Part shown: in pieces, positions 1-64,000 of the stretch | Position numbering within the stretch: the first letter of the stretch is position 1 | How the letters are laid out: every line of letters starts with the position of its first letter | Assembly: GCF_018881975.1 (NCBI RefSeq) | Contig: NZ_JACVPJ010000004.1 | Location: forward strand, 202,290 to 266,289 | DNA from: Polynucleobacter sp. JS-Safj-400b-B2 | GTDB lineage: Bacteria > Pseudomonadota > Gammaproteobacteria > Burkholderiales > Burkholderiaceae | Direction of reading: 5' to 3' | Length of the DNA: 64,000 nucleotides | Notes under the pieces: generated by a model | What the model was told of the DNA's origin: nothing | Database searches by the model: none | Seen by the model: only the letters and a program-made list of their open reading frames with translations | Made by a program: the position numbers and the translations under genes

Positions 1-1
1 A

Positions 2-1612
2 GAGTTGATGCAAAACGCTTATCGCGCTAGTGCAACAAAAATTAACATCAGCGAAGAAGATGGCGTTGTCATCGTATCTGATGATGGTGGTGGAATATCT
101 AGCTTTACTGACTTGCTTACTTTGGCTCAATCTGGATGGGATGAGGATGTCATGCTAGCCAATTCACCCTACGGTATGGGTTTCTTTTCGACGCTGTTTT
201 CAGCCGACAAGGTTACAGTTCATAGCAATGGCAAGAAAATCACAGTAGATTGTAAGATTGATTTTTTAACACAAAAAATCGCAATTACATCTTCAGATGT
301 TCATATTGGAACCAGGGTTGAATTGCATGGCTGCAAGGTTGAAAACATTGAGAATGCATTGCATGTTCATTGCGCAGGCTTCCCAATTGATGTGTTTTTG
401 AATGGGTCAGAAAAACCAATGCCTAGTCCGCATCGACTTACTGATGATTTCAAGGATTTTGGAGTTGGGAAAATTAAAAGCGAATTAAGCAAATTCCGCG
501 GAAATTACGGCTACGGCTGCACCCAAGTACGATCATATATTGCCTATCTTCAGGGGTTTGTAGTTGATAGCAACTATGGATACAATTCCACGCATAGCCG
601 AAATGATGTTACGGTTATTCATCTTGACGAATCATTCAGGGCTCGGATGCCGGATCGTGATTGTCTAATTAATCCAGAAGAAGAGGAAAACCGGATTAGC
701 GGCGCATTAGTTGATTTTCGAAAAAACCAAATTTCGGAAATTAAGAAAGCGGATCCATGTGATTTGTTTAATTATTATTCTGCAATCTCTGACTTGGATT
801 TCATTGATGTATTTAATGATATCGAGGTTTTACCGAGATCATTTTTCGGAACGCTATCTCACCCAATAAAAAGCTCTGAAGCATATCAATGCTCCATTAA
901 TCCACTTTCAGACCGCGGCCCAGAGAAAAACTTCTTCACAAAAGAAGAGGTTAAGATCGGCGGTTTTTTGAGGGGCGATCCAACGGGTATTGATAATTCG
1001 GAGCATCCATATGCTATGGCATTGATGATGGCAATCAGCAGATCTGAGTCTATTATTTTGAAAAAGAAATTAGACGCAAATCACTGGGTTTACGTTAATA
1101 CCCAAATGATTCCGGACTTAAGTGATTTTGAGTACGAAGATCGCAATTCTGATATGCCACTAAAAGTGACCTATCCAGAGCCATTAAAGTCTGGTAATTG
1201 GAATGGTAATGCTGTTTTATTGGTTGATCACTATTTAATCGAAGTCCCGTCTATCGGGCTGGGGGTTAGGGTTGATTTGAAAGATGGTCTAGCTATTGGT
1301 TGCGATGAGGATGGTTTTGAATTTGTAGATCCTTCAATCATGCTGTTTCCAAAAGAATCTGATTCAGATGTTTTGGATCAATGCAATACATGGATATCAG
1401 ACGATCAATACGATGAAAGTTGGGCCTCTACTGAAAAAGGCAGCCTTAACGCCTATCTTCGAGTCCTTCGCGGTCAAAATCCCGCCTCAGTGCTATCCGA
1501 TTTGTTGGCGGATACAGATTGCATTATTCGTGAGACATTGGCTGGAAAAACTTTCATTGTTGCTTTTGGCTCGAGCGGAATTCCTAGCGTTGCGGAGGCT
1601 GGCAATGAGTAA
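2..1612 (+). CDS. GHKL (histidine kinase/HSP90/MutL-like) ATPase-domain protein with a large uncharacterised C-terminal region, 5'-truncated by the window edge
   Basis: The N-terminal translation carries the end of an N-box (QNAYRAS), a DxGxG-like motif (VSDDGGGIS) and a G2-box-like SPYGMGFFS. These are the Bergerat-fold motifs. The ORF is open to the window edge, so the true start lies upstream of position 1. Confidence 0.55.
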   Translation, partial: ELMQNAYRASATKINISEEDGVVIVSDDGGGISSFTDLLTLAQSGWDEDVMLANSPYGMGFFSTLFSADKVTVHSNGKKITVDCKIDFLTQKIAITSSDVHIGTRVELHGCKVENIENALHVHCAGFPIDVFLNGSEKPMPSPHRLTDDFKDFGVGKIKSELSKFRGNYGYGCTQVRSYIAYLQGFVVDSNYGYNSTHSRNDVTVIHLDESFRARMPDRDCLINPEEEENRISGALVDFRKNQISEIKKADPCDLFNYYSAISDLDFIDVFNDIEVLPRSFFGTLSHPIKSSEAYQCSINPLSDRGPEKNFFTKEEVKIGGFLRGDPTGIDNSEHPYAMALMMAISRSESIILKKKLDANHWVYVNTQMIPDLSDFEYEDRNSDMPLKVTYPEPLKSGNWNGNAVLLVDHYLIEVPSIGLGVRVDLKDGLAIGCDEDGFEFVDPSIMLFPKESDSDVLDQCNTWISDDQYDESWASTEKGSLNAYLRVLRGQNPASVLSDLLADTDCIIRETLAGKTFIVAFGSSGIPSVAEAGNE

Positions 1613-1853
1613 TCCGACTGAGCAATACTGGGTTAAGAAAGCTGAAAAGCAGTTCTTGGGCAAAAGGATCATTGGTACTCGTTACCTTACCGAAGAGGAA
1701 ATGAATGATCTTGGCTGGACTCAAAAATGCGTTGTATTGCATTTAGATGATGGTAATATTATTTTCCCATCAGTGGATGATGAGGGCAATGACGCTGGAG
1801 CGCTTTTTACCAATAACAAGGAATGTGATACCTTCCCAGTCATTCGTTCGTAG
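1605..1853 (+). CDS. Small hypothetical protein (82 aa) translationally coupled to the GHKL ATPase
   Basis: The ATG at 1605 overlaps the upstream stop, an ATGA-type coupling. A strong hairpin terminator follows immediately. Confidence 0.45.
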   Translation: MSNPTEQYWVKKAEKQFLGKRIIGTRYLTEEEMNDLGWTQKCVVLHLDDGNIIFPSVDDEGNDAGALFTNNKECDTFPVIRS

Positions 1854-1865
1854 CATTAAAAATAA

Positions 1866-1892
1866 TAGCCCCTCGAAAGAGGGGCTATTGTC
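1866..1892. terminator. Bidirectional rho-independent terminator (tagcccctc-gaaa-gaggggcta)
   Basis: Perfect 9 bp stem with a GAAA loop. A T-rich tract follows on the plus strand and an A/T-rich tract on the minus strand. It lies between convergent genes. Confidence 0.7.
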
Positions 1893-1894
1893 GT

Positions 1895-2128
1895 TTATGC
1901 GCAGGCTTTATTAATTTGGCCCAACTTAGCGTATGCCCACTCCAATATGCATTGTGTCAAAGCTACCGAAATTGCGCCAATAAAAATGGTAATAGCCCTA
2001 ATATAGTCTGCGCCGATAACGCTGTCCAGATAGTGGACTGCAAACTCAAAGGCGCCACCGATGATTCCTACTGTCAGAACCATAACGGCTAGGTTGGTTA
2101 ATTTGAGAATCGTTGTATTTGTTTTCAT
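1895..2128 (-). CDS. Small membrane protein (77 aa, two predicted TM helices)
   Basis: Hydrophobic composition (LAVMVLTVGIIGG and IFIGAISVAL). It sits between the terminator and the parM-like gene. Confidence 0.4.
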   Translation of the reverse strand: MKTNTTILKLTNLAVMVLTVGIIGGAFEFAVHYLDSVIGADYIRAITIFIGAISVALTQCILEWAYAKLGQINKACA

Positions 2129-2221
2129 TAATTTATAAATCCTGTTTAGATGTGTTTATCTTAAATTACTTAATCACAAAGTCAAATCGCATTTAAAACT
2201 AGCACCAAACACCCAACAAGG

Positions 2222-3271
2222 TTATATCAAATGCATTGCCAACCTCTTTCCAAACTCCAAATACCCTTTCGCATTCCCCATTACTGGCTCATCTAAAACG
2301 GTAAACTGCCCCGGAAATTGCTCGCGCATAGGTTTTTCAAAAAAGGTAGCGCCGCCGCCAGTCAAAATAACATTGTCTATGGAGATGGCTTTCCCAGAAG
2401 ATCGATCTACCTGGTGGCTATTAATCTCGGTTAACAACAGAGAAACAATACTCGATGCTTTACGCTCTGCGATGATGCGGTAGGGCGCAAAGTCGTAGCG
2501 CTTGCCCATCAGGTTGGTATACCCATTATGAAGTGCGGTATCTATTACATGCTCGTTAATCGAAATTCCAGTATCTTTGAGGAATGCTTTCCCTACCTCA
2601 TTCAAGATTGCTGAAACGCCTCCGTTAAATGCGCCTGATCGCTCCAAAACTGCTTTTGCCCCTTTACTGGTGAACCAATCAACCGTTAGGTATCCAGGGT
2701 CAATCACAAGGTGTGTTTTATCAAAAGCCTCCGAATTATTCTCCAGCTCAATGTAATGGAGCATGGAGCCCATAGGTTGAGGCAATACGGCAACCTTCTT
2801 GATGCTTGACGCGAAGCATGGTCCATAAATTGGCTTAAGACCGGCCGTGTTGGGGATTTGCAGGTTTTTGCAAAAGCGCTTAATTAACGCATCCTTCTTT
2901 TGGGAAAAATTCGATACTGGTAAGCCGAGCACTAAAAAATCAATCACATCCAATGTCATGCCCTCTGCCTTAGCGATGTAGTGCAGGGCGCCTATGACTA
3001 GAGCCTCGTAGGTATCTGATCCTGAGTAATCACCATGCAGTTCATTGCTGCCTTCGCCGGCCATATCAGGTCCAATCCAAAATAATTGCTTATTGACTAA
3101 GACTTGAACTCGGTCAAGCTGACCAATGCCAATATCGCTACCAGCAGGTTCGGTTGATCGCAGGGTTTGCGAGCTAAAAATCATTTCTTTAGCTGGGCCG
3201 CCATTAACTACCCAGGCCAGTTTAGTGTTGCCAAATCCTACGTCTATGGCGATGATGTTTTTGCTGCTCAT
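2222..3271 (-). CDS. parM: Actin-like segregation ATPase, ParM/StbA family (type II partition)
   Basis: The N-terminal IAIDVGFGNTKLAW phosphate-1 motif of the actin/ASKHA fold, a 349 aa size and co-transcription with a small DNA-binding-like protein downstream of a repeat array. Confidence 0.7.
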   Translation of the reverse strand: MSSKNIIAIDVGFGNTKLAWVVNGGPAKEMIFSSQTLRSTEPAGSDIGIGQLDRVQVLVNKQLFWIGPDMAGEGSNELHGDYSGSDTYEALVIGALHYIAKAEGMTLDVIDFLVLGLPVSNFSQKKDALIKRFCKNLQIPNTAGLKPIYGPCFASSIKKVAVLPQPMGSMLHYIELENNSEAFDKTHLVIDPGYLTVDWFTSKGAKAVLERSGAFNGGVSAILNEVGKAFLKDTGISINEHVIDTALHNGYTNLMGKRYDFAPYRIIAERKASSIVSLLLTEINSHQVDRSSGKAISIDNVILTGGGATFFEKPMREQFPGQFTVLDEPVMGNAKGYLEFGKRLAMHLI

Positions 3272-3615
3272 AAATAATCCTCTATATTAAGTTGTTGACT
3301 AAATTTTTCGTCGATAAGGTCAGATTGATTGTTCGCTGATTTTTGAGGCGGTGAAGATTCAATGCTGGGCTTATTTGCCAAGGACTTAGATTGCTGGTCT
3401 AGGGTTGATGGCTTTTGGCTTGATTTCAGATGCTTGCGGATGAAGTATTTAAGTGACTGCAAAGTGCAAATGACATTATTCATGACTAGATAGTCGTAAA
3501 TTTGCTCATGTGTGTAGCCAGACTTTATTAGCTTCTCAATCGCAGCCCCATGATCAAGCAGGGCGTATGACTTTTTCTGAGGTTTATTAGCCCCAATGAA
3601 TTCTTCGATGTCCAT
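3268..3615 (-). CDS. Small putative DNA-binding adaptor of the partition cassette (ParR-like role)
   Basis: A 115 aa protein with a low-complexity Ser/Pro/Gln-rich tail. It overlaps the parM start by 4 nt and lies directly downstream of the iteron-like repeats. The assignment is by position only. Confidence 0.4.
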   Translation of the reverse strand: MDIEEFIGANKPQKKSYALLDHGAAIEKLIKSGYTHEQIYDYLVMNNVICTLQSLKYFIRKHLKSSQKPSTLDQQSKSLANKPSIESSPPQKSANNQSDLIDEKFSQQLNIEDYL

Positions 3616-3654
3616 TATCTAGTGTTACTGCTTGTTCGTAAAAATGCCTAATTG

Positions 3655-3757
3655 CGTGTAAATAGGTGTAAATAAGTCTTAATAAGTGTTTATGTGTTTT
3701 TGTGGTACGTGAATATTTGTGATTTCGTGTAAAGGTGTGTATTTGTGAGTGAATATG
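3655..3757. promoter_or_regulatory. Iteron-like array of about ten degenerate 10-11 bp direct repeats (GTGTAAATAG-like), candidate parC centromere and promoter
   Basis: gtgtaaatag gtgtaaataag tcttaataag tgtttatgtg ... gtgaatatg repeats with roughly helical periodicity, immediately upstream of the parR-like/parM operon. Confidence 0.5.
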
Positions 3758-4257
3758 CCATGCAGTTAATTTAATAGAATGAGCGAAACCTATTTTTTCG
3801 AATAACGCAAAATTTATTGAACATTTCAATCCCAAGGCGCGAATCAAAATCACTAATATCTAGGTTCGCCTGTTGTAGTTGGGCACCGTTTTAACTCGCC
3901 GTCTTTTCGGCATCGCAGTTTGATTTATCCATATACATTGGGTCTTGTTTCATATTTAAAGCCTATTCTTAGTCGTCAACCTTTGCGTTTACTGATTTTC
4001 AAGACGGTCTTTATTGATATGCGCGAGAGATTGCGTAGGATTGGTTTGGCATAACGCTTAACCCATCAAAATTTTTTATCTATATATTCAGAAACTACTC
4101 ATAACAGAGTACGCTCACCACTTAACGAATATGCGCCTCTGGCGTCCACATTCAGAACTATCATCAAACAGAATAAATTTCTGAACGTTAAAACAGTGCT
4201 TTTAGCCTCGCACAATGCGAACCTGACTGCAATCACAAACAAAAATTATAAGAACGC

Positions 4258-4278
4258 TAACAGCCCCTAAAGGGCTGA
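4258..4278 (-). terminator. Hairpin (cagccc-ctaaa-gggctg) followed on the minus strand by a T-rich tract
   Basis: 6 bp GC stem. On the minus strand it is followed by ttagcgttcttataatttttgtttg. It could terminate a short minus-strand transcript from the 4280-4600 region. Confidence 0.35.
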
Positions 4279-4610
4279 GAATTGCCCACGGTCAAAGACC
4301 ACGCAACTCTAGCCTTCTGCCCGGTTACGCACTAGGGTCAGCAACAACAAAGGGATTATCCGTTTCCCAGAAGCCACGAGCTTCACAACGGACGCAACCG
4401 GCACGTTACGCCGGGACGTTAACACCAGTATCAAGGCGTTAACAACCTCGAAGTCTTGAGGCAACTGCATTACCGGCACGGTAGGCCGACTGTAGTTGAA
4501 CTGCATATTCTTAATCGACCGCTACCCAGTATCACCGCAATAAAGGCAGTAAAAGACTCACAAACAACCAGCCTACGGCAACAGCCAAAGGCACAACATG
4601 GGTAATCATA

Positions 4611-5675
4611 ATGATTTCGAAAAAAACAAACACCGCATTACAAGACATTACCCTCAACGAAGGCTGGAAGCGCCAGCTTCAAGACATTCTCAATAAAAAT
4701 TCCGGCACCAGAGTCAACGGCAAAGTCGCCTCAAACCGCACCCAAGATATCGCCTGCAAAACACTCTTCTCCGAGTTCAATACACTCAGGGATTTGGGTT
4801 ACCGCACTATGCCCATCAATTTCGGAAACAAACAAATGGAAGTGCTGGTAAAAAACTGGTATTACACCCGCAAGCTCTCTCCTAAAACGATGGCCACCCA
4901 TCTGACCCAGTTTAGAAAGTTTGCGGAGTGGATTGGTAAGAAGGGTATGGTCAGAGACCTTGTGCACTATCTATCCGATGTTGACCCAAAATTACTTCAA
5001 GTGCATTTTGCCGCCACCGAATCCAAAAGCTGGAGTGAGCATGATATTGACGTCATTGAGGAAATCACCAGAGGCGATGCAATGGATTTACGTTTCGGCT
5101 GCATGCTCCGTCTCGAATATGCTTTTGGATATCGTATGCAGGAATGCTTGCTCTGTGACCCATGGGTAACAGATAACATTCATTCCATTGCTATTTTACC
5201 CAGCCAAGGCAAAGGTAATCGCGCCCGCAATATCCCAATTGATAGCCCAGCTCAAAGAAAAATCATCGAATACATCAAAACCATTATCAAAAAAGGTGAA
5301 AAAGTAGGGTGGTGCGACGTTGATGGCACGCCACATGATTTAAAAGTAAACATCAACCGCTACGGCTATCTGATGCGAAAGCTAGGAATGACCAAAAAGG
5401 ATCGCGGCGTTACCGGGCACGGCTTAAGAGCCGAGTACTCTGAAGACCAAGCTCTTCGTCTTGGCTATATTCCACCAACCCTGGGCGGCACCAACGACCA
5501 AATGAGCAAGGAAGACCTCACCATTAAGCAAAAACAGGTGAGCGAACGTCTTGGGCATAGTCGATCTAGTGTGACGGCTGCTTACTACGGCTCATCTGAA
5601 CTTGCCAAAGAAAACACCAAAAGAAGGGATGAGGCTAAAAACAAAAATAAAGTCATCGATGCAGTAAGCCGCTAA
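4611..5675 (+). CDS. Tyrosine site-specific recombinase (phage-integrase family, divergent)
   Basis: Residues consistent with the R..K..H-x-x-R..Y catalytic set: GKGNRARNIPI, GHGLRAEY and RLGHSRSSVTAAYYGS with the candidate nucleophile Tyr. The size is 354 aa. Confidence 0.65.
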   Translation: MISKKTNTALQDITLNEGWKRQLQDILNKNSGTRVNGKVASNRTQDIACKTLFSEFNTLRDLGYRTMPINFGNKQMEVLVKNWYYTRKLSPKTMATHLTQFRKFAEWIGKKGMVRDLVHYLSDVDPKLLQVHFAATESKSWSEHDIDVIEEITRGDAMDLRFGCMLRLEYAFGYRMQECLLCDPWVTDNIHSIAILPSQGKGNRARNIPIDSPAQRKIIEYIKTIIKKGEKVGWCDVDGTPHDLKVNINRYGYLMRKLGMTKKDRGVTGHGLRAEYSEDQALRLGYIPPTLGGTNDQMSKEDLTIKQKQVSERLGHSRSSVTAAYYGSSELAKENTKRRDEAKNKNKVIDAVSR

Positions 5676-6033
5676 TCAAGATTTAAATAGGATAAATAAT
5701 GAAGCCAAATCATCGCTCAAAACGGTCTACCAGCACCCCACCTGATTCGAGTTGAGTACGCCAAAAACATCGTAATGCAATTAGGTCTTCTGTCCGGACG
5801 TTGGGTGTCATGACCGACCAAACGCCTAAAGAGGAAATTGATCTGATTCGCGCCCGAGTGCCCGAGACTTTGGGGAGTTCCAGGCTATCGATTGCTGGAA
5901 ATTACTGCGGCAAGATTCAAAAGCCACTGATAAATGAATAAAAAATCCACGCCTCATAAAGCCGCTTCATTTTTCCACCCGCAGCCAGCTAGAATTTGTT
6001 GGTAAAACGGGCTTGACCCCTAAAAATCAAGTA

Positions 6034-6444
6034 TCACGGTTCGCAGTAATACTTGGTGCCACAAATATCGACCTCATTAAGCTCGGCAACATAGCTATCT
6101 ACTGTAGGGTAGTTATGCCTTCCCCAATCATCAAACTGTGCATAAATCACGGGAATATGATCGGCGCGAATTAACTCTTCTGGGTACCATTCATTTATCC
6201 ATAAAATGTCACCGCCTGAATCAACGACGCAATCCAGAATTGATTGAAGCAATAAAAGCTCTTGCTGATATTTAGGTTTTCCCTCCATTTGGCCGGCACG
6301 AACAATCACATTAAGCATCCCAATAATCTCTGGAAATGGATTGCCCAGCGTTGGCGTAGGAAGGGCTCTGTGCTCCTCATATGCATAGCCATCATCTAGA
6401 AGGTGTACAAGATTGGCGTTGCCGGGGATTTGGACATTAAGCAT
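6034..6444 (-). CDS. Hypothetical protein (136 aa)
   Basis: Uninterrupted ORF co-oriented with its neighbour. No recognisable motif. Confidence 0.4.
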   Translation of the reverse strand: MLNVQIPGNANLVHLLDDGYAYEEHRALPTPTLGNPFPEIIGMLNVIVRAGQMEGKPKYQQELLLLQSILDCVVDSGGDILWINEWYPEELIRADHIPVIYAQFDDWGRHNYPTVDSYVAELNEVDICGTKYYCEP

Positions 6445-6450
6445 ATATAT

Positions 6451-6777
6451 TTAATAGACATCAATATAGCGTTGAGTTAATCTTCCGCCCAGACCCTTCC
6501 ATTCGTCCATCAAACTATTAAACAGTCTTTGCATAAAGCCATCATCAGCAGCAGCTTTCTGCCCAACATAACCATTTCCGCATTGAAATGTTTCATGGCG
6601 AAGAACGGACGTTGGGAATCGATCCTCAAAACCGCATGGATTAATATCGTCGGGCAGCGGGGTTACTCGAACCTCTCCAACTTGGTCCACCCAAAGAATG
6701 TGGTGGGCGCTTTTGTCATTGCAAGTTTCAAAGATAACTTTTAATTGGTTGATTGTTGGCGCTTGATTTAGGTTCAC
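6451..6777 (-). CDS. Hypothetical protein (108 aa)
   Basis: Uninterrupted ORF 6 nt upstream of the previous one. No recognisable motif. Confidence 0.4.
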   Translation of the reverse strand: MNLNQAPTINQLKVIFETCNDKSAHHILWVDQVGEVRVTPLPDDINPCGFEDRFPTSVLRHETFQCGNGYVGQKAAADDGFMQRLFNSLMDEWKGLGGRLTQRYIDVY

Positions 6778-6890
6778 TTAGTGGGCCTCATTAAAAAAGT
6801 CATATTACAAGAATTCAGACATCAGCTTAAATGGGTAATTGCCCCAATAAGACCCCATAAGCCTATCAAGGCTAAATTTAACGCATCCAA

Positions 6891-7283
6891 TCAAAATACA
6901 CGTTCAAAATCACCAAAAAGGCGACGCTCAATAGCTGTTAATCCCCGTCCAGTAGCAACTTGAATCCGTTTTCCGACAGATGATTTAAATGCCGCCCCCG
7001 CTGTACTTTTGAGCCAGCAATCAGCAGTATCGCCGGGGTATTCGAGTTTTAAGTGGCATGCAACTTCAACCCCGGTCCCGCACTCATTTTGCAGAGCCAG
7101 TAATAAAGACATTGCGAGAAGGTGGCGGCCGGCCGGAACATAAAAGACGCCAAACCGCCTTTCATACACAAAAGGCCTAGAAAGATCCGCCTTAGCAAGT
7201 GGCACGCAGTCAAGAAGGCCATACTCACACGCTTCATTTCGCTGGAAGGCGGAAAACAGCATCATCTCGCCCATGGGAATCAA
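6891..7283 (-). CDS. Hypothetical protein (130 aa)
   Basis: ORF with a start that overlaps the upstream gene stop by 4 nt. Confidence 0.35.
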   Translation of the reverse strand: MIPMGEMMLFSAFQRNEACEYGLLDCVPLAKADLSRPFVYERRFGVFYVPAGRHLLAMSLLLALQNECGTGVEVACHLKLEYPGDTADCWLKSTAGAAFKSSVGKRIQVATGRGLTAIERRLFGDFERVF

Positions 7284-7750
7284 GCTGCTTTCAGCTCTTT
7301 AACCTCCTCTATATCGCACTCGCTAAAAAGCATGTCGGCGCCGTGCATATCAGCTTGGCGAAGCCTAACTCCGGCTTTGCGGCGTTGATCAAACCAGCAA
7401 GCAAGCTCCTCTGCTGTAGCGAATGCTGGGCTGATTGGGGTGCCTTCAGACGTATTCTCATACATCATGAGATATGTGCGTTCATTATCACTCCAAAGAG
7501 GCATGTAATCTTTAGGGTCAGGGCGTTCACCATCCCACGAGGAGTAGGGCTTACCCCTCTGGTCTTCGGTCAAAGAAATCCAATTACCTTGAGGGTCTAG
7601 TCTAAGTCCCTCGGCCCACTTTTGAGCCCCTTCATCCCAGCGAGCGGCCCGTTCGGAGAACTCCGCTCCATCATATAGGGGCAAATAGCGCCCATCTCTA
7701 TCTTTTGGATGCTGCCAATCTTTCTTAACTCGACGCACTTCGCGACCCAT
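7280..7750 (-). CDS. Hypothetical phage/plasmid-like protein (156 aa)
   Basis: Charged, Trp-rich soluble protein. Operonic with 6891..7283. Confidence 0.4.
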   Translation of the reverse strand: MGREVRRVKKDWQHPKDRDGRYLPLYDGAEFSERAARWDEGAQKWAEGLRLDPQGNWISLTEDQRGKPYSSWDGERPDPKDYMPLWSDNERTYLMMYENTSEGTPISPAFATAEELACWFDQRRKAGVRLRQADMHGADMLFSECDIEEVKELKAA

Positions 7751-7943
7751 CTTAAAATTCCTAGAGTTAGTATATCTAGACTTCTATTTAAACAACAAAT
7801 TACGGATGCCCAAAAAGACAAGCAAGCCCCCTGAACATATAAAACAGATAAATGCAAATATGCTCATGATTGCGATGTCTTCCATAAAAAGGTGTACGGT
7901 TTCTTGCGCAGGCGAGGGCGATCGACACATGCGTGGTATGGTT

Positions 7944-8792
7944 TTATTTGCCTACATTCACAAACGGGATAGTGCCTGCCATGGTGGCGGGAAGTTTTCC
8001 GTCCCACTTCTCAATTGCTTTGAGATTTACATAATCCTTTCCACCGCCGGCATTAATGGCTTGAGACTGGATTGCAATCGCTTTGGCCTCACCTTGAGCT
8101 TTTGCAACAGCCTGCTCTGCCTCGACCTCAATACGTTTTAAATCTTGCTCAGCTTTTAAGGTTGCTTGCGTGGAAATAACTTTTTGCTCAATTGCTTTCT
8201 GATACTCTGGTGAGAATCCAAAATTAACCAATGAAATAGAGCTAATGGTGAGGCCATAAGGCAGAACCTTGGCTTGGAGTTCATCATGGATAGCGTGAGA
8301 GACCTCGTCGCGTTTCGTGATCAATTCCTCAGAGCTGTAATGGGCTGTTATAGCCTTGAAGGACTCATTGATCGCTGGCATTAATATCTTATCCTCAAGA
8401 TTTAAGCCAAATTCTTTATAAATGTGGGCCGCTTTAGTACCGTCGATCCGATAGTTCACGACAATATCTGTGTGGACAACTTGCAGGTCTTTTGTGCCGC
8501 CCTGGGAACCTTTGAGCTCGGCCTTAACAACGCGTACATCAACGTTATTAACGTCAGAAATTGGATTAACAATATGAACGCCTTCGCCCAATGTGCCCAT
8601 ATTTACTGAGCCCAAGGTTTGCTGTACGCCGATATGACCAGCTGGGACGATAGTGAATGACTCAAATGCCAAAGCAAGCAAAATCGGCGCGATAGCAAGT
8701 GGTGAGGCAGCTTTTAATGCCCCACTATTTGCGAGTCTTAAAAAGCCAAAAAATAGAATCGAAAGCAGTATTCCTAGGATAATTACAAACAT
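7944..8792 (-). CDS. SPFH/band-7 (stomatin/prohibitin/HflKC-like) membrane protein
   Basis: N-terminal TM segment, then a PAGHIGVQQTLG...VVHTDIVVNYRI SPFH core, then an Ala/Glu/Lys-rich coiled-coil (AEQAVAKAQGEAKAIAIQSQA). Confidence 0.75.
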   Translation of the reverse strand: MFVIILGILLSILFFGFLRLANSGALKAASPLAIAPILLALAFESFTIVPAGHIGVQQTLGSVNMGTLGEGVHIVNPISDVNNVDVRVVKAELKGSQGGTKDLQVVHTDIVVNYRIDGTKAAHIYKEFGLNLEDKILMPAINESFKAITAHYSSEELITKRDEVSHAIHDELQAKVLPYGLTISSISLVNFGFSPEYQKAIEQKVISTQATLKAEQDLKRIEVEAEQAVAKAQGEAKAIAIQSQAINAGGGKDYVNLKAIEKWDGKLPATMAGTIPFVNVGK

Positions 8793-9122
8793 AAGTTGTC
8801 CTTAAAAAATTGGTAAGCTGTTATGGGGCAAAAGTTTCAGAAATTAAAGTTAATCTACTATTGAGGTAAGTCAAGATTCAATCATCCTCTTGATGAATTT
8901 TTCTTTATTTACAATGGTTTTGCCGCTTACGAAAATAATATTGATTATATTTTCTGGTGAATTTTGGAGTTCCATCAAAATTCATTAAGGATTTGATCTG
9001 CGCATTTACGCCTCAACGCGTAAATAAGCATTAAAGCAATGGCTACTGATTCATCGCAGATATATCGCGAAAATATGTAGATTTAAGGGCTGCAATTCTC
9101 GTCATCCAGGGCAAGATATGGC

Positions 9123-10043
9123 ATGAAAAGTAACTTCACATCTCTGCGCAATTTTTTCGAGGATCAACAATGCCCTTTGGCACTTGAACCAACCTCCATT
9201 ACAAGAGGTGATGTAACTCTTCACATATATGGCGTATTCCATGGTCTAACTGGCGGAACTAATAGGCGGTATCGATCTTCGGTTAATCAGGCGATTGCAC
9301 GGGCTAAATTGATTTCAAAAAACCCTGTGCTGGCTGAAAAATCCTTCTCAACTATATATAGAGGTGTTGATGTTGATGTGATGGATTGGTCCGTAATACC
9401 GCTGGGGGATGCATTTAAGATGAACTTCCACCTATTCGCTCATCCGTTGCGCTGGTTTGCCATTATTAAAATAATGGCGATAGAATTTATTCGCAAAAAT
9501 GATAAATTCGGCAAGAATGGAGTTTATCGCCCCTGTGATCTTGGTGGAAGTCTGCTGGCCCATAAAATACCGCCCCAAGAGCGAAGATTGATGTTTGGAT
9601 TCCCATTATCGCGAGAATACCTTGTGCAAAATGTGAATCGAATGCGTGGTGAACCCCATATGGGCTCACTTCATTTTATTGATCCAGATTATGAATGGCT
9701 GGGTTGGGCTGAGCCCTATATTAATATCCCGTTGCGGAGTATTTACATGCTCGAATTTTCATTTGAGTATGCACGTTTGAATCATTTGATGGCTATTAAC
9801 CTGTTTGTTGGGCAATCCCATGAAGGTGATATGGAATGGTATGCGAACAACACATTAGAAGATGACAAAAATATTAATCAAGAGGTGCTGTATGAGGTGG
9901 CAAGAATTATTGAGCTTGCCAAGGAAATGGCATCCAATGGGCCATCAATATTCGATCTCATAGCCTTTAGGTGCGTAAGTTTAGCTGGGGCTATTTTTCC
10001 GATATTGCTCTGGTATGGGATTTTTTTTCTTGCATTCCTGTGA
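9123..10043 (+). CDS. Hypothetical protein with a C-terminal TM anchor, possibly TraB/GumN-like
   Basis: A HIYGVFHGLTGG motif resembles the Gx(x)HxG signature of TraB/GumN family proteins. Very hydrophobic C-terminus (ILLWYGIFFLAFL). Confidence 0.35.
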   Translation: MKSNFTSLRNFFEDQQCPLALEPTSITRGDVTLHIYGVFHGLTGGTNRRYRSSVNQAIARAKLISKNPVLAEKSFSTIYRGVDVDVMDWSVIPLGDAFKMNFHLFAHPLRWFAIIKIMAIEFIRKNDKFGKNGVYRPCDLGGSLLAHKIPPQERRLMFGFPLSREYLVQNVNRMRGEPHMGSLHFIDPDYEWLGWAEPYINIPLRSIYMLEFSFEYARLNHLMAINLFVGQSHEGDMEWYANNTLEDDKNINQEVLYEVARIIELAKEMASNGPSIFDLIAFRCVSLAGAIFPILLWYGIFFLAFL

Positions 10044-10124
10044 GTTAGCTTTTTTGGCGCTTACGCTGCTGAGCAATTCTTATTTTATTTCTCCTGTTGG
10101 TGGAGCGCCTATGGCTAGGCATAT

Positions 10125-10715
10125 TCAAAAGAATAAAAAATAACCATTTAGCATGCAGACCGAACCAATAATCCCCAGAAATGCACCTGCCATTGTCAAT
10201 ATTGGCATAGACGCGAGGATCGATATGGAAAGCAAGACAATCCCGATTTGAAGGATGCCTTCGGCATAATCAAACCAAGGGTCTTGTCTGAGTGCATGAT
10301 CACGCTCAACCTCATGTTCTTTGGCTTTCTCTAGAAGCTGTTTTTTACCTTCACCTGATTTCTCATCGGACTCATAGTGAATAATTGACTCTTGATATTC
10401 GGTTAGCTTGTGAGCAATCAATTTTGCTTCAGGAGGGGTCAACTTTGCTTTACTGGGTAGATCTAGGTCCAGCTGCAAAAAATCGGCAGCAATCTTAGCC
10501 TGTGTTTGCTTAATGGATTTGGCTTGATAAAAGGCGTAGTAGTTGGACGCTTCAATATTATGTCGTGCCGCCTCTTTAGAGGCATTGCCGCCGCCAACAT
10601 TGTTAATGGCCAATACCATTGCCATGACCGAGATGGTAAGCGCCGTCCAGTTGCGAGACTTGTGCTTAGCCTCTTCAGTTTGCTCGATTAGTTCGTGTGT
10701 CTCGTGCGGTTCCAT
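10125..10715 (-). CDS. Membrane protein with N- and C-terminal TM helices and a central coiled region (DUF4337-like architecture)
   Basis: Start chosen at MEPHETHE. TM helices (ALTISVMAMVLAI and ILQIGIVLLSISILA) flank a charged helical middle. Confidence 0.4.
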   Translation of the reverse strand: MEPHETHELIEQTEEAKHKSRNWTALTISVMAMVLAINNVGGGNASKEAARHNIEASNYYAFYQAKSIKQTQAKIAADFLQLDLDLPSKAKLTPPEAKLIAHKLTEYQESIIHYESDEKSGEGKKQLLEKAKEHEVERDHALRQDPWFDYAEGILQIGIVLLSISILASMPILTMAGAFLGIIGSVCMLNGYFLFF

Positions 10716-10737
10716 TGTTAGTCCTAAAACGTCATTA

Positions 10738-11178
10738 TCAAAAATTTGCCCTGCATTGGGATATGGGCATTCCAAAAAAAGCGACAATTACAGGGTCTTG
10801 CGTGATGGTATTGCGCCCCTTGATGATGGCAGCTCTTCTGGCCTCATCTTCAGCAAGCCTTAAGGGCGCTCGATCCTTGTCAAACCAATACACCAGTCGT
10901 CTGGATTCCCCTGGGGTAACTTTGTCGGAAGCGCGTTTAATGAACTTTATGCGAGCCAGGATATTAGAGGCTGTTTTCTGCTTAATGCCAGAGTCGGTAA
11001 TATCTTTTAGCGTGCAAGGCTGGTGAATTTTAATGAATTCAAGAACCCTTCTTTCCATCGGCGTGAAGCGGTGCATAGTCGACGCCAGGAAAGGCGCGAG
11101 ATCATGCGCACGATCACCTATAGGGGTTGCGGGATTGCAGGGCATTAGTAGCTCTTCCCACTTTTGGCTCTCTGACAC
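10738..11178 (-). CDS. Hypothetical winged-helix-like DNA-binding protein
   Basis: The segment CTLKDITDSGIKQKTASNILARI resembles an HTH recognition helix. The protein is basic, 146 aa. Confidence 0.35.
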   Translation of the reverse strand: MSESQKWEELLMPCNPATPIGDRAHDLAPFLASTMHRFTPMERRVLEFIKIHQPCTLKDITDSGIKQKTASNILARIKFIKRASDKVTPGESRRLVYWFDKDRAPLRLAEDEARRAAIIKGRNTITQDPVIVAFFGMPISQCRANF

Positions 11179-11184
11179 TCTATG

Positions 11185-11538
11185 TTAATTTTTGGCATTT
11201 GAAGCCCCTCTAACAACCAGGTCTGCGGCACCAGCAGGTTCATCGGTTACTACCAGGTGAACAGACAAGGCATTGTAATTTTTATTATTAATAAAAATGA
11301 TATAGGCTTCGGTTAATTCCGACGGGATGATATAAACCGTATCCCCTGAGGTCTCAACGACGCCGACAAATGAAGGGGGAATGATTACTGCTATATCAGG
11401 AAATGGCAATTTAAATCTACTTCTGTGATGGTTTGCAAGCTTAACCGTGCCGCCATCTTCAATTTCTGTGGCCGCGAATGCGGGCATACATGCAACAAGC
11501 AGTGCTGATGCAATAACCGCTCGAATGATTTTTTTCAT
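11185..11538 (-). CDS. Secreted/periplasmic hypothetical protein
   Basis: Start chosen at MKKIIRAVIASALLVACMPAFA, a signal peptide. The ORF could extend upstream to 11655. Confidence 0.4.
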   Translation of the reverse strand: MKKIIRAVIASALLVACMPAFAATEIEDGGTVKLANHHRSRFKLPFPDIAVIIPPSFVGVVETSGDTVYIIPSELTEAYIIFINNKNYNALSVHLVVTDEPAGAADLVVRGASNAKN

Positions 11539-11738
11539 GTGCTGAATAAGGCTTTTTGCAAAGCGTTTACGACCAAGTTGATTAATTGCCAAGCACAGGG
11601 CCTTAACAATAATGGCTTTTTGATCTTTGTTAATACGGAATGGGTGATATTTCATGTGTTCAGTTTATTAGATGAAACCCCATCATCTCAAGAAAAATGG
11701 GGTTTGCAAGTTTGAAATTTGACTATATTTCAGCTTAA

Positions 11739-12890
11739 TTAAGCAGCCAATACCTCCAATTGCACATCCGTTTTCCAACGATGAATTTGGCTAAGCGTGC
11801 ATTCAGCACGATCAAGATCGCTTCGCTTGCCAAGATACACTGGCTGGAAAAGGCTGCCTCCAGTAAACGCATAAAGGTACTGAACCTCGATAAGATCACC
11901 TAACGATGGGATATTGGCTGATGGGGGGATGGTGACATTGCCAACATTGATCTCATTACCATTGACGTCATAAAGGGATATGCCGACACTGCGCTGTTGG
12001 TTGATTTTGGTTACCAAACAGGTTGAACTTTCCAAGAATTTGAATTTCAGGAAGTCGCCACCAGAATTGGGTCGTCCTGCCGCATGCTTGGAATTGATTT
12101 TCTTAAGCACAACACCTTCACCGGCAGCCGATAGCACGCTATCGCAAAATGCTTTTGCAGCTTCGATGCCATCCTCTGGGTAGATTGTTGGAATAAGCTT
12201 GATTTGCTCGCCTGACAATTCAAGGCTCTCCAACATCTCCCTAAGTGCAACAAAACGTCGCGCATAAGGCTGCTCTGACACTGTTGGGGCATTAGGGCAA
12301 AGGAGTGTATCAAAGACGTAGAAGACGTTTTTAACAATCTCACCATCGAGATAAAACTGCTCGCTGATTGCTTTTGAGCTCAGAAACTGGGAGAGGGATT
12401 GAGGTACATCGCGACATTGGCCTTTGCGGTTGAAGGCCGTCACTTGATCAACCTTGGAGCCTTTGTGCAGTAACGACATACGATCACCATCGGCCTTAAG
12501 CTGCATCACGTATTGGCCAGTAGCAAATAATTCAAGCACCTCTTCGATCGTATTGAGGGGGTTAAGCAGCTGCGCGCCAAAAGGCGATGTAACGGCCCGA
12601 ACTTCCGAAATTTCGATGACGTTATCACTTGGGCATGTCTGTCTCACGATGCTATAAATAGATGAACCTGAGCCCTTAAGCTTTGCCTCGATTGCCTTGG
12701 TATAGGCTTTCCTTGCGGCATCAAAATCAGAGTAGGGCGCTTTTTCTGGCTGCTGGCGAAGATTGCCGGCCGGGCCATTTTTGATCATAACGCTAAATGT
12801 GTCGTCATCGTTTTGACCAAGAATAACAAGGTATTCTTTGCCTCCGCTATTGCTCGGTGCTGACAGTAATGTTTGTTCTTTAACTTGCAT
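11739..12890 (-). CDS. ATP-dependent DNA (or RNA) ligase, minimal nucleotidyltransferase plus OB type, with an N-terminal WGR-like extension
   Basis: Covalent nucleotidyltransferase motifs: I QLKADGDR (KxDG), III FYLDGEIV, IIIa YVFDTL, IV EGVVLK and V FLKFKF. The first ~80 residues (EYLVILGQNDDDTFSVMIKNGPAGN) are WGR-like. Confidence 0.75.
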   Translation of the reverse strand: MQVKEQTLLSAPSNSGGKEYLVILGQNDDDTFSVMIKNGPAGNLRQQPEKAPYSDFDAARKAYTKAIEAKLKGSGSSIYSIVRQTCPSDNVIEISEVRAVTSPFGAQLLNPLNTIEEVLELFATGQYVMQLKADGDRMSLLHKGSKVDQVTAFNRKGQCRDVPQSLSQFLSSKAISEQFYLDGEIVKNVFYVFDTLLCPNAPTVSEQPYARRFVALREMLESLELSGEQIKLIPTIYPEDGIEAAKAFCDSVLSAAGEGVVLKKINSKHAAGRPNSGGDFLKFKFLESSTCLVTKINQQRSVGISLYDVNGNEINVGNVTIPPSANIPSLGDLIEVQYLYAFTGGSLFQPVYLGKRSDLDRAECTLSQIHRWKTDVQLEVLAA

Positions 12891-12948
12891 GGCATTTCCT
12901 TTTGAGCGTCTAAAGAACTATCATCTCAAGGGAAGTAACAAATGCAAG

Positions 12949-13251
12949 TTAGGAAATTTTATTGGGCAGTGTAGCTGCAAAAACATCAACGCCTTCTTGG
13001 ATGCCTTTGTTCCAATAATGCTCAGTGACATACTCAAAGAACCGAATTGGCGTCTCAAGCGTCCGTGAAAATCCACTCTTTTTCTCACTTTTGATGAAGG
13101 CGTCGATCATCTCGCGACTCTCTGTAGCCCAAAGTAGAAAATCTCCATAAGCCTGGTATTGAAACGGATCTTGTAGGTTTGAGGGCTTGTTTTTGATCTT
13201 GTCAATAAACGAGAGTGTTTGTCCCTGCAGATTCAAAGTCGTTACTCCCAT
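12949..13251 (-). CDS. Hypothetical protein (about 100 aa)
   Basis: Start chosen at MGVTTLNLQ. The longer ORF in the track would run through the tRNA-like gene and is rejected. Confidence 0.35.
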   Translation of the reverse strand: MGVTTLNLQGQTLSFIDKIKNKPSNLQDPFQYQAYGDFLLWATESREMIDAFIKSEKKSGFSRTLETPIRFFEYVTEHYWNKGIQEGVDVFAATLPNKIS

Positions 13252-13262
13252 AAAATTAGTGA

Positions 13263-13334
<72 letters not shown>

Positions 13335-13636
13335 ATCGTGAAACCAACTACTCGCTGCGTCTAGTAACCCATTGGATATCACCCTGAAGTCTGCGATCTT
13401 CTTTGGTCGTTTTCTAGCATCCGCTTTCGTTGGTGCTATTAATTTAACCGTCAAAATTGTTTATGCAAATTCAATTCATTGAATAATAATTGCAGAATTC
13501 TTGGGTCCAGGCGAGACCTAAGTCGCATAACTTATCCTCGACCATGTAACTACCAGTGGTCACTGGCCATTGCTCTAAGTTATTGATTTAAAGCGAATCC
13601 CGCTTACAAAAAATATGACTCTCGAGGGTAATTTTT

Positions 13637-14083
13637 CTACATTTCTTGCGGCTGAAGTTTTGCTAATGCGCCCTGAATTTGAGGGATACTGTCCCTGTTT
13701 GTACCAACAACGAAACTGCACAGACCCCCTTTGCTTTTAATGATTTTCATGATCTTAGGCAAATCTACGGAAAGCAAGGCACCTAAATTTGGGCTGTAAA
13801 TCGCAGAGCCGCCGGTATAACCCCACGAGCCTTGAATGACTGCGTAAGCATGGCGACCACCCATCCGATCCGAGACTGCCTTGTCGTTCATTCTGGCAGA
13901 AAGACCGCCGTCAACAATACGTCGCGCATCTCTTAGCGCGATAGCACCATCAGTCGATCGATCGAATATGTAGCAATAGTGCGGGATATAGTCTGATTTG
14001 ACTTGGGAAATCACCCGGCCAGTAGATCTGCTTCGCTTTTGAGCTAGCGCCAAGTTAAGGTGGGGTATTAGGGTACCTCGCAT
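13637..14083 (-). CDS. Hypothetical protein (148 aa) co-transcribed with the alarmone hydrolase
   Basis: It lies 3 nt downstream of the HD-domain gene. A glycine-rich GSWGYTGGSAIYSPNLG segment is present. Fold not assignable by eye; a macro-like or nucleotide-binding fold is possible. Confidence 0.4.
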   Translation of the reverse strand: MRGTLIPHLNLALAQKRSRSTGRVISQVKSDYIPHYCYIFDRSTDGAIALRDARRIVDGGLSARMNDKAVSDRMGGRHAYAVIQGSWGYTGGSAIYSPNLGALLSVDLPKIMKIIKSKGGLCSFVVGTNRDSIPQIQGALAKLQPQEM

Positions 14084-14086
14084 TCT

Positions 14087-14668
14087 TTATGCTTTGGTCG
14101 TCTCAGCTTTTAAAGAACTACGGAGTTCCGATAGGGTTCCTTGCGCCAAAAATTCTAATCCAGGATCTATGGGTCCAAGCCCGGCAATAACTGCCTCAGA
14201 CCAATCGGCGTACTGAGCAATTCGCTCCATGGGCCATCCATCTGGAGGACTCTTGACCATGTCACTCAGATTGCATATTTTGTCTGCAATCTTAACAAGC
14301 TTGGCGCCATAACTCAGATGTGGCGCATGCTCAATCTGCAGACGCTTGCGCACATCGCTTGTCAAGGATTTATCATCTGTTACCTCCTTGACGATCCCTA
14401 GAACATTCTCACCAAATAGGAATTGAATCTGGTGTTCGGTAGTATTGGTGTCCTCCAGTACATCATGCAGGATGGCCGCAATGATAATCTCCTCATCCCC
14501 TAGCTCGGACAGAAGGTGCGCAACTCCAATTGGGTGATTAATGTACGGGGTCTGCTCTTTGTCTTTACGGCGCTGTTTGGTATGTTTGTGCGCCGCAAAA
14601 GCAACAGCATCAAGAATCTTACGAGAGAGGAAGGCTGGGGAGGTGGGTGGCGATTTTTCTTTAAACAT
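14087..14668 (-). CDS. HD-domain small alarmone ((p)ppGpp/(p)ppApp) hydrolase, SpoT/Mesh1-like
   Basis: FAAHKHTKQRRKDKEQTPYINHPIGVAHLL...AILHDVLEDT matches the RelA/SpoT hydrolase-domain signature (HD, and ED at the second metal site). A 193 aa single-domain protein. Confidence 0.75.
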   Translation of the reverse strand: MFKEKSPPTSPAFLSRKILDAVAFAAHKHTKQRRKDKEQTPYINHPIGVAHLLSELGDEEIIIAAILHDVLEDTNTTEHQIQFLFGENVLGIVKEVTDDKSLTSDVRKRLQIEHAPHLSYGAKLVKIADKICNLSDMVKSPPDGWPMERIAQYADWSEAVIAGLGPIDPGLEFLAQGTLSELRSSLKAETTKA

Positions 14669-14725
14669 AATAAGGTGAAGCCTTTATCTACAAGGAGCTA
14701 TCGGATGCTGACGTTTTCAAAACAA

Positions 14726-15163
14726 TTAAGAGTCAGCATTTTCGCTGGGTACCGGCGTAATAATTTTCCAGCCTGGATTACAAAACGCAATATAAGGGTA
14801 GTAAGACTTCGAGTCTTCACAGTAGAACCAGCGTGGATGGTCTGAATGCATCACTGGCTCATCAAGTGCGGGCGGCTGTGATTGCTCAAGGTATGGGCTT
14901 GGAAGATATGGGTAGGGGCTAGGGTAGCTGGGGTATTGATATGGGTAATAAACGCCGTTCACTAGCCAATACCAACCTAGCCGCCCATCACGTATTTCAT
15001 GCTGCCAATGACCGGAATCCCAAATATGAATATCGTATTCAGAAAAACGATCAATTTGGTTTTCGTTTCGCCAACCCTCTGCCGATGCTGCGATCGCAAT
15101 AGAGCCAATCAAGGAGAATATAAGAATGCATCGGAAATATTTTGAAATTTTGATTCCACTCAC
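14726..15163 (-). CDS. Secreted Tyr/Pro-rich hypothetical protein
   Basis: Signal peptide MSGIKISKYFRCILIFSLIGSIAIAASA and YPYQYPSYPSPYPYLPSPY low-complexity repeats. Confidence 0.4.
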   Translation of the reverse strand: MSGIKISKYFRCILIFSLIGSIAIAASAEGWRNENQIDRFSEYDIHIWDSGHWQHEIRDGRLGWYWLVNGVYYPYQYPSYPSPYPYLPSPYLEQSQPPALDEPVMHSDHPRWFYCEDSKSYYPYIAFCNPGWKIITPVPSENADS

Positions 15164-15348
15164 GACTTCTCCTTGTTAACCAAGGAGATATCTTTGCATG
15201 AGAATCCACATCCGCAAGTCCCGAAAAGTATAAAAAAGAAGGCGTTTAATCTATTCTCGCCATTCTCTCAGGTTACCCCCCCTTACTTGAATGTGTGCCA
15301 AAACCTTTGTTGTCAAAAACAATTCATTTGCAATGATTTGCATAAAAG

Positions 15349-15666
15349 TTAGGGTGACAACGGAATTCTGGAGTGTTTGCAAGCTCGAATCGCATACTGA
15401 GCCAAAGCAATAAAGCTGGAACCCTCGACAAGTGCTCGCGGCACTAACTCAAGTAGGTCGCCATCCATCTCGATCCGACGCTTCAGATAGGCGCCTGTGT
15501 ATTCTAAATTTTGCTCTAAGCTCGACAACCTAATGCATGCAGCCAATATCCGAGAGCTGGCAACATTTTTTGCAGAAAATGGAGTAAGCAATAAAACCTT
15601 GAATTGCGCCGCAATCAGCTCGCTATCGGCATGAATGTCGGCTAGGTTGTCGTGTTGCTTGCTCAT
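15349..15666 (-). CDS. Hypothetical protein (105 aa)
   Basis: ORF only. Confidence 0.3.
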   Translation of the reverse strand: MSKQHDNLADIHADSELIAAQFKVLLLTPFSAKNVASSRILAACIRLSSLEQNLEYTGAYLKRRIEMDGDLLELVPRALVEGSSFIALAQYAIRACKHSRIPLSP

Positions 15667-15916
15667 TGAGATTTAGAGAAGCGGCTGCGACTAAGCTTAG
15701 CAACGCATAGACCGCATTTCCATCGCGAGCGAACCACTCCTGCAGTTTTAAATGAAACCGTTTTTCCAGACGCGACGTCGCGCGTAGTTTGACAGGAGGT
15801 ACAAAAGCGGGTTTGGGGTGTTGTTGTCGTGGTAGCAGTGGTGGGTATCATTAACGAGTGCTAATCGGCTCTAGTAGTGGGTAAAAGTTGATTTTACAAG
15901 CTAACAATCCCGACCT

Positions 15917-16297
15917 CTAGCTAATCCAACTTTCCGGCGAATTGCAGATCCGAATAACCTCTTCGCACTGCTCATTGTCAAATAAGGCCATGTGGCAATT
16001 ATCAATATGCATCCGCATTTGTTTAGCTAGCCATTCGTAAGCATTGGACCGGTTGATAAACCCTTTTTGCCACAGAGGGTCAAATGCCTCGTGAGCGCGC
16101 AACCGAGCTTTACGAAGTTTTGCATTTGCTAAAGTGCCTTTGGGTATGGTGCTACCAGGGAAGCAGCTAACGGTCGCCTTACAAGGGGCGCAGTGATAAA
16201 AAAAATCATCCCTAAGGTGATCGCGGTGCGCGTATAAACTAGCGCCGGTATAAAGGCCAGCTTCGTCGCCGCAATAAGGGCATTTAATCTCCAGCAT
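15917..16297 (-). CDS. Zinc-ribbon protein (phage/ICE-type)
   Basis: CPYCG...HCAPCK Cys pairs at the N-terminus. Adjacent to the exonuclease gene. Confidence 0.45.
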   Translation of the reverse strand: MLEIKCPYCGDEAGLYTGASLYAHRDHLRDDFFYHCAPCKATVSCFPGSTIPKGTLANAKLRKARLRAHEAFDPLWQKGFINRSNAYEWLAKQMRMHIDNCHMALFDNEQCEEVIRICNSPESWIS

Positions 16298-16324
16298 AGG
16301 ATTGCCACGCTTTGTTACGGAAAA

Positions 16325-17056
16325 TTACGTCTGCAATGCTGCGCGCAAATAAGGGTCGATATCGCTTTGCCCTACCAACCAACGTTTGTAATCTACGGGC
16401 AAATCCGTCAAAGCACAGCCCTTGTGCTTACCAAAACTCATATGCGTCGGGATTCTGGCGAGTTCAGAGGCCTCATAAAGGCCTTCGATGGTGGTAATTC
16501 CAAAATGTCTTACGAGGGCCTTCAAAATACTGGCGCAAATGAGCACGTCAGCCTTTGCTGAGTGCGCATTCTTCAGCTTTTCTCGCGCATGGGTGCGATA
16601 CAAAAAATACATGAGTGCAGATTGGGTGTGAGAGCCAAGCTCGGGCCAAGCTTTACGAGCCAGGGCGAGAGTGCAAATACACTTAACATCGGGATTGCCA
16701 ATAACCGTGGCATCAAAATCAATATTGTGGCCAATGAGATATTGGATTCCATCTGGCAGCGAGAATGAAGAAGAGGACGGGCAATTGACTAAATCCTCGT
16801 CCATTATGTGGTGTGTTGCTAGGGCCCCAATCTCAATGGGTTTGCTAGGCTTGTATTGTTGGTTAAATCCATCGCCAACAAATATCGTTGGCAAAATGGA
16901 TGAGATCTCGAGCCACGCCGCTTCAATGAGTTCGGGTTCATTGAGGCCTGTGGTTTCGCAATCGAAGATATAAGCATTAATACCCGGCATCTTCTTCTTC
17001 CAGCTTGCGAATACGCTCCTCGAGGTTGAATGTTTTAACCATGCCAAAACAGACAA
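16325..17056 (-). CDS. DEDDh 3'-5' exonuclease (DnaQ-like) with a C-terminal KHKG/DUF3820-like extension
   Basis: Exo I YIFDCETTGL, Exo II IGHNIDFD, Exo III HSAKADV (H-x4-D). The probable start is MPGINAY at 16990. Confidence 0.75.
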   Translation of the reverse strand: MSVLAWLKHSTSRSVFASWKKKMPGINAYIFDCETTGLNEPELIEAAWLEISSILPTIFVGDGFNQQYKPSKPIEIGALATHHIMDEDLVNCPSSSSFSLPDGIQYLIGHNIDFDATVIGNPDVKCICTLALARKAWPELGSHTQSALMYFLYRTHAREKLKNAHSAKADVLICASILKALVRHFGITTIEGLYEASELARIPTHMSFGKHKGCALTDLPVDYKRWLVGQSDIDPYLRAALQT

Positions 17057-17190
17057 TCGCTAAAGCAGTCCAGCCAACAAATATGTTTAATAAAGTATTC
17101 ATAGATTCAATGTATAGCAGATGTAAGGCATTGCAAGTCAAGAAATATGCCAGCGATGCCGGCATATTTTTTATTCAAAACTGCGAACCA

Positions 17191-17499
17191 TTACTTGGAT
17201 TTTTTAGCTGGCGCGGCCTTTTTCTTTGGGTTGAGCTCATCCTTGAGTGTTTTACTGGCTGAAAATTTCAGTGATTTCTTTGCGGTGATTTTAACGGCCT
17301 CACCAGTGCGCGGGTTACGTCCGGTGCGAGCGGCTCTCTCGGTACACTTGAATGAACCAAAGCCAAAAATCGCCACACCAACACCATTTTTGAGGGATCC
17401 AGCAATGCCATCAAAGACGGCTTCAACAGCATGGGCTGCTGCAATTTTTGAAATATCTGCTTTTTCTGACACAAATGCCACTAATTCTGTTTTATTCAA
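17191..17499 (-). CDS. HU/IHF-family nucleoid protein with a lysine-rich C-terminal tail
   Basis: MNKTELVAFVSEKADISKIAA...GFGSFKCTERAARTGRNPRTGEAV is a canonical HU fold sequence followed by a KKKAAPAKKSK tail. TTG start at 17499 with a GGAG 7 nt upstream. Confidence 0.8.
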   Translation of the reverse strand: MNKTELVAFVSEKADISKIAAAHAVEAVFDGIAGSLKNGVGVAIFGFGSFKCTERAARTGRNPRTGEAVKITAKKSLKFSASKTLKDELNPKKKAAPAKKSK

Positions 17500-17546
17500 T
17501 TTAAAACTCCTTGTAAGGGTGCTGCGGTTGGGAAAGCTACTTTTAT

Positions 17547-18344
17547 TTATGAATATAGTTTTTTTGCTTGGCGATCGGCACAACGCTTGCCTAATGGCGC
17601 ATCAAGCCACCATGACCCAGAGCTGGCACTACCATCTTTGGATGGATCATTCCTGTCATAATTCCAGGGGTACCAACACATGAGACCTGGGCTGGATTGC
17701 GAGGGCCTAAGAAATCCCCATTTTTTTGAATACATATCATCATGAAAAAATAGAGTCCAGCATTCCAAAGGTTTTCCATTGGCATCGTTATCAAGCACTA
17801 CACGATGGAAGTCGTATCCATCCAATAGGTTTGAGCTGTCAATTAAAAACTCACCATTTGGTGTTTTCTCTCTATAGCACCCCAATAAAACAATGGACCG
17901 CGCCCAGCACCATGGGTGGTCGTGAAACCCTCTATCTGGGTCGCTGGCTACAAATCTGTGGATATAAAAACGGGCGCTAAATATGCTAAATAGATAATAT
18001 CGCTCAAGGTAAGGGGACGAGCCATCGCTAATAATTCGACAAGGCAGGTTACCGGAGAGCCAATATAGGAACAGCCCCATTGCCCGATCGCTCCAAGGGC
18101 GTAACCGATAGGCTCTTTTTTGAGCCCACATCTTCAACCCCATAAGGCTGGCTATTGAAAATAGTAGGTTGGCGATGCCAATATAAAAAATTGTTAATGG
18201 CAGGTGGAATATTGTTGAAAGCTGGTCAACTACCGTTTGCGGCGTTGAAAAACTAAATGGGATCGTAATAAAGGTGTACCAAAACGACCAAAATAGAATT
18301 TGATTTAATACTTTTGAGCGAGTTTTTTGCAGTGACTTTATCAA
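17547..18344 (-). CDS. Membrane protein with a C-terminal cupin-like domain
   Basis: N-terminal TM helices, then GFHDHPW (a G-x-H-x-H cupin motif 1) and PNGEF...FHRVVLDN (motif 2-like). Confidence 0.35.
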   Translation of the reverse strand: MIKSLQKTRSKVLNQILFWSFWYTFITIPFSFSTPQTVVDQLSTIFHLPLTIFYIGIANLLFSIASLMGLKMWAQKRAYRLRPWSDRAMGLFLYWLSGNLPCRIISDGSSPYLERYYLFSIFSARFYIHRFVASDPDRGFHDHPWCWARSIVLLGCYREKTPNGEFLIDSSNLLDGYDFHRVVLDNDANGKPLECWTLFFHDDMYSKKWGFLRPSQSSPGLMCWYPWNYDRNDPSKDGSASSGSWWLDAPLGKRCADRQAKKLYS

Positions 18345-18931
18345 GCGAACGCCTTTAATGGGGTGAGAGCTTCTTTAGCGAGGCGAGACCATTCATCGCT
18401 ATCTAATGCATTAATTAGATCGTCTAATTGGTCTTCGAGCCTAAAAATTAAGTCGCGCCATTTCTCAGAAACAGATCGCATTTTCCAGAGCCTGTCCTGA
18501 AGCTCGGGGCAGGCGCTTAAAAGGCGAACACAAGATTCCAGCTCCTTTGAAGTTTTGGGTGTTGGCATAACCCGCTTAGTATCATAAAAATTTAAACCAG
18601 ATAGTGCTGTAAATAAAGCGTCTGAGCTTCTGGTGCGCGCACCATTTGCGAGCCAGTGAATGACATGTTTCTTGGCGCCTAATAGCCTGGGGTCATTGGC
18701 ATAAACCGCTAACAATTCGCCGGAATCCGTAAGCTCATGATTTAGCCTTAATAAATCCGATGGCAAACCAATAACCGCAAAAACACGCATTCTGCAGGCT
18801 AAAATTAAATCCATGACCGCACCAGCAGGCGCTTGAGTAAACACCCCGGCCAACTCTTTTGGGCTCATGCCGTAGTCCGCCGTAATAACCAGGCACCCTG
18901 ATCGAAGTCGAGTGGATGGCATGGTTATCAT
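18341..18931 (-). CDS. Hypothetical protein (196 aa)
   Basis: ORF overlapping both neighbours by 4 nt, so operonic. Confidence 0.35.
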   Translation of the reverse strand: MITMPSTRLRSGCLVITADYGMSPKELAGVFTQAPAGAVMDLILACRMRVFAVIGLPSDLLRLNHELTDSGELLAVYANDPRLLGAKKHVIHWLANGARTRSSDALFTALSGLNFYDTKRVMPTPKTSKELESCVRLLSACPELQDRLWKMRSVSEKWRDLIFRLEDQLDDLINALDSDEWSRLAKEALTPLKAFA

Positions 18932-19602
18932 TCTTGGCCTTGAATTTGACCAATAGTGAGCCGTCCGGTTTTAAAAGCGCCGGTATCTATGAAATGATGG
19001 TTGCCTCGTACTTGCGCAGAGCCTACGATTGTGTGGCCACAATAAATTGCGTGAACATCTTCAACAGGCTTAGTGCAGAGGTCGTATATAACCTTTCGAT
19101 TCCAAAGGCAGGCTTGCGTTAGGTGGTAACTAGTCTTTGGATTGATTAATCCAGATTTAAGAGCGCTCCAATTTGATGTTGGGCATTCAGCGTGAACTAT
19201 GCCGACCATGCCGAAATCCGTTTCAACCTCGATAATAATTGGAAGGCTGGCAAATGCGCTTAGAAAGCGGTCACGTTCAAAGGGATCGGTATTATTAATA
19301 AGCCATTGGCCCCCATTGCTACGGTAGCACTCTTCATCTACGCCATGGAGCATATAGTCGATCGCCATCTGCTCATGGTTCCCGGTTACCGCGTAAAACC
19401 AATCTTTGTCTAGATACTCAAGACATTTTGCAGAATGGCGTCCACGGTCGATGATGTCGCCGACTGAAAATAAGCGGTCCTTAGCGGTATTGAATTGAAT
19501 ATCAAGCAAAGCTGAATCAAGCACATCAAAACAGCCATGTATATCGCCAACAACAAAATCTCGTCCAAGTTGATTTTTCTTGATTGACCTGACAAAATTC
19601 AT
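18928..19602 (-). CDS. Ser/Thr protein phosphatase, lambda PPase/PrpA-like calcineurin-fold metallophosphoesterase
   Basis: GDIHGC, GDIIDRG and GNHE motifs in canonical order. Confidence 0.8.
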   Translation of the reverse strand: MNFVRSIKKNQLGRDFVVGDIHGCFDVLDSALLDIQFNTAKDRLFSVGDIIDRGRHSAKCLEYLDKDWFYAVTGNHEQMAIDYMLHGVDEECYRSNGGQWLINNTDPFERDRFLSAFASLPIIIEVETDFGMVGIVHAECPTSNWSALKSGLINPKTSYHLTQACLWNRKVIYDLCTKPVEDVHAIYCGHTIVGSAQVRGNHHFIDTGAFKTGRLTIGQIQGQE

Positions 19603-19674
19603 TGAAATTTTCCATTAAAGTGAATGGATATCTTCGCAATGAATTTGACGATGTCAAACTCGAATACTCAATAT

Positions 19675-20142
19675 TTATATAAGGATTTGCTTGTATTTGT
19701 CAGTGCGAACGTTGGTAAGCGCCAGTGCGAATGTCAAAATACAGAAGAATGATGTGGCGGCAACGATGATGGCGCCACCGTAAAAATATAAATCTTGCAT
19801 GCGCAACCACAAAGGCATCCATACAAATAGCAAAATTGCGAACATTACAGCCAAAAAGGCACATGCCATAAATATCCACCGAACCTTACGTCGAACCATG
19901 AATACAAAGGCGACCCCGCCAACACCAATCAAGTGGTTTCCAATAAAAAACATAAAAAATTGCTGGGCATGCTCTTTCATTGGAAACCATTCAACAGGCT
20001 CCAAAATGAGAAAATAGCCAAGTAGGGCGCACAATGTAATCGTGATGGCGCATAGACAAGAAAGCCCAATTACGCATAAGCTGAACTTGCTACTTCGCTC
20101 ACTTTGAAACAAACGCCTTGGCCTCTTTCTGAGCTTAAGCAT
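19675..20142 (-). CDS. Integral membrane protein (four predicted TM helices)
   Basis: Hydrophobic throughout. Confidence 0.4.
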   Translation of the reverse strand: MLKLRKRPRRLFQSERSSKFSLCVIGLSCLCAITITLCALLGYFLILEPVEWFPMKEHAQQFFMFFIGNHLIGVGGVAFVFMVRRKVRWIFMACAFLAVMFAILLFVWMPLWLRMQDLYFYGGAIIVAATSFFCILTFALALTNVRTDKYKQILI

Positions 20143-20662
20143 CGGTTAGACCACACTTTTTCTTAATGGCTTCCAGAATGGATATTCCATCGTTTAATAA
20201 AAAATATTGCTCGTTACGAGCAAATGCTGGCGCAGAAGCGCGCCTTGGGTTGTTGAGTGTATTGGGGTGATCAATCTGAAGATAGCCTTTATAGGCGCTA
20301 ATCAGGAAATCGCAGGAATCATCGATACTTTCACGATGCCCCATGATTATGGCATCACCAAGCATATTAAAATTATGCAAGCTATCTGAGAGCCACATAA
20401 GATCAATGTCGCATATTTCCTGTCCAAGTGCATATTTTTTAGAGGGGCTATAAGCGCTATATAGGCGAATAGCTAAAGCCACACGGCCAACAAAGGATAA
20501 AAGCCTTCCAAGCTCAGGACGAAGGTTTAGTTCTTTTGTTTCATCTGACATGATTGTGAGCCTGACTCCGTTGATGGGCGTTAGACTTCTCGCCAGTAAG
20601 TGCAATTGAGAAATTTTTCCAACATAATCGGTCTTGTGCTTGGCACTTCCGAATATTGGCAA
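20135..20662 (-). CDS. Hypothetical protein (175 aa)
   Basis: ORF only. Confidence 0.35.
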   Translation of the reverse strand: MPIFGSAKHKTDYVGKISQLHLLARSLTPINGVRLTIMSDETKELNLRPELGRLLSFVGRVALAIRLYSAYSPSKKYALGQEICDIDLMWLSDSLHNFNMLGDAIIMGHRESIDDSCDFLISAYKGYLQIDHPNTLNNPRRASAPAFARNEQYFLLNDGISILEAIKKKCGLTDA

Positions 20663-20691
20663 ACAAAGTGACGGCGGAAGACGGTGGAGAC

Positions 20692-21171
20692 TTAGTGAGC
20701 GATGGCATTAAAAGGTATCTCCTCCGCAGCACGAAGTAAGTCAGACTCATATAATGCCGCGGCAAAAAGCAGGTGACTTGCCAAGGATGGCGGTATTACA
20801 TAATTGTGTGCATTGGGATTTATCAAAATTGGAGAATTTAGATTCGACCCAAGCATTAATATTTTCAGAAATAGCTGGTTAGAGATGGTGAGATCAGGAT
20901 CGTTCTCCGGCTTCAACAGCTTGTGCATAGCTTGAGCATGCGCCGAACTAGTAAATACAGAAATGCATTTAGTTGGAGCGCCATTAATAATGGTATCTAC
21001 GCCAGATATTCTCAATTCCTGTCCGCTGTAACCCGACTTTGAATCGATAGCGCAGATAATGGTGGAGCGAATAATTTCGCGGTATAAATTTAAGCTAGGC
21101 TCTTGATTTTTAACGCCCGCCACCAGTGCCTGAATTTTTGTTAAGGCAATTTCAAGATTTTGATTTGTCAT
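20692..21171 (-). CDS. Hypothetical protein (159 aa)
   Basis: ORF only. Confidence 0.35.
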   Translation of the reverse strand: MTNQNLEIALTKIQALVAGVKNQEPSLNLYREIIRSTIICAIDSKSGYSGQELRISGVDTIINGAPTKCISVFTSSAHAQAMHKLLKPENDPDLTISNQLFLKILMLGSNLNSPILINPNAHNYVIPPSLASHLLFAAALYESDLLRAAEEIPFNAIAH

Positions 21172-21471
21172 GGCACGTCTAAGCTTGTTTGATGCTGCTG
21201 AGAATTAATGCTGGATGTTTGGTCACGTCAAAATGCTCGCGAGATTTGTTTAGCACCGCCTCGATATGTGATGGGTGAGGGCACTGAGACGGTTGATTAT
21301 TTTGTGTTTTTTGCATATAGATATTTTTCCATGCAAATCATTAAAATCAAGTTTGAAATCTCCAATTTATGACTAAGTACTCAAACTGAAAATCTTCTAT
21401 TGGGCTGCTAAAAAAGCTCCCGCTAGATTTGCGTATGCAAATTAGCGGGAGTAGTTCACGAATGAGTGACA

Positions 21472-21978
21472 TTAACCAAGCGGAATGGGACTCACAATAA
21501 TGCGCGGCTCCACATATACAACCTTGGCTTTGCCTGTTTTTGGGTCTACACATTGAACCCATGTGCCGTCGGCTGACGCAGGGCTATAAAGGCCATTTGG
21601 GTCTGCTTGTGGAATGGCCACATTTCCAGTGCTTGGGGTTTGTGCTCCCCCGGAAACGCGTTGCGGGTTTGTATATTGAGTTGCGTACGGAAGCCCGTAG
21701 CCAACAGAATTGCAGAGCTTATGGAGTCCGCCCTGCATGTCAACTAAATAAGTGGTTGTTGCCACAGCTTGATCCCGGATTTCCAGAATATCTTTCATCA
21801 TGCGCTTTTCAGCAAAGTTGGTGATGGAAGGCATACCAACCTGTTGAACCCCCTGGAGACTTAGCTGCTCTTGTTGTTTGCGCTCAATCTGGGTTGAGTT
21901 TTGTTGCGGGTCGTCACAGCCCGTGAGAATTGCGACAGCAGTCAGCCCCGCTATCAATAGACTATATCTTTTAATCAT
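21472..21978 (-). CDS. Lipoprotein
   Basis: Signal peptide with the lipobox LTGC (MIKRYSLLIAGLTAVAILTGC). Confidence 0.5.
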   Translation of the reverse strand: MIKRYSLLIAGLTAVAILTGCDDPQQNSTQIERKQQEQLSLQGVQQVGMPSITNFAEKRMMKDILEIRDQAVATTTYLVDMQGGLHKLCNSVGYGLPYATQYTNPQRVSGGAQTPSTGNVAIPQADPNGLYSPASADGTWVQCVDPKTGKAKVVYVEPRIIVSPIPLG

Positions 21979-21981
21979 TGT

Positions 21982-22314
21982 TTATTTCCCCCTTAGTTGT
22001 TCATAAAAATTACGCAGATTAGGCGGCATCCTGTCTTCTGGATAGACGGAGAAGCGATGCAGCACAATGGCTCTTAATGCTTGTTTGTGGTCGGCATCGG
22101 CATTGATGTATTCGATCTGAAGATTTTCTAAATCCCGCACCATGCCATCGTTGTATTGCTGGCTTTCATGAAAAACCGTGTTATCGATCGCTACGCTTTT
22201 GGGGGCGAAGTAGGATTTCAGCGCAAGCCCGTTGAAGGTAAGCGCCCAGCCAATGCCCATAATTGCAGCAATTGCAAATATTCCGGCCAATATTTTTGAT
22301 GAGGTAGATTCCAC
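21982..22314 (-). CDS. Small membrane protein
   Basis: N-terminal TM helix (ILAGIFAIAAIMGIGWAL). Confidence 0.4.
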   Translation of the reverse strand: MESTSSKILAGIFAIAAIMGIGWALTFNGLALKSYFAPKSVAIDNTVFHESQQYNDGMVRDLENLQIEYINADADHKQALRAIVLHRFSVYPEDRMPPNLRNFYEQLRGK

Positions 22315-22333
22315 GATATTTCCTTGAGGTTAA

Positions 22334-22621
22334 TTAATTGGATGAGATCTTGCCGCTGTGTCTACGAGCGCTAAAGCTAGATGGTGCTTTTTTAGGACAT
22401 TCGAAATATTCGCCCAGCTGTATATTGAGAAGTGAAATTCTCTCGAATTCTGCGGCCAGCATATCGAGGATTCGAGCGCTTTGCTCCTCGATTTGATTTC
22501 GACGCTCTCGGTGCTCTTCTTCGCTTTCATCTCTAAATCGAATATGCACATCATTTCTCAGTGCGTCAGATAATTTACGAGCCATAGCCAGTAAATAGGG
22601 CGCTTTAATATGTGCAGTCAT
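22334..22621 (-). CDS. Hypothetical protein (95 aa)
   Basis: ORF only. Charged and helical. Confidence 0.3.
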   Translation of the reverse strand: MTAHIKAPYLLAMARKLSDALRNDVHIRFRDESEEEHRERRNQIEEQSARILDMLAAEFERISLLNIQLGEYFECPKKAPSSFSARRHSGKISSN

Positions 22622-22914
22622 GATCTTTTTGTTATTTTTCCGTAGGTAATTGGCTTGGTATCTTGAGGGGTCCTTCTATTTCTAATGATTCGCAATTTGC
22701 TTCCATTAATTTTTGCTGGACGCTGGTAGGTTGAAGCTTTTCAAGTTCAAGCTGCGCCGCAATTCGATCTTCAGTTGTAAATGTGGACATCAATCACCCC
22801 ATCAATATGTGACTTAATATTGCCACGAATAGCAGATCAATTAACTTTCAAAATCTTGCAAAAATTAGCCATTTCTTAATACAAAACAATAAGAAACAAA
22901 AGCTACGGTAGGGG

Positions 22915-24177
22915 ATGAGCTCAACTACCAAAATTAAAATTGGAACCTCGGAGATTTCGCTTGATCACTTTCAACATGAGCCGCAAAAATACGCTCATGC
23001 TGTTTTACTGGCTAAAAATACGGTTGGGCACGCCAATTGCCTATGCAATAAAGATTGCCCCAGACTGGTTATAGCGAGACGTGCAGGGCGATACTATGTC
23101 GCAGGATGGCCTAATGAGGGTCACCTACATCATCCTGGGTGTGACTTTTTCAAAAACGAATCAGGGGGCTCTGGCTTGGATTCGTATTCTCAAGAGGCGC
23201 TACAAAAGAGGGGTGACGGTTCATTTTCGATTCGGCTAAACCAGCCCCTTAGTCTGGAACTTGGGGCGCCAACTAGACCCCCATCTGGCGCACGAACCAA
23301 GGTAGATTCAAAATCAACATCAAGACGATCATCAACGCTTTTGGGGCTACTTCACTACCTATGGGAAGAGTCCAACCTCAATCGCTGGTTTCCCGGGTGG
23401 CGTAGAGATTGGTATTTGGCTCGCAATCACCTTTTAGCAACCACATCCAAAGGGGAAATTGCTGGAAGGAGCATGTCTGAGGCGATGTATGTTGTGCCAA
23501 AGTTTTCTACAAATGCAGCACAAGAAATTAAAAGATCATGGGATACCTGGTCCGTACCATTGCTACGTAGCGCAATGGGCGCTACGCCTGCTAAATTGAA
23601 AAATTCGAAATCAATAACCAGAATACATACGGGGATGATTCTTGGCAGAATAAAGGCAGTTGAACGTACCGATCGTGGTTACATCATCAAACTTAAAGAT
23701 CATGCCTATCCCATTTATGCTAAACATGCTCTTATTGAGAAATTAGAAAAGAGATTCGGAAGATTCACTGCGCATATAGAACAAAACCAAGGCGAATGCA
23801 TTGTTTTGGCGCTCTTGATGCCTCACGAAAAAGGCTATTTCAGCCTCATCGATGCAGGCATAATGTATACCAGCGCGGCACTCATTCCAATCGAATCTAA
23901 CCATGAATTAAAGGTTGCCGATGCGCTGCGTTTGGCAGATCGACACTTCTCAAAACCATTGCTATACGATAGCTCGGATGAGGTATTCCCTGACTTTGTT
24001 TTATACGATACAGCCCGATCAAAAACCATTATGGAAATTTACGGCATGGTTGGCAATCAAGCGTACGACAATCGCAAAAAAGAAAAGCAAGAAGTTTATC
24101 GAAAGGCTGAGGCTGATCTTTGGGTTTGGGATCTTACAAAATCAAAAGATATGCCACCATTGCCACCGGTACGTTAA
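22915..24177 (+). CDS. DUF1173-like protein, a Cys-cluster protein typical of ICE/plasmid backbones
   Basis: N-terminal CLCNKDCPRLVIARRAGRYYVAGWPNEGHLHHPGCDFF cysteine/histidine cluster and a 420 aa size. The family call is from memory of that signature. Confidence 0.5.
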   Translation: MSSTTKIKIGTSEISLDHFQHEPQKYAHAVLLAKNTVGHANCLCNKDCPRLVIARRAGRYYVAGWPNEGHLHHPGCDFFKNESGGSGLDSYSQEALQKRGDGSFSIRLNQPLSLELGAPTRPPSGARTKVDSKSTSRRSSTLLGLLHYLWEESNLNRWFPGWRRDWYLARNHLLATTSKGEIAGRSMSEAMYVVPKFSTNAAQEIKRSWDTWSVPLLRSAMGATPAKLKNSKSITRIHTGMILGRIKAVERTDRGYIIKLKDHAYPIYAKHALIEKLEKRFGRFTAHIEQNQGECIVLALLMPHEKGYFSLIDAGIMYTSAALIPIESNHELKVADALRLADRHFSKPLLYDSSDEVFPDFVLYDTARSKTIMEIYGMVGNQAYDNRKKEKQEVYRKAEADLWVWDLTKSKDMPPLPPVR

Positions 24178-24281
24178 CGGTTTATGATTTCAATCTCCAT
24201 AGGCGCAGACGAAATGTCCGCATGGCAAAATAACGTGGCGCAGCTATTGCTAGATGACAAGATTGGTGAATATATTTCCCG

Positions 24282-24533
24282 TTAGGAAAATGGATTTGGC
24301 TTTCTAGAGGGAGGCTTAATTTCGAGAGTCTTTGGTAGCCCAGTTACATCCTCTAATGCGTCAACACCGGCATTCACAATCTGGGCTAAGAGCTTAAGGT
24401 CAGCGAGCCCGGCCTGACTAAAATCAAAGTTATGCTGACCATAAATTTTTAACGAGTCAGAGCCGTTCTCAATGGTGATCCCGCCAATCTGGATGGATTG
24501 AGCATCGTTTTTAAAGGTAACAAATTTACTCAC
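24282..24533 (-). CDS. Small protein (83 aa) translationally coupled downstream of the secreted nuclease, a candidate inhibitor or immunity partner
   Basis: The start overlaps the nuclease stop by 8 nt. Acidic, with no signal peptide. Confidence 0.4.
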   Translation of the reverse strand: MSKFVTFKNDAQSIQIGGITIENGSDSLKIYGQHNFDFSQAGLADLKLLAQIVNAGVDALEDVTGLPKTLEIKPPSRKPNPFS

Positions 24534-25317
24534 CGATTACCCCTTTCCCTGATGGTTTTGGAAGTCTTAATAATCCCACATTTTGTACGCCAGGCAACAT
24601 ATTCATGCCAGTGAGTTGATTTAGCTCTTGAACACTAATTTCTGTGTATTCTTGACCTTCTGGGCCATCGCTATTAATTTCCAAATAGGCTGCGGCCTCA
24701 TTGCGCGAAGGTAGATACACAAGTTTGTAAAGTCGAGTTGGGATGGCGACTCGATTATTTAACCAAGAAATACTACTGCCATCAAAGATAGGCCCGGTAA
24801 TAGTGTAGACCTCGCCTACCTTCTGGGCAAAATGCCTAACGGCACCCTCGATATGTGCATGCAAGCCTCTATTATTACGTGGTGCCTGTGGAATCATATT
24901 TGATAGATTGTAGGTGGCAAATTCAGTTTCATTGGACCACGAATCTGCATCACTAGCCATGTGACCTCGATCAAATCCTGAGCGTTTGAAGTCGCTTAGT
25001 TCAGCTCGATCATTATGAGATAAACGATCATCTGGCCTAAAGCTATTTTCTCTGCCGCGACCTTTACGTTCGGCCATGTGCTCAGATGTAATATGCTCGG
25101 CAGAATAAAGGGGGTCTCTGGTCAATTTGGAGTAACCAGTTGCAAACACCCCGCCTTGGGCGCAGAGCTCCACAAAACCTTGCGCTAATTTCGGGTTAAC
25201 CAATTGCGGCGGTTGTCCGCTTGCATAGTTTTCTGGGCAGCCGCTGGTCGCAAAAACAGATTGAGTAATGCTGCCAATTGCAATGGAAATAATGAGCTTG
25301 GTGAATAGTGCGTTCAA
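24526..25317 (-). CDS. Secreted DNA/RNA non-specific endonuclease (beta-beta-alpha-Me, Serratia NucA/EndoG family)
   Basis: Signal peptide, then GFDRGHMAS (the DRGH catalytic motif) and the downstream NLSNMIPQ Asn metal ligand. Confidence 0.75.
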   Translation of the reverse strand: MNALFTKLIISIAIGSITQSVFATSGCPENYASGQPPQLVNPKLAQGFVELCAQGGVFATGYSKLTRDPLYSAEHITSEHMAERKGRGRENSFRPDDRLSHNDRAELSDFKRSGFDRGHMASDADSWSNETEFATYNLSNMIPQAPRNNRGLHAHIEGAVRHFAQKVGEVYTITGPIFDGSSISWLNNRVAIPTRLYKLVYLPSRNEAAAYLEINSDGPEGQEYTEISVQELNQLTGMNMLPGVQNVGLLRLPKPSGKGVIGE

Positions 25318-25679
25318 GGGTTAGCAATTCCTGGGGTAATGGTTGCAATGCCATTAGGACAAGCGGCAATGGCGGCCGCAATTAAATTTTGCGCCTGAGT
25401 ATTGTTACCAGAGGCAATTGCCGCATCTAATCCTGGGGTTTGCGATAAATAGTTTTGCAATGCTGCAGGTGACTGCCCCGAAGGGCAAGCCGGCAGGATA
25501 TTTTGATTTGGCGCGGCAGCTTGAGCGGCTGCTACCCCTTGATAAAGAGCTCCGCTTATAGATGCGACCGCAGACTCCATAGCGGAGCCTATATCAATCT
25601 GCGCTTTAGCGTTCGTCGATAGGGCAAGCACTACAACGGCCGACATAGTAGCAATTATTGTCTTATTAATGCGAAACAT
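25314..25679 (-). CDS. Secreted Ala/Gln-rich hypothetical protein
   Basis: Start chosen at MFRINKTIIATMSAVVVLALSTNAKAQ, a signal peptide. Confidence 0.4.
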   Translation of the reverse strand: MFRINKTIIATMSAVVVLALSTNAKAQIDIGSAMESAVASISGALYQGVAAAQAAAPNQNILPACPSGQSPAALQNYLSQTPGLDAAIASGNNTQAQNLIAAAIAACPNGIATITPGIANP

Positions 25680-25944
25680 AGCATTTCTCCTGTGCGTAAT
25701 CAATATCTGTTTGGGTTGCCAGTAGGTTCGGCACAATCCCATCAGTGATTTTTTTTGACTCTAAGATAGCATTAAGTAGCATTGCCTCTGCGCTCGCCTC
25801 TTGAGTATTGCGTTCAATAGCATCATTAATAAGTCGGTTATACCCTTCAACACTAATTTTCGATGGAAATTGTTCATCGGCAATCATCAGCAAAAAGTCG
25901 CGCTCATTAGGGTTAATTGACAAGGTATTTTTATAAGCAATCAT
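25666..25944 (-). CDS. Hypothetical protein (92 aa)
   Basis: ORF at the head of the nuclease operon. Confidence 0.3.
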   Translation of the reverse strand: MIAYKNTLSINPNERDFLLMIADEQFPSKISVEGYNRLINDAIERNTQEASAEAMLLNAILESKKITDGIVPNLLATQTDIDYAQEKCYVSH

Positions 25945-25981
25945 GATTTGAGTGGGTTAACTGAATGATCTACAGGATGCG

Positions 25982-26611
25982 TTAAGCGGCTTGAAGCGCA
26001 AGTTCACCTTTGTGGTGAAACTGGCAATTGGCAATATGCTCTTCCTTGGTGACGTTGGCCTCACTAATCGCGCCAGCAATGACTTGGTAAATCCGCTTAA
26101 CCTCATCTGGCGGGATGAGGTTTAACTTATGGCGAGCCAAATAGCTGTCAGTACGTACGCAATGAGGAATATCTTGCCTTGTCATTAGCAGTGGCGGCAA
26201 TTTATAGTCCAGCACCGCATTTTCGCCTGTAATGAGAACTCGATTTTGAACATTGATACCGGGCACAAGCGCTTTAAGGTAGCGGCACTTACGGGTATTT
26301 TGATGAATCGGATTGTCGCGGTGTTTTGCCGGCTTACCTGGCTGAGTCACAAAAAATGTGGATTGCTCTTGATGAATGAATCCATCCCAACTTTTAACTT
26401 CAAATACAAAAATGCCGCCCTCGCAAATAATGATGGTATCCGCTTCAGTGCTCGATGGCATGAGGCCGTCATTGGGCTTGAAAATGGCACCCTGAATTGT
26501 AAATACGTGCTCAAATGCTTTTTTGAACTCGCAAGATAACAGGTTTGCGGCAAATGCTTCGCTGCTGTAGCTTTTTTCTTCGGGCGTTTGGTAGTTATTT
26601 TGTGTTTTCAT
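25982..26611 (-). CDS. NERD-domain (nuclease-related, PD-(D/E)xK-like) protein
   Basis: EADTIIICEGGIFVFEVKSW (the D...E-x-K core) and the downstream NPIHQ motif characteristic of NERD domains. Confidence 0.65.
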   Translation of the reverse strand: MKTQNNYQTPEEKSYSSEAFAANLLSCEFKKAFEHVFTIQGAIFKPNDGLMPSSTEADTIIICEGGIFVFEVKSWDGFIHQEQSTFFVTQPGKPAKHRDNPIHQNTRKCRYLKALVPGINVQNRVLITGENAVLDYKLPPLLMTRQDIPHCVRTDSYLARHKLNLIPPDEVKRIYQVIAGAISEANVTKEEHIANCQFHHKGELALQAA

Positions 26612-26680
26612 AATAGAATCAGATTAAGCTACCGAAATGCAGAAGCAAGTTTGAAAAATCACGAATACGAAGAGATCTCG

Positions 26681-28498
26681 CTAGACTTCAAACCCTTGAT
26701 CAGCGATCTCCAATGCGGGCAATGTCACTCCCAATTTTTCGAGATACACTTTTGCGAGTTTTTTAATGCTCCCAGACTCAGCAGCCAAGGTTTCCAGTAA
26801 CTCTGCATTAGGATCTAGAACGCCATCACTTTGCCCCTTTTTAAGACCCAGGATATCTGCAATTACGGGATCGGATCCCTCGTCTGAAAGTAAGAAGTAA
26901 GCCAATGAGGGGTCACTCTGTCCATCACGATGGTAGCGACCAATACATTGCGTGTGAACGCCTGGACTCCAATCAATCTCGCCGAAGACGCCAACTTTGC
27001 AAACATCTTGCAACCCATCAAGCCCGGCACCAGCGCGCAAGGAGATGATCATCAGTCGAGAGTCGCCATTTACAAAAGCTTCTTTAGAGGCTTGTTTTTG
27101 TTTTGGGGATTCTGAGCCCGTATACAAAACTGGCTTAAATTCAGCCAATTGCTCCATCCAGATGTCGTAGACTTGGCGATGCCATCCAAACAGAATGACT
27201 TTTTGTTCTGAGGCTAAAAGTAAACGTACAAACTCAGCAACATACGGCGCCTTTCCAATGCCTGTTGCTTGGCGCAAGATGACGTTGAACTCTTCACTGG
27301 CGTGAAACTTCTCACCCCTATAAGATTGCCCATTAGCTAGAATAATTTTAGCCAACTCAATGGCAGAACCCCTAACTCGATCCAAAATATTAGAATCAGT
27401 ATGGATGGTTTGAATAATCTTGGGACAGGGCGGCAACTCTCGTCCAACCTCCTTGCGGGTACGTCGAAGCATGATGCCCTCACGTCGCAAATATGCGCCA
27501 AGGGCCTTGGGATCTTTGATTTGATTCTCGGTAGAACACCACTCCCGAATAAATTCCTCCTTGGTGCCAAGGCAACCAGGTAAGATCACATCAATCACAT
27601 TAAAAAACTCATGGCCCATGTTGTAAATGGGGGTGGCCGAAAGACCCATACGCAAAATGGCTTTTGAGGCAATATGTTTAGCAGCCCAATATTTATTGGA
27701 TTCATTTCTTCGCAGTTCTTGTGCTTCATCGAAGACCACATACTTTACGACGCCAGACAACGTCTCCGACCACCCGCCTAATTTATGATAGTTGCTAATA
27801 ATGACGTCAGGCATGCGAGGACAATCCTCTGAAAATAGTGCCTCTTGCTTGTCTCCATGTGGGTTTAGTGATGAAACTAAGTTGTAGGGTTGACCTGATT
27901 TTAAAATATGCACCACTAAATTTGGAGCGAATTTAGCTATCTCATCGCGCCATTGTTCTGGTAGATGAGTTAATGTCACAACAAGCACAGGCAAATGCTC
28001 TTTTTGCGCCATGGCACAAATGCTGCTTACCGTTTTCCCGAGGCCAACATCGTCAGCCAGCAAAAGACCGGATTTGATCTTAGCAAGACTTCCTGCCAAT
28101 TTTTGATATTCTCGCGCTGGTTTAGCTAGCTCAAAATTATCAGGGCTTTGAATATTATTTAGCAGTTGCGCAATGAGTGTTTCAGATTCTTCATGGGACT
28201 TTGATCTTGATTTGAGCAATGACTTTGCTTTAGTGGCCATGGTCATTGGATATCGCTCAGTAAACCAGAGTAAATCACGGGCATTTTCAATGTTATCGGA
28301 CAAAACAATGGTTTCTCCGACGCGTTGACTAACCTGAGGAAATACCCGCCTCAGCCTATTCCTAACATGGGGCTCGCAAGTAATTTGCCACGCCCCAGAC
28401 TGGTGTCTAATCTCTCCAAAACTCACAATAAACTTTCGGTTATGCGTATTGATGTTACGGGCTTGCTGCCAACAGTTAAGGGTATTTGTCCAACCCAA
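26681..28498 (-). CDS. SNF2-family (Swi2/Snf2) helicase/translocase
   Basis: Motif I LLADDVGLGKT, motif II VVFDEAQELRRN (the DEAQ box), motif III SATP and a C-terminal helicase lobe (QxxGRxxR-like CIGRYHRDGQ). Confidence 0.85.
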   Translation of the reverse strand: MGWTNTLNCWQQARNINTHNRKFIVSFGEIRHQSGAWQITCEPHVRNRLRRVFPQVSQRVGETIVLSDNIENARDLLWFTERYPMTMATKAKSLLKSRSKSHEESETLIAQLLNNIQSPDNFELAKPAREYQKLAGSLAKIKSGLLLADDVGLGKTVSSICAMAQKEHLPVLVVTLTHLPEQWRDEIAKFAPNLVVHILKSGQPYNLVSSLNPHGDKQEALFSEDCPRMPDVIISNYHKLGGWSETLSGVVKYVVFDEAQELRRNESNKYWAAKHIASKAILRMGLSATPIYNMGHEFFNVIDVILPGCLGTKEEFIREWCSTENQIKDPKALGAYLRREGIMLRRTRKEVGRELPPCPKIIQTIHTDSNILDRVRGSAIELAKIILANGQSYRGEKFHASEEFNVILRQATGIGKAPYVAEFVRLLLASEQKVILFGWHRQVYDIWMEQLAEFKPVLYTGSESPKQKQASKEAFVNGDSRLMIISLRAGAGLDGLQDVCKVGVFGEIDWSPGVHTQCIGRYHRDGQSDPSLAYFLLSDEGSDPVIADILGLKKGQSDGVLDPNAELLETLAAESGSIKKLAKVYLEKLGVTLPALEIADQGFEV

Positions 28499-28803
28499 GA
28501 TGGCGAGCCAATAACTACAATTGATGAAATATCAGGGTGTTTTGTATAGCGGTTGATCTGGCGAAGGGCTTGAGCTAGGGATCCTTGGATTTTGACCTCA
28601 AGCGCAATGCCGCCATCAATAATGAAATCCGGCCTATCCTTGGCGGTCAATGCTTGTTCGCGCGCATAGGAAATTTTGCGCTGTTGTAGTAATTGCTCAA
28701 TTCCATTCTGAAGGTCAAGCTCAGATGCAAACCGGAATCTCACTCCTTCAAAAACCTGTGCAAGAGAAGAGGGAGTTATATTGTTTTGCGCAAATAGTGA
28801 CAT
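28423..28803 (-). CDS. Small PD-(D/E)xK-like protein (126 aa) overlapping the 5' end of the SNF2 gene
   Basis: DRPDFIIDGGIALEVK fits a D-x(n)-E-x-K restriction-endonuclease-fold motif. It overlaps the helicase ORF by 76 nt in another frame. Confidence 0.4.
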   Translation of the reverse strand: MSLFAQNNITPSSLAQVFEGVRFRFASELDLQNGIEQLLQQRKISYAREQALTAKDRPDFIIDGGIALEVKIQGSLAQALRQINRYTKHPDISSIVVIGSPSWVGQIPLTVGSKPVTSIRITESLL

Positions 28804-28833
28804 TAGTTAAGTTTGATGTTCAAAATGTTGAAA

Positions 28834-29805
28834 TCAAATAAATAGGCTAAATTCAGGAGCATTTTTAAATCTTTCGGCCCCACCTCTCGCGTAGTCGTAG
28901 ATAACATCGCAGGCAAGCCAACGACGACCGAGTTCTTGAGCCGCTTTGGCGGTAGTAAAGGATCCCGCCATTGGGTCGACTACCAAGTCATCTTTTTGCG
29001 TCATAAATTCAATTAAGAATTTCGACATACTTAATGGGTAGCCTGCGCCATGAGCCTCGACACCCAAATCTTTAGCTGCCTTTTTATAAGCACGCTGATC
29101 TGCGCAGTTATGCGGGAAAGTGAGAAGATTGCGAGGAATCCGACCTGGTGTGGGGCTGGAGTAGCTACCTTCTTTGACCGTGTAAGCGCCGTCGGAGCTA
29201 ATTCTTTTTTGAGTAACGCCGCCAGCCTCAATGAACTTGAGGTGTTTTTCAGTATGCGGTTGCAATACTCGTCTATTGTTTGATCGGCATTCCTTTGGGT
29301 CTAAGCAAAACCAATAGATCGGCTCCCATCCGACGTTAAGCTGTTGCCGTGTTTTGCTTGCCCATTCCATTGGCCCTGGCGGCTTACAAGGGTTATGCCA
29401 AATTAATTCATCCATTTTGAAAAGGCCAAGGCGATCATGCAATGCAATTACAAGCCTCTCGCGGTATAAGCTCCGAGCAGGTAGTCCGGCGAGGAAAATG
29501 TCATTACTTAAATTCAAACAAATACTTCCACTTTTAGCCATGTTCTTGATGACGGGCTCCATGGCTGAGCAGATAAAATCGACATATTCTGATTCTGGGG
29601 GATTGCCATAGGCGCGCGGCTTACGAAGCGGGTAGGGCGGAGAAGTAAGGCAAAGATGAATTTGCTGACCATCTAGACGGCTAAAAATATCCTTACAGTC
29701 ACCCCATAAGGCGATTCCAAGATCGGTTGAAAAAGCGAGTAGTATTTTTCCAGCCTGAATCCTCTCAAATTTTTTCGGGTATCCGAGTTTTGTGGTTGAT
29801 GCTGC
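28834..29805 (-). CDS. Beta-class amino-methyltransferase (N6-adenine or N4-cytosine) whose N-terminus is interrupted by an in-frame TAA, with no canonical start codon before motif IV
   Basis: Motif IV SPPY (29622 region) precedes motif I DPMAGSFTT, the beta-class order. The conserved N-terminal ALWGDCKDIF...LTSPPY lies upstream of the only ATG (29562). An ATG at 29835 is followed by a TAA at 29806-29808 in the same frame. Confidence 0.75.
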   Translation of the reverse strand, partial: AASTTKLGYPKKFERIQAGKILLAFSTDLGIALWGDCKDIFSRLDGQQIHLCLTSPPYPLRKPRAYGNPPESEYVDFICSAMEPVIKNMAKSGSICLNLSNDIFLAGLPARSLYRERLVIALHDRLGLFKMDELIWHNPCKPPGPMEWASKTRQQLNVGWEPIYWFCLDPKECRSNNRRVLQPHTEKHLKFIEAGGVTQKRISSDGAYTVKEGSYSSPTPGRIPRNLLTFPHNCADQRAYKKAAKDLGVEAHGAGYPLSMSKFLIEFMTQKDDLVVDPMAGSFTTAKAAQELGRRWLACDVIYDYARGGAERFKNAPEFSLFI

Positions 29806-29898
29806 TTAAATTACTATGCGTTGAATAATTTTCATTTTGATTGATGACACTAATAAAACATTTATGCATTCATCTACTTGGATACAGAAGTCAACCGC

Positions 29899-30498
29899 CT
29901 AAATATCACCACCCTTTGCCTTGCTGCCAAGGTAGCCGCTATGGTGACGCAGGGCGTAATCATTGGCTCCATACCCCGACATTTGCACCACTAAAACAGC
30001 CAATACATCACCAATGACAGTCATGGCGGTAGTCGAAGTGGTTGGCGTAAGCCCAAGCGGGCAGGCCTCCACTGGATCGCCAGTCCATAGTACGAAATCG
30101 GACTTATTGGCCAATGGCGAGTTTTGCTTGCCCGTAATAGCGATAATTTTGAGGGAGGGAATGAGGCGTTTTGCAAGGGTCTCTAGCTCCAAGACTTCTC
30201 GCGTCTGGCCGGAGTTTGATATGAGCATCAATACATCGTTTTGATGAAGAAGCCCTAAATCACCATGTTGTGCCTCTAGTGGGTGCAAAAACGCGCTTGG
30301 CAAACCAACAGAGCAAAAAGTAACAGCCATCTTCTTGCCGACCTCGCCAGCTTTCCCCACACCGCTGATGACAAGTTTTCCACTATTTGCCTTAGCTTTT
30401 AAAAAGAGTTTGGTACATTGCTCAAAAGGATTTTCCTTTGGAATGAAGGCAATTGCCCTAGCCTCAGCGGCGAGTACATCTTGGATTATTTTTATCAA
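29899..30498 (-). CDS. SIS (sugar isomerase) domain protein, KpsF/GutQ N-terminal-domain-like
   Basis: VISGVGKAGEVGKKMAVTF...HPLEAQHGDLG matches the SIS phosphosugar-binding fold. The protein is 199 aa with no CBS domains. Confidence 0.7.
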   Translation of the reverse strand: MIKIIQDVLAAEARAIAFIPKENPFEQCTKLFLKAKANSGKLVISGVGKAGEVGKKMAVTFCSVGLPSAFLHPLEAQHGDLGLLHQNDVLMLISNSGQTREVLELETLAKRLIPSLKIIAITGKQNSPLANKSDFVLWTGDPVEACPLGLTPTTSTTAMTVIGDVLAVLVVQMSGYGANDYALRHHSGYLGSKAKGGDI

Positions 30499-30600
30499 AA
30501 TTTAGTCCGTTTATTGTGGATGCGACTTGGATGCAATGCAGTCAGCCAATCACAAAACTCTGTTTATGAGTTAATTGCTATTTTGCACGATATGGGTAAA

Positions 30601-30879
30601 TCAATCATGAAACTCGGATACCCATTTTTTCTTGCCAGCATCAGTAAGGCGCCATTCTGACCGATTGCCGGCGGGCTCAAGCAAACCAAGTCGCTTTAAA
30701 TCTTGCTGGTACCATCGGATTTTTCGATTGAGGATATTGTGCTTTTGCCTGCACTTACCAACGGGCTGTACTGAATCGCCAGAATTTGGCGCAACTTTGT
30801 TATAAAGGGATTTATTACTCAGCGTTCCGGTGCCGGCGTAGGCTTGGGCGATATCGAATAGGTCTATTTGTTTTGGCAT
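30601..30879 (-). CDS. Small basic protein (92 aa), possibly winged-helix
   Basis: RWYQQDLKRLGLLE...LTDAGKKKW wing-like segment. Confidence 0.3.
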   Translation of the reverse strand: MPKQIDLFDIAQAYAGTGTLSNKSLYNKVAPNSGDSVQPVGKCRQKHNILNRKIRWYQQDLKRLGLLEPAGNRSEWRLTDAGKKKWVSEFHD

Positions 30880-30961
30880 GTACTATTTGACCGTTTGTAA
30901 TTTGAAAAGCAAACGTGAAATACCGCCACAATTTAGATGTGGCGGTATTTAAAACTACTAA

Positions 30962-33040
30962 CTAGGTTAATTCAGTAGCCTGCGGAGCCTCGGATGCCTT
31001 TGAAGCGATAACCTGAACCTGTGGGATGCTCTTATCGTCACCCTTCTTAAGCCCATCATGCAGCATAGTGCCAAGTAAGACATCCACTAAAGAGCCATTG
31101 GACCCCGTACCTCCACCGGCAATAATATCGGGAACCAATTTCACGCCAGCACTGGCGAGCGCTTGAGCCACTTGAACCAATGCGTAGTTACCCGATTCCA
31201 TGGAATCAATCTTTTGCTTGATAACATCGGCCTCTGCACCGCCAATGGCTTTCACTTTTGCCGCCTCTGCATCACCGGTTACGCGCGTAACCTGGGCATC
31301 AGCTTCAGCGTTAATCGTCTTGGACTTGGCGTCTCCCTCGGCCGAAGCGATTGCTGCTTTCGCCGTAAATTCAGCAATGGCAACTTTTCGCTCAGCATCA
31401 ACCACCTGAGCCTGTGTGTTCGCAAGTGCAGTTGCTTGCTCTAGGGTTTGGCGAACAGATTGGGCATCCTTTTGCGTTTCATAGGTTACTTTTTCTTGAT
31501 CGGCAATTTTTCGGTCTGTGAGCGTTTTCATTAATGCGTCAGGAGGTGAAATATCGCCGATCAACGTTTCTACAGCGCCAACGTTGTATTCGGCCAAAGC
31601 GTTGCCAATGGCTTCTTTAGCCTCCTTTTGACGCTCGGTGCGGGCGTTTAGAAATCCAATAACATCGGATTCTTGAGCTGAATTGCGGAAGTAGTTACCA
31701 ATCATTGGCTCCAATACCTGAGTGACCAAGGCATCCATGCTGCCAAATCGTGCGATTACCTTGGGGGCGTCATTACGCGGAATATGAATGATCTGGCTTA
31801 CATCCAAGTTAAACGTAAAGCCATCGGCAGAGCGCACGGTGATGGTTGATAGCTTCTCATCTAATTTATGAGCTTCGCTCTTCGCGTTGGCCCAGTTCAG
31901 GACTACGTTAGCAGTCGGAACATTAATGACCTTGCGTGTATAGGGGTTGAATGCATATTTACCGGGATCAAGAACATCATTCCACACACCTTTTTCACCC
32001 TTACTCACTAGATTTCCGTGCTTAAACTCTTCGCCGGATAAATCCCTGCCTTCCTTGCCAACGTAAGAGACAACTACACCAACGTGAGCAATCGGAACCT
32101 CGACCATGTTCACAATTTCAACGGTTGCAAAGCGAGGATTAATAAAGTAGCGGCCCGCTTGCAATACTTGCTCTTGCAAGCCTTTAGTGCCGCCTCCCTC
32201 AACAAAAGCTTTCGGGTCTTGGAACATACTATGACCTGTAATCTCAGGGCCAGCAATCTCACCTGTTTTAAGTGGCTCACCTTCGCGCGTTGTAACGACG
32301 CCAATTTGGTTATCTGGGATATCAACTACATCAACTAATTTCACGTCAAATAAGGCGGTATTAATGCGATAGTTTCCTTGCGGAATCACGCTCATTTGTG
32401 GACCACGTTGACCGCCATTGCCCATAAACTCGGATGCATTCTGAAAGGAGTCGCAGCTAACGCTATTGGCAATAATTCTGCCATCCTGTAGCGGCTTCCC
32501 ATCCTTTGCCTCTACTACGCCGATCTTTCCGCTGGGGATTGATATGATATCAACAGCCTCAACACTGAAGAGAAGGGTGTTGATGCGCCAAGACCCTTGG
32601 GAAAGAACGCCCATTTGTGGTCCGCGTTGACCGCCATTGGATAGGAATGCCCTCGCATCCTGGAAGTTGCTCGACTCTACTTGTTTTGCAATGATACGTC
32701 CTTCTGGTAAAGAGTCTCCGTCACGGGCTTGAACAATACCAATTTGACCCTGACGAATACTGACAAAGGGCTTGAGCTCTACCAAGTATTGCCATGGCCA
32801 TAGGCCAATATGCAATCCTGGCGCCAAAGTATCGGCCTGATAGCCAGCCTCGCCATTAAGCGCGATGATACGATTTGCAGGCAAACTTTTGTTACCAAGC
32901 AAAACAAATTTCTTTGTAACCACACCAATTGAATCGTCAGGAACGATGATGACGCCAAATGTCCAAAGTACATACTTATAGCCGAGTACGGCTAGAATTG
33001 CTGGCAGAATCCACCAGTATTGAATAATTGTCTCGAACAT
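30962..33040 (-). CDS. Flotillin-like SPFH protein (YqiK family) with an internally duplicated region
   Basis: N-terminal TM, an SPFH core and a C-terminal Ala/Glu-rich flotillin coiled-coil. The segments GGQRGPQMGVLSQGSWRINT and GGQRGPQMSVIPQGNYRINT form a tandem duplication. Confidence 0.75.
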   Translation of the reverse strand: MFETIIQYWWILPAILAVLGYKYVLWTFGVIIVPDDSIGVVTKKFVLLGNKSLPANRIIALNGEAGYQADTLAPGLHIGLWPWQYLVELKPFVSIRQGQIGIVQARDGDSLPEGRIIAKQVESSNFQDARAFLSNGGQRGPQMGVLSQGSWRINTLLFSVEAVDIISIPSGKIGVVEAKDGKPLQDGRIIANSVSCDSFQNASEFMGNGGQRGPQMSVIPQGNYRINTALFDVKLVDVVDIPDNQIGVVTTREGEPLKTGEIAGPEITGHSMFQDPKAFVEGGGTKGLQEQVLQAGRYFINPRFATVEIVNMVEVPIAHVGVVVSYVGKEGRDLSGEEFKHGNLVSKGEKGVWNDVLDPGKYAFNPYTRKVINVPTANVVLNWANAKSEAHKLDEKLSTITVRSADGFTFNLDVSQIIHIPRNDAPKVIARFGSMDALVTQVLEPMIGNYFRNSAQESDVIGFLNARTERQKEAKEAIGNALAEYNVGAVETLIGDISPPDALMKTLTDRKIADQEKVTYETQKDAQSVRQTLEQATALANTQAQVVDAERKVAIAEFTAKAAIASAEGDAKSKTINAEADAQVTRVTGDAEAAKVKAIGGAEADVIKQKIDSMESGNYALVQVAQALASAGVKLVPDIIAGGGTGSNGSLVDVLLGTMLHDGLKKGDDKSIPQVQVIASKASEAPQATELT

Positions 33041-33202
33041 AAATTCCTTTGTAATGTTTATAGGGATTGAGTAGAGTTAAATCTAGCGATCAATATTCGC
33101 ACTGAACTTATGCAAGTCAAATCGCAAGAAGTATCAATATTTGTCGAGAATTTAAAATAATTAAAGCCGCACAAGGCGGCTTTAATTAACTCAAAATGGA
33201 TG

Positions 33203-33847
33203 TCAGAACTTGTAACCCAGCCCCATCATTAAGTTGTAGTTTTGGGATTGAACTTGATAGACACCACCATCGCTATTGGCAAAATTAGACTTGTTGTTAG
33301 CAATGTAATTTGCCTCAACATAACCGTAGATATTGTCGGTAATGTACTGCTTATCGCCAATGCCGAGAGCCAAACCATTAATTGAATGATAGTCGCCATT
33401 GATGCCAAATTGGGTATTCTCGTAACCAACTTTTGCATACAGGAGTGATGTTGAGCTAAGGGCGTAGGCTGGAACCAAGGAGAGGTTGATGGGATTGCGC
33501 AATGCTACGTTACCGGTGGAGCATTTGGCAGGGCCTGTGCCGCTAAGCGTGTAATTGCCAGCACCAAGCCTATTAAACCCATAGTCCGCACTAACTCCAA
33601 GAAGGTAACGACTGTCGAGTGAAGTCATATAGCCGATACCAAAACTTGTTGGCACCTGGACTTCCGACGAATTGCTTGCCTGATAATTTTTACCGCCCAT
33701 TAAAACATTATTGCTTTTGAAGTTTGAATCTTGAACGCCGACGCCAATTTGGGCGTCAAACCCTTCGAATCGATGTGAAACTTGAGCCATGGCTCCGGTA
33801 GATAAAACGGTTGCAGCAATTGCCGCGACAAGAACAGTACTTCGCAT
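33203..33847 (-). CDS. Outer-membrane beta-barrel protein (OmpW/OmpA-like small porin)
   Basis: Signal peptide with AMAQ cleavage, alternating amphipathic strands and a C-terminal GLGYKF aromatic terminus. Confidence 0.55.
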   Translation of the reverse strand: MRSTVLVAAIAATVLSTGAMAQVSHRFEGFDAQIGVGVQDSNFKSNNVLMGGKNYQASNSSEVQVPTSFGIGYMTSLDSRYLLGVSADYGFNRLGAGNYTLSGTGPAKCSTGNVALRNPINLSLVPAYALSSTSLLYAKVGYENTQFGINGDYHSINGLALGIGDKQYITDNIYGYVEANYIANNKSNFANSDGGVYQVQSQNYNLMMGLGYKF

Positions 33848-33918
33848 ATAAATTCCTAATAAGATATACAGGGTTTAAGAGGTTGAGATGGGCGCGTGGT
33901 TGGCGCGCTCCTTACGAA

Positions 33919-34164
33919 TTAGTTGGCAACAACTGCTTTTTTGGCGGCTTTATGGTGCAATTTAGATGCTGTTTTCTTTTGGAGCTTTTCCGCTGCAGCG
34001 GCTTTTGGGGCTTCCGGCTTAATTTGGTTGGCCTTGACTTCGACCTCTACTGCAGCCTGTTCCTTTGCCGCATCTTCGATGCTTTGCGGTGTAACCTGGC
34101 TTGTTAAGGCAAAAGCGCTGAGGGTGAGGGTGCTTAATAGTGATGCAGCTAGTAATTTTTTCAT
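33919..34164 (-). CDS. Small secreted Ala/Lys-rich protein
   Basis: Signal peptide MKKLLAASLLSTLTLSAFA. Confidence 0.4.
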   Translation of the reverse strand: MKKLLAASLLSTLTLSAFALTSQVTPQSIEDAAKEQAAVEVEVKANQIKPEAPKAAAAEKLQKKTASKLHHKAAKKAVVAN

Positions 34165-34716
34165 CTTTGAATCCTTGAGAAGAAAGTGAAAGTCAATATT
34201 GACTTATGGTTAGCTTATGAAGTTATTGCGAAAAGAAACCATTGAATAATCAAAAAATTATTTCCGAATTAAAGAAACTCATTGATATCCTCGATTAATA
34301 TCGATCTTCTGGGTGGGTCCTTTCGATTTTTGCATGCCCAGCACGAACAAATCGCCGGAGTTTGGGAAACCATACCTAGAAGTCGCTTGGTTAGAGATGC
34401 TCTTCCAGCCCAATATTTGCACCTCAACTTTTTAATTCTGGCGAGTTGACTGCGACGAGTTTTTCTTAACGGAGTTTCGATTTTTCCTAATGCATCCATA
34501 CACACCTCTTCGGGATTGAATTGATAGGCACAACAAATAACATCCCAAAAGGATGAAAAATAGGATGTTGATTCTGTGCGCCATTTTTCAAAGATAGAGC
34601 CAATTAAATAGTTAAAAAATTGAATTGCATACTATTTTTTGCGTATTTGTAAACGCACAGAATTTTGCGGAGTTAAATTTAGGGTAGCCAATATCGGCCT
34701 TTATGGAGAATTAAAA

Positions 34717-34956
34717 ATGAAGAAATCGCTATTAACTTTTGCCTTGTTAGCTGCAGCTGGCGCAGCCTTGGCTCAGGTCACTCCGCCCCAACAAGATGGT
34801 CATGGTGAGCCGCCAAAACACGGTAATTTTGCAGAACATAAGCAGAAAGCTATCGCCGAATTGCAGTCACACTTGAACTGCGTGCAAGCATCACAAAATC
34901 TGGAGCAGTTAAAGGAATGCCGTCATAAACCACGGGGAATGGGTTCTGATCGTTAA
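34717..34956 (+). CDS. Small secreted protein
   Basis: Start chosen at MKKSLLTFALLAAAGAALAQ, a signal peptide. Confidence 0.4.
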   Translation: MKKSLLTFALLAAAGAALAQVTPPQQDGHGEPPKHGNFAEHKQKAIAELQSHLNCVQASQNLEQLKECRHKPRGMGSDR

Positions 34957-35125
34957 AAAAACAATGACCACCGCAGCACTTAGTTAAGACTTCAGCGCTA
35001 CTTAAATATCCAGCGCTGAAGTTTATCCACAGCTTTATCAAGCCTAAACCAAATAAAAATATAAAGAATGGCCCCAGCCATTATTATCCACGTTACGGTG
35101 AAGTTGATCCAGTAGTCAGTAAAGC

Positions 35126-35401
35126 TCAATTGATGTACTGCCCAATTTTGGAATTTTGCTTGCTTCGTGTTTGATAGCGTTTTTCATAGTCCTCGGCACA
35201 CTCAACAGAGCAAAACCGACTCACCCCCTTAAATACTGGATCGGTGATTTCATCCGGACAATTTAAGCAATGAGTAAATGTCGCCTGACCTGCGGCTTCT
35301 TTTGCCTTGCGTTGGACCTCAACAAGCTGCCTGCGAGCGGCAACCTGGGCATCAATTGTGCCCTGGGCCGTATCGTTTGCCGCATCAATATCATCTGCCA
35401 T
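35126..35401 (-). CDS. TraR/DksA-family C4 zinc-finger protein
   Basis: CLNCPDEI...CSVEC four-Cys finger at the C-terminus of a roughly 90 aa helical protein. Confidence 0.6.
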   Translation of the reverse strand: MADDIDAANDTAQGTIDAQVAARRQLVEVQRKAKEAAGQATFTHCLNCPDEITDPVFKGVSRFCSVECAEDYEKRYQTRSKQNSKIGQYIN

Positions 35402-35527
35402 TTTTACCCCAATCATTTATAAGGGATTAATTTGAGCACTGCAAAAGAGGCTTGCAAGTTCAAATAATTCATTTTTATTGAGGGCATTCATTTCTCAACC
35501 CACTGTGGAAAAACAAATCATTGGGGG

Positions 35528-36517
35528 ATGATCAATCACGAAACAATCTTATCGACGCTTTACATTGCACTAAACCCCATCAAAGAATATTTGGAGGGTG
35601 ATGGCATCAATGAAATCATGATTAATCCAGGGGGCGATGTCTGGATTGAGCGAAGGGGAATGATTGAGCATATTGGCGTTTTACTCAACGAGAATCAAAT
35701 AAAATTCGCCATTTATTCGGTAGCCAAACTCACCGGTAAGGCGGCAAGCCCAGGCGATGAAAATGCGCTAGTCAACGCAGCTTTTGAAGATTTTCGTTTT
35801 GCAGGAGTGCTGCATCCCATTTCACCTGATGGAAGCACGATTTGCATTCGAAAACATCAGGATAAAAGTCAGAGGCAGACTTTTGAAGATATGATTGACT
35901 GCGCCATGATTACCCAATCTCAAGGCGATTTTATATTGGATATGTTTGTTAAAAAGCATCAAAATATCATCATCGCAGGTATTACTGGCTCGGGCAAAAC
36001 AACCCTTTTAAATGCAATTGCCGGAAAAATACCAAACCATGAACGGGTGGTTACGATTGAAGATACAAGAGAACTCCATATATCTGTGGCGAATAAAGTA
36101 TCACTGTTATCAAATGAGCTTAACAATATTCATGCGGTAGATTTGGTTAAAGAGGCTTTGCGCCTGCGCCCGGACCGGATATTGCTAGGGGAAACACGTG
36201 GGTCAGAAACATTCGACTTAATAAGGGCCTTTAATTCGGGCCACGCCGGCATATCCACTGTACATGCTAATTCAGCAGTGCTGGCCTTAGATGCGATTGA
36301 GATGCTTTATCAAATGAGCCTACCAAAAGGAGCGGGCATTAGTTCGGCAGTGGTAAGACAGTACATTGCAAAATCAGTCAACATGACTATCTATGCAAAT
36401 CGACGATATATCCCGCAGCCAGACGGCACTATTCGCGCCGTTCGTAAAGTTGAGGAAATTTGTGTAATCAAGGGGCTTGATCGCGATGGAAATTACGAGG
36501 TTGAATACATCAAATAA
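35528..36517 (+). CDS. trbB: VirB11/TrbB-family type IV secretion ATPase
   Basis: Walker A GITGSGKTT, TIEDTRE (the Asp box), Walker B RILLGETRG and the His box HAGISTVHANS. Confidence 0.8.
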   Translation: MINHETILSTLYIALNPIKEYLEGDGINEIMINPGGDVWIERRGMIEHIGVLLNENQIKFAIYSVAKLTGKAASPGDENALVNAAFEDFRFAGVLHPISPDGSTICIRKHQDKSQRQTFEDMIDCAMITQSQGDFILDMFVKKHQNIIIAGITGSGKTTLLNAIAGKIPNHERVVTIEDTRELHISVANKVSLLSNELNNIHAVDLVKEALRLRPDRILLGETRGSETFDLIRAFNSGHAGISTVHANSAVLALDAIEMLYQMSLPKGAGISSAVVRQYIAKSVNMTIYANRRYIPQPDGTIRAVRKVEEICVIKGLDRDGNYEVEYIK

Positions 36518-36646
36518 TTTTTAATTTATCAACGACCATGTAAGCACTAGTGGTCTGTGGTCGTTGCCATAAGCTGTTGATTTAAAACAAATCTCATTTT
36601 TTACAATACGACCATCGAGGGTATTTTTTTTGAAATGAAATATATA

Positions 36647-36672
36647 AACCGGGACGAATCCCGGCTTTTATG
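36647..36672. terminator. Bidirectional hairpin terminator (ccggga-cgaat-cccgg) between convergent genes
   Basis: GC stem followed by CTTTTA on the plus strand and by a T-rich tract on the minus strand. Confidence 0.5.
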
Positions 36673-36688
36673 GTGTCAATTAAATTTA

Positions 36689-37057
36689 CTATTGGACAAT
36701 CCAACCCGTTGGGCAAGACTGTGCGACTGGGTAGAAAGCATTTGAAGGAGGGCAGAAATAAGTTAAAGGCCGTACATTTGGGTTTGGCTGCGTAACAAAT
36801 ACTTGCGGTTGCTGTTGAATGTAAATGGCTTGTGGTTGAACGTATGCGGACGGATAGTAAGGTCCATAACTATAGCCATAAGATCCATACCCATATCCGT
36901 AAGGAGCGTATGGGCGGTAATAGGAGTTTGCTGCAATAACGGTGCCGACCATCGCCCCACCAAGCAGGGCCGCACCCCAATTTCCGCCTCCATGAGCAAA
37001 AGATGGCGATGATAATAGTCCAGTTGTTGCCAATAATGCGATTAGAATTTTTTTCAT
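36689..37057 (-). CDS. Secreted Gly/Tyr-rich protein
   Basis: Signal peptide MKKILIALLATTGLLSSPSFA, then GYGYGSYGYSYGPYY repeats. Confidence 0.45.
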   Translation of the reverse strand: MKKILIALLATTGLLSSPSFAHGGGNWGAALLGGAMVGTVIAANSYYRPYAPYGYGYGSYGYSYGPYYPSAYVQPQAIYIQQQPQVFVTQPNPNVRPLTYFCPPSNAFYPVAQSCPTGWIVQ

Positions 37058-37130
37058 TTTTCCCCAAATCAGAGTCGTTGTTGGTACCTTAACAGTATTG
37101 CCGGTGATTTTGTTGACACAAGTTAACCAT

Positions 37131-38201
37131 TTAATTAGGCGCCTCGTCCCAAGTGCGCCCATCTAGGATCCGGCCAGCCTTTTTCTTGCCGACTCTACGC
37201 ATATGCACATCGCCACGCAAAAAACGGCCATCGCATTCGCGGTCAAACCGAACATGCTCGACAATTCCACAGCGCATATCGCCACCTAAATCGCCACCGG
37301 CACGCAGTTGATCCGGGTAGTATTCTCCCCATTGTTTAAATAAGAAAGGCACATCATGTCCAATGCATTGATCACGTAAATTTTGGGCCCATGCGGGATG
37401 CATAGGCCTTGCTCCAGGCCCTGATTCTCCGCCGACAATGACCCAATCGATACCGCAGTCCCAACCGGTCCATGAGGCTTCAATCCCGCAATGTGGGCAT
37501 AAAGGGATAACTTCTCCGTTGGCAGCCAAAAATACCTCAGTAGAATCTTTATCTACATAAGGTGTATCTGGGCACACATCCATGCAGGTAATGCCGGTAG
37601 GATCGAGCCAGCGCGCAATATCGATCCTTCCTAATAGCGGCTCAATGCTCAAAAAGCGCTTTGCAGCCGGCACCTTTAATAGTTTTGGAATATCGCGATC
37701 GGCTTCCTCTTGGTTGCAGATCGTTGCCCCAATCCATACATTAGGCCAAGGCCATTGCGCGAGGGGTGAATGATTGTGTTGGCCGGTGCTACATAGGCTG
37801 TCGGGCTCCAATTCCTCAGTAGCCCGCGCAATCATAGGCTGTGCATTTCCGATGCGCTTAGTTAAAAGTAGCCAGTCTAAATTCGGTGTTTGGCGAATGA
37901 GGGCAAATAAATCCGTGCGCCAGTGGCGTGGCACTGCATTATCAAATACATCGGCCAGCGAAGCGCAAAAGACCTTGTAGCGCACACCTTTTTCACCGGC
38001 TTCTTTATTCCATTTGAGCGGCTGCTTCCAGTTGGCCTCAGTTGTTCGGCGACGCTCGGCGTTGGGGCCCCACGCAACAGAGCCACTACGCTTTGCCCAA
38101 CTCTCTGCATAACAATGATCGCAAGCGGGCGACACTTTGGCGCAACCCGTCCAGGGATTAAAGGTGTGATCACACCATTCAATAGTAGTATCTTTTGCCA
38201 T
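37131..38201 (-). CDS. Phage Gp37/Gp68-family protein
   Basis: N-terminal IEWCDHTFNPWTGC...CDHCYA Cys/His cluster and a 356 aa size. Family call from memory of the IEW(T/C)...NP..GC signature. Confidence 0.55.
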   Translation of the reverse strand: MAKDTTIEWCDHTFNPWTGCAKVSPACDHCYAESWAKRSGSVAWGPNAERRRTTEANWKQPLKWNKEAGEKGVRYKVFCASLADVFDNAVPRHWRTDLFALIRQTPNLDWLLLTKRIGNAQPMIARATEELEPDSLCSTGQHNHSPLAQWPWPNVWIGATICNQEEADRDIPKLLKVPAAKRFLSIEPLLGRIDIARWLDPTGITCMDVCPDTPYVDKDSTEVFLAANGEVIPLCPHCGIEASWTGWDCGIDWVIVGGESGPGARPMHPAWAQNLRDQCIGHDVPFLFKQWGEYYPDQLRAGGDLGGDMRCGIVEHVRFDRECDGRFLRGDVHMRRVGKKKAGRILDGRTWDEAPN

Positions 38202-38202
38202 T

Positions 38203-38925
38203 TTATTTCCGTGAATTTTGAAAATTTACGGCGCCTGTCTCGCCTTGAGTCGCCTTGCCATTAATAGGCCTAAACTCAATAACCCAGACCCAAGGGTTTG
38301 AGTCCCAGTTTCTATAAATAGAGCTCCAAAGATCACGGAATGTGTCTTTTCCATTCCCAAAAAAGCCATCGTCATTATGAGCATAGCGAGTTGCGCTAAA
38401 CACGCTTACAGCTTTTACGCCCTCAGCCATTGCATCTGCCTCGCTAATATCTTGAAGTCGCTCAATGCGTACATTGGTGATCTCTAAAGTGATGCGACTA
38501 GCAGATCTGGGCATATGGATAGATGGGTGCCATGCTGATCTTCGCTCACCGCCACCGTCATCATCCCCAGCCCATTCGTGATCGCCATCGGCGGCATAAA
38601 TCACATGACCTGTGTAGTAGCCACGCCCATGTTTAAGTTCGTGGACGTGGGTAGCTGGCCTATCAGGAGTCCACTCAATCATGTCGCCGTCTGCGTTGAT
38701 TGCATAGCTTATAACACCCCATGTCTCCCGCACCCACAAGCGATCCCCCACTTGACCATAAGGGCAGGCAAGAATTGCGTCAGGATCTTCAACGTGCCAG
38801 TTTTTATCTTTGCATTGTGCTCGACCAGATGCGTTAAGTTTTACAATACGCCTGGTTTGTGTCTTAGTGCCGTCAAGAATGGCTCTCACCATGTCGCCAT
38901 TGAATAGGATAGGACGCTCGATCAT
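38203..38925 (-). CDS. ASCH/PUA-like domain protein
   Basis: An N-terminal ILFNGDMVRAILDGTKTQTRR motif of the kind commonly seen in ASCH-domain proteins. Confidence 0.45.
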   Translation of the reverse strand: MIERPILFNGDMVRAILDGTKTQTRRIVKLNASGRAQCKDKNWHVEDPDAILACPYGQVGDRLWVRETWGVISYAINADGDMIEWTPDRPATHVHELKHGRGYYTGHVIYAADGDHEWAGDDDGGGERRSAWHPSIHMPRSASRITLEITNVRIERLQDISEADAMAEGVKAVSVFSATRYAHNDDGFFGNGKDTFRDLWSSIYRNWDSNPWVWVIEFRPINGKATQGETGAVNFQNSRK

Positions 38926-39164
38926 GCTTGCTCACCTTTAGCTTTCTTGTCGCCATCACTCACATCTAGAAAGATGGCTTTGTTTTCGCCACATACCGGG
39001 CAGCAAGCGCTCTTAAGCAATGTGGCACATTTTTCCATCGGCATTGGCAGATACGCCGCAACCCAATGGTGATCGCAAGATTTGCAAAGTACCTTTAACG
39101 GTGTTTTAGAGGGTGGTTTTTCCATTTGAAGGCTCTCCCCCGTTAATATTTTTTTAGCGCTCAC
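38922..39164 (-). CDS. Small zinc-ribbon protein
   Basis: CKSCDHH...CCPVCG Cys pairs. Overlaps both neighbours by 4 nt. Confidence 0.4.
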   Translation of the reverse strand: MSAKKILTGESLQMEKPPSKTPLKVLCKSCDHHWVAAYLPMPMEKCATLLKSACCPVCGENKAIFLDVSDGDKKAKGEQA

Positions 39165-41047
39165 GCCGCCATCTCCATAAATTGTTTATCAACATAGTTT
39201 TTCGCAACCAACGCCTGCGCGATAGGTGGGCAAACAGAATTGCCGACCATCTTCACTTGATTGGTTTTCGATAAGGGCTTGCCTTTGAACTCAAATTCAT
39301 GGATATAGCTCTCTGGAAAGCCTTGAGCTAAATAAAGCTCATGTGGTTGGAGCATGCGCATACCAATATCGACAATGACATAAGGCTCGCCATTCAGATG
39401 TACGATAACTAGACCAAACCGGTCCTTGGTTGGTATTGTGTGCAAGGGCTCATCGAGCGGTACACCATCTTTTTCATTGCCGTAATACTTGACCAGCAAT
39501 GCTCGAACCTCGCCAGCATGAGTGCCCCCAGCGGTAACGGTGTGCAATGGTGAATTTACAGGGCTGCCAACGTTATCGCCACGCAATTTGACCATGTGGC
39601 TAGTAACTAGACCTTGTGTAATTGCGGTGCCTGGTCGTTTTGGTTGGCCACCCGCAATAATGGTGTGCATCGGGGTATCAAGCTCAAAGCCAGTGCTACC
39701 AGTATTGAACTTAGTCATATGGGCAGTAACGACCGAATGATGATCAACTGTGGTGACAGTGCCGGTTGGCTTATCTAATGGCTGGCCAAGAACGCCCGTG
39801 TAATGTTTGGCCAAGAACGCCGATACAAGTGCGCGCCTATTCTCGGTGGTTTGGGTTTTTAAGGGCTCATCAAACGAAGATCCGCGCGTATCACCGGACT
39901 CAGTTTTATGGCCGTAATAGCTTGAAATATGCGCTGCCACCAGATTTTCTAACTCTTCTTCGTCTGCACCTTCATATGGAAGCTCAATTTCATCTAGTAC
40001 ATCAGAACAAGATGATTCACCACATTTTGGACATGTTGGATTTCTTTCGTAATCATCCACACCATATCGAGCGCCACAATTGTCGCAACCAAAGCGCCAA
40101 CGTCTAAGTGCGCCACTATCAGCTTTAGCTAGGGCTGGTACCACAATAGCCCTGTGATTTTCCGTGGGAACGGTACCCAGTGGTTTTAATGTTGACGATG
40201 GTTTTCCTGAATACACGGGGCCGCCTTGCCCGACAATAAATGGCTCCCCAGTCTCAATCACATAGCGCACTACACCTTTGGCTATGCGTTTAAGTGTTGA
40301 TTCAGCAAGAGGTTTCTTGCGATCAAAAATTGAAGGGCAGGGAATGGACCAGTCAATACACTCAGCTGCAGTTCGCCATTCCTTAAGCCTCTTAGGGTCA
40401 AAGCCTTTTGCCTTTGGGTTTCCATGAGTAATTTGTGGCCACTCAATTGGCATGCCATCGCAGCGAGCCACCAAAAAGAGGCGCTTGCGAATAGTTGGAG
40501 CTCCGTAGTCACTAGCGACCAAGGTTTTCCATTCAACTTGGTAGCCTAGTCTTTTTAATGCTTCAATCCATAGGTCAAAGGTTTTGCCTTTGCGTTTTTT
40601 GCATGGCATGAAGCCGCCAGTTTTTTTATCCTTAACAACAGGTCCCCAAAACTGCATTTCTTCAACGTTTTCCATCATGATTACGCGAGGGCGTACTTTG
40701 GAGGCCCAGCGAACCACCACCCAAGCAAGAGATCTCAACTGCTTGGAAACAGGGGTTCCCCCACGTGCTTTAGAAAAATGAGTGCATGACGGGCTGGCCC
40801 AGAGCAAACCAACAGGCCGACCACCGCTAGCCTCAACCGGATCAACCTCAAAAATGTCTGAGCAGTAATGCTTAGTTTGAGGGTGATTGGCTGTATGCAT
40901 GGCAATAGCTGCTTCATCATGGTTGATCGCGATATCGACTGAGCGACCGATAGCCGCTTCTATACCGGTAGATGCACCACCACCGCCTGCAAATAAATCT
41001 ACGACGAGCTCGTTATGGATGGGGAGATTAAATTGGGGTGTAAGCAT
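39161..41047 (-). CDS. DNA (cytosine-5)-methyltransferase with an enlarged variable region containing about six reiterated TRD-like modules and an internal zinc ribbon
   Basis: Motif I DLFAGGGG, motif IV ASPSCTHFS (PC), motif VI ENV (MMENVEEM). Repeated modules PLxT(V/I)xxxxHxxLVxxxxxKxxG occur at least six times. The CDNCGARYG...CPKCG segment is a Zn ribbon. Confidence 0.8.
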   Translation of the reverse strand: MLTPQFNLPIHNELVVDLFAGGGGASTGIEAAIGRSVDIAINHDEAAIAMHTANHPQTKHYCSDIFEVDPVEASGGRPVGLLWASPSCTHFSKARGGTPVSKQLRSLAWVVVRWASKVRPRVIMMENVEEMQFWGPVVKDKKTGGFMPCKKRKGKTFDLWIEALKRLGYQVEWKTLVASDYGAPTIRKRLFLVARCDGMPIEWPQITHGNPKAKGFDPKRLKEWRTAAECIDWSIPCPSIFDRKKPLAESTLKRIAKGVVRYVIETGEPFIVGQGGPVYSGKPSSTLKPLGTVPTENHRAIVVPALAKADSGALRRWRFGCDNCGARYGVDDYERNPTCPKCGESSCSDVLDEIELPYEGADEEELENLVAAHISSYYGHKTESGDTRGSSFDEPLKTQTTENRRALVSAFLAKHYTGVLGQPLDKPTGTVTTVDHHSVVTAHMTKFNTGSTGFELDTPMHTIIAGGQPKRPGTAITQGLVTSHMVKLRGDNVGSPVNSPLHTVTAGGTHAGEVRALLVKYYGNEKDGVPLDEPLHTIPTKDRFGLVIVHLNGEPYVIVDIGMRMLQPHELYLAQGFPESYIHEFEFKGKPLSKTNQVKMVGNSVCPPIAQALVAKNYVDKQFMEMAA

Positions 41048-41142
41048 GATTAGAATTCAGCGGAAAGAAAACTCATCTTCCCCTTGAAATACCATAAGTC
41101 AAACTGCCAACACTATAATTAGCACGTCGGCAAATGCATGCA

Positions 41143-41715
41143 TTAATTAACTTTGCTTACTTTGATCAAAACTTCCTTGTGATGTCCATTGATATCATTC
41201 GCAATTGCAATCTCCTCGTCCAGAGTCACAACCAGGTTTGATTCGATGCGCGTACTTTCAACTGTCGGCACTTGGACTGTCAGATCACCTACCCGCACAT
41301 CCTTCATGCTTAGTAATTTAGATGTAAGCATCTCAAACTTTAAATTTAGATGACGATTATCAAGCCGGTCTCCGCGCTCCAAAGAAGTCCAGATGGTGTT
41401 GCCGACTTGCAAGTCCTTGTAATGCGATGATTCATGCGCGACCCCGCCAGCCTCTACAGTTGATAAGCTGGAGTCAAGATAACCAATTGTTTGACCAGTT
41501 TGAGTGATGCCTTTTCGACCATCCGCAAGTGTCAAGATGGTGAAATCACTATCGATGATCCCATTTTCCATGATGCTGATACGAACTGCATATTGTTCCG
41601 CATTGTTTTTGGTTAGCTTATCTGGCTCATGGCATTTATCTGCGCTCGCAGCCCCAGAAAATAGGGTCATTGCTAAAAACATTGGGCCAAAAAAACTAAT
41701 TGATGTCGCCTTCAT
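41143..41715 (-). CDS. Secreted hypothetical protein
   Basis: Start chosen at MKATSISFFGPMFLAMTLFSGAASA, a signal peptide. Confidence 0.4.
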   Translation of the reverse strand: MKATSISFFGPMFLAMTLFSGAASADKCHEPDKLTKNNAEQYAVRISIMENGIIDSDFTILTLADGRKGITQTGQTIGYLDSSLSTVEAGGVAHESSHYKDLQVGNTIWTSLERGDRLDNRHLNLKFEMLTSKLLSMKDVRVGDLTVQVPTVESTRIESNLVVTLDEEIAIANDINGHHKEVLIKVSKVN

Positions 41716-41948
41716 CTGAAATTTCCTTTTTAGTGAACTAACCAGTTGGTTATTCACTACTTTAAGGATTTTTTCGCGACAAATATTACGGAGTTCTAGT
41801 AAATATTTCACGCAATAAGAGAATCGTTGGCTTGAATTTATTGCTCTTAATCCAAATTACTCAATTATTTACCAGTATTCGTTAATCAATGGAGGCTCTT
41901 GGTTAGCAAAATAAAACGGTCACCAATACACGAATTAAGGACCGTTAT

Positions 41949-42281
41949 ATGAATGCCATTGCACTTACATCGCCACAATTAAAAAGATTCTTTCAAAAGA
42001 TGTCGTGGCCGATCATAGGCTTTATTGGGCTCTTAATGATGGGCGTTGATGTCGCTAACGCACAGGGAATCAACACTGCCGCTTTTTGCTTTTTTATCAA
42101 CAACTTCAAGCTAATCATTGCTGCAGTAGCAGTCATCGCCTTAATGGTTTGGGGCGCAATGTACATGATGAAAAAAGCAGATATAGCCGATGTTGGGTTA
42201 TATATTATTTCGGCTTGCGTACTCGTTGGTGCCGCGGGTGCAATCATTATGAATACCGGTTTAATGCCCCCTAGCTGTTAA
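41949..42281 (+). CDS. VirB2/TrbC-like conjugative pilin
   Basis: A 110 aa protein with a long leader and two hydrophobic segments, immediately upstream of VirB3/VirB4 homologues. Confidence 0.5.
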   Translation: MNAIALTSPQLKRFFQKMSWPIIGFIGLLMMGVDVANAQGINTAAFCFFINNFKLIIAAVAVIALMVWGAMYMMKKADIADVGLYIISACVLVGAAGAIIMNTGLMPPSC

Positions 42282-42297
42282 TAGAGCATTAGTAGAT

Positions 42298-42633
42298 ATG
42301 CTCAGAAACTCTTATGTTTACAAGGCACTTTCAAGAACGCACTTGGTTTTGGGAATTCCTGTAAAAATATTGGCCATTATTTGGTCAATTGCCTCCTTCA
42401 CAATCCTAGGTCTGTGGGTGGCTAAAGCATTGACTTGGTGGGATTGTATTGGCGTGCTAGCCATATTTTGGGCTATCCACAATCTGATTGCAGTCCAATT
42501 TGATAAGGATTCATTAATAGACAAGATTTATAAAATCTATTCAACAACCAAAGACCACTACCACCCAGAGTCCCGCATCTTAGATCGCATGCATGAGCGC
42601 CCAAGTAAATACGGCAGAGGCGTGCGATGCTAG
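42298..42633 (+). CDS. VirB3/TrbD-like protein
   Basis: A 111 aa protein with two TM helices. Its stop overlaps the VirB4 start. Confidence 0.5.
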   Translation: MLRNSYVYKALSRTHLVLGIPVKILAIIWSIASFTILGLWVAKALTWWDCIGVLAIFWAIHNLIAVQFDKDSLIDKIYKIYSTTKDHYHPESRILDRMHERPSKYGRGVRC

Positions 42634-45164
42634 GCCTTCGATTTAAAGATAAAGAAGTTGCCGGACCGGTACAGGAGGTCTGCCCATGGTTAGATTTTAT
42701 TAACCCTGAAATGATCCTATGCAAAGACGGTTCATTGCTTGCTGGCTTTGAATTTAATGGCGTAGACATTGAAAACGCTACCGATGAGCATAAAAATGCG
42801 GTAGTCAACGAGCTTCAAAGAGCTTATCAAGGGTTTGATAACAGAGATACGCTAACCTGGGTGTTTGACAAAAAGCGATCGTACAGCTATCCAGAAAATA
42901 TCTTTCTCAATCCAATCTCCAAAAGAATTGATGACCTGTACTCCGAGCCATTTCGGCAGGGTTACTACTTTACCCTCTCAAATCGCCTGTATTACCTTTA
43001 TACGGGCAAGGCCGGTATTGCGCGATTTATGGATACGTTCGCAAGAGAGACTGAAAAAAACGGAAAAAATGCATTAACGGCATTGCTTTTAGCCGCAAAG
43101 GACTCTCTAACCGGAAGAATTAGCTATGAAATCGATGGGCAGCAAATCATGCATAACATCGAGCAATTTGAGCGCCGTCTTACGCAGTTCTTAGTTCAAA
43201 CTCCGTCGATTAAATGGAAAAGGCTTGGGTATGAGGATTTAAAAAATGCTCTTTCAATGCAAATCAATCCAGCCTCAATCAACCACACAGCCAAAAAACC
43301 ATTTGGTCAAATGCTTGACTCATGGTTACCTAGTAATACGGTTACGCCCGGATCTGACATTATCCGATTTGATGGAGCTGGACGGACAAAGTACATGAGC
43401 ATTATTGGCATAAAGGAATGGCCAAACTTAACTCACCCTGACCTAATGGGTAAGTTAATGGAGATTGATACCGAAGTTACCGTTTGCCAGACTATGCGAT
43501 TTCTGGGTCATAAAGGGACGCAAGCCAAGCTAAATGATGCGGTAGATTTTTACAAGCTAACCCAAGTTGGGATCATAAAAAACGCCATCGCCAAGCTGAC
43601 TAAGAAACCCCCTGAACCTGACCCGGGCAAATATGAATTATATGCAGAATGCGTTCAGGCTCTAGCCAGACTTGAGGTTGATAACATTCAGTACGGATAC
43701 CACACCATGGCCGTGTGTACTAGTGCCGAATCAAAGAAAGAGCTTGCTCAGTCAGTAGAAAACATCAGCACAGTTCTGAGTCGAAACTTTCAAATCATTG
43801 CTGAAAGCATGAATGCTTTCGCCTCATGGGCAGCGACATTGCCGGGGCAGTGGGCTATGCAGTCACGCTGGTCATTGGTGAGCAATGAGAATTTGGCTGA
43901 TATTTCCCCGATTTTCACTATTAATCATAGACCCAAAAATAATGGAGCATTTGAAGAAATGCTCGGCAAAAAAGCTAATGCACTTTGCGTGTTTAATGAT
44001 ATTTACGGTGGAGTTGAATATTTTAATAGTCATGTTGACCAAGTGGGGCACGCCATCATTATTGCACCAACAGGGGGCGGCAAAACCACCATTGTAAACC
44101 TAGCTTTATCACAATTTCAGAAATACACGAAGGATGGCAAAGAGCCAAATACGATTGTTTTTGATAGGGACTATTCGGTTCGCATAACCGCCAAGCTTCA
44201 GGATGCATCGCACATTGACTTAAAGTCTGGTCGCATTCGAATGAACCCATTAATGGCGCTCTTTGACGATGATGCAAATTCCAACGAGGAAAAAACCAAC
44301 ACAAAAGACGACTCCAATCAAGAAATCTCATCTACAACAAATGGGTTCTTATGGTGCAGGGATTTTGTGGGACGAAGAATTGAGGCAAATGGATACAAGC
44401 TAACTGCCGAGGACATTAAATCAATAGATGATGGGCTTTTAATGCTTAAGGGGTCGCCAGCTCAAAAGCCAAGATTATCTAAGTTGGCAATATTGCTGCC
44501 AAAGCATTTGGCGGCTGAGTTAGGGGAGTGGCTAGAAGGTCGTCCATTTGGCATGTTTGATTCCGAGGATGATGAGTTCTCCCTAAGCTCATTTACTTGC
44601 ATTGAAATGAAAGAGTTTTTGGAAAACGAAAGATTGGCCCAAGCCTTCTTGGATTATGCATTTCGCAAGGTTTATTCGAAGCTGGATGGTAGGCCAACCT
44701 TTATCTACATTGAAGAGGCATCATTCCTACTCAATCATCCTACGTTCCAAAAAATGCTCGATGACTGGTTAAAAACATTTCGCAAAAAAGGGGCATTTGT
44801 TTGGATGGCCGTTCAATCGCCAACGTCAATTGTCAACGCAGAGATAGCGGCCAGCATTACGGATAACGTTAAAACCAAAATATTGCTATTCAATAAATCA
44901 GCTGAAGCCCATCGTGATTCATATAAGAAGTATTTTGGACTTGATGATTATCAAGTTGACAGAATTGCAAGTTTAGTAAAAAAACGCGATTACTACATTA
45001 TTTCAGATGGCGAGGCACGCACAGTTCAAACCCAGTTTTCAAAAGAATGTCTTGCCTATTTGAGATCTGAACAGCATTTGCAGAATATTTACGACGCCAC
45101 ATACAGCCCAGATGATGATAGCTGGAAAGAAAAATATATTGAAAAGGTCATGGTGCTTAAGTGA
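42627..45164 (+). CDS. trbE: VirB4/TrbE-family conjugative transfer ATPase
   Basis: An 845 aa protein with Walker A IIAPTGGGKTT and Walker B-like FIYIEEASFL. The gene context is pilin-VirB3-VirB4. Confidence 0.8.
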   Translation: MLGLRFKDKEVAGPVQEVCPWLDFINPEMILCKDGSLLAGFEFNGVDIENATDEHKNAVVNELQRAYQGFDNRDTLTWVFDKKRSYSYPENIFLNPISKRIDDLYSEPFRQGYYFTLSNRLYYLYTGKAGIARFMDTFARETEKNGKNALTALLLAAKDSLTGRISYEIDGQQIMHNIEQFERRLTQFLVQTPSIKWKRLGYEDLKNALSMQINPASINHTAKKPFGQMLDSWLPSNTVTPGSDIIRFDGAGRTKYMSIIGIKEWPNLTHPDLMGKLMEIDTEVTVCQTMRFLGHKGTQAKLNDAVDFYKLTQVGIIKNAIAKLTKKPPEPDPGKYELYAECVQALARLEVDNIQYGYHTMAVCTSAESKKELAQSVENISTVLSRNFQIIAESMNAFASWAATLPGQWAMQSRWSLVSNENLADISPIFTINHRPKNNGAFEEMLGKKANALCVFNDIYGGVEYFNSHVDQVGHAIIIAPTGGGKTTIVNLALSQFQKYTKDGKEPNTIVFDRDYSVRITAKLQDASHIDLKSGRIRMNPLMALFDDDANSNEEKTNTKDDSNQEISSTTNGFLWCRDFVGRRIEANGYKLTAEDIKSIDDGLLMLKGSPAQKPRLSKLAILLPKHLAAELGEWLEGRPFGMFDSEDDEFSLSSFTCIEMKEFLENERLAQAFLDYAFRKVYSKLDGRPTFIYIEEASFLLNHPTFQKMLDDWLKTFRKKGAFVWMAVQSPTSIVNAEIAASITDNVKTKILLFNKSAEAHRDSYKKYFGLDDYQVDRIASLVKKRDYYIISDGEARTVQTQFSKECLAYLRSEQHLQNIYDATYSPDDDSWKEKYIEKVMVLK

Positions 45165-46015
45165 AAAAAATATTATTAGTTTGTTTGCTTTCTATTTGTT
45201 CTTTTGCCCATGCGCAATATCAAGTTTTTGATGCAGCCGGATGGATGCAGACTAATGCCACTGCAATTTCGACCGTTAGAAATGAATTGCAAACGGCGCA
45301 AATGGTCTATACACAAGCCATTCAGTTGCAAAATCAACTAAGACAAGGCGTTGTTTCGGCAGCTACGCAACAGTTGATGATGCGTGATCCAGCTTTGGGC
45401 TCAATGCTCTCAAGCTGCGTGATAATGCCGGCGCAAAGCGCTAGCTACCCCCAATACAACACCGGGTATGCAGCATACAATGCGGCAGGATCTGCGTCAG
45501 GTTGCCTCGGGAGTATCTCTAATGGGGCTAACTCAATGGCTCAGGTGGACGCCCAAATGCTGACTACGCTTCAAAACCAGCAAGCCTACCTTACAAATGT
45601 TCAGGCAAATTATGGGGCAAGTGGCGTTAGCGGGCAGACCTACGCGCAGAATCTTGCTCTAAGCGCAGCAGCAGGAAACGCAAAGGCGCAGGATTTAATC
45701 GCCACAAATAACAGCATTAACGCTGAACTTGCGATTGTTTCCGCTAAAAGAAAATCTATTGCCGAGCAAATGCCCAATGTTGCGGGCATCACCGATAGCA
45801 TTAATTTGACAACAACAGCAGTGGACAATCTTACCGAGGTAACTATGGCCATGGCAGTTTTGCTCAAAAAGGATATTGAAATGAGGGCGGGTGAGCAATC
45901 TCAAAGCAACTCCCAATATCAACAATTCTTGCTTGATAGGGCCAATTACAACCAGAAACTAGTTAACGGCACAGGCGCATCTACATCCTCAACAACAATC
46001 ACCGCCCCATTTTAA
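45161..46015 (+). CDS. TrbJ/VirB5-like periplasmic protein
   Basis: Signal peptide and a Gln-rich coiled-coil (QLQNQLRQ). Positioned between VirB4 and VirB6 homologues. Confidence 0.5.
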   Translation: MKKILLVCLLSICSFAHAQYQVFDAAGWMQTNATAISTVRNELQTAQMVYTQAIQLQNQLRQGVVSAATQQLMMRDPALGSMLSSCVIMPAQSASYPQYNTGYAAYNAAGSASGCLGSISNGANSMAQVDAQMLTTLQNQQAYLTNVQANYGASGVSGQTYAQNLALSAAAGNAKAQDLIATNNSINAELAIVSAKRKSIAEQMPNVAGITDSINLTTTAVDNLTEVTMAMAVLLKKDIEMRAGEQSQSNSQYQQFLLDRANYNQKLVNGTGASTSSTTITAPF

Positions 46016-46026
46016 GAAAGAGTTAA

Positions 46027-47265
46027 TTGATGAATGGATTGCTTAAAAAGGGAGTATTTGCCGCAATACTCATACTTGCATCTGGCGCATCCTTTGCTCA
46101 GGCAAGCGCAGATCCTACCGCATCGATGTGGACAAATCTTGCGTCGATTGCGGATAACTTTTTCAATAACTTCAACATCTTCCAAAATGCCGACTCCCTC
46201 ATTTTGGGTGCTGGGCTAGGCATTTCTCAAAAGCTTATGAGCACTGCCCTAACCCTCGGGGGCTCGCTAGCTCTGATTAATTTGTTATGGGTAGCTATTG
46301 ACCACCTAGTTTTAAGGGGGCATCGCGATCTTATATGGCCCCCCATAATTCATTCCGTTGTAATGGCGGTAATTACAGGTGCCGTCCTTAGAGCCTACCC
46401 ATTACTAGCGCAAGGGGCAATAGACTTTTTTATGGGCGTAACAAATTTAGTATCTGGGTCAGCCTCAACAAGCCAGGTGCAATCCATTGGGAATCAGCTT
46501 ACTAATTTAGCTATCAACGGGATTAAATCAGCGCTTGAGTCGGTTCATGCATTTGATTGGAACGCTAAGGCAATTTTACTAATAATAATTGACGTTCTTT
46601 TGACGTTGATTGTGGGTCTATTTTGCATGATCATGGCAATTTTGATGTTTGTATCAGTGGTTAGTTCGATATTTACAGGAACCTTAATGGCAGGTTTAGC
46701 TATCGCATTAGGGCCACTTTTTATCGCCACAATTGCATCCGGATTTACAAGGACATTCTTCGATAAATGGTTTGGATTTTTATGTAGCGCTCTTTTCGTT
46801 AAGGTTGTTGTGATGACGATGTTAGCCCTTTTGGTTGGTATTTTTGATTCATCGACTAATGCTCAAAACTCTGTAGGCCAAATGAATGCCGGGGGCTTTG
46901 CGTTTGGAAAGTTATTGGTTCTCGCAGTCTCGCTATGGATCATGAAGCAATTGATGGAAAGTGCGCCCAATATTGCGTCCGCACTAATGCCTGGCGGGCT
47001 TGGCGTTAGCGTAAAGAGCGCCATGGGGACTGCTGTGGCGGCTGCATCAGGAGTCGTTGGGGCGGGCTTGGCGGCCGCTACCGGTGGCGCTGGCGCGCTA
47101 ATGGGTAATGCCGGAGCAATGTCGGCCGGCAAGGATGCCGCAGGAAAATTGGCGGCAGGTGCCATGTCAAACGCCAAAGAAGCGATGATGGGGAAGCTTG
47201 GCGCCACACCAAGAGCGGGGCCAGCATCAAAGCCCAAGCCATCCACTTCAGATTCTGGCGACTAA
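46027..47265 (+). CDS. TrbL/VirB6-like polytopic membrane protein with a Gly/Ala-rich C-terminal tail
   Basis: Signal peptide, about six TM helices and a C-terminal GGAGALMGNAGAMSAGKDAAGK low-complexity tail. Confidence 0.55.
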   Translation: MMNGLLKKGVFAAILILASGASFAQASADPTASMWTNLASIADNFFNNFNIFQNADSLILGAGLGISQKLMSTALTLGGSLALINLLWVAIDHLVLRGHRDLIWPPIIHSVVMAVITGAVLRAYPLLAQGAIDFFMGVTNLVSGSASTSQVQSIGNQLTNLAINGIKSALESVHAFDWNAKAILLIIIDVLLTLIVGLFCMIMAILMFVSVVSSIFTGTLMAGLAIALGPLFIATIASGFTRTFFDKWFGFLCSALFVKVVVMTMLALLVGIFDSSTNAQNSVGQMNAGGFAFGKLLVLAVSLWIMKQLMESAPNIASALMPGGLGVSVKSAMGTAVAAASGVVGAGLAAATGGAGALMGNAGAMSAGKDAAGKLAAGAMSNAKEAMMGKLGATPRAGPASKPKPSTSDSGD

Positions 47266-47277
47266 AAGGAACTATAA

Positions 47278-48187
47278 ATTGAACATTAAACACTTACTGT
47301 CCACGGTTGCTTGTGCGATAGCTCTTTGTGCAGCCATTATTCCAGCGAAGGCTTCGAATGAGCCATTGGCTGTTGACGGCACCTTTAGCGAAGATCATGG
47401 TAAGGACGAGGCTCATGCCTTGGCTGTCACCCCAATCCATGCATTAAGCGCAATAGGGCAACCATTAAAAATAGTGATCACCGATGAAGTACTTAAAAAT
47501 GAGGGTGCACTTAGAAAAACTAAAAGGTGGAAAATTTCCCGCCAGAAGCAAGATACATCGGGATTGAGTGTAATTTTTATAGAGCCCACTAAAAGGGACT
47601 TAGAGGATAAGTTGATTTTTGGAACATCGGAGGGTATTAAAACCTTAATCATTTATTCTGGGCCACAGGGTGGCAAGGTCAGCCCCCCTATTATTTTAAG
47701 CAACTATTTTCGCTCGCCAAAATCTTCACAAAAGCAAATTGCTTTGCCGCCAATCGCGGTACCAGTTAAACCTGAAACGGTTAAGCGTGATGTAAATATT
47801 GAAAGTGCAAATACAGGCACGGAAATTTACCTCCCAGAAAAACAAAAAATCGCTGAAATTCGCGAGATTTCATTTAACGAAAATGCAGTCAAAAGTGCAC
47901 CATTAATGGATGAAGTTGATTTGCCAAATTTCACGCAACCCGTGGAAATAACAAATAAATGGACGGTGCATCGTGGTGATTATTTATGTTCAAAAATACA
48001 AGAATGGGCAAATCACTCGGGTTGGCAGGTGAGCTGTGAGGCAGATGCAGAAATTCTAGGTGATGTGAGCGTGAATAAGGATTTACCTTTGGCAATCAAT
48101 CAACTAGTAAAGGCAATAGGGGCGGATAAATTCAAAATTCGCATTTATAAACAAAACAAAATGATTCGAATTTCTGATTACCAATAA
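47278..48187 (+). CDS. PilL/TcpQ-like periplasmic protein of type IVb pilus systems
   Basis: TTG start with an AAGGA RBS, a signal peptide, and a C-terminal WTVHRGDYLCSKIQEWANHSGWQVSCEA segment resembling the TcpQ-type C-domain. Family assignment from memory. Confidence 0.4.
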
Positions 48188-48195
48188 GCAAACTA

Positions 48196-49848
48196 ATGAG
48201 AAAATTAATCACGCATAAGATATTTGTAGCAATTGTCATTGGGGCAGGGTCTTTGGCGACCCTTTCAGGCTGCTCATCAATGATCGTATCAGGGGTAAGA
48301 TCCGACGTTCAAAAAGTGGGTAATGAGGCCGCTTTAGCACAGGCAACCCTGCAAAAGGGTGCCGCGAAAGAATATAACAATAATGTGGAAGTTCTTGATG
48401 AGCAATGGGTGCCATCGAGAAAAATTAAGAAAAAAATTAAAATTCATGAAATTGATCATCAAATTTTGGTTAACAAAACGGCACAATCCTTGCATGATTT
48501 AACAAATTATTTAACATCAATCACGAAAATACCATTTTACGTAGATATTCAGACCCCGCAAAGTGGACAGGTAACCGCGACCTTACCAGGGCAAATTCAT
48601 TTACAAGATTCCGCACCCAGTCCGCAAGCTCTAGGTAATGCGGTTAATGCAGCAAACGATTACGATCGAATTAACCCAAAACAAATTACCTATTCTGGAG
48701 GGTTTGAGGATTTTTTAAATACCACTCTACCAACCTATGGGTACCATTGGGAGTTTCAGTCTGAAAGTGGAGCTATTCGACTTTTTAAATATCAAACTAG
48801 AACATTTCGCATTGCAGCCCTTCCTGGTGATGTTAATTTTCAAAGCAATATAGGCAATACAGCCACAAATGCCTCTGCCGGATCTTCAGGGGGCGTCGCT
48901 CAATCAGGGGGTGGTGGGATAGCCTCAACCTCGTCACAAAAGACAGGCGTAACGTCAGCAGTTTCTATTTGGAACTCAATTGAGAGTGCCGTTAAGTCTA
49001 TGCTGTCGCCTTCAGGCAAGGCGGTAATGTCATCCGCAACAGGAACAATTACCGTCACCGACTTGCCAACGGTAGTGGGTGATATTGCGAAATATATTGA
49101 AGGTCAAAATGAATCGCTCTCCAAAGAAGTTGTAATTAATGTTCGAGTACTATCTGTGGATGTAAAAAATGTAGATAGCTATGGTATCAACTGGAATGCA
49201 GTGGCCAATTCTGCGTCAAGGCTTTCTGGAGTATTGGCAACGAGCTTTGCGCCCATCTCATCAGGCGGCAGCCTTACAACTACCATTCCAGCATCAGCAA
49301 ATGGTGCTGCAGCCGGAAGCTCTGCCATCATTACGGCGCTATCGGAGCAAGGGGATGTATCCGAGCTTACATCAACATCTGTGACAACGCTAAACAATCA
49401 GCCGGCACCAACTCAGGTTGGTTCGCAAATTGCCTATCTGCAGTCGTCAACCACAACCCTCACAGCAAATGTGGGGACAACGACCACCCTTGTACCGGGC
49501 ACCATAAATGTCGGCTATGCATTAAATGTAGTGCCGCACATCATGGATAACGACGATCTGCTCTTGCAGTACTCCATGGATATTTCAACCCTGGTTAATA
49601 TGGTCCAGGTCACGTCGGGCACGTCAACAATTCAAACGCCAACAATTGATTCAAAAAATTTGTTTAATCGAGTTAAGCTAAAGTCCGGCGAAACCTTGGC
49701 ATTATCTGGGTTCGAAAAAATTACCTCATCGGCAGACTCGAGCGGAATAGGCTCAGCCGATAATTTACTGGCTGGCGGCAATGTGAACGGAACAAAATCT
49801 AAATCAGTTCTAGTTGTCTTAATCCAGCCCATTGTTGTTGGGAAGTAA
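48196..49848 (+). CDS. Secretin-family lipoprotein (R64 PilN / TcpC / BfpB-like)
   Basis: Lipobox LSGCSS and a C-terminal secretin-like block GETLALSGF...GIGSADNLLAGG...SVLVVLIQPIVV. Confidence 0.55.
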   Translation: MRKLITHKIFVAIVIGAGSLATLSGCSSMIVSGVRSDVQKVGNEAALAQATLQKGAAKEYNNNVEVLDEQWVPSRKIKKKIKIHEIDHQILVNKTAQSLHDLTNYLTSITKIPFYVDIQTPQSGQVTATLPGQIHLQDSAPSPQALGNAVNAANDYDRINPKQITYSGGFEDFLNTTLPTYGYHWEFQSESGAIRLFKYQTRTFRIAALPGDVNFQSNIGNTATNASAGSSGGVAQSGGGGIASTSSQKTGVTSAVSIWNSIESAVKSMLSPSGKAVMSSATGTITVTDLPTVVGDIAKYIEGQNESLSKEVVINVRVLSVDVKNVDSYGINWNAVANSASRLSGVLATSFAPISSGGSLTTTIPASANGAAAGSSAIITALSEQGDVSELTSTSVTTLNNQPAPTQVGSQIAYLQSSTTTLTANVGTTTTLVPGTINVGYALNVVPHIMDNDDLLLQYSMDISTLVNMVQVTSGTSTIQTPTIDSKNLFNRVKLKSGETLALSGFEKITSSADSSGIGSADNLLAGGNVNGTKSKSVLVVLIQPIVVGK

Positions 49849-49853
49849 ATACC

Positions 49854-51113
49854 ATGCAAGTATTTAAACTGCTTGGGAAATCCATGGTGGCCGGCTTGAA
49901 TTGGGAGCCGCTACCAATAGAAATAGAGGCTGGCACAAAAAAATATATTCAAAAGTTGGCGGAAGAGCAAGATTTTAATCTCTATACGCTAATCAAGGGG
50001 GTTGAAACGCAAACTGGGTTTGCTTCGTCACATGAAAAATTATCCGGCAAGTATTCAATAGCGTCAATATTGTTTCAAGTGTTTAGTGGCTCAGAACACT
50101 CAAGGGATATAGCTGCAATATTAGAAATTCACCCCGATTCGTATCTTTACTACGGACAAAAGGATGGGTTAATACTGTATGACGGAGATCTGGCCGGCAG
50201 TAGGCAAGATGCCCTAGATAGACTCAATTCACATATTGCTTTATACGGCCCATTTGAAGTCCTATATGCACCGGAATCGCTAGAGATTGAAAATTCAACC
50301 CATGCCACTTTTGAAACTATTCTTGGAGATTCGTTTTTCTCTCTACGACGATTGGTTGGATTATCGCAGGCAAGGGTTCGCCCCTGTTTTCTAGATAAAA
50401 AAAGAAGGAATACTTATATAGTGATTGGGATTTTGGCCGTAATTTTATTGGCCGCCAGCTCCAGAGGTTTCGTAATCTACCAAGCAAATGAGGCAGCCGC
50501 TAGGCTACAGTTAGAGCAAGAGCGCATTTCAAAAGCCATGGAAGAAAACGCACCTAAGCCAATTTATCAAACATTACCAACATCTTATGAAATGGTTAGC
50601 GCATGTTTAAGTCTGATAAATGAACATGATCTTATTTTTCCAAATTGGAACTTGGTAGCAATTGAATGCAGTCAAAGCGGTATGGTTGCCAGCCTTACAA
50701 AAAGCGATGAGGGGCGCTACGAAGATTTAATTTCCAAGTATCCAGATTCGATTGTAAACCTTGCGGCCAACACAGCCACAATCAAAATTAGCCAAATCGT
50801 TACCGCGAATTATGTGGGAAAAATTACCCTACCAAGCATGAGTGATGTTTATTTAAATACCGACAAAGCAATATCGTATGGCATTGAAATGAAATACAAA
50901 CCAGCAGCCTCATCTGTGAATCTTCCTGGGCAGGATTTAATCCCAAAAAAAGTAGCCGAACTAGATTGGATTATTGATAAAACACCATTCACGCCAGACA
51001 GGGTAATTGACCTCATGGATAACAGTGGATTGCGAATTTCAAAAATCACCAAAATATTTGGTGCAAATGGTTCCTCATGGAGCCTTGAAGGAACTCAGTA
51101 TGCCCAGCAATAA
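49854..51113 (+). CDS. Type IVb pilus biogenesis protein (PilO/BfpC-like; cytoplasmic domain, single TM, periplasmic domain)
   Basis: A 419 aa protein with a central TM (YIVIGILAVILLAASS) and a position that matches PilO in R64-type clusters. Confidence 0.35.
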   Translation: MQVFKLLGKSMVAGLNWEPLPIEIEAGTKKYIQKLAEEQDFNLYTLIKGVETQTGFASSHEKLSGKYSIASILFQVFSGSEHSRDIAAILEIHPDSYLYYGQKDGLILYDGDLAGSRQDALDRLNSHIALYGPFEVLYAPESLEIENSTHATFETILGDSFFSLRRLVGLSQARVRPCFLDKKRRNTYIVIGILAVILLAASSRGFVIYQANEAAARLQLEQERISKAMEENAPKPIYQTLPTSYEMVSACLSLINEHDLIFPNWNLVAIECSQSGMVASLTKSDEGRYEDLISKYPDSIVNLAANTATIKISQIVTANYVGKITLPSMSDVYLNTDKAISYGIEMKYKPAASSVNLPGQDLIPKKVAELDWIIDKTPFTPDRVIDLMDNSGLRISKITKIFGANGSSWSLEGTQYAQQ

Positions 51114-51750
51114 TATGAATTATAAATACGTAACGTCATTAATGTGCTCAATAATTTTTGCTGGGTCTTGCTCCGCACAAGGCGTGCCTGCCGGTGCTGA
51201 GGCACCCATTAACAAATCTAATTCCACCCCAATTAATAAAAGCCAGCAAATAATCCTGCCTCAGACTCAAATTGGCCAAACCAAACCAGATGATGAGGCT
51301 AGCGCTCTTAAGCTTGCTTTAAAAAAAATTAGCGATTCACGCGCGCTACTCTCGGAGCAGATTGCTGAGCTAGAACTGCGCAAGAAGATTGCAAGTCTAA
51401 CCAGCGAAATTAATTCCCTACAGTCCGGGAAGGGGGGTATTCCAACCGGGAGTCCAGGGCAAGGGGTTACGCAACAATCACCAGTACCAGGTTATGTCTT
51501 ACAGCAAAACCCTCCAGACAATGGCTCAAATTCAGATAGATCCATAAGGTCGCAAAGCCTATTATTTCCTACCATCATTGACATTTACGGGTTTGATGGT
51601 GATAACAAGGCAACCGCTATTTTGCCAACAGGTGAAAAGATTACCCTGTCCGCTGGGTCTAAATACAAGTCATGGGAAGTAGTTGACATCAATTCATCAG
51701 GCGTGGTCATAAAGTCTGGAAATAAAACTCAATTACTAAGAATTAGATAG
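51100..51750 (+). CDS. Periplasmic pilus assembly protein (PilP-like)
   Basis: Start chosen at MPSNNMNYKYVTSLMCSIIFAGSCSAQG, a signal peptide. Contains a coiled-coil. Confidence 0.3.
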   Translation: MPSNNMNYKYVTSLMCSIIFAGSCSAQGVPAGAEAPINKSNSTPINKSQQIILPQTQIGQTKPDDEASALKLALKKISDSRALLSEQIAELELRKKIASLTSEINSLQSGKGGIPTGSPGQGVTQQSPVPGYVLQQNPPDNGSNSDRSIRSQSLLFPTIIDIYGFDGDNKATAILPTGEKITLSAGSKYKSWEVVDINSSGVVIKSGNKTQLLRIR

Positions 51751-51761
51751 AGAAAACTTTT

Positions 51762-53219
51762 ATGAGTATTAGAACCGGTCCAGACGGGGATGTATCTATT
51801 GGGAATGATCTTAGGGACGTTCTCTGCTTAACGGCTGATGGGCGCCTGTACATCTCCAAAACACATATTACTGCGCCAAATGTCAGGGCATTTATGGGTA
51901 GATTGGATAGGCTGGGCGAGCAATACAAAGTTGTTCAATGCGAACTTGGAAAAATATCGCAAATATATGAGTCCTACTCGGCTGATGGCGGTGACGTGCT
52001 ATCAATATTCCAAGGGAAAGCGGTTGATTTATTTGCTAGGGCAGTTAGCGAAAATGCCTCGGATATTCACTTATCTGTTAGTAAAACCGAGGCTACGAAA
52101 ATTAAATTTCGCATTAACGGAATGCTTCAGCTAATTGAGGAGCACCCTTATGATTTCGGTCAAAAACTTTGCTCAACAATCTATCAATCATTGACGGATG
52201 TCTCCGCGCCAACTTTTGAGACAAATGCACCACAAGATGCCCGAATTGCTGATAAAAAAAATTTGCCAAACCAGATTAATGGTATTCGTATCGCAACCGG
52301 TCCACAGGTGGATGGGTTCCTAATGGTTTTACGGCTTTTATATAACCCAACGAACATGGATTTAAACTTACTTTCACTGGGATACTCTGAGGCTCAAAAG
52401 AAAGATATTGAAGATATTGAAAAGAACCCTACTGGCATCGCAGTTATAGCCGGCTCTACGGGGTCTGGTAAATCCACCACTTTGCAACGCATCCTCACCA
52501 GGATCATTGAATCATCAAAGGGGTCAATTAATGTTATTACTGTTGAGGATCCGCCTGAATACCTAATTAAGGGCGCGATTCAGTCGCCTGTTGCTAACGC
52601 CAAAACCGAAGAGGATCGTTCAGCAGCATTTCAACTCGCAATCAAGGCGGCAATGCGACTGGACCCAGACTCGATGATGGTTGGAGAGGTAAGGGATCAT
52701 CCATCTGCCAGCCTAGCGATTAAGGCCGCTTTATCTGGGCACCCGCTTTGGACAACAGTACATGCGAATAATGGGTTTGGGATTATTACTAGGCTACTTG
52801 ACATTGGTGTAAGCATTAATCTGCTTTGCGATCCAAATGTAATTTCAGGCCTTATTTGTCAAACATTGGCTCGTGTACTCTGCGAAAAGTGCAAAGTTAA
52901 GCTGTCTGACAATAAGGGCGAAGTATCCGCTGAGGATTTCGCTCGATATACAGAAAAACTAGAGATTGAAAACGTCTATCTAAGGGGCTGCGGCTGCGAA
53001 CATTGCAAAAATACAGGAGTAACCGGAAGAACTGTGGTGGCTGAGGTTATTAAGACAAACTATAAAATTTTGGAATTAATTAAAGCAGGGAATCATGAAG
53101 AGGCGATGAAATATTGGGTGAGTACCGGAGGCATCACAATGAAGGGCCACGCAATTAGCAAGGTAAACGCTGGAATATGTGATCCTAGTGATACGGAATC
53201 TTTGGTGGGGCAATTTTGA
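51762..53219 (+). CDS. GspE/PilB/TcpT-family type IV pilus assembly ATPase (R64 PilQ-like)
   Basis: Walker A GSTGSGKST, an Asp box, Walker B MMVGEVRD, the His box and a tetracysteine CEKCK...CEHCK motif. Confidence 0.85.
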   Translation: MSIRTGPDGDVSIGNDLRDVLCLTADGRLYISKTHITAPNVRAFMGRLDRLGEQYKVVQCELGKISQIYESYSADGGDVLSIFQGKAVDLFARAVSENASDIHLSVSKTEATKIKFRINGMLQLIEEHPYDFGQKLCSTIYQSLTDVSAPTFETNAPQDARIADKKNLPNQINGIRIATGPQVDGFLMVLRLLYNPTNMDLNLLSLGYSEAQKKDIEDIEKNPTGIAVIAGSTGSGKSTTLQRILTRIIESSKGSINVITVEDPPEYLIKGAIQSPVANAKTEEDRSAAFQLAIKAAMRLDPDSMMVGEVRDHPSASLAIKAALSGHPLWTTVHANNGFGIITRLLDIGVSINLLCDPNVISGLICQTLARVLCEKCKVKLSDNKGEVSAEDFARYTEKLEIENVYLRGCGCEHCKNTGVTGRTVVAEVIKTNYKILELIKAGNHEEAMKYWVSTGGITMKGHAISKVNAGICDPSDTESLVGQF

Positions 53220-54307
53220 ACGCCAGGGCCCTGGACGGCATGAAGCTCAGTTTAAATAAGATTTTATTTAAATCAGATGCCACTGGAAGAAAGCGTTTGT
53301 GGACAAAATTGGCAACGTTGATCAAAAACGGCGTTCCAATTAAAAGTGCGCTTACAACTCTACATTCAAGGCGAATACAAATTGGTAAAGGAGGGGCACC
53401 GGACGCCATCGCACTTTCTCATTGGCTTCAGCGTATCAATAATGGCAGCTCAATTGCTGGATGCACAAAAGGCTGGGTGACAGACGAAGAGCAGATGCTT
53501 CTAAGTGCAGGTGAAAAATCTGGCGATATCTTAAAGTCACTAGAAGCTATGTGCAGGATTATGACTGCAAAAGCATCAATTAAAGGTGCCGTGATTGGTG
53601 GTGTAGCGTACCCCATTTTTATTGTATTGATGTTATTCGGTTTCATGTATCTTTTTGGGTATAAGTTGATCCCATCATTTTTGAATTTAGCCCCAGTAGA
53701 AAAATTTTCAGGATTTGGCTACCTTATAGCCAGGGCAAGCATTGTTACTCAATATGCACTGCTGCCATTTATGGCCTTTTGCATAGCTGCTATAGCTGTT
53801 TTTATGCTTTCGCTCCCAAGATGGAATGGGGAATTTCGCATTAAATTGGATGGCTTTAAACCCTATTCGATCTATCGCATCATTCAAGGTAGCAGCTGGC
53901 TTATTAGCTTTTCAGCCCTCGTTAAATCAGGAGTTCGGATTGAAGATGGTTTAGAGCAGATGGCAAAATTAGCGAACCCTTGGCTAAAAATACGATTGCT
54001 TGCCTGTTTAAAGGGGCTTAAATCAGGACTAACAGTTGGGGATGCCTTGCTAAGGGCTGGGCACAATTTTCCAGACAGGGAAATAGTAGATGATCTCATC
54101 ATCTACTCATCATTAAATGGGTTTGAAGATTCATTGGAATCTCTTGGAAATGAGTGGATTGAATCTTCGGAAAAAATAATATCAAGCCAGATGAAAGTTA
54201 TTTTTAATATTTTATTGGTTATAGCCATAATTATGATTGCCATGATGGTCGCTGGCATGATTGATATGCAGACCCAAATGAAGGACTTGCTGCAACAAAG
54301 GCATTGA
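53216..54307 (+). CDS. GspF/PilC/TcpE-family inner-membrane platform protein (R64 PilR-like)
   Basis: A 363 aa protein with three TM segments separated by two cytoplasmic domains. It overlaps the ATPase stop. Confidence 0.65.
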   Translation: MNARALDGMKLSLNKILFKSDATGRKRLWTKLATLIKNGVPIKSALTTLHSRRIQIGKGGAPDAIALSHWLQRINNGSSIAGCTKGWVTDEEQMLLSAGEKSGDILKSLEAMCRIMTAKASIKGAVIGGVAYPIFIVLMLFGFMYLFGYKLIPSFLNLAPVEKFSGFGYLIARASIVTQYALLPFMAFCIAAIAVFMLSLPRWNGEFRIKLDGFKPYSIYRIIQGSSWLISFSALVKSGVRIEDGLEQMAKLANPWLKIRLLACLKGLKSGLTVGDALLRAGHNFPDREIVDDLIIYSSLNGFEDSLESLGNEWIESSEKIISSQMKVIFNILLVIAIIMIAMMVAGMIDMQTQMKDLLQQRH

Positions 54308-54463
54308 CCTCTGAGTAGATTAAAGTTAGCCGATGGGGACTAAGCCCCAAGTTTGCGCAACTAAATGCTCGATAAGCGCAAATATATTTGAGATTTCATT
54401 TTGCCGTATCAAGCCTCATTAATAACAATCTAACTTAGCAATCTTGCTAAATTTTGGAGAATT

Positions 54464-54997
54464 TTGATGAATATTTTGGGTAAGCTATTTAAACGGCAAA
54501 AAGGTGTGACCCTAACGGAAGCGTTGGGTGTATTGGTTATTCTGGCACTATTGCTTGGCGGCGCATATGCGCTCTTAACAAGCGCTACGACCTCGCAACA
54601 ATCTAGTCAGTTGGGTGCAGACGTTGCATCTCTTCGTGCAGCCACAAAACAACTTTGGGGTGGGCAAGGAAGCTATGGATCCACATCATTAAATGCAACA
54701 TTAATTAGCGCTGGTCGTGTACCAAGCGATTTACCGGTTAGCGGTGCGGTAATCTCCAATCAGTTTGGAGGTACTGTTACGGTTACCGGCGCAACAAGTG
54801 CATTTACTGTTGCGGTAACCGCAATTCCAACATCAAACTGTGTGGCGTTAATCTCTAATGCTACCGTTAGCTGGACATCAATTCAGGTTGGCGCGGCAGC
54901 AGCCATTACAACCTTCCCGGTATCGCCAGCTACAGCAGCCAGCGCAACTAACTGCGGTGCGTCAAACTCGAACACCATCACGTTCACATCTAACTAA
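54464..54997 (+). CDS. Type IVb prepilin (major pilin, PilS-like)
   Basis: Leader MMNILGKLFKRQKG, then VTLTEALGVLVILALLLGG with Glu at position +5 of the mature protein. Confidence 0.7.
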   Translation: MMNILGKLFKRQKGVTLTEALGVLVILALLLGGAYALLTSATTSQQSSQLGADVASLRAATKQLWGGQGSYGSTSLNATLISAGRVPSDLPVSGAVISNQFGGTVTVTGATSAFTVAVTAIPTSNCVALISNATVSWTSIQVGAAAAITTFPVSPATAASATNCGASNSNTITFTSN

Positions 54998-55044
54998 TGA
55001 TGAATTAACCAGCATTGGATATTTCAATGCTGGTTTTCTAACTC

Positions 55045-55485
55045 ATGTTTCCACTATGCATGGCCTCATTTGGCGCGCTAATACTTTCCTTTTACCTCGC
55101 ATTTACGCTACCTCAAGAGGCAAGTATTAACACTGCTACATCAACGGATATTTCGGCAACAAATTTTATTGCCTATAGAGAATCTCTACTGCGATATAAA
55201 AATGCTAACCCAGGAGCCTCTGGCTCAATCCCGGATTCGTCTCTAACATTTGATCCGGGCTATATCAGAAATTACTTATGGTTCAACACCATCTCAGGAG
55301 GGGTCCTGTATGTATATGGCAATACCAGTAATGATGTGTTAAATAATTTGTATCAAAAAACACTAAATTCAAATCTGGTTGGCACTAATTCTTCTGGCGT
55401 ATTAATAAACGAGACTGGTGCTTCCACAGGAGTTTCATTGCCCGCGATAATCCCGTCTGGCGCCATTGTTTTTGTTGGGAGCTAG
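55045..55485 (+). CDS. Small N-terminally anchored hypothetical pilus-cluster protein
   Basis: A single N-terminal TM. Located between the pilin and PilV-like genes. Confidence 0.3.
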   Translation: MFPLCMASFGALILSFYLAFTLPQEASINTATSTDISATNFIAYRESLLRYKNANPGASGSIPDSSLTFDPGYIRNYLWFNTISGGVLYVYGNTSNDVLNNLYQKTLNSNLVGTNSSGVLINETGASTGVSLPAIIPSGAIVFVGS

Positions 55486-55488
55486 GCG

Positions 55489-56595
55489 ATGCCTAAGACG
55501 CTAAAAACGGCTCAACACTTTCGCAATAGAAATAGAGGTATCACTTTAGTTGAGGTTATTGGCGGATTATTTATTCTAAGCATGGTTATGATCATGCTTA
55601 ACCAAATCACCACATCGATTCTGGATAACACCAAGGCAAATCTCACGGCAACCTACGAAACGACGGTTGCAAATGCTGCGCAAGCTTATATTAAAACCAA
55701 TTACAGCGCCGTCGCCTCGGTGGCAACCTCAACCACGCCGGCCTTAATTACTATCCAAAGTTTAATTAATACTGGGTTTTTACAGTCAGGTTTTTCATCT
55801 AAAAATCCCTACTCTCAGAGTACTTGCATTCTTGTTTTGCAGCCATCAAGCAATCAACTGCAAGGGATTGTGGTCTCAGAGTCAGGCACGGTAATTGATG
55901 ATGTGATGTTGGGCAGCATTAGCTCAACAATGGGGGCGGCTGGTGGAGGCATATACAGCTCAGCAACTGCAACAATAAAAGGTGCCGCCGGAAGCTGGTC
56001 AACACCAACTTCTGGCTTTAGCGTTCCCAATAGCGCCGGCACAAATTGTAATGGTATGGCCGGCAATGTTTCGCTAGCGGCCGGCCACCCCGTCTACGCG
56101 TTATGGTTTGCAAATGGGGATATTGCAAGCTCTTTTTTGTACAGAAATTCGGTTAGCGGAAATCCTAGCCTCAACACAATGAACACTCCATTGATCATGG
56201 CCTCAGTTCAAACTGCTGCATCAGCATGCACAACCACCGGATCAATAGCAGTTAACGCGCAGGGCTTGGTACTGAGCTGCCAAAGCGGCACATGGCAACT
56301 GCAAAGTAGCTCATATTGGCTTTCACCAGTAACTACCTACGCAAATTTACCGTCAACCGATCAAGCTGGGTCAGTACGCCTTACTGCAGACACCAATAGA
56401 GTTTTCGTGTGGAGTGGGGCATCTTGGCTTGCGCTTGGTGTTGACCAAAGTGGTAATTTTACGGACCCAGGCAAACTATCAACAGGCCAGGTTGCGCTAA
56501 CGGCAACTACAGCCACGAATGGAGCAAGCTGCGCGACTTACGGCACTGGTGTTGTGTCAAGAGATGCTTCGGGGAATATTTATGTGTGTAAGTAA
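55489..56595 (+). CDS. PilV-like minor prepilin/adhesin
   Basis: Prepilin leader ending RNRNRG, then ITLVEVIGGLFILSMVMIM. A 368 aa Ser/Thr/Ala-rich body. Confidence 0.6.
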   Translation: MPKTLKTAQHFRNRNRGITLVEVIGGLFILSMVMIMLNQITTSILDNTKANLTATYETTVANAAQAYIKTNYSAVASVATSTTPALITIQSLINTGFLQSGFSSKNPYSQSTCILVLQPSSNQLQGIVVSESGTVIDDVMLGSISSTMGAAGGGIYSSATATIKGAAGSWSTPTSGFSVPNSAGTNCNGMAGNVSLAAGHPVYALWFANGDIASSFLYRNSVSGNPSLNTMNTPLIMASVQTAASACTTTGSIAVNAQGLVLSCQSGTWQLQSSSYWLSPVTTYANLPSTDQAGSVRLTADTNRVFVWSGASWLALGVDQSGNFTDPGKLSTGQVALTATTATNGASCATYGTGVVSRDASGNIYVCK

Positions 56596-56693
56596 TCAAT
56601 TGGATTCGCTCACTTTTCTCTAATTACTTATTTCCCTGCCGCCTAAACATAACTCTTTAATGAATTGATTCAGTTTCATTAAAGGGTTATGCC

Positions 56694-57827
56694 ATGATGT
56701 CTATTGCTCGGGGTTTTCACAGCCTCATTTATGCCGTTGTTCTCTTCCTAGGTCTCAATATTTCGGGGGGTGACCTTGGCTCGGCATATGCTCAAACATG
56801 GCAAAACGTTCCTGCGCAGTCCGGCAGTGCTGGTACTTGGCAGGCGTTAAGCTGTAATACTACCTCCAATCTCACTTGGCAGCCACTAGGTTGCAACCCG
56901 GTTACTTATAGCTGTCCGACAGGTTATACGCTATCAGGACAAACTTGCTCAATCACCGTATTTAGCGCGGCAATCTCTGTTTATGGATGTTCTAGCGGGG
57001 TTTTAAGTGGGACGAGCTGTATTGCGAGCAGCACTGTCGCGGCGACTTTGGGCTATAGCTGCGGGTCTGGATACACCCTGTCCGGTAGCTCATGCACCAA
57101 ATCCACAACAACGGCAGCCACTGCTAATTATTATTGCCCAAGCGGCGGTAGTTTAGGGGGCACCACTTGTACTGTTAGCGGAAGTTATGGAGCGTCAATC
57201 GCTTCGTACTATTGCCCAAGCGGCGGTAGTTTGGGGGGCGCCTGGTGCAACACTAGCTGGAGTTATGGAGCTAGTGGTGCAGCGTCCGGCTGCAGTGCTG
57301 GACTATTTACGGGCGGAAGATGTCGCTTTGGCCCATCACCCCAATCCGCATACAACTCGCAATTTTGCCCAAATCAAACTGTCACCGGTGGACCGGGCGG
57401 ACTATATCCAACTTACTACTATTATTGCCCTACTTATATTACCTATAGCTATTCCTGCCCGTCGGGCGGTTCTTTAAGTGGCGCTACTTGTTATGTTTCA
57501 TCTGGCTATGGTGCGTCAATCGCTTCGTACTATTGCCCAAGCGGGGGCAGCTTGTCTGGATCGACTTGCTTTACCTCCTCATCCTATGGCGCTTCCGTTG
57601 GCTCGTATTCATGTGGCTCTGGCACTTTATCTGGCTCATCATGTATCACCACAACAACAGTGCCAGCAACCCCAATTTATTCATGCTTAAGCGGAGTTTT
57701 GTCGGGATCTACCTGTGCAGTCTCGACTACAACTGTCGCCGGCATTACAGGCTACTATTGCAACACTGGAGCGCTATCGGGGTCACAATGCTCCACAACG
57801 GTTACGATACCGGCTACGGCGAATTGA
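56694..57827 (+). CDS. Secreted Cys-rich tandem-repeat protein (about 13 copies of a 19-22 aa Y(S/Y)CxSGxLSGxxC module)
   Basis: Signal peptide MMSIARGFHSLIYAVVLFLGLNISGG...AYAQ. Near-identical roughly 60 nt DNA repeats around 57120-57300 and 57440-57590. The alternate-frame ORFs here are artefacts of those repeats. Confidence 0.55.
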   Translation: MMSIARGFHSLIYAVVLFLGLNISGGDLGSAYAQTWQNVPAQSGSAGTWQALSCNTTSNLTWQPLGCNPVTYSCPTGYTLSGQTCSITVFSAAISVYGCSSGVLSGTSCIASSTVAATLGYSCGSGYTLSGSSCTKSTTTAATANYYCPSGGSLGGTTCTVSGSYGASIASYYCPSGGSLGGAWCNTSWSYGASGAASGCSAGLFTGGRCRFGPSPQSAYNSQFCPNQTVTGGPGGLYPTYYYYCPTYITYSYSCPSGGSLSGATCYVSSGYGASIASYYCPSGGSLSGSTCFTSSSYGASVGSYSCGSGTLSGSSCITTTTVPATPIYSCLSGVLSGSTCAVSTTTVAGITGYYCNTGALSGSQCSTTVTIPATAN

Positions 57828-57909
57828 ATTTTCGCCGAAATGAATCCATCCGACTCATTCAGATAGAATTAGCAATTAATTAATCCACCAAGACTCGGGA
57901 GTCACTCTA

Positions 57910-58479
57910 ATGACCAGTTTTTTGAAAAAAAATGTCGCGCTTATATTGCTTGCTCTAGCTATGATTGCGACCCGTGGAAACCATATCGTAACTGCAATTA
58001 GTCTGTCTGATGCGTCTTGGGCAATCTTCTTCCTCCTGGGTTTTTATTCTGCGCGCAAGTCTTTGTTTTTGGCTTTTATTGCTTTGGCGGCATTTATTGA
58101 TTATGTTGTCGTAACCAAACTAGGGGTGAGCGACTATTGCATTACGCCAGCTTATGCCTTCTTGATTCCCGCTTATTTCTCCATGTGGTTTGCAGGGCGC
58201 ATATTTACAAAGCAATACCAGACAAACGCAATGGCATTTGTAACCCTTGCTAAATTTATAATCATCGGCGCTGCAACATGCGAAATCATCTCCAGTGGCA
58301 GCTTTTACTTCCTCAGCGGTCGCTTTTCCGAAAATACCTTATCTGGGTTTGGCGAACGTCTAATTGAGTACTTTCCATATGACCTCATGAGTACATCGAT
58401 GTACCTAGGTATTGCTATATTAGTTCATATTGCGGGAATTATCATGAAGCATAACGTTGCCGTTAAAAGCGCCTGTTAG
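57910..58479 (+). CDS. Integral membrane protein (six predicted TM helices)
   Basis: Hydrophobic throughout. Last gene before the riboswitch/btuB region. Confidence 0.4.
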   Translation: MTSFLKKNVALILLALAMIATRGNHIVTAISLSDASWAIFFLLGFYSARKSLFLAFIALAAFIDYVVVTKLGVSDYCITPAYAFLIPAYFSMWFAGRIFTKQYQTNAMAFVTLAKFIIIGAATCEIISSGSFYFLSGRFSENTLSGFGERLIEYFPYDLMSTSMYLGIAILVHIAGIIMKHNVAVKSAC

Positions 58480-58759
58480 CGGCGAATTCGAGTTTTGAAT
58501 TGAGCAAATTCCAGCTTTTAGCCAAATCGAGTGCGAACGTCTGGGTTTCGATCGGAATGATCTACCCGGAGCTAGATACAGAGGATTATCGGTACGAAAC
58601 AAAACTAGAGGCTTCAAGGGTAAAAGGGCGGATCAAGCAGTATCTCAAACACTACAAACCAAGAGACAAAGTTCCAATCAAAATCATTGAACTGATTTGA
58701 TTTTTGAGGGCACACTAATTTGGTTTGCTAGAATACCTACGTTGATAGTGCTCGCGTCT

Positions 58760-58950
58760 AATTTTCAATAGGCGCAGTTAAACGGGAAATTGGAGTCTGT
58801 AAAGGCTACCATGCTGTCCCCGCAACGGTAAGCAAACGCATAGAAGGTTATGTCGGCTCAATCGAAATACCACTGGCTTAGGCTGGGAAGGTCATTGAGT
58901 TCAGTTCGCTAGTCCGGATACCGGCTCTCAATATGTCAATTGGATGCGGG
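58760..58950 (+). ncRNA. Cobalamin (adenosylcobalamin/B12) riboswitch
   Basis: AACGGGAAATTGGAG...GCTGTCCCCGCAACGGTAAGC (the GGGAA...CCCGCAACGGTAA core) and the B12 box ACCACTGGCTTAGGCTGGGAAGGTC, about 90 nt upstream of a TonB-dependent receptor gene. Confidence 0.7.
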
Positions 58951-59025
58951 ATCGCCTTCGATTGGTTAAGTCCAGTGCCTACGTGGGAGCTAGGTCCGTG
59001 ACTATTGCTGTTTGACGGAACCACC

Positions 59026-61002
59026 ATGAATCAAATTCATAAAAAATCTTTGGCGAAATCCTTCGCCTTGCTATTGCCAATTCTTTTTTCGGCTCATACC
59101 TACTGCCAAGCATCAGATGTTAATCCACTGGTTGTTACTGCCACAGGCTATAAGCAGCCCCTTTCAGATGTTCTGCCTTCTGTAACAGTCGTTACTAGGG
59201 AGCAAATTGAAAAATCGCAAGCACCCTCAATTGCGGATCTGCTGCAAGGTGAGCCAGGGCTTGAGTTTCATAGAACTGGAGGACCCGGTCAAGTGACCAC
59301 CTTCAACCTTAGGGGTAACAACGGTACCAATTTAGTAATTTATGTTGATGGAGTGAGGTCGCAAGTCGATGGATTTGGAAATTTAACCGTCCTCAATATT
59401 CCGCCAAATACAGTTGAGCGCATAGAAATTCTTAGAGGTAATGCAGGGGCGCTTTATGGCGATGCAGCAATTGGCGGGGTAATTAATATTTTCACACGTC
59501 AAGGGGGCAATACCGACCCGAAAGCGTATGCATCAGTAAGCGTTGGTTCATACAACACCCAGGAGGCAATGGTTGGATATGGTGGCGCCATAAACGAAAC
59601 AAAATTTAATTTAACTTTCGATGAAATGACTAGCAAAGGAATCCCAACCCTAAATGCCGCTCAATATCCAAACGTCAATCCAAATACGGGCGCAATATCC
59701 TCGCAAACTATTAATGCATCTCTGAGCCAAAAAATTACAAAGGATTTTGAGTTGGGTGGTGGCGCAAGATATTTCACGTCCAACGCTAACTATGCGGACC
59801 CAAATGCCGGGCCAACAAGCGCTGGAGGCGATGGTGCTACATCTAGTAACACCTGGAATTTAAAAAACATCAGCACGGATATTGGTGGTTTTGCAAAATA
59901 CAACGTGAACGAAAATTGGACGACAAGATTCGATATTGCTCAATCGCAACTTCAAAATCAATATTATTCAAATGTAAACGCTGTGGAATTTGTAGCAAAT
60001 AATGGGTATAACCCAAATTACAGCACCCAAAATATTCAAACCTCTACAAAGTGGTTAAACAGTTATGAGCTTGATAAAGATAAAATAATCATTGCTGGGG
60101 TGGACTACACACAAGCAGGTTATGACGACGGACAGGGGAATAGCTCCCTATCCCAAAATGATCAAGGCTATTTTTTAGGCTATACCCAGCAGTACGATGC
60201 GCTCGATATCCAGATCAACGGACGTCATGATTATTCAACCGTTAAAGAGCAAAATACTGGATTCACCAATCAAACTTATAAGGTCAATACGGGTTTGTTT
60301 GGGCTGGGCTATCACATCACCGAAGAATTCAAATTGACAGGAACCATCTCTACTGCATTTCAAGCGCCAACAGCCGGCCAAATTTTTGGCTACTCATATG
60401 GCGGCGGCAGCACTTTTAACGCAGGATTGGTCCCGCAAACGTCCTATACAAACGAGCTTGGCGCCGTGTACCAAAAGTCAGAATTTCTTTCAAGACTTGT
60501 TTATTTCAATTCAAGAACCATGAATGCAATTCAAGGTCAACAGGTTCCCAATGGCTTTGAGTTTTTTAATATTTCTCAATTAAGAAATAACGGCTATGAG
60601 TTTAGTCAGCGGGCAAATGTTTACGGGGTTAAGGTAAATGCCGCATATACAAATCAAAACCCAGTCGATTTATCTACTGGACAAACGCCACCATTGATTG
60701 CAAGGCAATTTGGGTCGGTGGACCTGAACAAAGCAATCAATGAGAAATTTGATATCGGTACAAAAGTTTACTTCTCTGGCGCAAGGCAGTCTACTTTTTA
60801 TGCCCCGATGAATGGCCCAAGCACAGCCGTGACATTAAGCAATTATCAGGTGTGGAGTTTTTATGCTGGTATGAAAATCACTGATGAGCTAAGTGTGCGA
60901 GTGCGATTAAATAATGCTTTCAATGAACAATACCAATTGGTCTCTGGCTACAACACAATGGGGCGCAATGTGATGTTTACCATAGCTTATCAGCAAAAAT
61001 AA
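59026..61002 (+). CDS. btuB: TonB-dependent outer-membrane receptor, BtuB-like vitamin B12 transporter
   Basis: Signal peptide, a TonB box-like PLVVTATG, the plug motifs (RTGGPGQVTTFNLRG, IEILRGNAGALYGDAAIGGVINIF) and a long beta-barrel. Riboswitch-controlled. Confidence 0.8.
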   Translation: MNQIHKKSLAKSFALLLPILFSAHTYCQASDVNPLVVTATGYKQPLSDVLPSVTVVTREQIEKSQAPSIADLLQGEPGLEFHRTGGPGQVTTFNLRGNNGTNLVIYVDGVRSQVDGFGNLTVLNIPPNTVERIEILRGNAGALYGDAAIGGVINIFTRQGGNTDPKAYASVSVGSYNTQEAMVGYGGAINETKFNLTFDEMTSKGIPTLNAAQYPNVNPNTGAISSQTINASLSQKITKDFELGGGARYFTSNANYADPNAGPTSAGGDGATSSNTWNLKNISTDIGGFAKYNVNENWTTRFDIAQSQLQNQYYSNVNAVEFVANNGYNPNYSTQNIQTSTKWLNSYELDKDKIIIAGVDYTQAGYDDGQGNSSLSQNDQGYFLGYTQQYDALDIQINGRHDYSTVKEQNTGFTNQTYKVNTGLFGLGYHITEEFKLTGTISTAFQAPTAGQIFGYSYGGGSTFNAGLVPQTSYTNELGAVYQKSEFLSRLVYFNSRTMNAIQGQQVPNGFEFFNISQLRNNGYEFSQRANVYGVKVNAAYTNQNPVDLSTGQTPPLIARQFGSVDLNKAINEKFDIGTKVYFSGARQSTFYAPMNGPSTAVTLSNYQVWSFYAGMKITDELSVRVRLNNAFNEQYQLVSGYNTMGRNVMFTIAYQQK

Positions 61003-61259
61003 CCCAAATTTACCATGGCTATCACCGTCGGTGTAATAGGGTGCCGAGGGCCAAAGAGTGCGTCACTATTGCAGTAATAACTGCTGCTGGCGGCTGCAGT
61101 ATTAATGTTCATAATTCGCAGCATGAATGCGAGCCAACAGGAAAAAAGGGGTTCATGACAACACTCATTATTGAGGCTGAACAAGCACATAAAAGAGTTT
61201 TAATAGAGGAATGGGGAAATTGGTGATTGGAGGGGAATAAGAAAAACAGCGTAGCAGAT

Positions 61260-61760
61260 TTAGTCGTTAGGGTGAAAAATTCCTTTAAAAAACTTGATCA
61301 CAAAGTCATCCTCAATCATTTCAAAGCTATCGATTTTGCAATCGATATGATCAATGGTTGCATTGCCTTTATTAAAAACAAGGTAGCCAGTGTTTTGACC
61401 TGGCCACATCACAATGCTGCCATCTTTTCTCTTGAGTGGAGCGGTAATCGTGTCCGGCTCAGAGGGCCCATTTTGCAAAATAAATCTCTCGGCTTGATCG
61501 TAATTAACAATACATGTCGCAGTAACGTTAGCAGGTCGCTCCGGGTCCTTATTATCAATATCAAAAATGACCGATACCTTACCAGCCGTTGACATAACGT
61601 AATTGCCACCAGAGTAAATGTTAATAAATTCACTTGTAGGCATCGTTTTGGCAAGAGTTAGGGCTTTTCCGGAGATTAAGGATGACTCATCACTTGCCAT
61701 TGCAGCGAAGGATAGTGCGATGAGGAATGCGGCAATTGTCGGCAGGTAAGTTTTATTCAT
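61260..61760 (-). CDS. Secreted hypothetical protein (166 aa)
   Basis: Signal peptide MNKTYLPTIAAFLIALSFAAMA. Confidence 0.4.
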   Translation of the reverse strand: MNKTYLPTIAAFLIALSFAAMASDESSLISGKALTLAKTMPTSEFINIYSGGNYVMSTAGKVSVIFDIDNKDPERPANVTATCIVNYDQAERFILQNGPSEPDTITAPLKRKDGSIVMWPGQNTGYLVFNKGNATIDHIDCKIDSFEMIEDDFVIKFFKGIFHPND

Positions 61761-61927
61761 TAATAGGACCTTTCGTTTGTAATAACAATACTAAAGGCCA
61801 GATTTATGAATGCAAGTTTACACCTAAGGCACCATGCCTTAAAAGTTAAAAATTTACAGCGATTACATTTTCATCTAGGGATTTTTATTGCCCAAAATAG
61901 ATGAATCAACAACCAAACACAAATTTT

Positions 61928-62629
61928 ATGAAAAAAATTCTTCTTGCCGCTGCAATTACTGCCTTGATGAGTCACTCAGCCATAGCGCTGACCAATCAAG
62001 ATAACCTACTAAAAAAACTACAAGTGAAGTTTCCCGCAAATCATATTGATAAAGTTCTTGAAACCCCCATCCCCGGCATCTATGAAATTGATTCAGGACG
62101 TGAAGTTGCCTATACAACAAAAGATGGCAGGTTCATTTTCTTAGGATTGATTGATGCCAAAGAGGGGAAAGACCTTACTGCCATTAGGAGGGCTGAGCTA
62201 AGCAAGGTTGACTTTGGAGAATTGCCATTGGCAAATGCGATTAGAGATATTCGTGGTAACGGCAAAAGAACCCTTGCAATTTTTTCGGATCCAGACTGTC
62301 CTTATTGTCAAAAATTAGAATCTGAAATGATTGGATTAACGGATATCACCATCTACACGTTTCAGATGCCAATTGCTCAATTGCATCCCGGCGCCAAGCG
62401 TAAGGCTATCAGCATTTGGTGCGCTGACGATCAAGTGAATGCGTGGGGCGATGCCGTTGGTAAAGGCGCTAATGTTGTGGATAGGGAATGCCAAAACCCA
62501 ATTGATGAAAATCTTGCTCTGGCAGCAAAACTCTCAATTAATGGAACGCCAACACTCATTGCGCCTGATGGCAGAGTTTCATCTGGCGTAATGACGGCAA
62601 AACAGATCGAAGATTGGCTTGCAAAGTGA
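61928..62629 (+). CDS. dsbC: Thiol:disulfide interchange protein, DsbC/DsbG family
   Basis: Signal peptide MKKILLAAAITALMSHSAIA, an N-terminal dimerisation region and a thioredoxin fold with a CPYC active site. Confidence 0.75.
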   Translation: MKKILLAAAITALMSHSAIALTNQDNLLKKLQVKFPANHIDKVLETPIPGIYEIDSGREVAYTTKDGRFIFLGLIDAKEGKDLTAIRRAELSKVDFGELPLANAIRDIRGNGKRTLAIFSDPDCPYCQKLESEMIGLTDITIYTFQMPIAQLHPGAKRKAISIWCADDQVNAWGDAVGKGANVVDRECQNPIDENLALAAKLSINGTPTLIAPDGRVSSGVMTAKQIEDWLAK

Positions 62630-62916
62630 TCCCGTCCAACCCTCGAGGGCCTACTTTTCAAAAGTGGGTTTTGTTATAAATCAATAGCTTGAAGCAATAA
62701 CCCTCGACCACTAGCAGTTACATGGTCGGGGATAAATTGGGAATGTTACGCCTAGGTAATACACGGGCAATAGCCTTGCTACATTTAATTCGCCCTAGCC
62801 GGTACTGTAACCGTTGTGGAGCATTGCGGCCCCGATAGTAATCTAGTGTTGCAATAGTAGCTTGTAATGCAAGCGGCAGTTGTAGTTGAGGCTGCACAGG
62901 CGGATCAACAAAGGAT

Positions 62917-63786
62917 CTATGGTAGAGGCAGAAAGCCACCAACAAAATACCCAAATAAACACGTCAAAGAGCCCGCAATGCATATGGACGGCCCGAATGG
63001 AAGCGGAGTGTCTTTTGTTGCTCTAGAAGTTAAGATTGCCACCGCACTCCAAACTAAAGCAAATCCCGAGGCCACCGGGATTATTTGGAATAAGAGCGTG
63101 TGCACTCCAAACCACGCCCCAAGTGCAGCCATCAATTTAGCATCACCACCGCCAAGCCCAGTTTTATTAAGAAAGGCTTCGTAGTAAAAGTTAATTCCAA
63201 AAAACAAAACGTATCCCAAAGCGGCCCCCCATATAGACTCCTGTAGGCCGACAAATCCAGCCAATGGAAAAATTGAGTTCATGAGCAACCCAATCCATAA
63301 AAATGGAAGGGTTATTGCGTCCGGCAAAAGTAGATGATCAATATCAATCATGGTTAATGACACCATGATCCCAATGAAGATTATCGTTAAAAGCAGGTTT
63401 AATGAAAATCCGAATTGGTGAGCTGCAGCCACATACAAAATGCCGGTTGCCAACTCAACGAGGGGGTAGCGAATACTGATTGGCGCGTGACAATGACTAC
63501 ATTTTCCCTTTAGGAATAGATAGCTAATAACAGGGATATTTTCGTACCATGAAATTTGGTTCCCGCATTTTGGGCAGCTTGAGCGAGGTACCGCCAGATT
63601 ATATTGGGGTGATTTAGCCCGGGCATCCAGGTTCGAGGATATCTCATTTGCCCATTGCGCTTCTAACATAATGGGGAGCCTATAAATCACTACATTTAAG
63701 AAGCTACCAGCCAGCAGTCCAAATAAAAAAAGGCTTAATTGTAAAAATGGGGGGGAGTTTTGCAGCTGCAAGAAGAAAGAAGTCAT
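62917..63786 (-). CDS. pilD: Prepilin peptidase (A24 family, PilD/GspO)
   Basis: N-terminal CPKCG...CSHC zinc-binding tetracysteine, polytopic membrane topology and a GGGDAKL catalytic Asp motif. Confidence 0.8.
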   Translation of the reverse strand: MTSFFLQLQNSPPFLQLSLFLFGLLAGSFLNVVIYRLPIMLEAQWANEISSNLDARAKSPQYNLAVPRSSCPKCGNQISWYENIPVISYLFLKGKCSHCHAPISIRYPLVELATGILYVAAAHQFGFSLNLLLTIIFIGIMVSLTMIDIDHLLLPDAITLPFLWIGLLMNSIFPLAGFVGLQESIWGAALGYVLFFGINFYYEAFLNKTGLGGGDAKLMAALGAWFGVHTLLFQIIPVASGFALVWSAVAILTSRATKDTPLPFGPSICIAGSLTCLFGYFVGGFLPLP

Positions 63787-64000
63787 GCCTAAAGATTAAT
63801 TTTTTAAGTCAAACTAAATTCTTTAATAAATAGAAGAATTTTTGGATTATTCGTTTTTGAATTTATGGGTCGTCTAAGCAAAATTAGGCAATGCCAATTT
63901 TTAAACAAAAACAGCCAAGCCCCGCGTCTGGCGTTCCAGATTACACACCAGGCCCAGTAGATGAGGCGGTAAAAAAAGAATACTTTGAGCGTGGCAGCAA

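Follow-up and report, generated by a model that had tools for sequence, protein, structure and literature searches.

A phage-type orphan C5-cytosine methyltransferase with a six-unit repeat array on a Trb-type conjugative element of Polynucleobacter

Introduction

The closest described counterparts of the enzyme analysed here are those of SPR, phi3T, rho11s and H2, which are likewise phage-borne orphan C5-cytosine DNA methyltransferases (MTases) with a single catalytic core. Their variable region is enlarged in a similar way by several segments in tandem that all bear the signature [SA][PT]-T-[LIV]-T, and these target-recognition domains (TRDs) measure about 40-50 aa. M.HhaI possesses a single T-L hairpin ahead of motif IX, with Thr250 (...ITLSAYGGG...GGYLV...RKLHPRE). 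Up to seven specificities have been reported for M.BceSV (BCE_0393), an m5C MTase encoded by a prophage of Bacillus cereus ATCC 10987 (PMC3459991), and the overlap of its motif list with those of SPR-type enzymes suggests that it is of the SPR type. Nuclease-less MTases are also present on conjugative IncA/C plasmids, where dcm1-3 were proposed to serve the crossing of restriction barriers; clean motifs were left undefined in that study (PMC6555945).

We analysed an MTase locus in a 64,000-nt stretch of Polynucleobacter DNA (the whole of which is called the window below). A preliminary description had interpreted this enzyme as carrying about six TRD-like repeats that likely protect a transferring element against many restriction systems. 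Our analysis confirms what was observed there and supports the interpretation only in part.

Results

The MTase gene belongs to an operon inserted between trbB and trbC of a T4SS element, both in the window and in another sampled locus, L004, where the flank on the trbC to trbE side is arranged alike. The features of the locus are as follows.

35528..36517, plus strand: TrbB/VirB11-type ATPase, one flank of the insertion (PF00437, E 5e-39)
36646..36667, no strand given: bidirectional terminator-like hairpin that separates the operon from trbB
36689..37162, minus strand: Gly/Tyr-rich ORF of 157 aa with a signal-peptide-like segment, the last gene of the transcription unit
37131..38201, minus strand: DUF5131 (Gp37/Gp68) protein, 356 aa (PF07505, E 2e-90; phrog_2045)
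38203..38925, minus strand: ASCH-like protein, 240 aa (phrog_874, E 1.4e-79)
38922..39164, minus strand: CxxC...CCxxC zinc-ribbon ORF, 80 aa, whose start overlaps the MTase stop (GTGA)
39161..41047, minus strand: C5-cytosine DNA MTase gene, 628 aa (PF00145 and TIGR00675)
41050..41076, minus strand: 8-codon upstream ORF, MSFLSAEF and stop, with the SD-like sequence AAGGGGAAG; its stop lies 2 nt ahead of the MTase ATG
41143..41811, minus strand: upstream ORF of 222 aa, within the insertion that separates trbB from trbC
41949..45164, plus strand: TrbC/VirB2 pilin, VirB3-like ORF and TrbE/VirB4 ATPase, the other flank (PF04956, PF03135)

The junctions between the MTase, zinc-ribbon, 240-aa and DUF5131 genes are 4-nt overlaps (GTGA/ATGA type) or abutting, and the 157-aa ORF shares 32 nt with the DUF5131 gene. 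Searches of Pfam, phrog and PADLOC returned no family match for the 157-aa and 222-aa ORFs, each of which is 99% identical in L004. The 8-codon ORF is unchanged in L004, and its CTGAATTC end is common to a 67-aa ORF of locus L021; it is probably both what is left of the small ORF found ahead of the MTase gene on plasmids and a site of translational coupling. The 80-aa zinc-ribbon ORF gave only weak sub-threshold matches in Pfam, none of the neighbours compared at the nine other sampled loci is homologous to it, and in L004 its place is taken by an unrelated 183-aa ORF.

The tight four-gene layout and the Gp37/Gp68 assignment of the preliminary description held up, whereas its ASCH label appears valid at the family level only and is weak for the protein of the window. 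The 240-aa protein itself has no Pfam match, and PF04266 (ASCH) is matched by 26 of 50 relatives (best E 1.3e-5); the protein has 44,489 representative relatives. Homologues adjoin the MTase in L004, L015 and L017, and also in L021, where the gene is broken. The DUF5131 protein carries C20-x6-C27-x2-C30 at its N-terminus plus an inserted Cys cluster, and matches PADLOC PDC-M41B and M30B; other copies are 87% identical in L005 and 50% identical in L016. DUF5131 is a subgroup of the radical-SAM superfamily at RadicalSAM.org (PMC9477430). Across the ten sampled loci, ASCH-like genes lie next to the MTase in five and DUF5131 genes in four. The association of the MTase with these two genes is genuine but not tight, and the four-gene module as a whole shows only loose conservation.

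No restriction-endonuclease-like protein was detected in the operon with Pfam, NCBIfam or PADLOC. The MTase matches phrog_116 and has full-length homologues of 43-47% identity in many phages, in keeping with the phage-type orphan proposed previously. Prophage homologues lie in recombination/early regions, and plasmid homologues adjoin SprT-like and N6/N4 orphan MTase genes. The window MTase is a nuclease-less orphan of phage type, carried by a conjugative element of the Trb type in Polynucleobacter. Its parts, all on the minus strand, are listed from the N-terminus.

40448..41047: catalytic core with motifs I-VIII, aa 1-200 (sequence; 3g7u alignment)
40238..40447: family-specific conserved block behind motif VIII, aa 201-270 (...WRTAAECIDWSIPCPSIF..KPLAESTLKRIAKG...EPFIV)
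40130..40192: unit 1 (type A), first half, aa 286-306, TLKPLGTVPTENHRAIVVPAL (unit HMM, aa 285-308)
39929..40129: 67-aa insertion in unit 1, aa 307-373, a C4 zinc ribbon with an acidic stretch behind it, net charge -9
39875..39928: unit 1 (type A), second half, aa 374-391, ISSYYGHKTESGDTRGSS, aligned to ...LIQTGYGERPGQAPR of insertion-free relatives
39779..39874: unit 2 (type B, by clustering), aa 392-423 (unit HMM E 1e-11)
39680..39778: unit 3 (type E), aa 424-456, loop VDHHS (unit HMM E 9e-13)
39557..39679: unit 4 (type F), aa 457-497, long loop GGQPKRPGTAITQG (unit HMM E 1e-08)
39455..39556: unit 5 (type C), aa 498-531, ...GGTHAGEVRALLVKYYG (unit HMM E 2e-09)
39359..39454: unit 6 (type D), aa 532-563, canonical hairpin into motif IX (unit HMM E 1.5e-08)
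39164..39358: catalytic core with motifs IX-X, aa 564-628 (sequence; pLDDT 84-93)

The MTase is complete and every catalytic motif is intact. Its sequence is 100% identical to that of a protein from Polynucleobacter sp. JS-Safj-400b-B2. It matches PF00145 (E 3e-34) and TIGR00675 (E 2.6e-30), and the Dcm-like motifs reported earlier were all recovered: DLFAGGGG (aa 17-24), SPSCTHFS (85-92) and ENV (126-128), along with RKR (187-189) and, towards the C-terminus, RMLQPHELYLAQGFP (564-578) and GNSVCPP (602-608). Core residues 1-200 were modelled by AlphaFold2 with pLDDT 85-97 apart from a loop at aa 89-101, and the modelled core matches structures of DNMT1, MET1 and M.HaeIII. Motif IV reads SPSC, the canonical form being P-P-C, and we counted this P-S-C against the reading preferred below. 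The block at aa 201-270 has a commonest-residue fraction of 0.72 over 90 relatives; its pLDDT ranges from ~62 to 96, peaks at aa 201-230 and declines toward 270.

At least six reiterated modules had been claimed for the enlarged variable region, and six tandem units were recovered. They follow the signature P-x-x-T-[VI]...L-V...K-x-x-G over ~38 residues, with P..T[VIQ] at aa 289, 395, 427, 459, 500 and 534. Their mean pairwise local score is 35.3 against 17.3 +/- 0.95 for shuffled units (z ~19), and the extended unit pattern occurs six times where 0.12 is expected, with a maximum of two in 2000 shuffles. The Thr is invariant across 52 aligned units, which also share a second framework block, LV.A.L.K.YG. 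In unit 3, conservation is at least 90% at D435 and H436. The residues G, T, S, P and N make up 40% of the array and hydrophobic residues 33%. AlphaFold2 predicted strands at aa 547-551 and 554-558 of unit 6, whereas aa 385-545 had pLDDT 24-47 and no secondary structure in either of two runs.

The embedded CDNC...CPKC ribbon was found as described, with its cysteines arranged as C321-x2-C324 ... C339-x2-C342, and was modelled at pLDDT ~70 as a pair of short strands plus a helix. A 67-aa ribbon insertion is present in four of the 120 closest relatives; a different ribbon is substituted in P0004 and P0005 has none. The ribbon is a recent, subclade-limited insertion outside the design of the family.

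The repeats, for which HMM searches had been suggested, are a family-wide element present in at least 8000 protein clusters, the majority of which come from phages, prophages or plasmids. Proteins carry 3-9 units, and their length follows ~339 + 38.1 aa per unit (r = 0.76, 240 proteins). Clustering defined seven unit types in a colinear order, A(0-5)-B-E-(F)-(G)-C-D, of which the window has A-B-E-F-C-D. In longer relatives, extra F/G units are inserted at the slot of the window's unit 4, and type C is penultimate in nearly all of the architectures listed. Every full-length member sampled had at least three units; the smallest members, such as a phi105-like enzyme, have exactly three, which together approximate a canonical single TRD in size.

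Conservation was scored over 90 relatives, each at most 66% identical. Units B (0.74), C (0.68) and D (0.69) are comparable to the core (0.70), and unit F scores 0.31 with 45% gaps; A, E and F units are variable or optional in the family. Position-specific invariant residues include P395, T398, D435, H436, G508, H510, R543 and G545. We also compared 146 pairs of enzymes with cores at least 90% identical, for which identity was 0.57 in A units, 0.75-0.87 in other units and 0.93 in the core. The A slot is therefore a hot spot of divergence between near-identical enzymes, as is the F/G slot in some pairs. Differences among P0001, P0004 and P0005 are confined to the A slot and ribbon, and P0068 and P0106 have cassettes replaced in two slots and the same B, E, C and D units. 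The sole natural unit-deletion variant, P0003, lies in a decaying locus.

Discussion

We favor, with a probability of about 0.55, a composite recognition domain built from repeats, with a constant scaffold and exchangeable cassettes, in an anti-restriction orphan predicted to be active as a solitary C5-cytosine DNA MTase. The recognition region would be one ordered A-B-E-F-C-D array of ~38-aa units, not six independent TRDs, and each unit would duplicate the hairpin that precedes motif IX in ordinary C5-MTases, consisting of P-x-x-T-[VI]-T, a loop and an L-V strand. Units B, C, D and usually E would form the constant scaffold, and the A slot (in some relatives also the F/G slot) would be a cassette open to exchange, by which target specificity is set or tuned; in the window copy, the A unit has gained the 67-aa zinc ribbon with its acidic tail. 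The array would fold into one enlarged recognition domain, probably on DNA. One or two exchangeable recognition cassettes fit the variation better than six, because near-identical enzymes vary mainly in the A slot and sometimes in F/G. The variable slots would then carry specificity, target motifs would be few (one or two, not six) and six independent specificities are unlikely. Lacking a cognate nuclease, the MTase would methylate the DNA of element and host, and this methylation would shield the element from m5C-blocked restriction after transfer, giving it a presumed anti-restriction role.

Alternatively, most or all units might be autonomous mini-TRDs that dock in turn on the single core and recognize several unrelated motifs, which we regard as rather unlikely. 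Units of 32-41 aa are close to SPR-type TRDs in size, P..T[VIL] is kept in every unit as in the TRDs of SPR, rho11s and H2, unit number ranges from 3 to 9, near-identical enzymes swap cassettes, and alternative docking could account for the low AlphaFold2 confidence. The prophage enzyme BCE_0393 offers a precedent with its up to seven specificities (PMC3459991). The step from six TRDs to many specificities is nevertheless not supported, given the core-level conservation of B, C and D over wide phylogenetic distances, the opposite of what specificity-determining TRDs present. Nor is free modularity of the units supported, given their fixed order, or the equation of one unit with one TRD, given the absence of sampled full-length members with fewer than three. 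Moreover, the units resemble each other throughout, including LV.A.L.K.YG, their profile does not significantly match SPR-type TRDs, and the only natural deletion comes from the decaying P0003 locus. The invariant Thr of each unit and a unit size near the ~40 aa of SPR-type TRDs also suit autonomous mini-TRDs, and we record them as observations against the composite reading. Conversely, the repeats might be a flexible, mostly disordered linker or tether, with recognition left to the aa 201-270 block and unit D. The unstructured prediction for aa 385-545 and the abundance of G, T, S, P and N agree with this, but the composition is not of low complexity, as a linker had been expected to show, a third of the residues are hydrophobic, and B, C and D retain invariant positions at the level of the catalytic core. 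The low AlphaFold2 confidence may stem from a shallow alignment thrown out of register by variable unit number, and we consider a linker quite improbable.

Two further hypotheses concern the role of the enzyme and not its architecture. It could act as an epigenetic regulator or maintenance factor for host or element, since regulatory orphan m5C MTases such as VchM exist (PMC4654547, PMC8559950), and the gene sits within a T4SS cluster and not in a recognizable leading region. The chances of this are small, given that the family is overwhelmingly phage- or plasmid-borne, often near other orphan MTases and SprT-like genes, and that a mosaic hypervariable cassette suits an arms race better than regulation. 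It is very doubtful that the MTase acts first in a DNA-modification or defence module of several enzymes, with DUF5131 and ASCH-like proteins acting on or sensing the 5mC it makes. Such a module would be in line with the tight operon, with an ASCH-like, PUA-like putative reader of modified bases beside half of the sampled MTases, and with DUF5131, a radical-SAM superfamily member (PMC9477430) that PADLOC includes in its candidate systems PDC-M30 and PDC-M41, beside four of ten. However, about half of the sampled loci lack each gene, order and neighbours vary, the ASCH assignment is weak in the window, and no other operon protein matched PADLOC, so that a PDC-M30/M41 partner was not detected here. 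Genes of these kinds are frequent in the early regions of phages, where they assort independently.

The composite reading can be compared with known systems at several levels. The likeness to SPR and phi3T noted previously stands for the T-[VI] signature of every unit, but profile homology does not extend past the last hairpin: in a search of three to four sequences, the unit profile matched SPR, rho11s and H2 TRDs at that hairpin only (E 0.008-0.23). There, unit D resembles EPAFTVNTIDRHGVA...RKLTPLE of SPR, rho11s and H2, as a comparison of DEPAFTVNTIDRHGVA with DEPLHTIPTKDRFGLV illustrates. SPR-type TRDs share little beyond T-[LIV], whereas the window units are mutually similar and have a second framework block. 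Unlike the SPR type, three of its six units are conserved like the core, the order is fixed and the family reaches nine units; motif IV is SP[SD]C in the window family and SPCQ in SPR. Multispecificity is proven for SPR-type enzymes. In the window family we found no experimentally characterized member and none with a measured specificity, and the layout is common to thousands of such uncharacterized phage and plasmid enzymes. M.BceSV shows that the proposed multispecific biology exists; the ATCC 10987 accession is absent among the B. cereus-group family members found. IncA/C dcm1 is probably outside the family, because Enterobacterial (Klebsiella, Escherichia, Salmonella) plasmids are absent among the repeat-region matches listed.

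No solved structure covers the array. The unit profile did not match the TRDs of solved C5-MTases, a comparison of low power with a 33-position profile, nor a sequence of M.HhaI. Unit D corresponds to the pre-motif-IX hairpin of M.HhaI as its topological counterpart. M.HhaI, M.HaeIII and the prophage CP-933R MTase 3g7u share the catalytic fold and motif order of the window MTase, but solved monospecific C5-MTases possess one small TRD of ~80-100 aa, whereas the window enzyme devotes ~290 aa (271-563) to six hairpin copies and a ribbon.

Identity of the methyltransferase

The 628-aa protein encoded at window positions 39161-41047 (reverse strand) is predicted to be an active C5-cytosine DNA methyltransferase with intact catalytic motifs. 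It matches PF00145 (E 3e-34, 119 bits against a cutoff of 22) and TIGR00675 (106 bits against a cutoff of 100.65), and motifs I (FxGxG), IV, VI (ENV), VIII (RxR), IX and X (GN[SA]V) are all present and in order, which upholds the preliminary description of a Dcm-like C5-methylase. The enzyme class is already well known, and the protein, whose 100% identical database entry is from Polynucleobacter sp. JS-Safj-400b-B2, is annotated simply as 'DNA cytosine methyltransferase'. AlphaFold2 modeled its core as a class-I methyltransferase fold (pLDDT >85), for which Foldseek returned DNMT1, MET1, M.HaeIII and 3g7u (E 1e-14 to 1e-11). The canonical motif IV of C5-methyltransferases is P-P-C. Unlike this canonical form, the family has the Pro just before the catalytic Cys replaced throughout: motif IV reads S-P-S-C-T-H-F-S in the window enzyme (aa 85-92; window 40772-40795, reverse strand) and SPDC or SPEC in its relatives, actinophage enzymes included, with P-D-C in most of them.

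Reiterated units and the zinc ribbon

The variable region contains six reiterated P..T[VI] modules, as the preliminary description had reported, with P..T[VIQ] starts at aa 289, 395, 427, 459, 500 and 534. Their mean pairwise local score was 35.3 against 17.3 +/- 0.95 for shuffled units (z about 19), and the extended repeat pattern occurs 6 times against 0.12 expected. The unit consensus is [ld]-x-P-[lm]-x-T-[VI]-t-[at], a loop, and then h-a-L-V-x-a-h-l-x-K-[yfh]-x-G; across 52 aligned units from 16 proteins the Thr is invariant and the Pro is present in more than 90%, with pairwise identities between units of 19-78%. The possibility that these repeats are low-complexity linker was not supported by their composition: the region is 33% hydrophobic, rich in Thr, Gly and His and of net charge about +1.

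The family is very large: at the 90% identity level it comprises 8000 clusters or more among the candidates scored, and three separate searches each gave all 8000 of these an E < 1e-20. Phages of Burkholderia, Ralstonia, Aeromonas, Citrobacter, Pectobacterium, Myxococcus, Pseudomonas, Vibrio, Bacillus and others encode full-length relatives, and more than 120 plasmids carry family members; no nucleotide-level relatives were found on plasmids. The unit profile, run as the HMM search that had been proposed for the repeats, detected 3 to 9 units family-wide (three in a phi105-like enzyme, eight in BgManors32 and up to nine in others). Protein length follows approximately 339 + 38.1 aa per unit (r = 0.76, 240 proteins), which indicates that the variable region is essentially made of units. 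Every full-length member sampled had three units or more, and three units together come close to a canonical TRD in size. One relative, P0003 (plasmid-like locus L021, 3183-5270), has lost 79 aa in a clean in-frame deletion that removes units 2 and 3 and half of unit 4. The adjoining ASCH-like gene in L021 is split into ORFs of 73 and 90 aa and the locus is apparently decaying; we therefore rejected P0003 as proof that units are dispensable.

The embedded CDNC...CPKC ribbon was also confirmed. It consists of C321-x2-C324 ... C339-x2-C342 followed by an acidic tail, and it lies within a 67-aa insertion (aa 307-373, net charge -9) that interrupts unit 1 between IVVPAL and ISSYYGHK. A CxxC...CxxC ribbon is present in 4 of the 120 closest relatives; among proteins that are 89-97% identical in the aligned regions, P0004 has another ribbon and P0005 has none. 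We consider the window's zinc ribbon to be a recent, lineage-specific insertion. A distant actinophage relative, Gordonia phage Floral gp65 (L019, 292-1866; 29% identity), has about five P..T[VI] units and a CxxC...CxxxxC insertion of its own that follows motif VIII, at a site unlike that of the window ribbon, so that such Cys-rich insertions recur at different sites in the wider clade.

Unit types, order and conservation

We typed 1470 units by Louvain communities; single-linkage clustering was dropped because it chained all units together. Seven types were recovered, and they follow a strict colinear order, A(0-5)-B-E-(F)-(G)-C-D. AABECD, BEFGCD and ABECD are the most frequent architectures, and the window enzyme is ABEFCD. 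Conservation was computed both as the commonest-residue fraction across 90 relatives no more than 66% identical and as the identity within 146 close pairs, defined by catalytic N-cores that share 90% identity or more.

Conservation by segment of the methyltransferase
Catalytic core: commonest-residue fraction 0.70; close-pair identity 0.93
Unit B: commonest-residue fraction 0.74
Unit C: commonest-residue fraction 0.68
Unit D: commonest-residue fraction 0.69; close-pair identity 0.87
Linker and first half of unit A: commonest-residue fraction 0.54
Unit A: close-pair identity 0.57
Unit E: commonest-residue fraction 0.40 (low mostly through presence/absence gaps)
Unit F: commonest-residue fraction 0.31 (low mostly through presence/absence gaps)
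Units B, E, F, G and C: close-pair identity 0.75-0.81

Alignments of individual relatives locate the variation. Between P0068 and P0106, the A slot and the slot after E are replaced and units B, E, C and D are identical; among P0001, P0004 and P0005 the differences are confined to the A slot. Discrete slot replacement among constant units is the pattern that would be expected of specificity cassettes in a constant scaffold. The preliminary description had counted about six TRD-like repeats, and this pattern of conservation and exchange is not that of six equivalent TRDs.

Two AlphaFold2 runs, with alignments of 50 and 95 sequences, were confident for the core, for the family-specific block aa 201-270 (tapering towards aa 270) and for the final hairpin, and reached about 70 for the ribbon. 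Neither run gave a fold for aa 385-545 (window 39413-39895), which may reflect a shallow, out-of-register alignment or a region that is ordered only on DNA. This stretch includes units B, C and D, which are conserved as strongly as the catalytic core. We found no solved structure covering the repeat array. The unit profile matched no C5-methyltransferase among PDB sequences, a low-power test that says nothing against homology, nor did it match M.HhaI.

Operon and mobile element

The methyltransferase ORF is followed by these features:

38922-39164, reverse strand: Zn-ribbon ORF (CxxC...CCxxC), 80 aa
38203-38925, reverse strand: ASCH-like ORF, 240 aa
37131-38201, reverse strand: DUF5131 ORF, 356 aa
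36689-37162, reverse strand: fifth ORF, overlapping the DUF5131 ORF
36646-36667: terminator-like hairpin after the fifth ORF

At the junctions of the first four ORFs, start and stop overlap by 4 nt or abut. Together with the overlapping fifth ORF and the terminator-like hairpin, this packing makes the proposed co-transcription plausible. Across loci the four-gene module is conserved only loosely. An 8-codon upstream ORF (MSFLSAEF and a stop; window 41050-41085, reverse strand) with a strong SD-like AAGGGGAAG ends 2 nt before the methyltransferase ATG. It is identical in the metagenomic relative L004, and its 3' end matches the end of a 67-aa ORF that precedes the methyltransferase in plasmid locus L021. 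The small ORF looks like a recombination remnant that may have retained translational coupling.

The neighbours of the methyltransferase are the Zn-ribbon, ASCH-like and DUF5131 ORFs and two unknown secreted-type ORFs. The expected Gp37/Gp68 protein is the 356-aa ORF, which matches PF07505 at E 2e-90. It has an N-terminal C20-x6-C27-x2-C30 and a second Cys cluster (C206, C210 ... C234, C237) within insertions that add approximately 110 aa to the Pfam model. DUF5131 is listed as a subgroup of the radical-SAM superfamily (PMC9477430), past which we found nothing on it in the literature. The protein matches the B component of the PADLOC candidates PDC-M30 (M30B) and PDC-M41 (M41B), and no other operon protein matched a partner component. 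The 240-aa ORF belongs to phrog_874, a huge family with 44,489 representative relatives. The window protein itself has no ASCH match in Pfam at E up to 0.1 and no match by sequence to solved structures; the label 'ASCH-like' is acceptable at the family level because 26 of 50 relatives match ASCH (PF04266) weakly (best E 1.3e-5). Neither Pfam nor PADLOC identified a restriction-endonuclease-like protein in the operon, where two secreted-type neighbours are of unknown family and the sole defence-model match is that of DUF5131 to PDC-M30B/M41B; this agrees with the reported lack of a cognate endonuclease.

The block sits between trbB/virB11 (35528-36517) and trbC-virB3-trbE (41949-45164), in the orientation opposite to these genes, and L004 has exactly the same insertion arrangement. 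Other relatives are found on TrfA/ParM plasmids, where a SprT-like gene and then a small ORF precede the methyltransferase gene, and in prophages, amid the recombination genes YqaJ, ERF, SSB and RdgC. We sampled ten loci (the window, L001-L003, L004, L005, L015-L018 and L021). An ASCH-like homologue adjoins the methyltransferase in five (the window, L004, L015, L017 and L021, where it is split in two), DUF5131 is nearby in four (the window, L004, L005 at 87% identity, and L016), and the 80-aa Zn-ribbon ORF is confined to the window. The 226-aa gene downstream of the L005 methyltransferase proved unrelated to the ASCH-like ORF. An orphan N6/N4 methyltransferase is often near the family enzyme. 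The neighbour genes are recurrent, independently assorting occupants of anti-restriction or early regions in phages and plasmids and form no obligate system.

Further features of the window are the following:

26681-28498, reverse strand: SNF2-family helicase with DpdE/ZorD-like PADLOC matches, directly beside the N6_N4_Mtase
28834-29562, reverse strand: N6_N4_Mtase, 242 aa, nuclease-less-looking
2222-3271: ParM-like actin
4611-5675: weak integrase-like ORF
11739-12890: ATP-dependent DNA ligase
13261-13335: tRNA-Met
22915-24177: DUF1173
24526-25317: secreted-type non-specific endonuclease
48196-53219: secretin and T2SSE ATPase cluster

With the N6_N4_Mtase besides the C5-methyltransferase, the element carries at least two methyltransferases. 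Further mobile-element cargo occupies 2222-25317 and 48196-53219. A 96-aa ORF adjoining trbB (35126-35416, reverse strand) ends in HCLNCPDE...FCSVEC, a four-Cys TraR/DksA-like zinc-finger pattern, and has no Pfam match.

Discussion

The window's conjugative element carries a C5-methyltransferase with intact catalytic motifs, no nuclease found beside it, and an array of units in set order, in which some positions are constant and others exchangeable. We propose, with a probability of about 0.55 for the combined reading, that the units of the array together make up a single enlarged recognition domain on DNA, in which units B, E, C and D would serve as scaffold and the A slot (here with the zinc ribbon) and the F/G slot would set target specificity. 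The enzyme would then methylate one or a few motifs and thereby shield the element from m5C-blocked restriction after transfer. Alternatively, the units could be autonomous or semi-autonomous mini-TRDs on one catalytic core, conferring true multispecificity. This has precedent in the SPR-type enzymes and in M.BceSV/BCE_0393, which shields against enzymes of seven specificities (PMC3459991). We regard it as unlikely: the units are mutually similar and fixed in order, three of the six are near-invariant, and full-length enzymes with fewer than three of them were not seen.

For the window alone the significance is modest: a conjugative element that carries yet another orphan methylase, one bearing a zinc-ribbon insertion specific to its lineage. 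To our knowledge, m5C methyltransferases are the least characterised bacterial methyltransferases, since m5C is hard to detect by SMRT sequencing. The unit grammar of this family and the ribbon insertion appear undescribed in the literature searched. Seven unit types in fixed order with one or two exchangeable slots make a simple, countable recognition architecture; if the variable slots set specificity, the family would be a natural library for studying how C5-methyltransferase recognition evolves by cassette exchange, and for engineering. Were the units independent TRDs instead, the family would be a new, dominant class of multispecific anti-restriction enzymes, a second and independently evolved solution far commoner than the SPR/phi3T type. 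The target motifs could then be read off from which optional units (A, F, G) an enzyme carries and how many, and thousands of natural unit-swap variants would be available for working out the rules of recognition.

No characterised family member was found in the literature on methyltransferases. M.BatI was discarded as a different, small methyltransferase, and IncA/C dcm1 is probably outside the family. M.BceSV/BCE_0393 is a good functional precedent for a multispecific m5C methyltransferase, likened by function and not by sequence. No ATCC 10987 accession occurs in the B. cereus-group clusters of the family; phBC6A51 proved to be the prophage of ATCC 14579 and lacks a methyltransferase.

The likeness to the SPR/phi3T enzymes held in part. 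The window enzyme and SPR, rho11s and H2 all have a variable region of contiguous segments, each with a T-[LIV] signature; in the sequences that we retrieved, every TRD segment of SPR, rho11s and H2 carries [SA][PT]-T-[LI]-T. Homology of the TRD sequences themselves was not recovered past one element: the last hairpin of these enzymes, DEPAFTVNTIDRHGVA...RKLTPLE, clearly resembles unit D and is the only part of SPR, rho11s and H2 that the unit HMM aligned (E 0.008-0.23 in a search of 3-4 sequences). In the SPR type, TRDs are expected to be the least conserved segments and mutually dissimilar, whereas units B, C and D are conserved like the core. Unlike the SPR group, the units are also similar to one another, fixed in order, near-invariant in three of six cases and present at least three at a time in each full-length member sampled. 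The match limited to the last hairpin and the shared T-[LIV] signature therefore place the window enzyme outside the SPR group, with a similar design principle, that of tandem T-[LIV] hairpins on one catalytic core.

Follow-up and report, generated by a model that had tools for sequence, protein, structure and literature searches.

Known determinants of recipient choice in conjugation are the tips of TraN in F-type systems (PMC9246713, PMC13104618) and the PilV tip adhesins of conjugative type IVb pili (PMC9045228, PMC5297154). In the R64/IncI shufflon, the Rci recombinase and a set of sfx repeats swap the 3' ends of pilV. The type IVb pili of ETEC (CFA/III) and Vibrio cholerae (TCP) secrete soluble proteins, CofJ and TcpF, which dock on a minor pilin by way of an N-terminal segment in which an aromatic residue is essential, SxGGAFT being one CofJ-family motif (PMC6048534, PMC9565799). 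Modular type IV pilins such as Streptococcus sanguinis PilB carry an adhesive module of their own (PMC8179133), while in Myxococcus TraA a stalk of cysteine-rich repeats, proposed to be rigid, bears a variable PA14 domain for cell recognition (PMC3325183). Here we describe, in a 64 000-nucleotide stretch of Polynucleobacter sp. DNA (the window), the gene for a Cys-rich hairpin-repeat protein that resembles each of these systems in part and that is best read, from its sequence and surroundings, as a free-standing TraN-type stalk-and-tip without the TraN base domain.

The gene spans positions 56694-57827 (forward strand, as for all features below unless stated otherwise) and encodes 377 amino acids plus a stop. 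The first-pass annotation had extended it to 57883; its start and the reality of the reading frame stood, but 57883 is the end of an overlapping out-of-frame ORF (57488-57883). As that annotation had it, the gene lies downstream of a PilV-like gene, beginning 98 nt after it. The PilV-like minor pilin (55489-56595, 368 aa; Shufflon_N at E 2.8e-27, N_methyl) has plasmid homologues annotated as PilV, and is presumably the pilus tip adhesin. It ends the run pilL-N-O-P-Q-R-S-M-V of a type IVb pilus block, and the Cys-rich gene separates it from the remaining pilus genes. The block is flanked by virB2/3/4/6 and by virB8 (the latter seen in the metagenome contig L037), and thus sits inside a transfer gene cluster. 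The transfer genes in the window are of the virB2/3/4/6/11 type plus pilL-V, and a scan of window ORFs for TraU and TrbC_Ftype gave no match. A stem-loop with 17-nt arms and a 10-nt loop (inverted repeat I5, 56648-56691) ends 2 nt before the ATG of the Cys-rich gene and covers its AAAGGG Shine-Dalgarno sequence (MFE -21.9 kcal/mol, z -3.2). It is kept in the related locus L032, where the flanks diverge but a G-to-A substitution leaves the stem paired (U-A in place of U.G), and it is possibly a translational control element.

The encoded protein is, as first described, Cys-rich and modular, and is predicted to be secreted. Its N-terminus (MMSIARGFHSLIYAVVLFLGLNISGGDLGSAYA, followed by QTW) reads by inspection as a Sec-type signal peptide that covers residues 1-33 (56694-56792) and is predicted to be cleaved after AYA; residues 5-23 are helical in the AF2 model. 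The 26 cysteines form 13 consecutive pairs, in line with the roughly 13 modules originally counted, but only 11 of these are canonical C-x2-G-x2-L-x-G-x2-C modules (period 24-26 aa), the other two (C54-C67 and C225-C245) being atypical. The mature N-terminal segment (residues 34-67, 56793-56894) holds three 13-aa 'TWQ' repeats, visible in the DNA as repeat D3 with a 39-nt spacing, and the C54-C67 pair. It is followed by a first arm of six hairpin modules (56904-57323; first Cys at 74, 99, 123, 148, 174 and 200), a central non-repeat insert with the C225-C245 pair (residues 211-251, 57324-57446), and a second arm of five modules with a C-terminal tail (57447-57824; first Cys at 255, 281, 307, 331 and 356), which ends in a conserved TVTIPATAN. 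The protein repeat is far above chance level, and homologues are found down to E 1e-70.

An AF2 model of a five-module segment (residues 68-190, pLDDT 85) builds each module from one short and one long strand joined by a turn; the modelled hairpins are separate, with one Cys pair each, and lend no support to the Cys-knot-like fold suggested in the first reading. The full-length model, built from six sequences, is poor (pLDDT 37.5); the two-arm stalk is proposed from the module layout, with the insert as candidate distal tip and residues 34-67 as candidate docking end. Conservation is high at the latter: residues 33-74 are 93% identical to those of the homologue P0001 (three substitutions in 42), against about 51-64% for whole proteins.

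Attempts to place the protein in a described family returned little. A Pfam scan gave no match at E<=0.01, nor at E<=10, and the hairpin module matched nothing in Pfam, NCBIfam or among solved folds. Scanning genomes with the family alignment recovered distant repeat proteins and no close family, the patterns being generic repeat motifs, and a metagenome scan with the N-terminal domain found two loci only. A profile search with a 53-aa N-terminal alignment, too short for the size of the database, and a blastn search of the region against plasmids were both without match. Two close homologues lie on short contigs lacking pilV upstream: one (L030) follows an unrelated protein, and the other (L031) follows 212 nt of non-coding DNA and precedes a TraI_2 relaxase gene.

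The module itself is widespread; grouped at 50% identity, the proteins that contain it make up about 700 clusters. Its carriers include TraN mating-pair proteins, in their central region and in F-type clusters, C-terminal extensions of type IV pilins, RHS toxins and Gram-positive proteins; the last two indicate a general extracellular building block, not one specific to conjugation. Among the best 120 homologues, 32 have the N-domain of P0026 and P0020, proteins whose genes lie directly upstream of, and overlap, a gene for a PF06986 TraN. The P0026 locus has the order TraU-TrbC-X-TraN, while no TraU or TrbC was found near P0020; P0015 is encoded at the equivalent place, in a cluster that includes a DsbC gene, and the homologues P0023 and P0046 contain PF06986. 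Order TraU-TrbC-repeat-TraN was seen in four genome loci, and DsbC genes also occur in module-bearing clusters of TraN type. Among plasmids, tblastn gave 14 matches, 13 from sphingomonads and one from Herbaspirillum; three of the 14 lay under an annotated TraN and most of the others where no gene is listed.

Repeat-bearing TraN of these sphingomonad and betaproteobacterial plasmids is the closest counterpart of the window protein, with the same C-x2-G-x2-L-x-G-x2-C module, significant similarity, and the same succession of module arm, variable non-repeat insert and module arm. In TraN of the Sphingopyxis sp. DBS4 plasmid pDB-1 (WP_306999122.1, 1058 aa), nine canonical modules occupy residues 200-436, with a tenth, degenerate one at about 277, and are followed by a non-repeat insert, at least seven modules (533-694), several more, and the TraN C-domain. 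Both proteins have conserved arms around a hypervariable centre: TraN N-halves are 85-87% identical in the arms and 19% in the insert, and an alignment of the window family (A1) gave 56-59% mean identity in the arms and 20% in the centre. Both are also encoded in conjugation gene clusters with a DsbC-type gene, here at 61901-62629 (DsbC_N, Thioredoxin_2, NF008129 DsbC), whose product may assist the folding of a protein that has 13 disulfides to form. They differ in that the window protein has neither the PF06986 C-terminal domain nor the N-terminal base domain of TraN, is free-standing and 377 aa long where repeat-bearing TraN has about 1000 aa, and belongs to a system of VirB type with a type IVb pilus instead of an F-type one.

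The module is also found at the C-terminal end of at least five proteins with a type IV pilin N-terminus (P0041, P0086, P0093, P0101 and P0105; N_methyl confirmed by Pfam in P0041 and P0093), an arrangement recalling the modular pilins. Since the module is part of the TraN central region and has also been joined to type IV pilins, the 'adhesin module' of the first-pass annotation is a reasonable reading. The window protein, however, has a Sec signal and no prepilin leader, and gave no N_methyl (PF07963) match in a scan in which PilS and PilV did; it therefore cannot be a polymerised pilus subunit and would need to attach to the pilus. In Myxococcus TraA (TIGR04201), Cys-rich tandem repeats are likewise proposed as the stalk for a variable recognition part, but its repeats are of another family (the window protein gave no NCBIfam match). 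The window protein also lacks both a PA14 domain and a MYXO-CTERM tag, and the two would serve different biological processes. More generally, neither a TraN base domain, a pilin signal, a recognisable outer-membrane anchor nor a sorting tag was found in the protein, and membership of the TraN, pilin or CofJ/TcpF families was rejected, each failing on a defining feature.

How the family varies bears on an earlier proposal, namely that the gene encodes a contingency adhesin whose module number shifts rapidly within populations through recombination between near-identical DNA repeats of about 60 nt, giving recipient-range variation in place of a shufflon. Exact direct repeats do exist: one of 32 nt (57192-57223, with an in-frame second copy 321 nt on, at 57513-57544), surrounded by 48 nt at 92% identity by BLAST, and one of 23 nt (57132-57154, second copy at 57210-57232, 78 nt away, i.e. 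one module). These are, however, the longest in the gene; they are short and form no tandem array, and so do not support the proposed expansion and contraction through perfect DNA repeats. Tandem Repeats Finder returned no array, with zero rows even at score 30, and the best 65-nt unit (57129-57193) has copies only 80%, 65% and 62% identical, so that 'near-identical' was an overstatement. Four of the 11 modules (first Cys at 148, 174, 255 and 281) are alike in DNA and seem to stem from recent duplication or conversion: of their six pairs, five are 53-69% identical over 78 nt and one (174/255) 49%. For the other pairs listed, identity is about 45-53%, and most modules lie at about 45-55%; residues identical between modules use the same codon in only 36% of cases. 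Together these values indicate that most modules are old. Moreover, an in-frame deletion between the 32-nt repeats would take out the whole central insert.

Comparison between relatives points the same way. Two metagenome contigs (L001 and L037) encode a protein identical to the window's 377 aa, so copy number is constant in this comparison, which covers two haplotypes only. The second haplotype is 99.2% identical to the first (0.8% of sites differ), with the region in the same orientation in the window and L037; of the 85 differences, 39 fall in pilV and one, synonymous, in the Cys-rich gene. Distant homologues do differ in module number, the full-length P0001-P0003 having 18-20 Cys against 26 here, and counts increase in both arms in parallel, from 3+3 in P0004 (like P0008 a Polynucleobacter homologue) through about 4-5+4 in L033 to 6+5 in the window protein. 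Rapid repeat variation was thus rejected on the Tandem Repeats Finder result, the module DNA identities and the identical alleles in two haplotypes (a comparison of low power), and we regard a contingency adhesin as highly improbable. On the sequences compared, the family's variation comes from replacement of the insert and from modules being slowly gained or lost, and rapid slippage between repeats does not account for it.

The gene occupies the site, immediately behind pilV in a cluster for a conjugative type IVb pilus, where R64/IncI has its shufflon, and this part of the first reading gained support from Methylovorus pMsip01, the plasmid with the closest PilV, which carries an inverted pilV fragment there. 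We found no alternative pilV ends in the window and no recombinase gene in its 54-64 kb interval, the only tyrosine recombinase of the window lying about 50 kb away. An inverted-repeat scan detected no sfx-like set, only chance-sized pairs and one repeat of 124 nt, 85% matched, between 57706-57829 and 62783-62906. The latter interval is the remnant 3' end of a second copy of the Cys-rich gene (reverse strand; reading SACAASTTTAACITSYYCNTRLLSGPQCSTTVTVPARAN up to the stop), which lacks a start codon and lies 10 nt past the stop of a prepilin peptidase gene (62917-63786, reverse strand; A24_N_bact, Peptidase_A24). Shufflon-like inversion was rejected because the repeat is such a remnant and has no recombinase nearby, and because the window and L037 agree in orientation. 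A similar arrangement occurs in L033, where a Cys-rich 3' end is followed by a prepilin peptidase gene and then by a full Cys-rich gene.

This rearranged setting, with its inverted remnant copy, also fits a passenger: a Cys-rich extracellular or periplasmic protein unrelated to DNA transfer that sits in a rearrangement-prone spot and serves a surface matrix, a toxin-related role or the neighbouring B12-uptake unit. The genes that follow look like cargo (one for a membrane protein, one for a BtuB-like receptor under a cobalamin riboswitch, and orf166); in L033 the Cys-rich gene is again found with orf166 and a TonB-dependent receptor gene, in L032 with an orf166-like gene, and the module is shared with RHS toxins. 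In addition, no Cys-rich gene follows pilV in the closest plasmid pilus clusters (Hydrogenophaga and Methylovorus), and the gene is therefore not a general pilus component. Against this, the riboswitch sets the receptor apart as a separate B12-uptake unit that starts after the Cys-rich gene, for which reason a link to this TonB-dependent receptor was rejected; the conserved genes closest by belong to the pilus (pilV here, that for the prepilin peptidase in L033 and beside the remnant); and TraN is the best-documented home of the module in Proteobacteria. We consider a passenger role unlikely.

Still less probable, and in our view very unlikely, is a factor that, in the periplasm or at the outer membrane, serves the structure or assembly of the pilus or its secretin and has no role in cell contact. 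Such a scaffold would suit a Sec signal without an anchor, conserved termini, and a gene within the pilus block near a prepilin peptidase. A hypervariable centre between conserved arms, by contrast, is typical of an exposed recognition surface, homologous modules occur in exposed parts of TraN and on pilins, and related type IVb pilus clusters assemble without the gene.

We accordingly prefer, at about an even chance, a function for the window protein as an accessory cell-contact factor, adhesive or mating-pair-stabilising, of the conjugative type IVb pilus and VirB-type system. As a TraN-type stalk-and-tip it would be exported by Sec to the periplasm, where its 13 disulfides may form with help from the element's own DsbC, and might be delivered to the surface via the pilus secretin PilN; the conserved N- and C-terminal ends would then dock the protein and the variable central insert would contact the recipient.

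A more specific version draws on CofJ and TcpF. Like them, the window gene encodes a Sec-signal protein in a type IVb pilus operon, near minor pilin and prepilin peptidase genes, and its conserved mature N-terminus (QTWQNVPAQSGSAGTW) has many small residues and some aromatic ones. To our knowledge, no secreted partner of a conjugative type IVb pilus has been described. By this analogy, the protein would be the first, exported through PilN and kept at the pilus tip by its conserved aromatic N-terminal segment, which would bind PilV, with the TraN-type stalk presenting a swappable central insert that selects the recipient. The window protein showed no sequence or fold similarity to solved structures, TcpF and CofJ both being solved, and the minor pilin here is of PilV type (Shufflon_N), not of the CofB/TcpB type with a lectin-like trimer domain. 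We hold this version to be distinctly unlikely; if true, it would unite in a single device the two known strategies of recipient recognition, by TraN tip and by PilV adhesin.

At this locus a TraN-type stalk-and-tip in free-standing form is encoded beside PilV in a VirB-type element, which suggests that contact modules move between transfer systems. Defining the hairpin module would improve the annotation of many conjugation, pilus and toxin proteins, and the hypervariable insert offers a place to seek host-range determinants in environmental plasmids.

The Cys-rich gene directly following pilV (55489-56595, + strand) occupies 56694-57827 on the + strand and encodes 377 aa; the end at 57883 given in the first-pass annotation belongs to an out-of-frame ORF overlapping it. 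By inspection, the protein begins with a Sec-type signal (…GSAYA↓QTW), with a helix predicted by AF2 at residues 5-23, and it is composed largely of Ser (19%), Gly (15%), Thr (13%), Tyr (8%) and Cys (7%). Its 26 Cys form 13 consecutive pairs, of which 11 are canonical hairpin modules (C-x2-G-x2-L-x-G-x2-C, period 24-26 residues), the pairs C54-C67 and C225-C245 being atypical. No match was found to Pfam or NCBIfam models or, by sequence, to solved structures. Immediately 5' of the start codon, a stem-loop (56648-56691) spans the Shine-Dalgarno (z -3.2); it is kept, with a pairing-improving change amid divergent flanks, at the locus of the homologue P0001 (L032), and may be a translational control element.

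The best-conserved stretch of the protein is its mature N-terminus, QTWQNVPAQSGSAGTW, the site of three 13-residue 'TWQ' repeats (TWQNV…, TWQAL…, TWQPL…; 56793-56894) that are also the most conserved part across its small family. These are followed by an arm of six modules, a non-repeat insert (residues 211-251), a second arm of five modules and a conserved C-terminal tail, TVTIPATAN. Because family identity is 56-59% in the arms and 20% in the centre, the insert is the variable element of the family. Module numbers vary among homologues with both arms growing together (3+3 in the homologue P0004, about 4-5+4 in the related contig L033, 6+5 in the window), and this joint rise fits a structure, inferred from sequence, in which the two arms would pair to form a stalk that bears the insert at its distal end.

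Variation of a different kind had been proposed at first, namely copy-number change by recombination between near-identical DNA repeats of roughly 60 nt. The repeats fall well short of this: Tandem Repeats Finder reported none in the gene, and copies of the best 65-nt unit are 80%, 65% and 62% identical. No exact repeat exceeds 32 nt (copies at 57192 and 57513, a spacing of 321 nt), and the next longest is 23 nt (57132 and 57210, a spacing of 78 nt). DNA-level likeness is limited to four modules, the other module pairs listed having about 45-53% DNA identity, and identical residues in different modules use the same codon in only 36% of cases. Over about 11 kb, the window and the 99.2% identical metagenome contig L037 show 85 differences, one of which, a synonymous change, lies in the Cys-rich gene. 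Since the identical protein is encoded in the window, L037 and a third contig, L001, we see no sign of copy-number instability among the two haplotypes sampled. Repeat-driven phase variation of the gene is very unlikely, and repeat number in the family changes only on long evolutionary timescales. The 3' half of pilV (56013-56595) holds 39 of the 85 differences, with 30 codons changed synonymously and six non-synonymously, and looks like a recombined allele tract rather than a product of diversifying selection.

An exhaustive profile search, with matches clustered at 50% identity, gave 692 clusters at a threshold of E<=1e-3, of which 75 reached E<=1e-30; no more than about four or five clusters also matched the family's N-terminal domain. 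The named homologues nearest to the protein come from Polynucleobacter, and the host is probably a freshwater member of the Burkholderiales. The module is widespread yet undescribed. A class of TraN proteins has the same layout of module arm, non-repeat insert and module arm: the 1058-aa TraN of Sphingopyxis pDB-1 carries nine canonical modules, an insert, at least seven modules and then the TraN C-domain, and closely related TraN N-halves are 85-87% identical in the arms and 19% in the insert. The genes for the homologues P0026 and P0020, whose N-domain is present in 32 of the 120 top matches, each run into the 5' end of a PF06986 TraN gene, in the order TraU-TrbC-X-TraN for P0026 and with no TraU or TrbC seen close to P0020. 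P0015 occupies the same slot, in a cluster that includes a DsbC gene. Plasmid matches (13 sphingomonad and one Herbaspirillum) include annotated TraN in three of 14 cases. TraN is undivided at P0023, P0046 and pDB-1; in three F-type clusters (L034 10001-13374, L036 10001-13179, L041 10001-12939) it is divided between two ORFs that overlap or adjoin, N-domain plus hairpin repeats first and PF06986 C-domain second. On the best-supported reading, which may well be correct, the Cys-rich protein stands alone as a stalk-and-tip contact protein of TraN type and works for the conjugative pilus or the transfer system.

Modules are also fused to type IV pilins (P0041, P0086, P0093, P0101 and P0105 among examples; Pfam N_methyl confirmed in P0041 and P0093) and occur in RHS toxins, two giant ones of which adjoin T2SS/T4P-type secretin, ATPase and platform genes. 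These two, of 2055 and >2204 aa (L004 4455-15509, L007 4-15163), come from a Comamonadaceae and a Rhodoferax genome. CofJ and TcpF leave the cell by way of the pilus machinery, and an N-terminal segment with an aromatic residue docks them on a minor pilin (PMC6048534, PMC9565799); by analogy, the Cys-rich protein might take such a route, an attractive but distinctly improbable reading.

The upstream genes comprise a virB11-size ATPase, then virB2-, virB3-, virB4- and virB6-type genes, and then pilL (TcpQ domain), pilN (TIGR02520, 368 bits), pilO, pilP, pilQ (ATPase), pilR (platform), pilS (major pilin), pilM and pilV (Shufflon_N, E 2.8e-27, plus N_methyl). Because L037 runs on into virB8, the whole pilus block, Cys-rich gene included, sits between virB6 and virB8. 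The type IVb pilus cluster (41949-63786 and L037) is complete from pilL to pilV plus prepilin peptidase, inside a VirB-type system rather than in a separate operon. An internal pilus assembly factor is a very doubtful identity for the product of the Cys-rich gene, and unrelated cargo is an unlikely one. Against a fixed pilus link, the upstream protein in L030 is unrelated, a relaxase gene lies downstream in L031, and the Cys-rich gene is absent from the closest plasmid-borne pilus clusters, one of which has a shufflon-like inverted pilV fragment in its place.

The Cys-rich gene is followed by a 189-aa membrane protein, a cobalamin riboswitch (58729-58943; RF00174, 71.5 bits, E 1.9e-16), a BtuB-like TonB-dependent receptor (59005-61002), orf166 (61260-61760, - strand), a DsbC homologue and the prepilin peptidase (- strand). 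The riboswitch directly precedes the receptor, and a B12-uptake unit is therefore embedded in the pilus/transfer block of a mobile element. Across the riboswitch leader, L033 (4653-5166) and the window (58495-59010) have 86% DNA identity, although the receptor proteins that follow are only 28% identical; the leader is conserved, and the receptor body behind it looks as if it had been swapped or were diverging fast. The small signal-peptide protein orf166 has no family match and only six homologues in a 5.8-billion-protein collection, and is found together with the Cys-rich gene in each of the three loci whose neighbours are visible (window, L033 1844-2386, L032 1-70).

Polynucleobacter sp. JS-Safj-400b-B2 has two paralogues of the Cys-rich protein. 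An 85% matching 124-nt inverted repeat (57706-57829 and 62783-62906, 4953 nt between) has its second copy 10 nt past the prepilin peptidase stop; it matches the last 41 codons of the gene in inverted orientation and is a start-less 3' remnant of a second Cys-rich gene. L033 has the order Cys-rich 3' end, prepilin peptidase, full Cys-rich gene, orf166 homologue and TonB-dependent receptor. Between the two arms of the repeat lie the genes for the membrane protein, the receptor with its riboswitch, orf166 and DsbC. This stretch has the same orientation in the window and in L037, giving no hint of active inversion.

The remainder of the window looks like a large conjugative element, with a ParM-like gene, tyrosine recombinase, methylases, SNF2 helicase and ligase; GC content is about 44%. 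A cargo/defence-like block upstream of the transfer genes (22915-41047) holds DUF1173, a non-specific endonuclease, a NERD nuclease, an SNF2 helicase, SPFH proteins, DUF5131 and N6/N4 and C5 DNA methylases. If the Cys-rich protein acts as a TraN-type contact protein, the element's DsbC would assist its folding. The first-pass annotation, which had also suggested recipient-range variation, is confirmed in part as an observation and supported in part as an interpretation.
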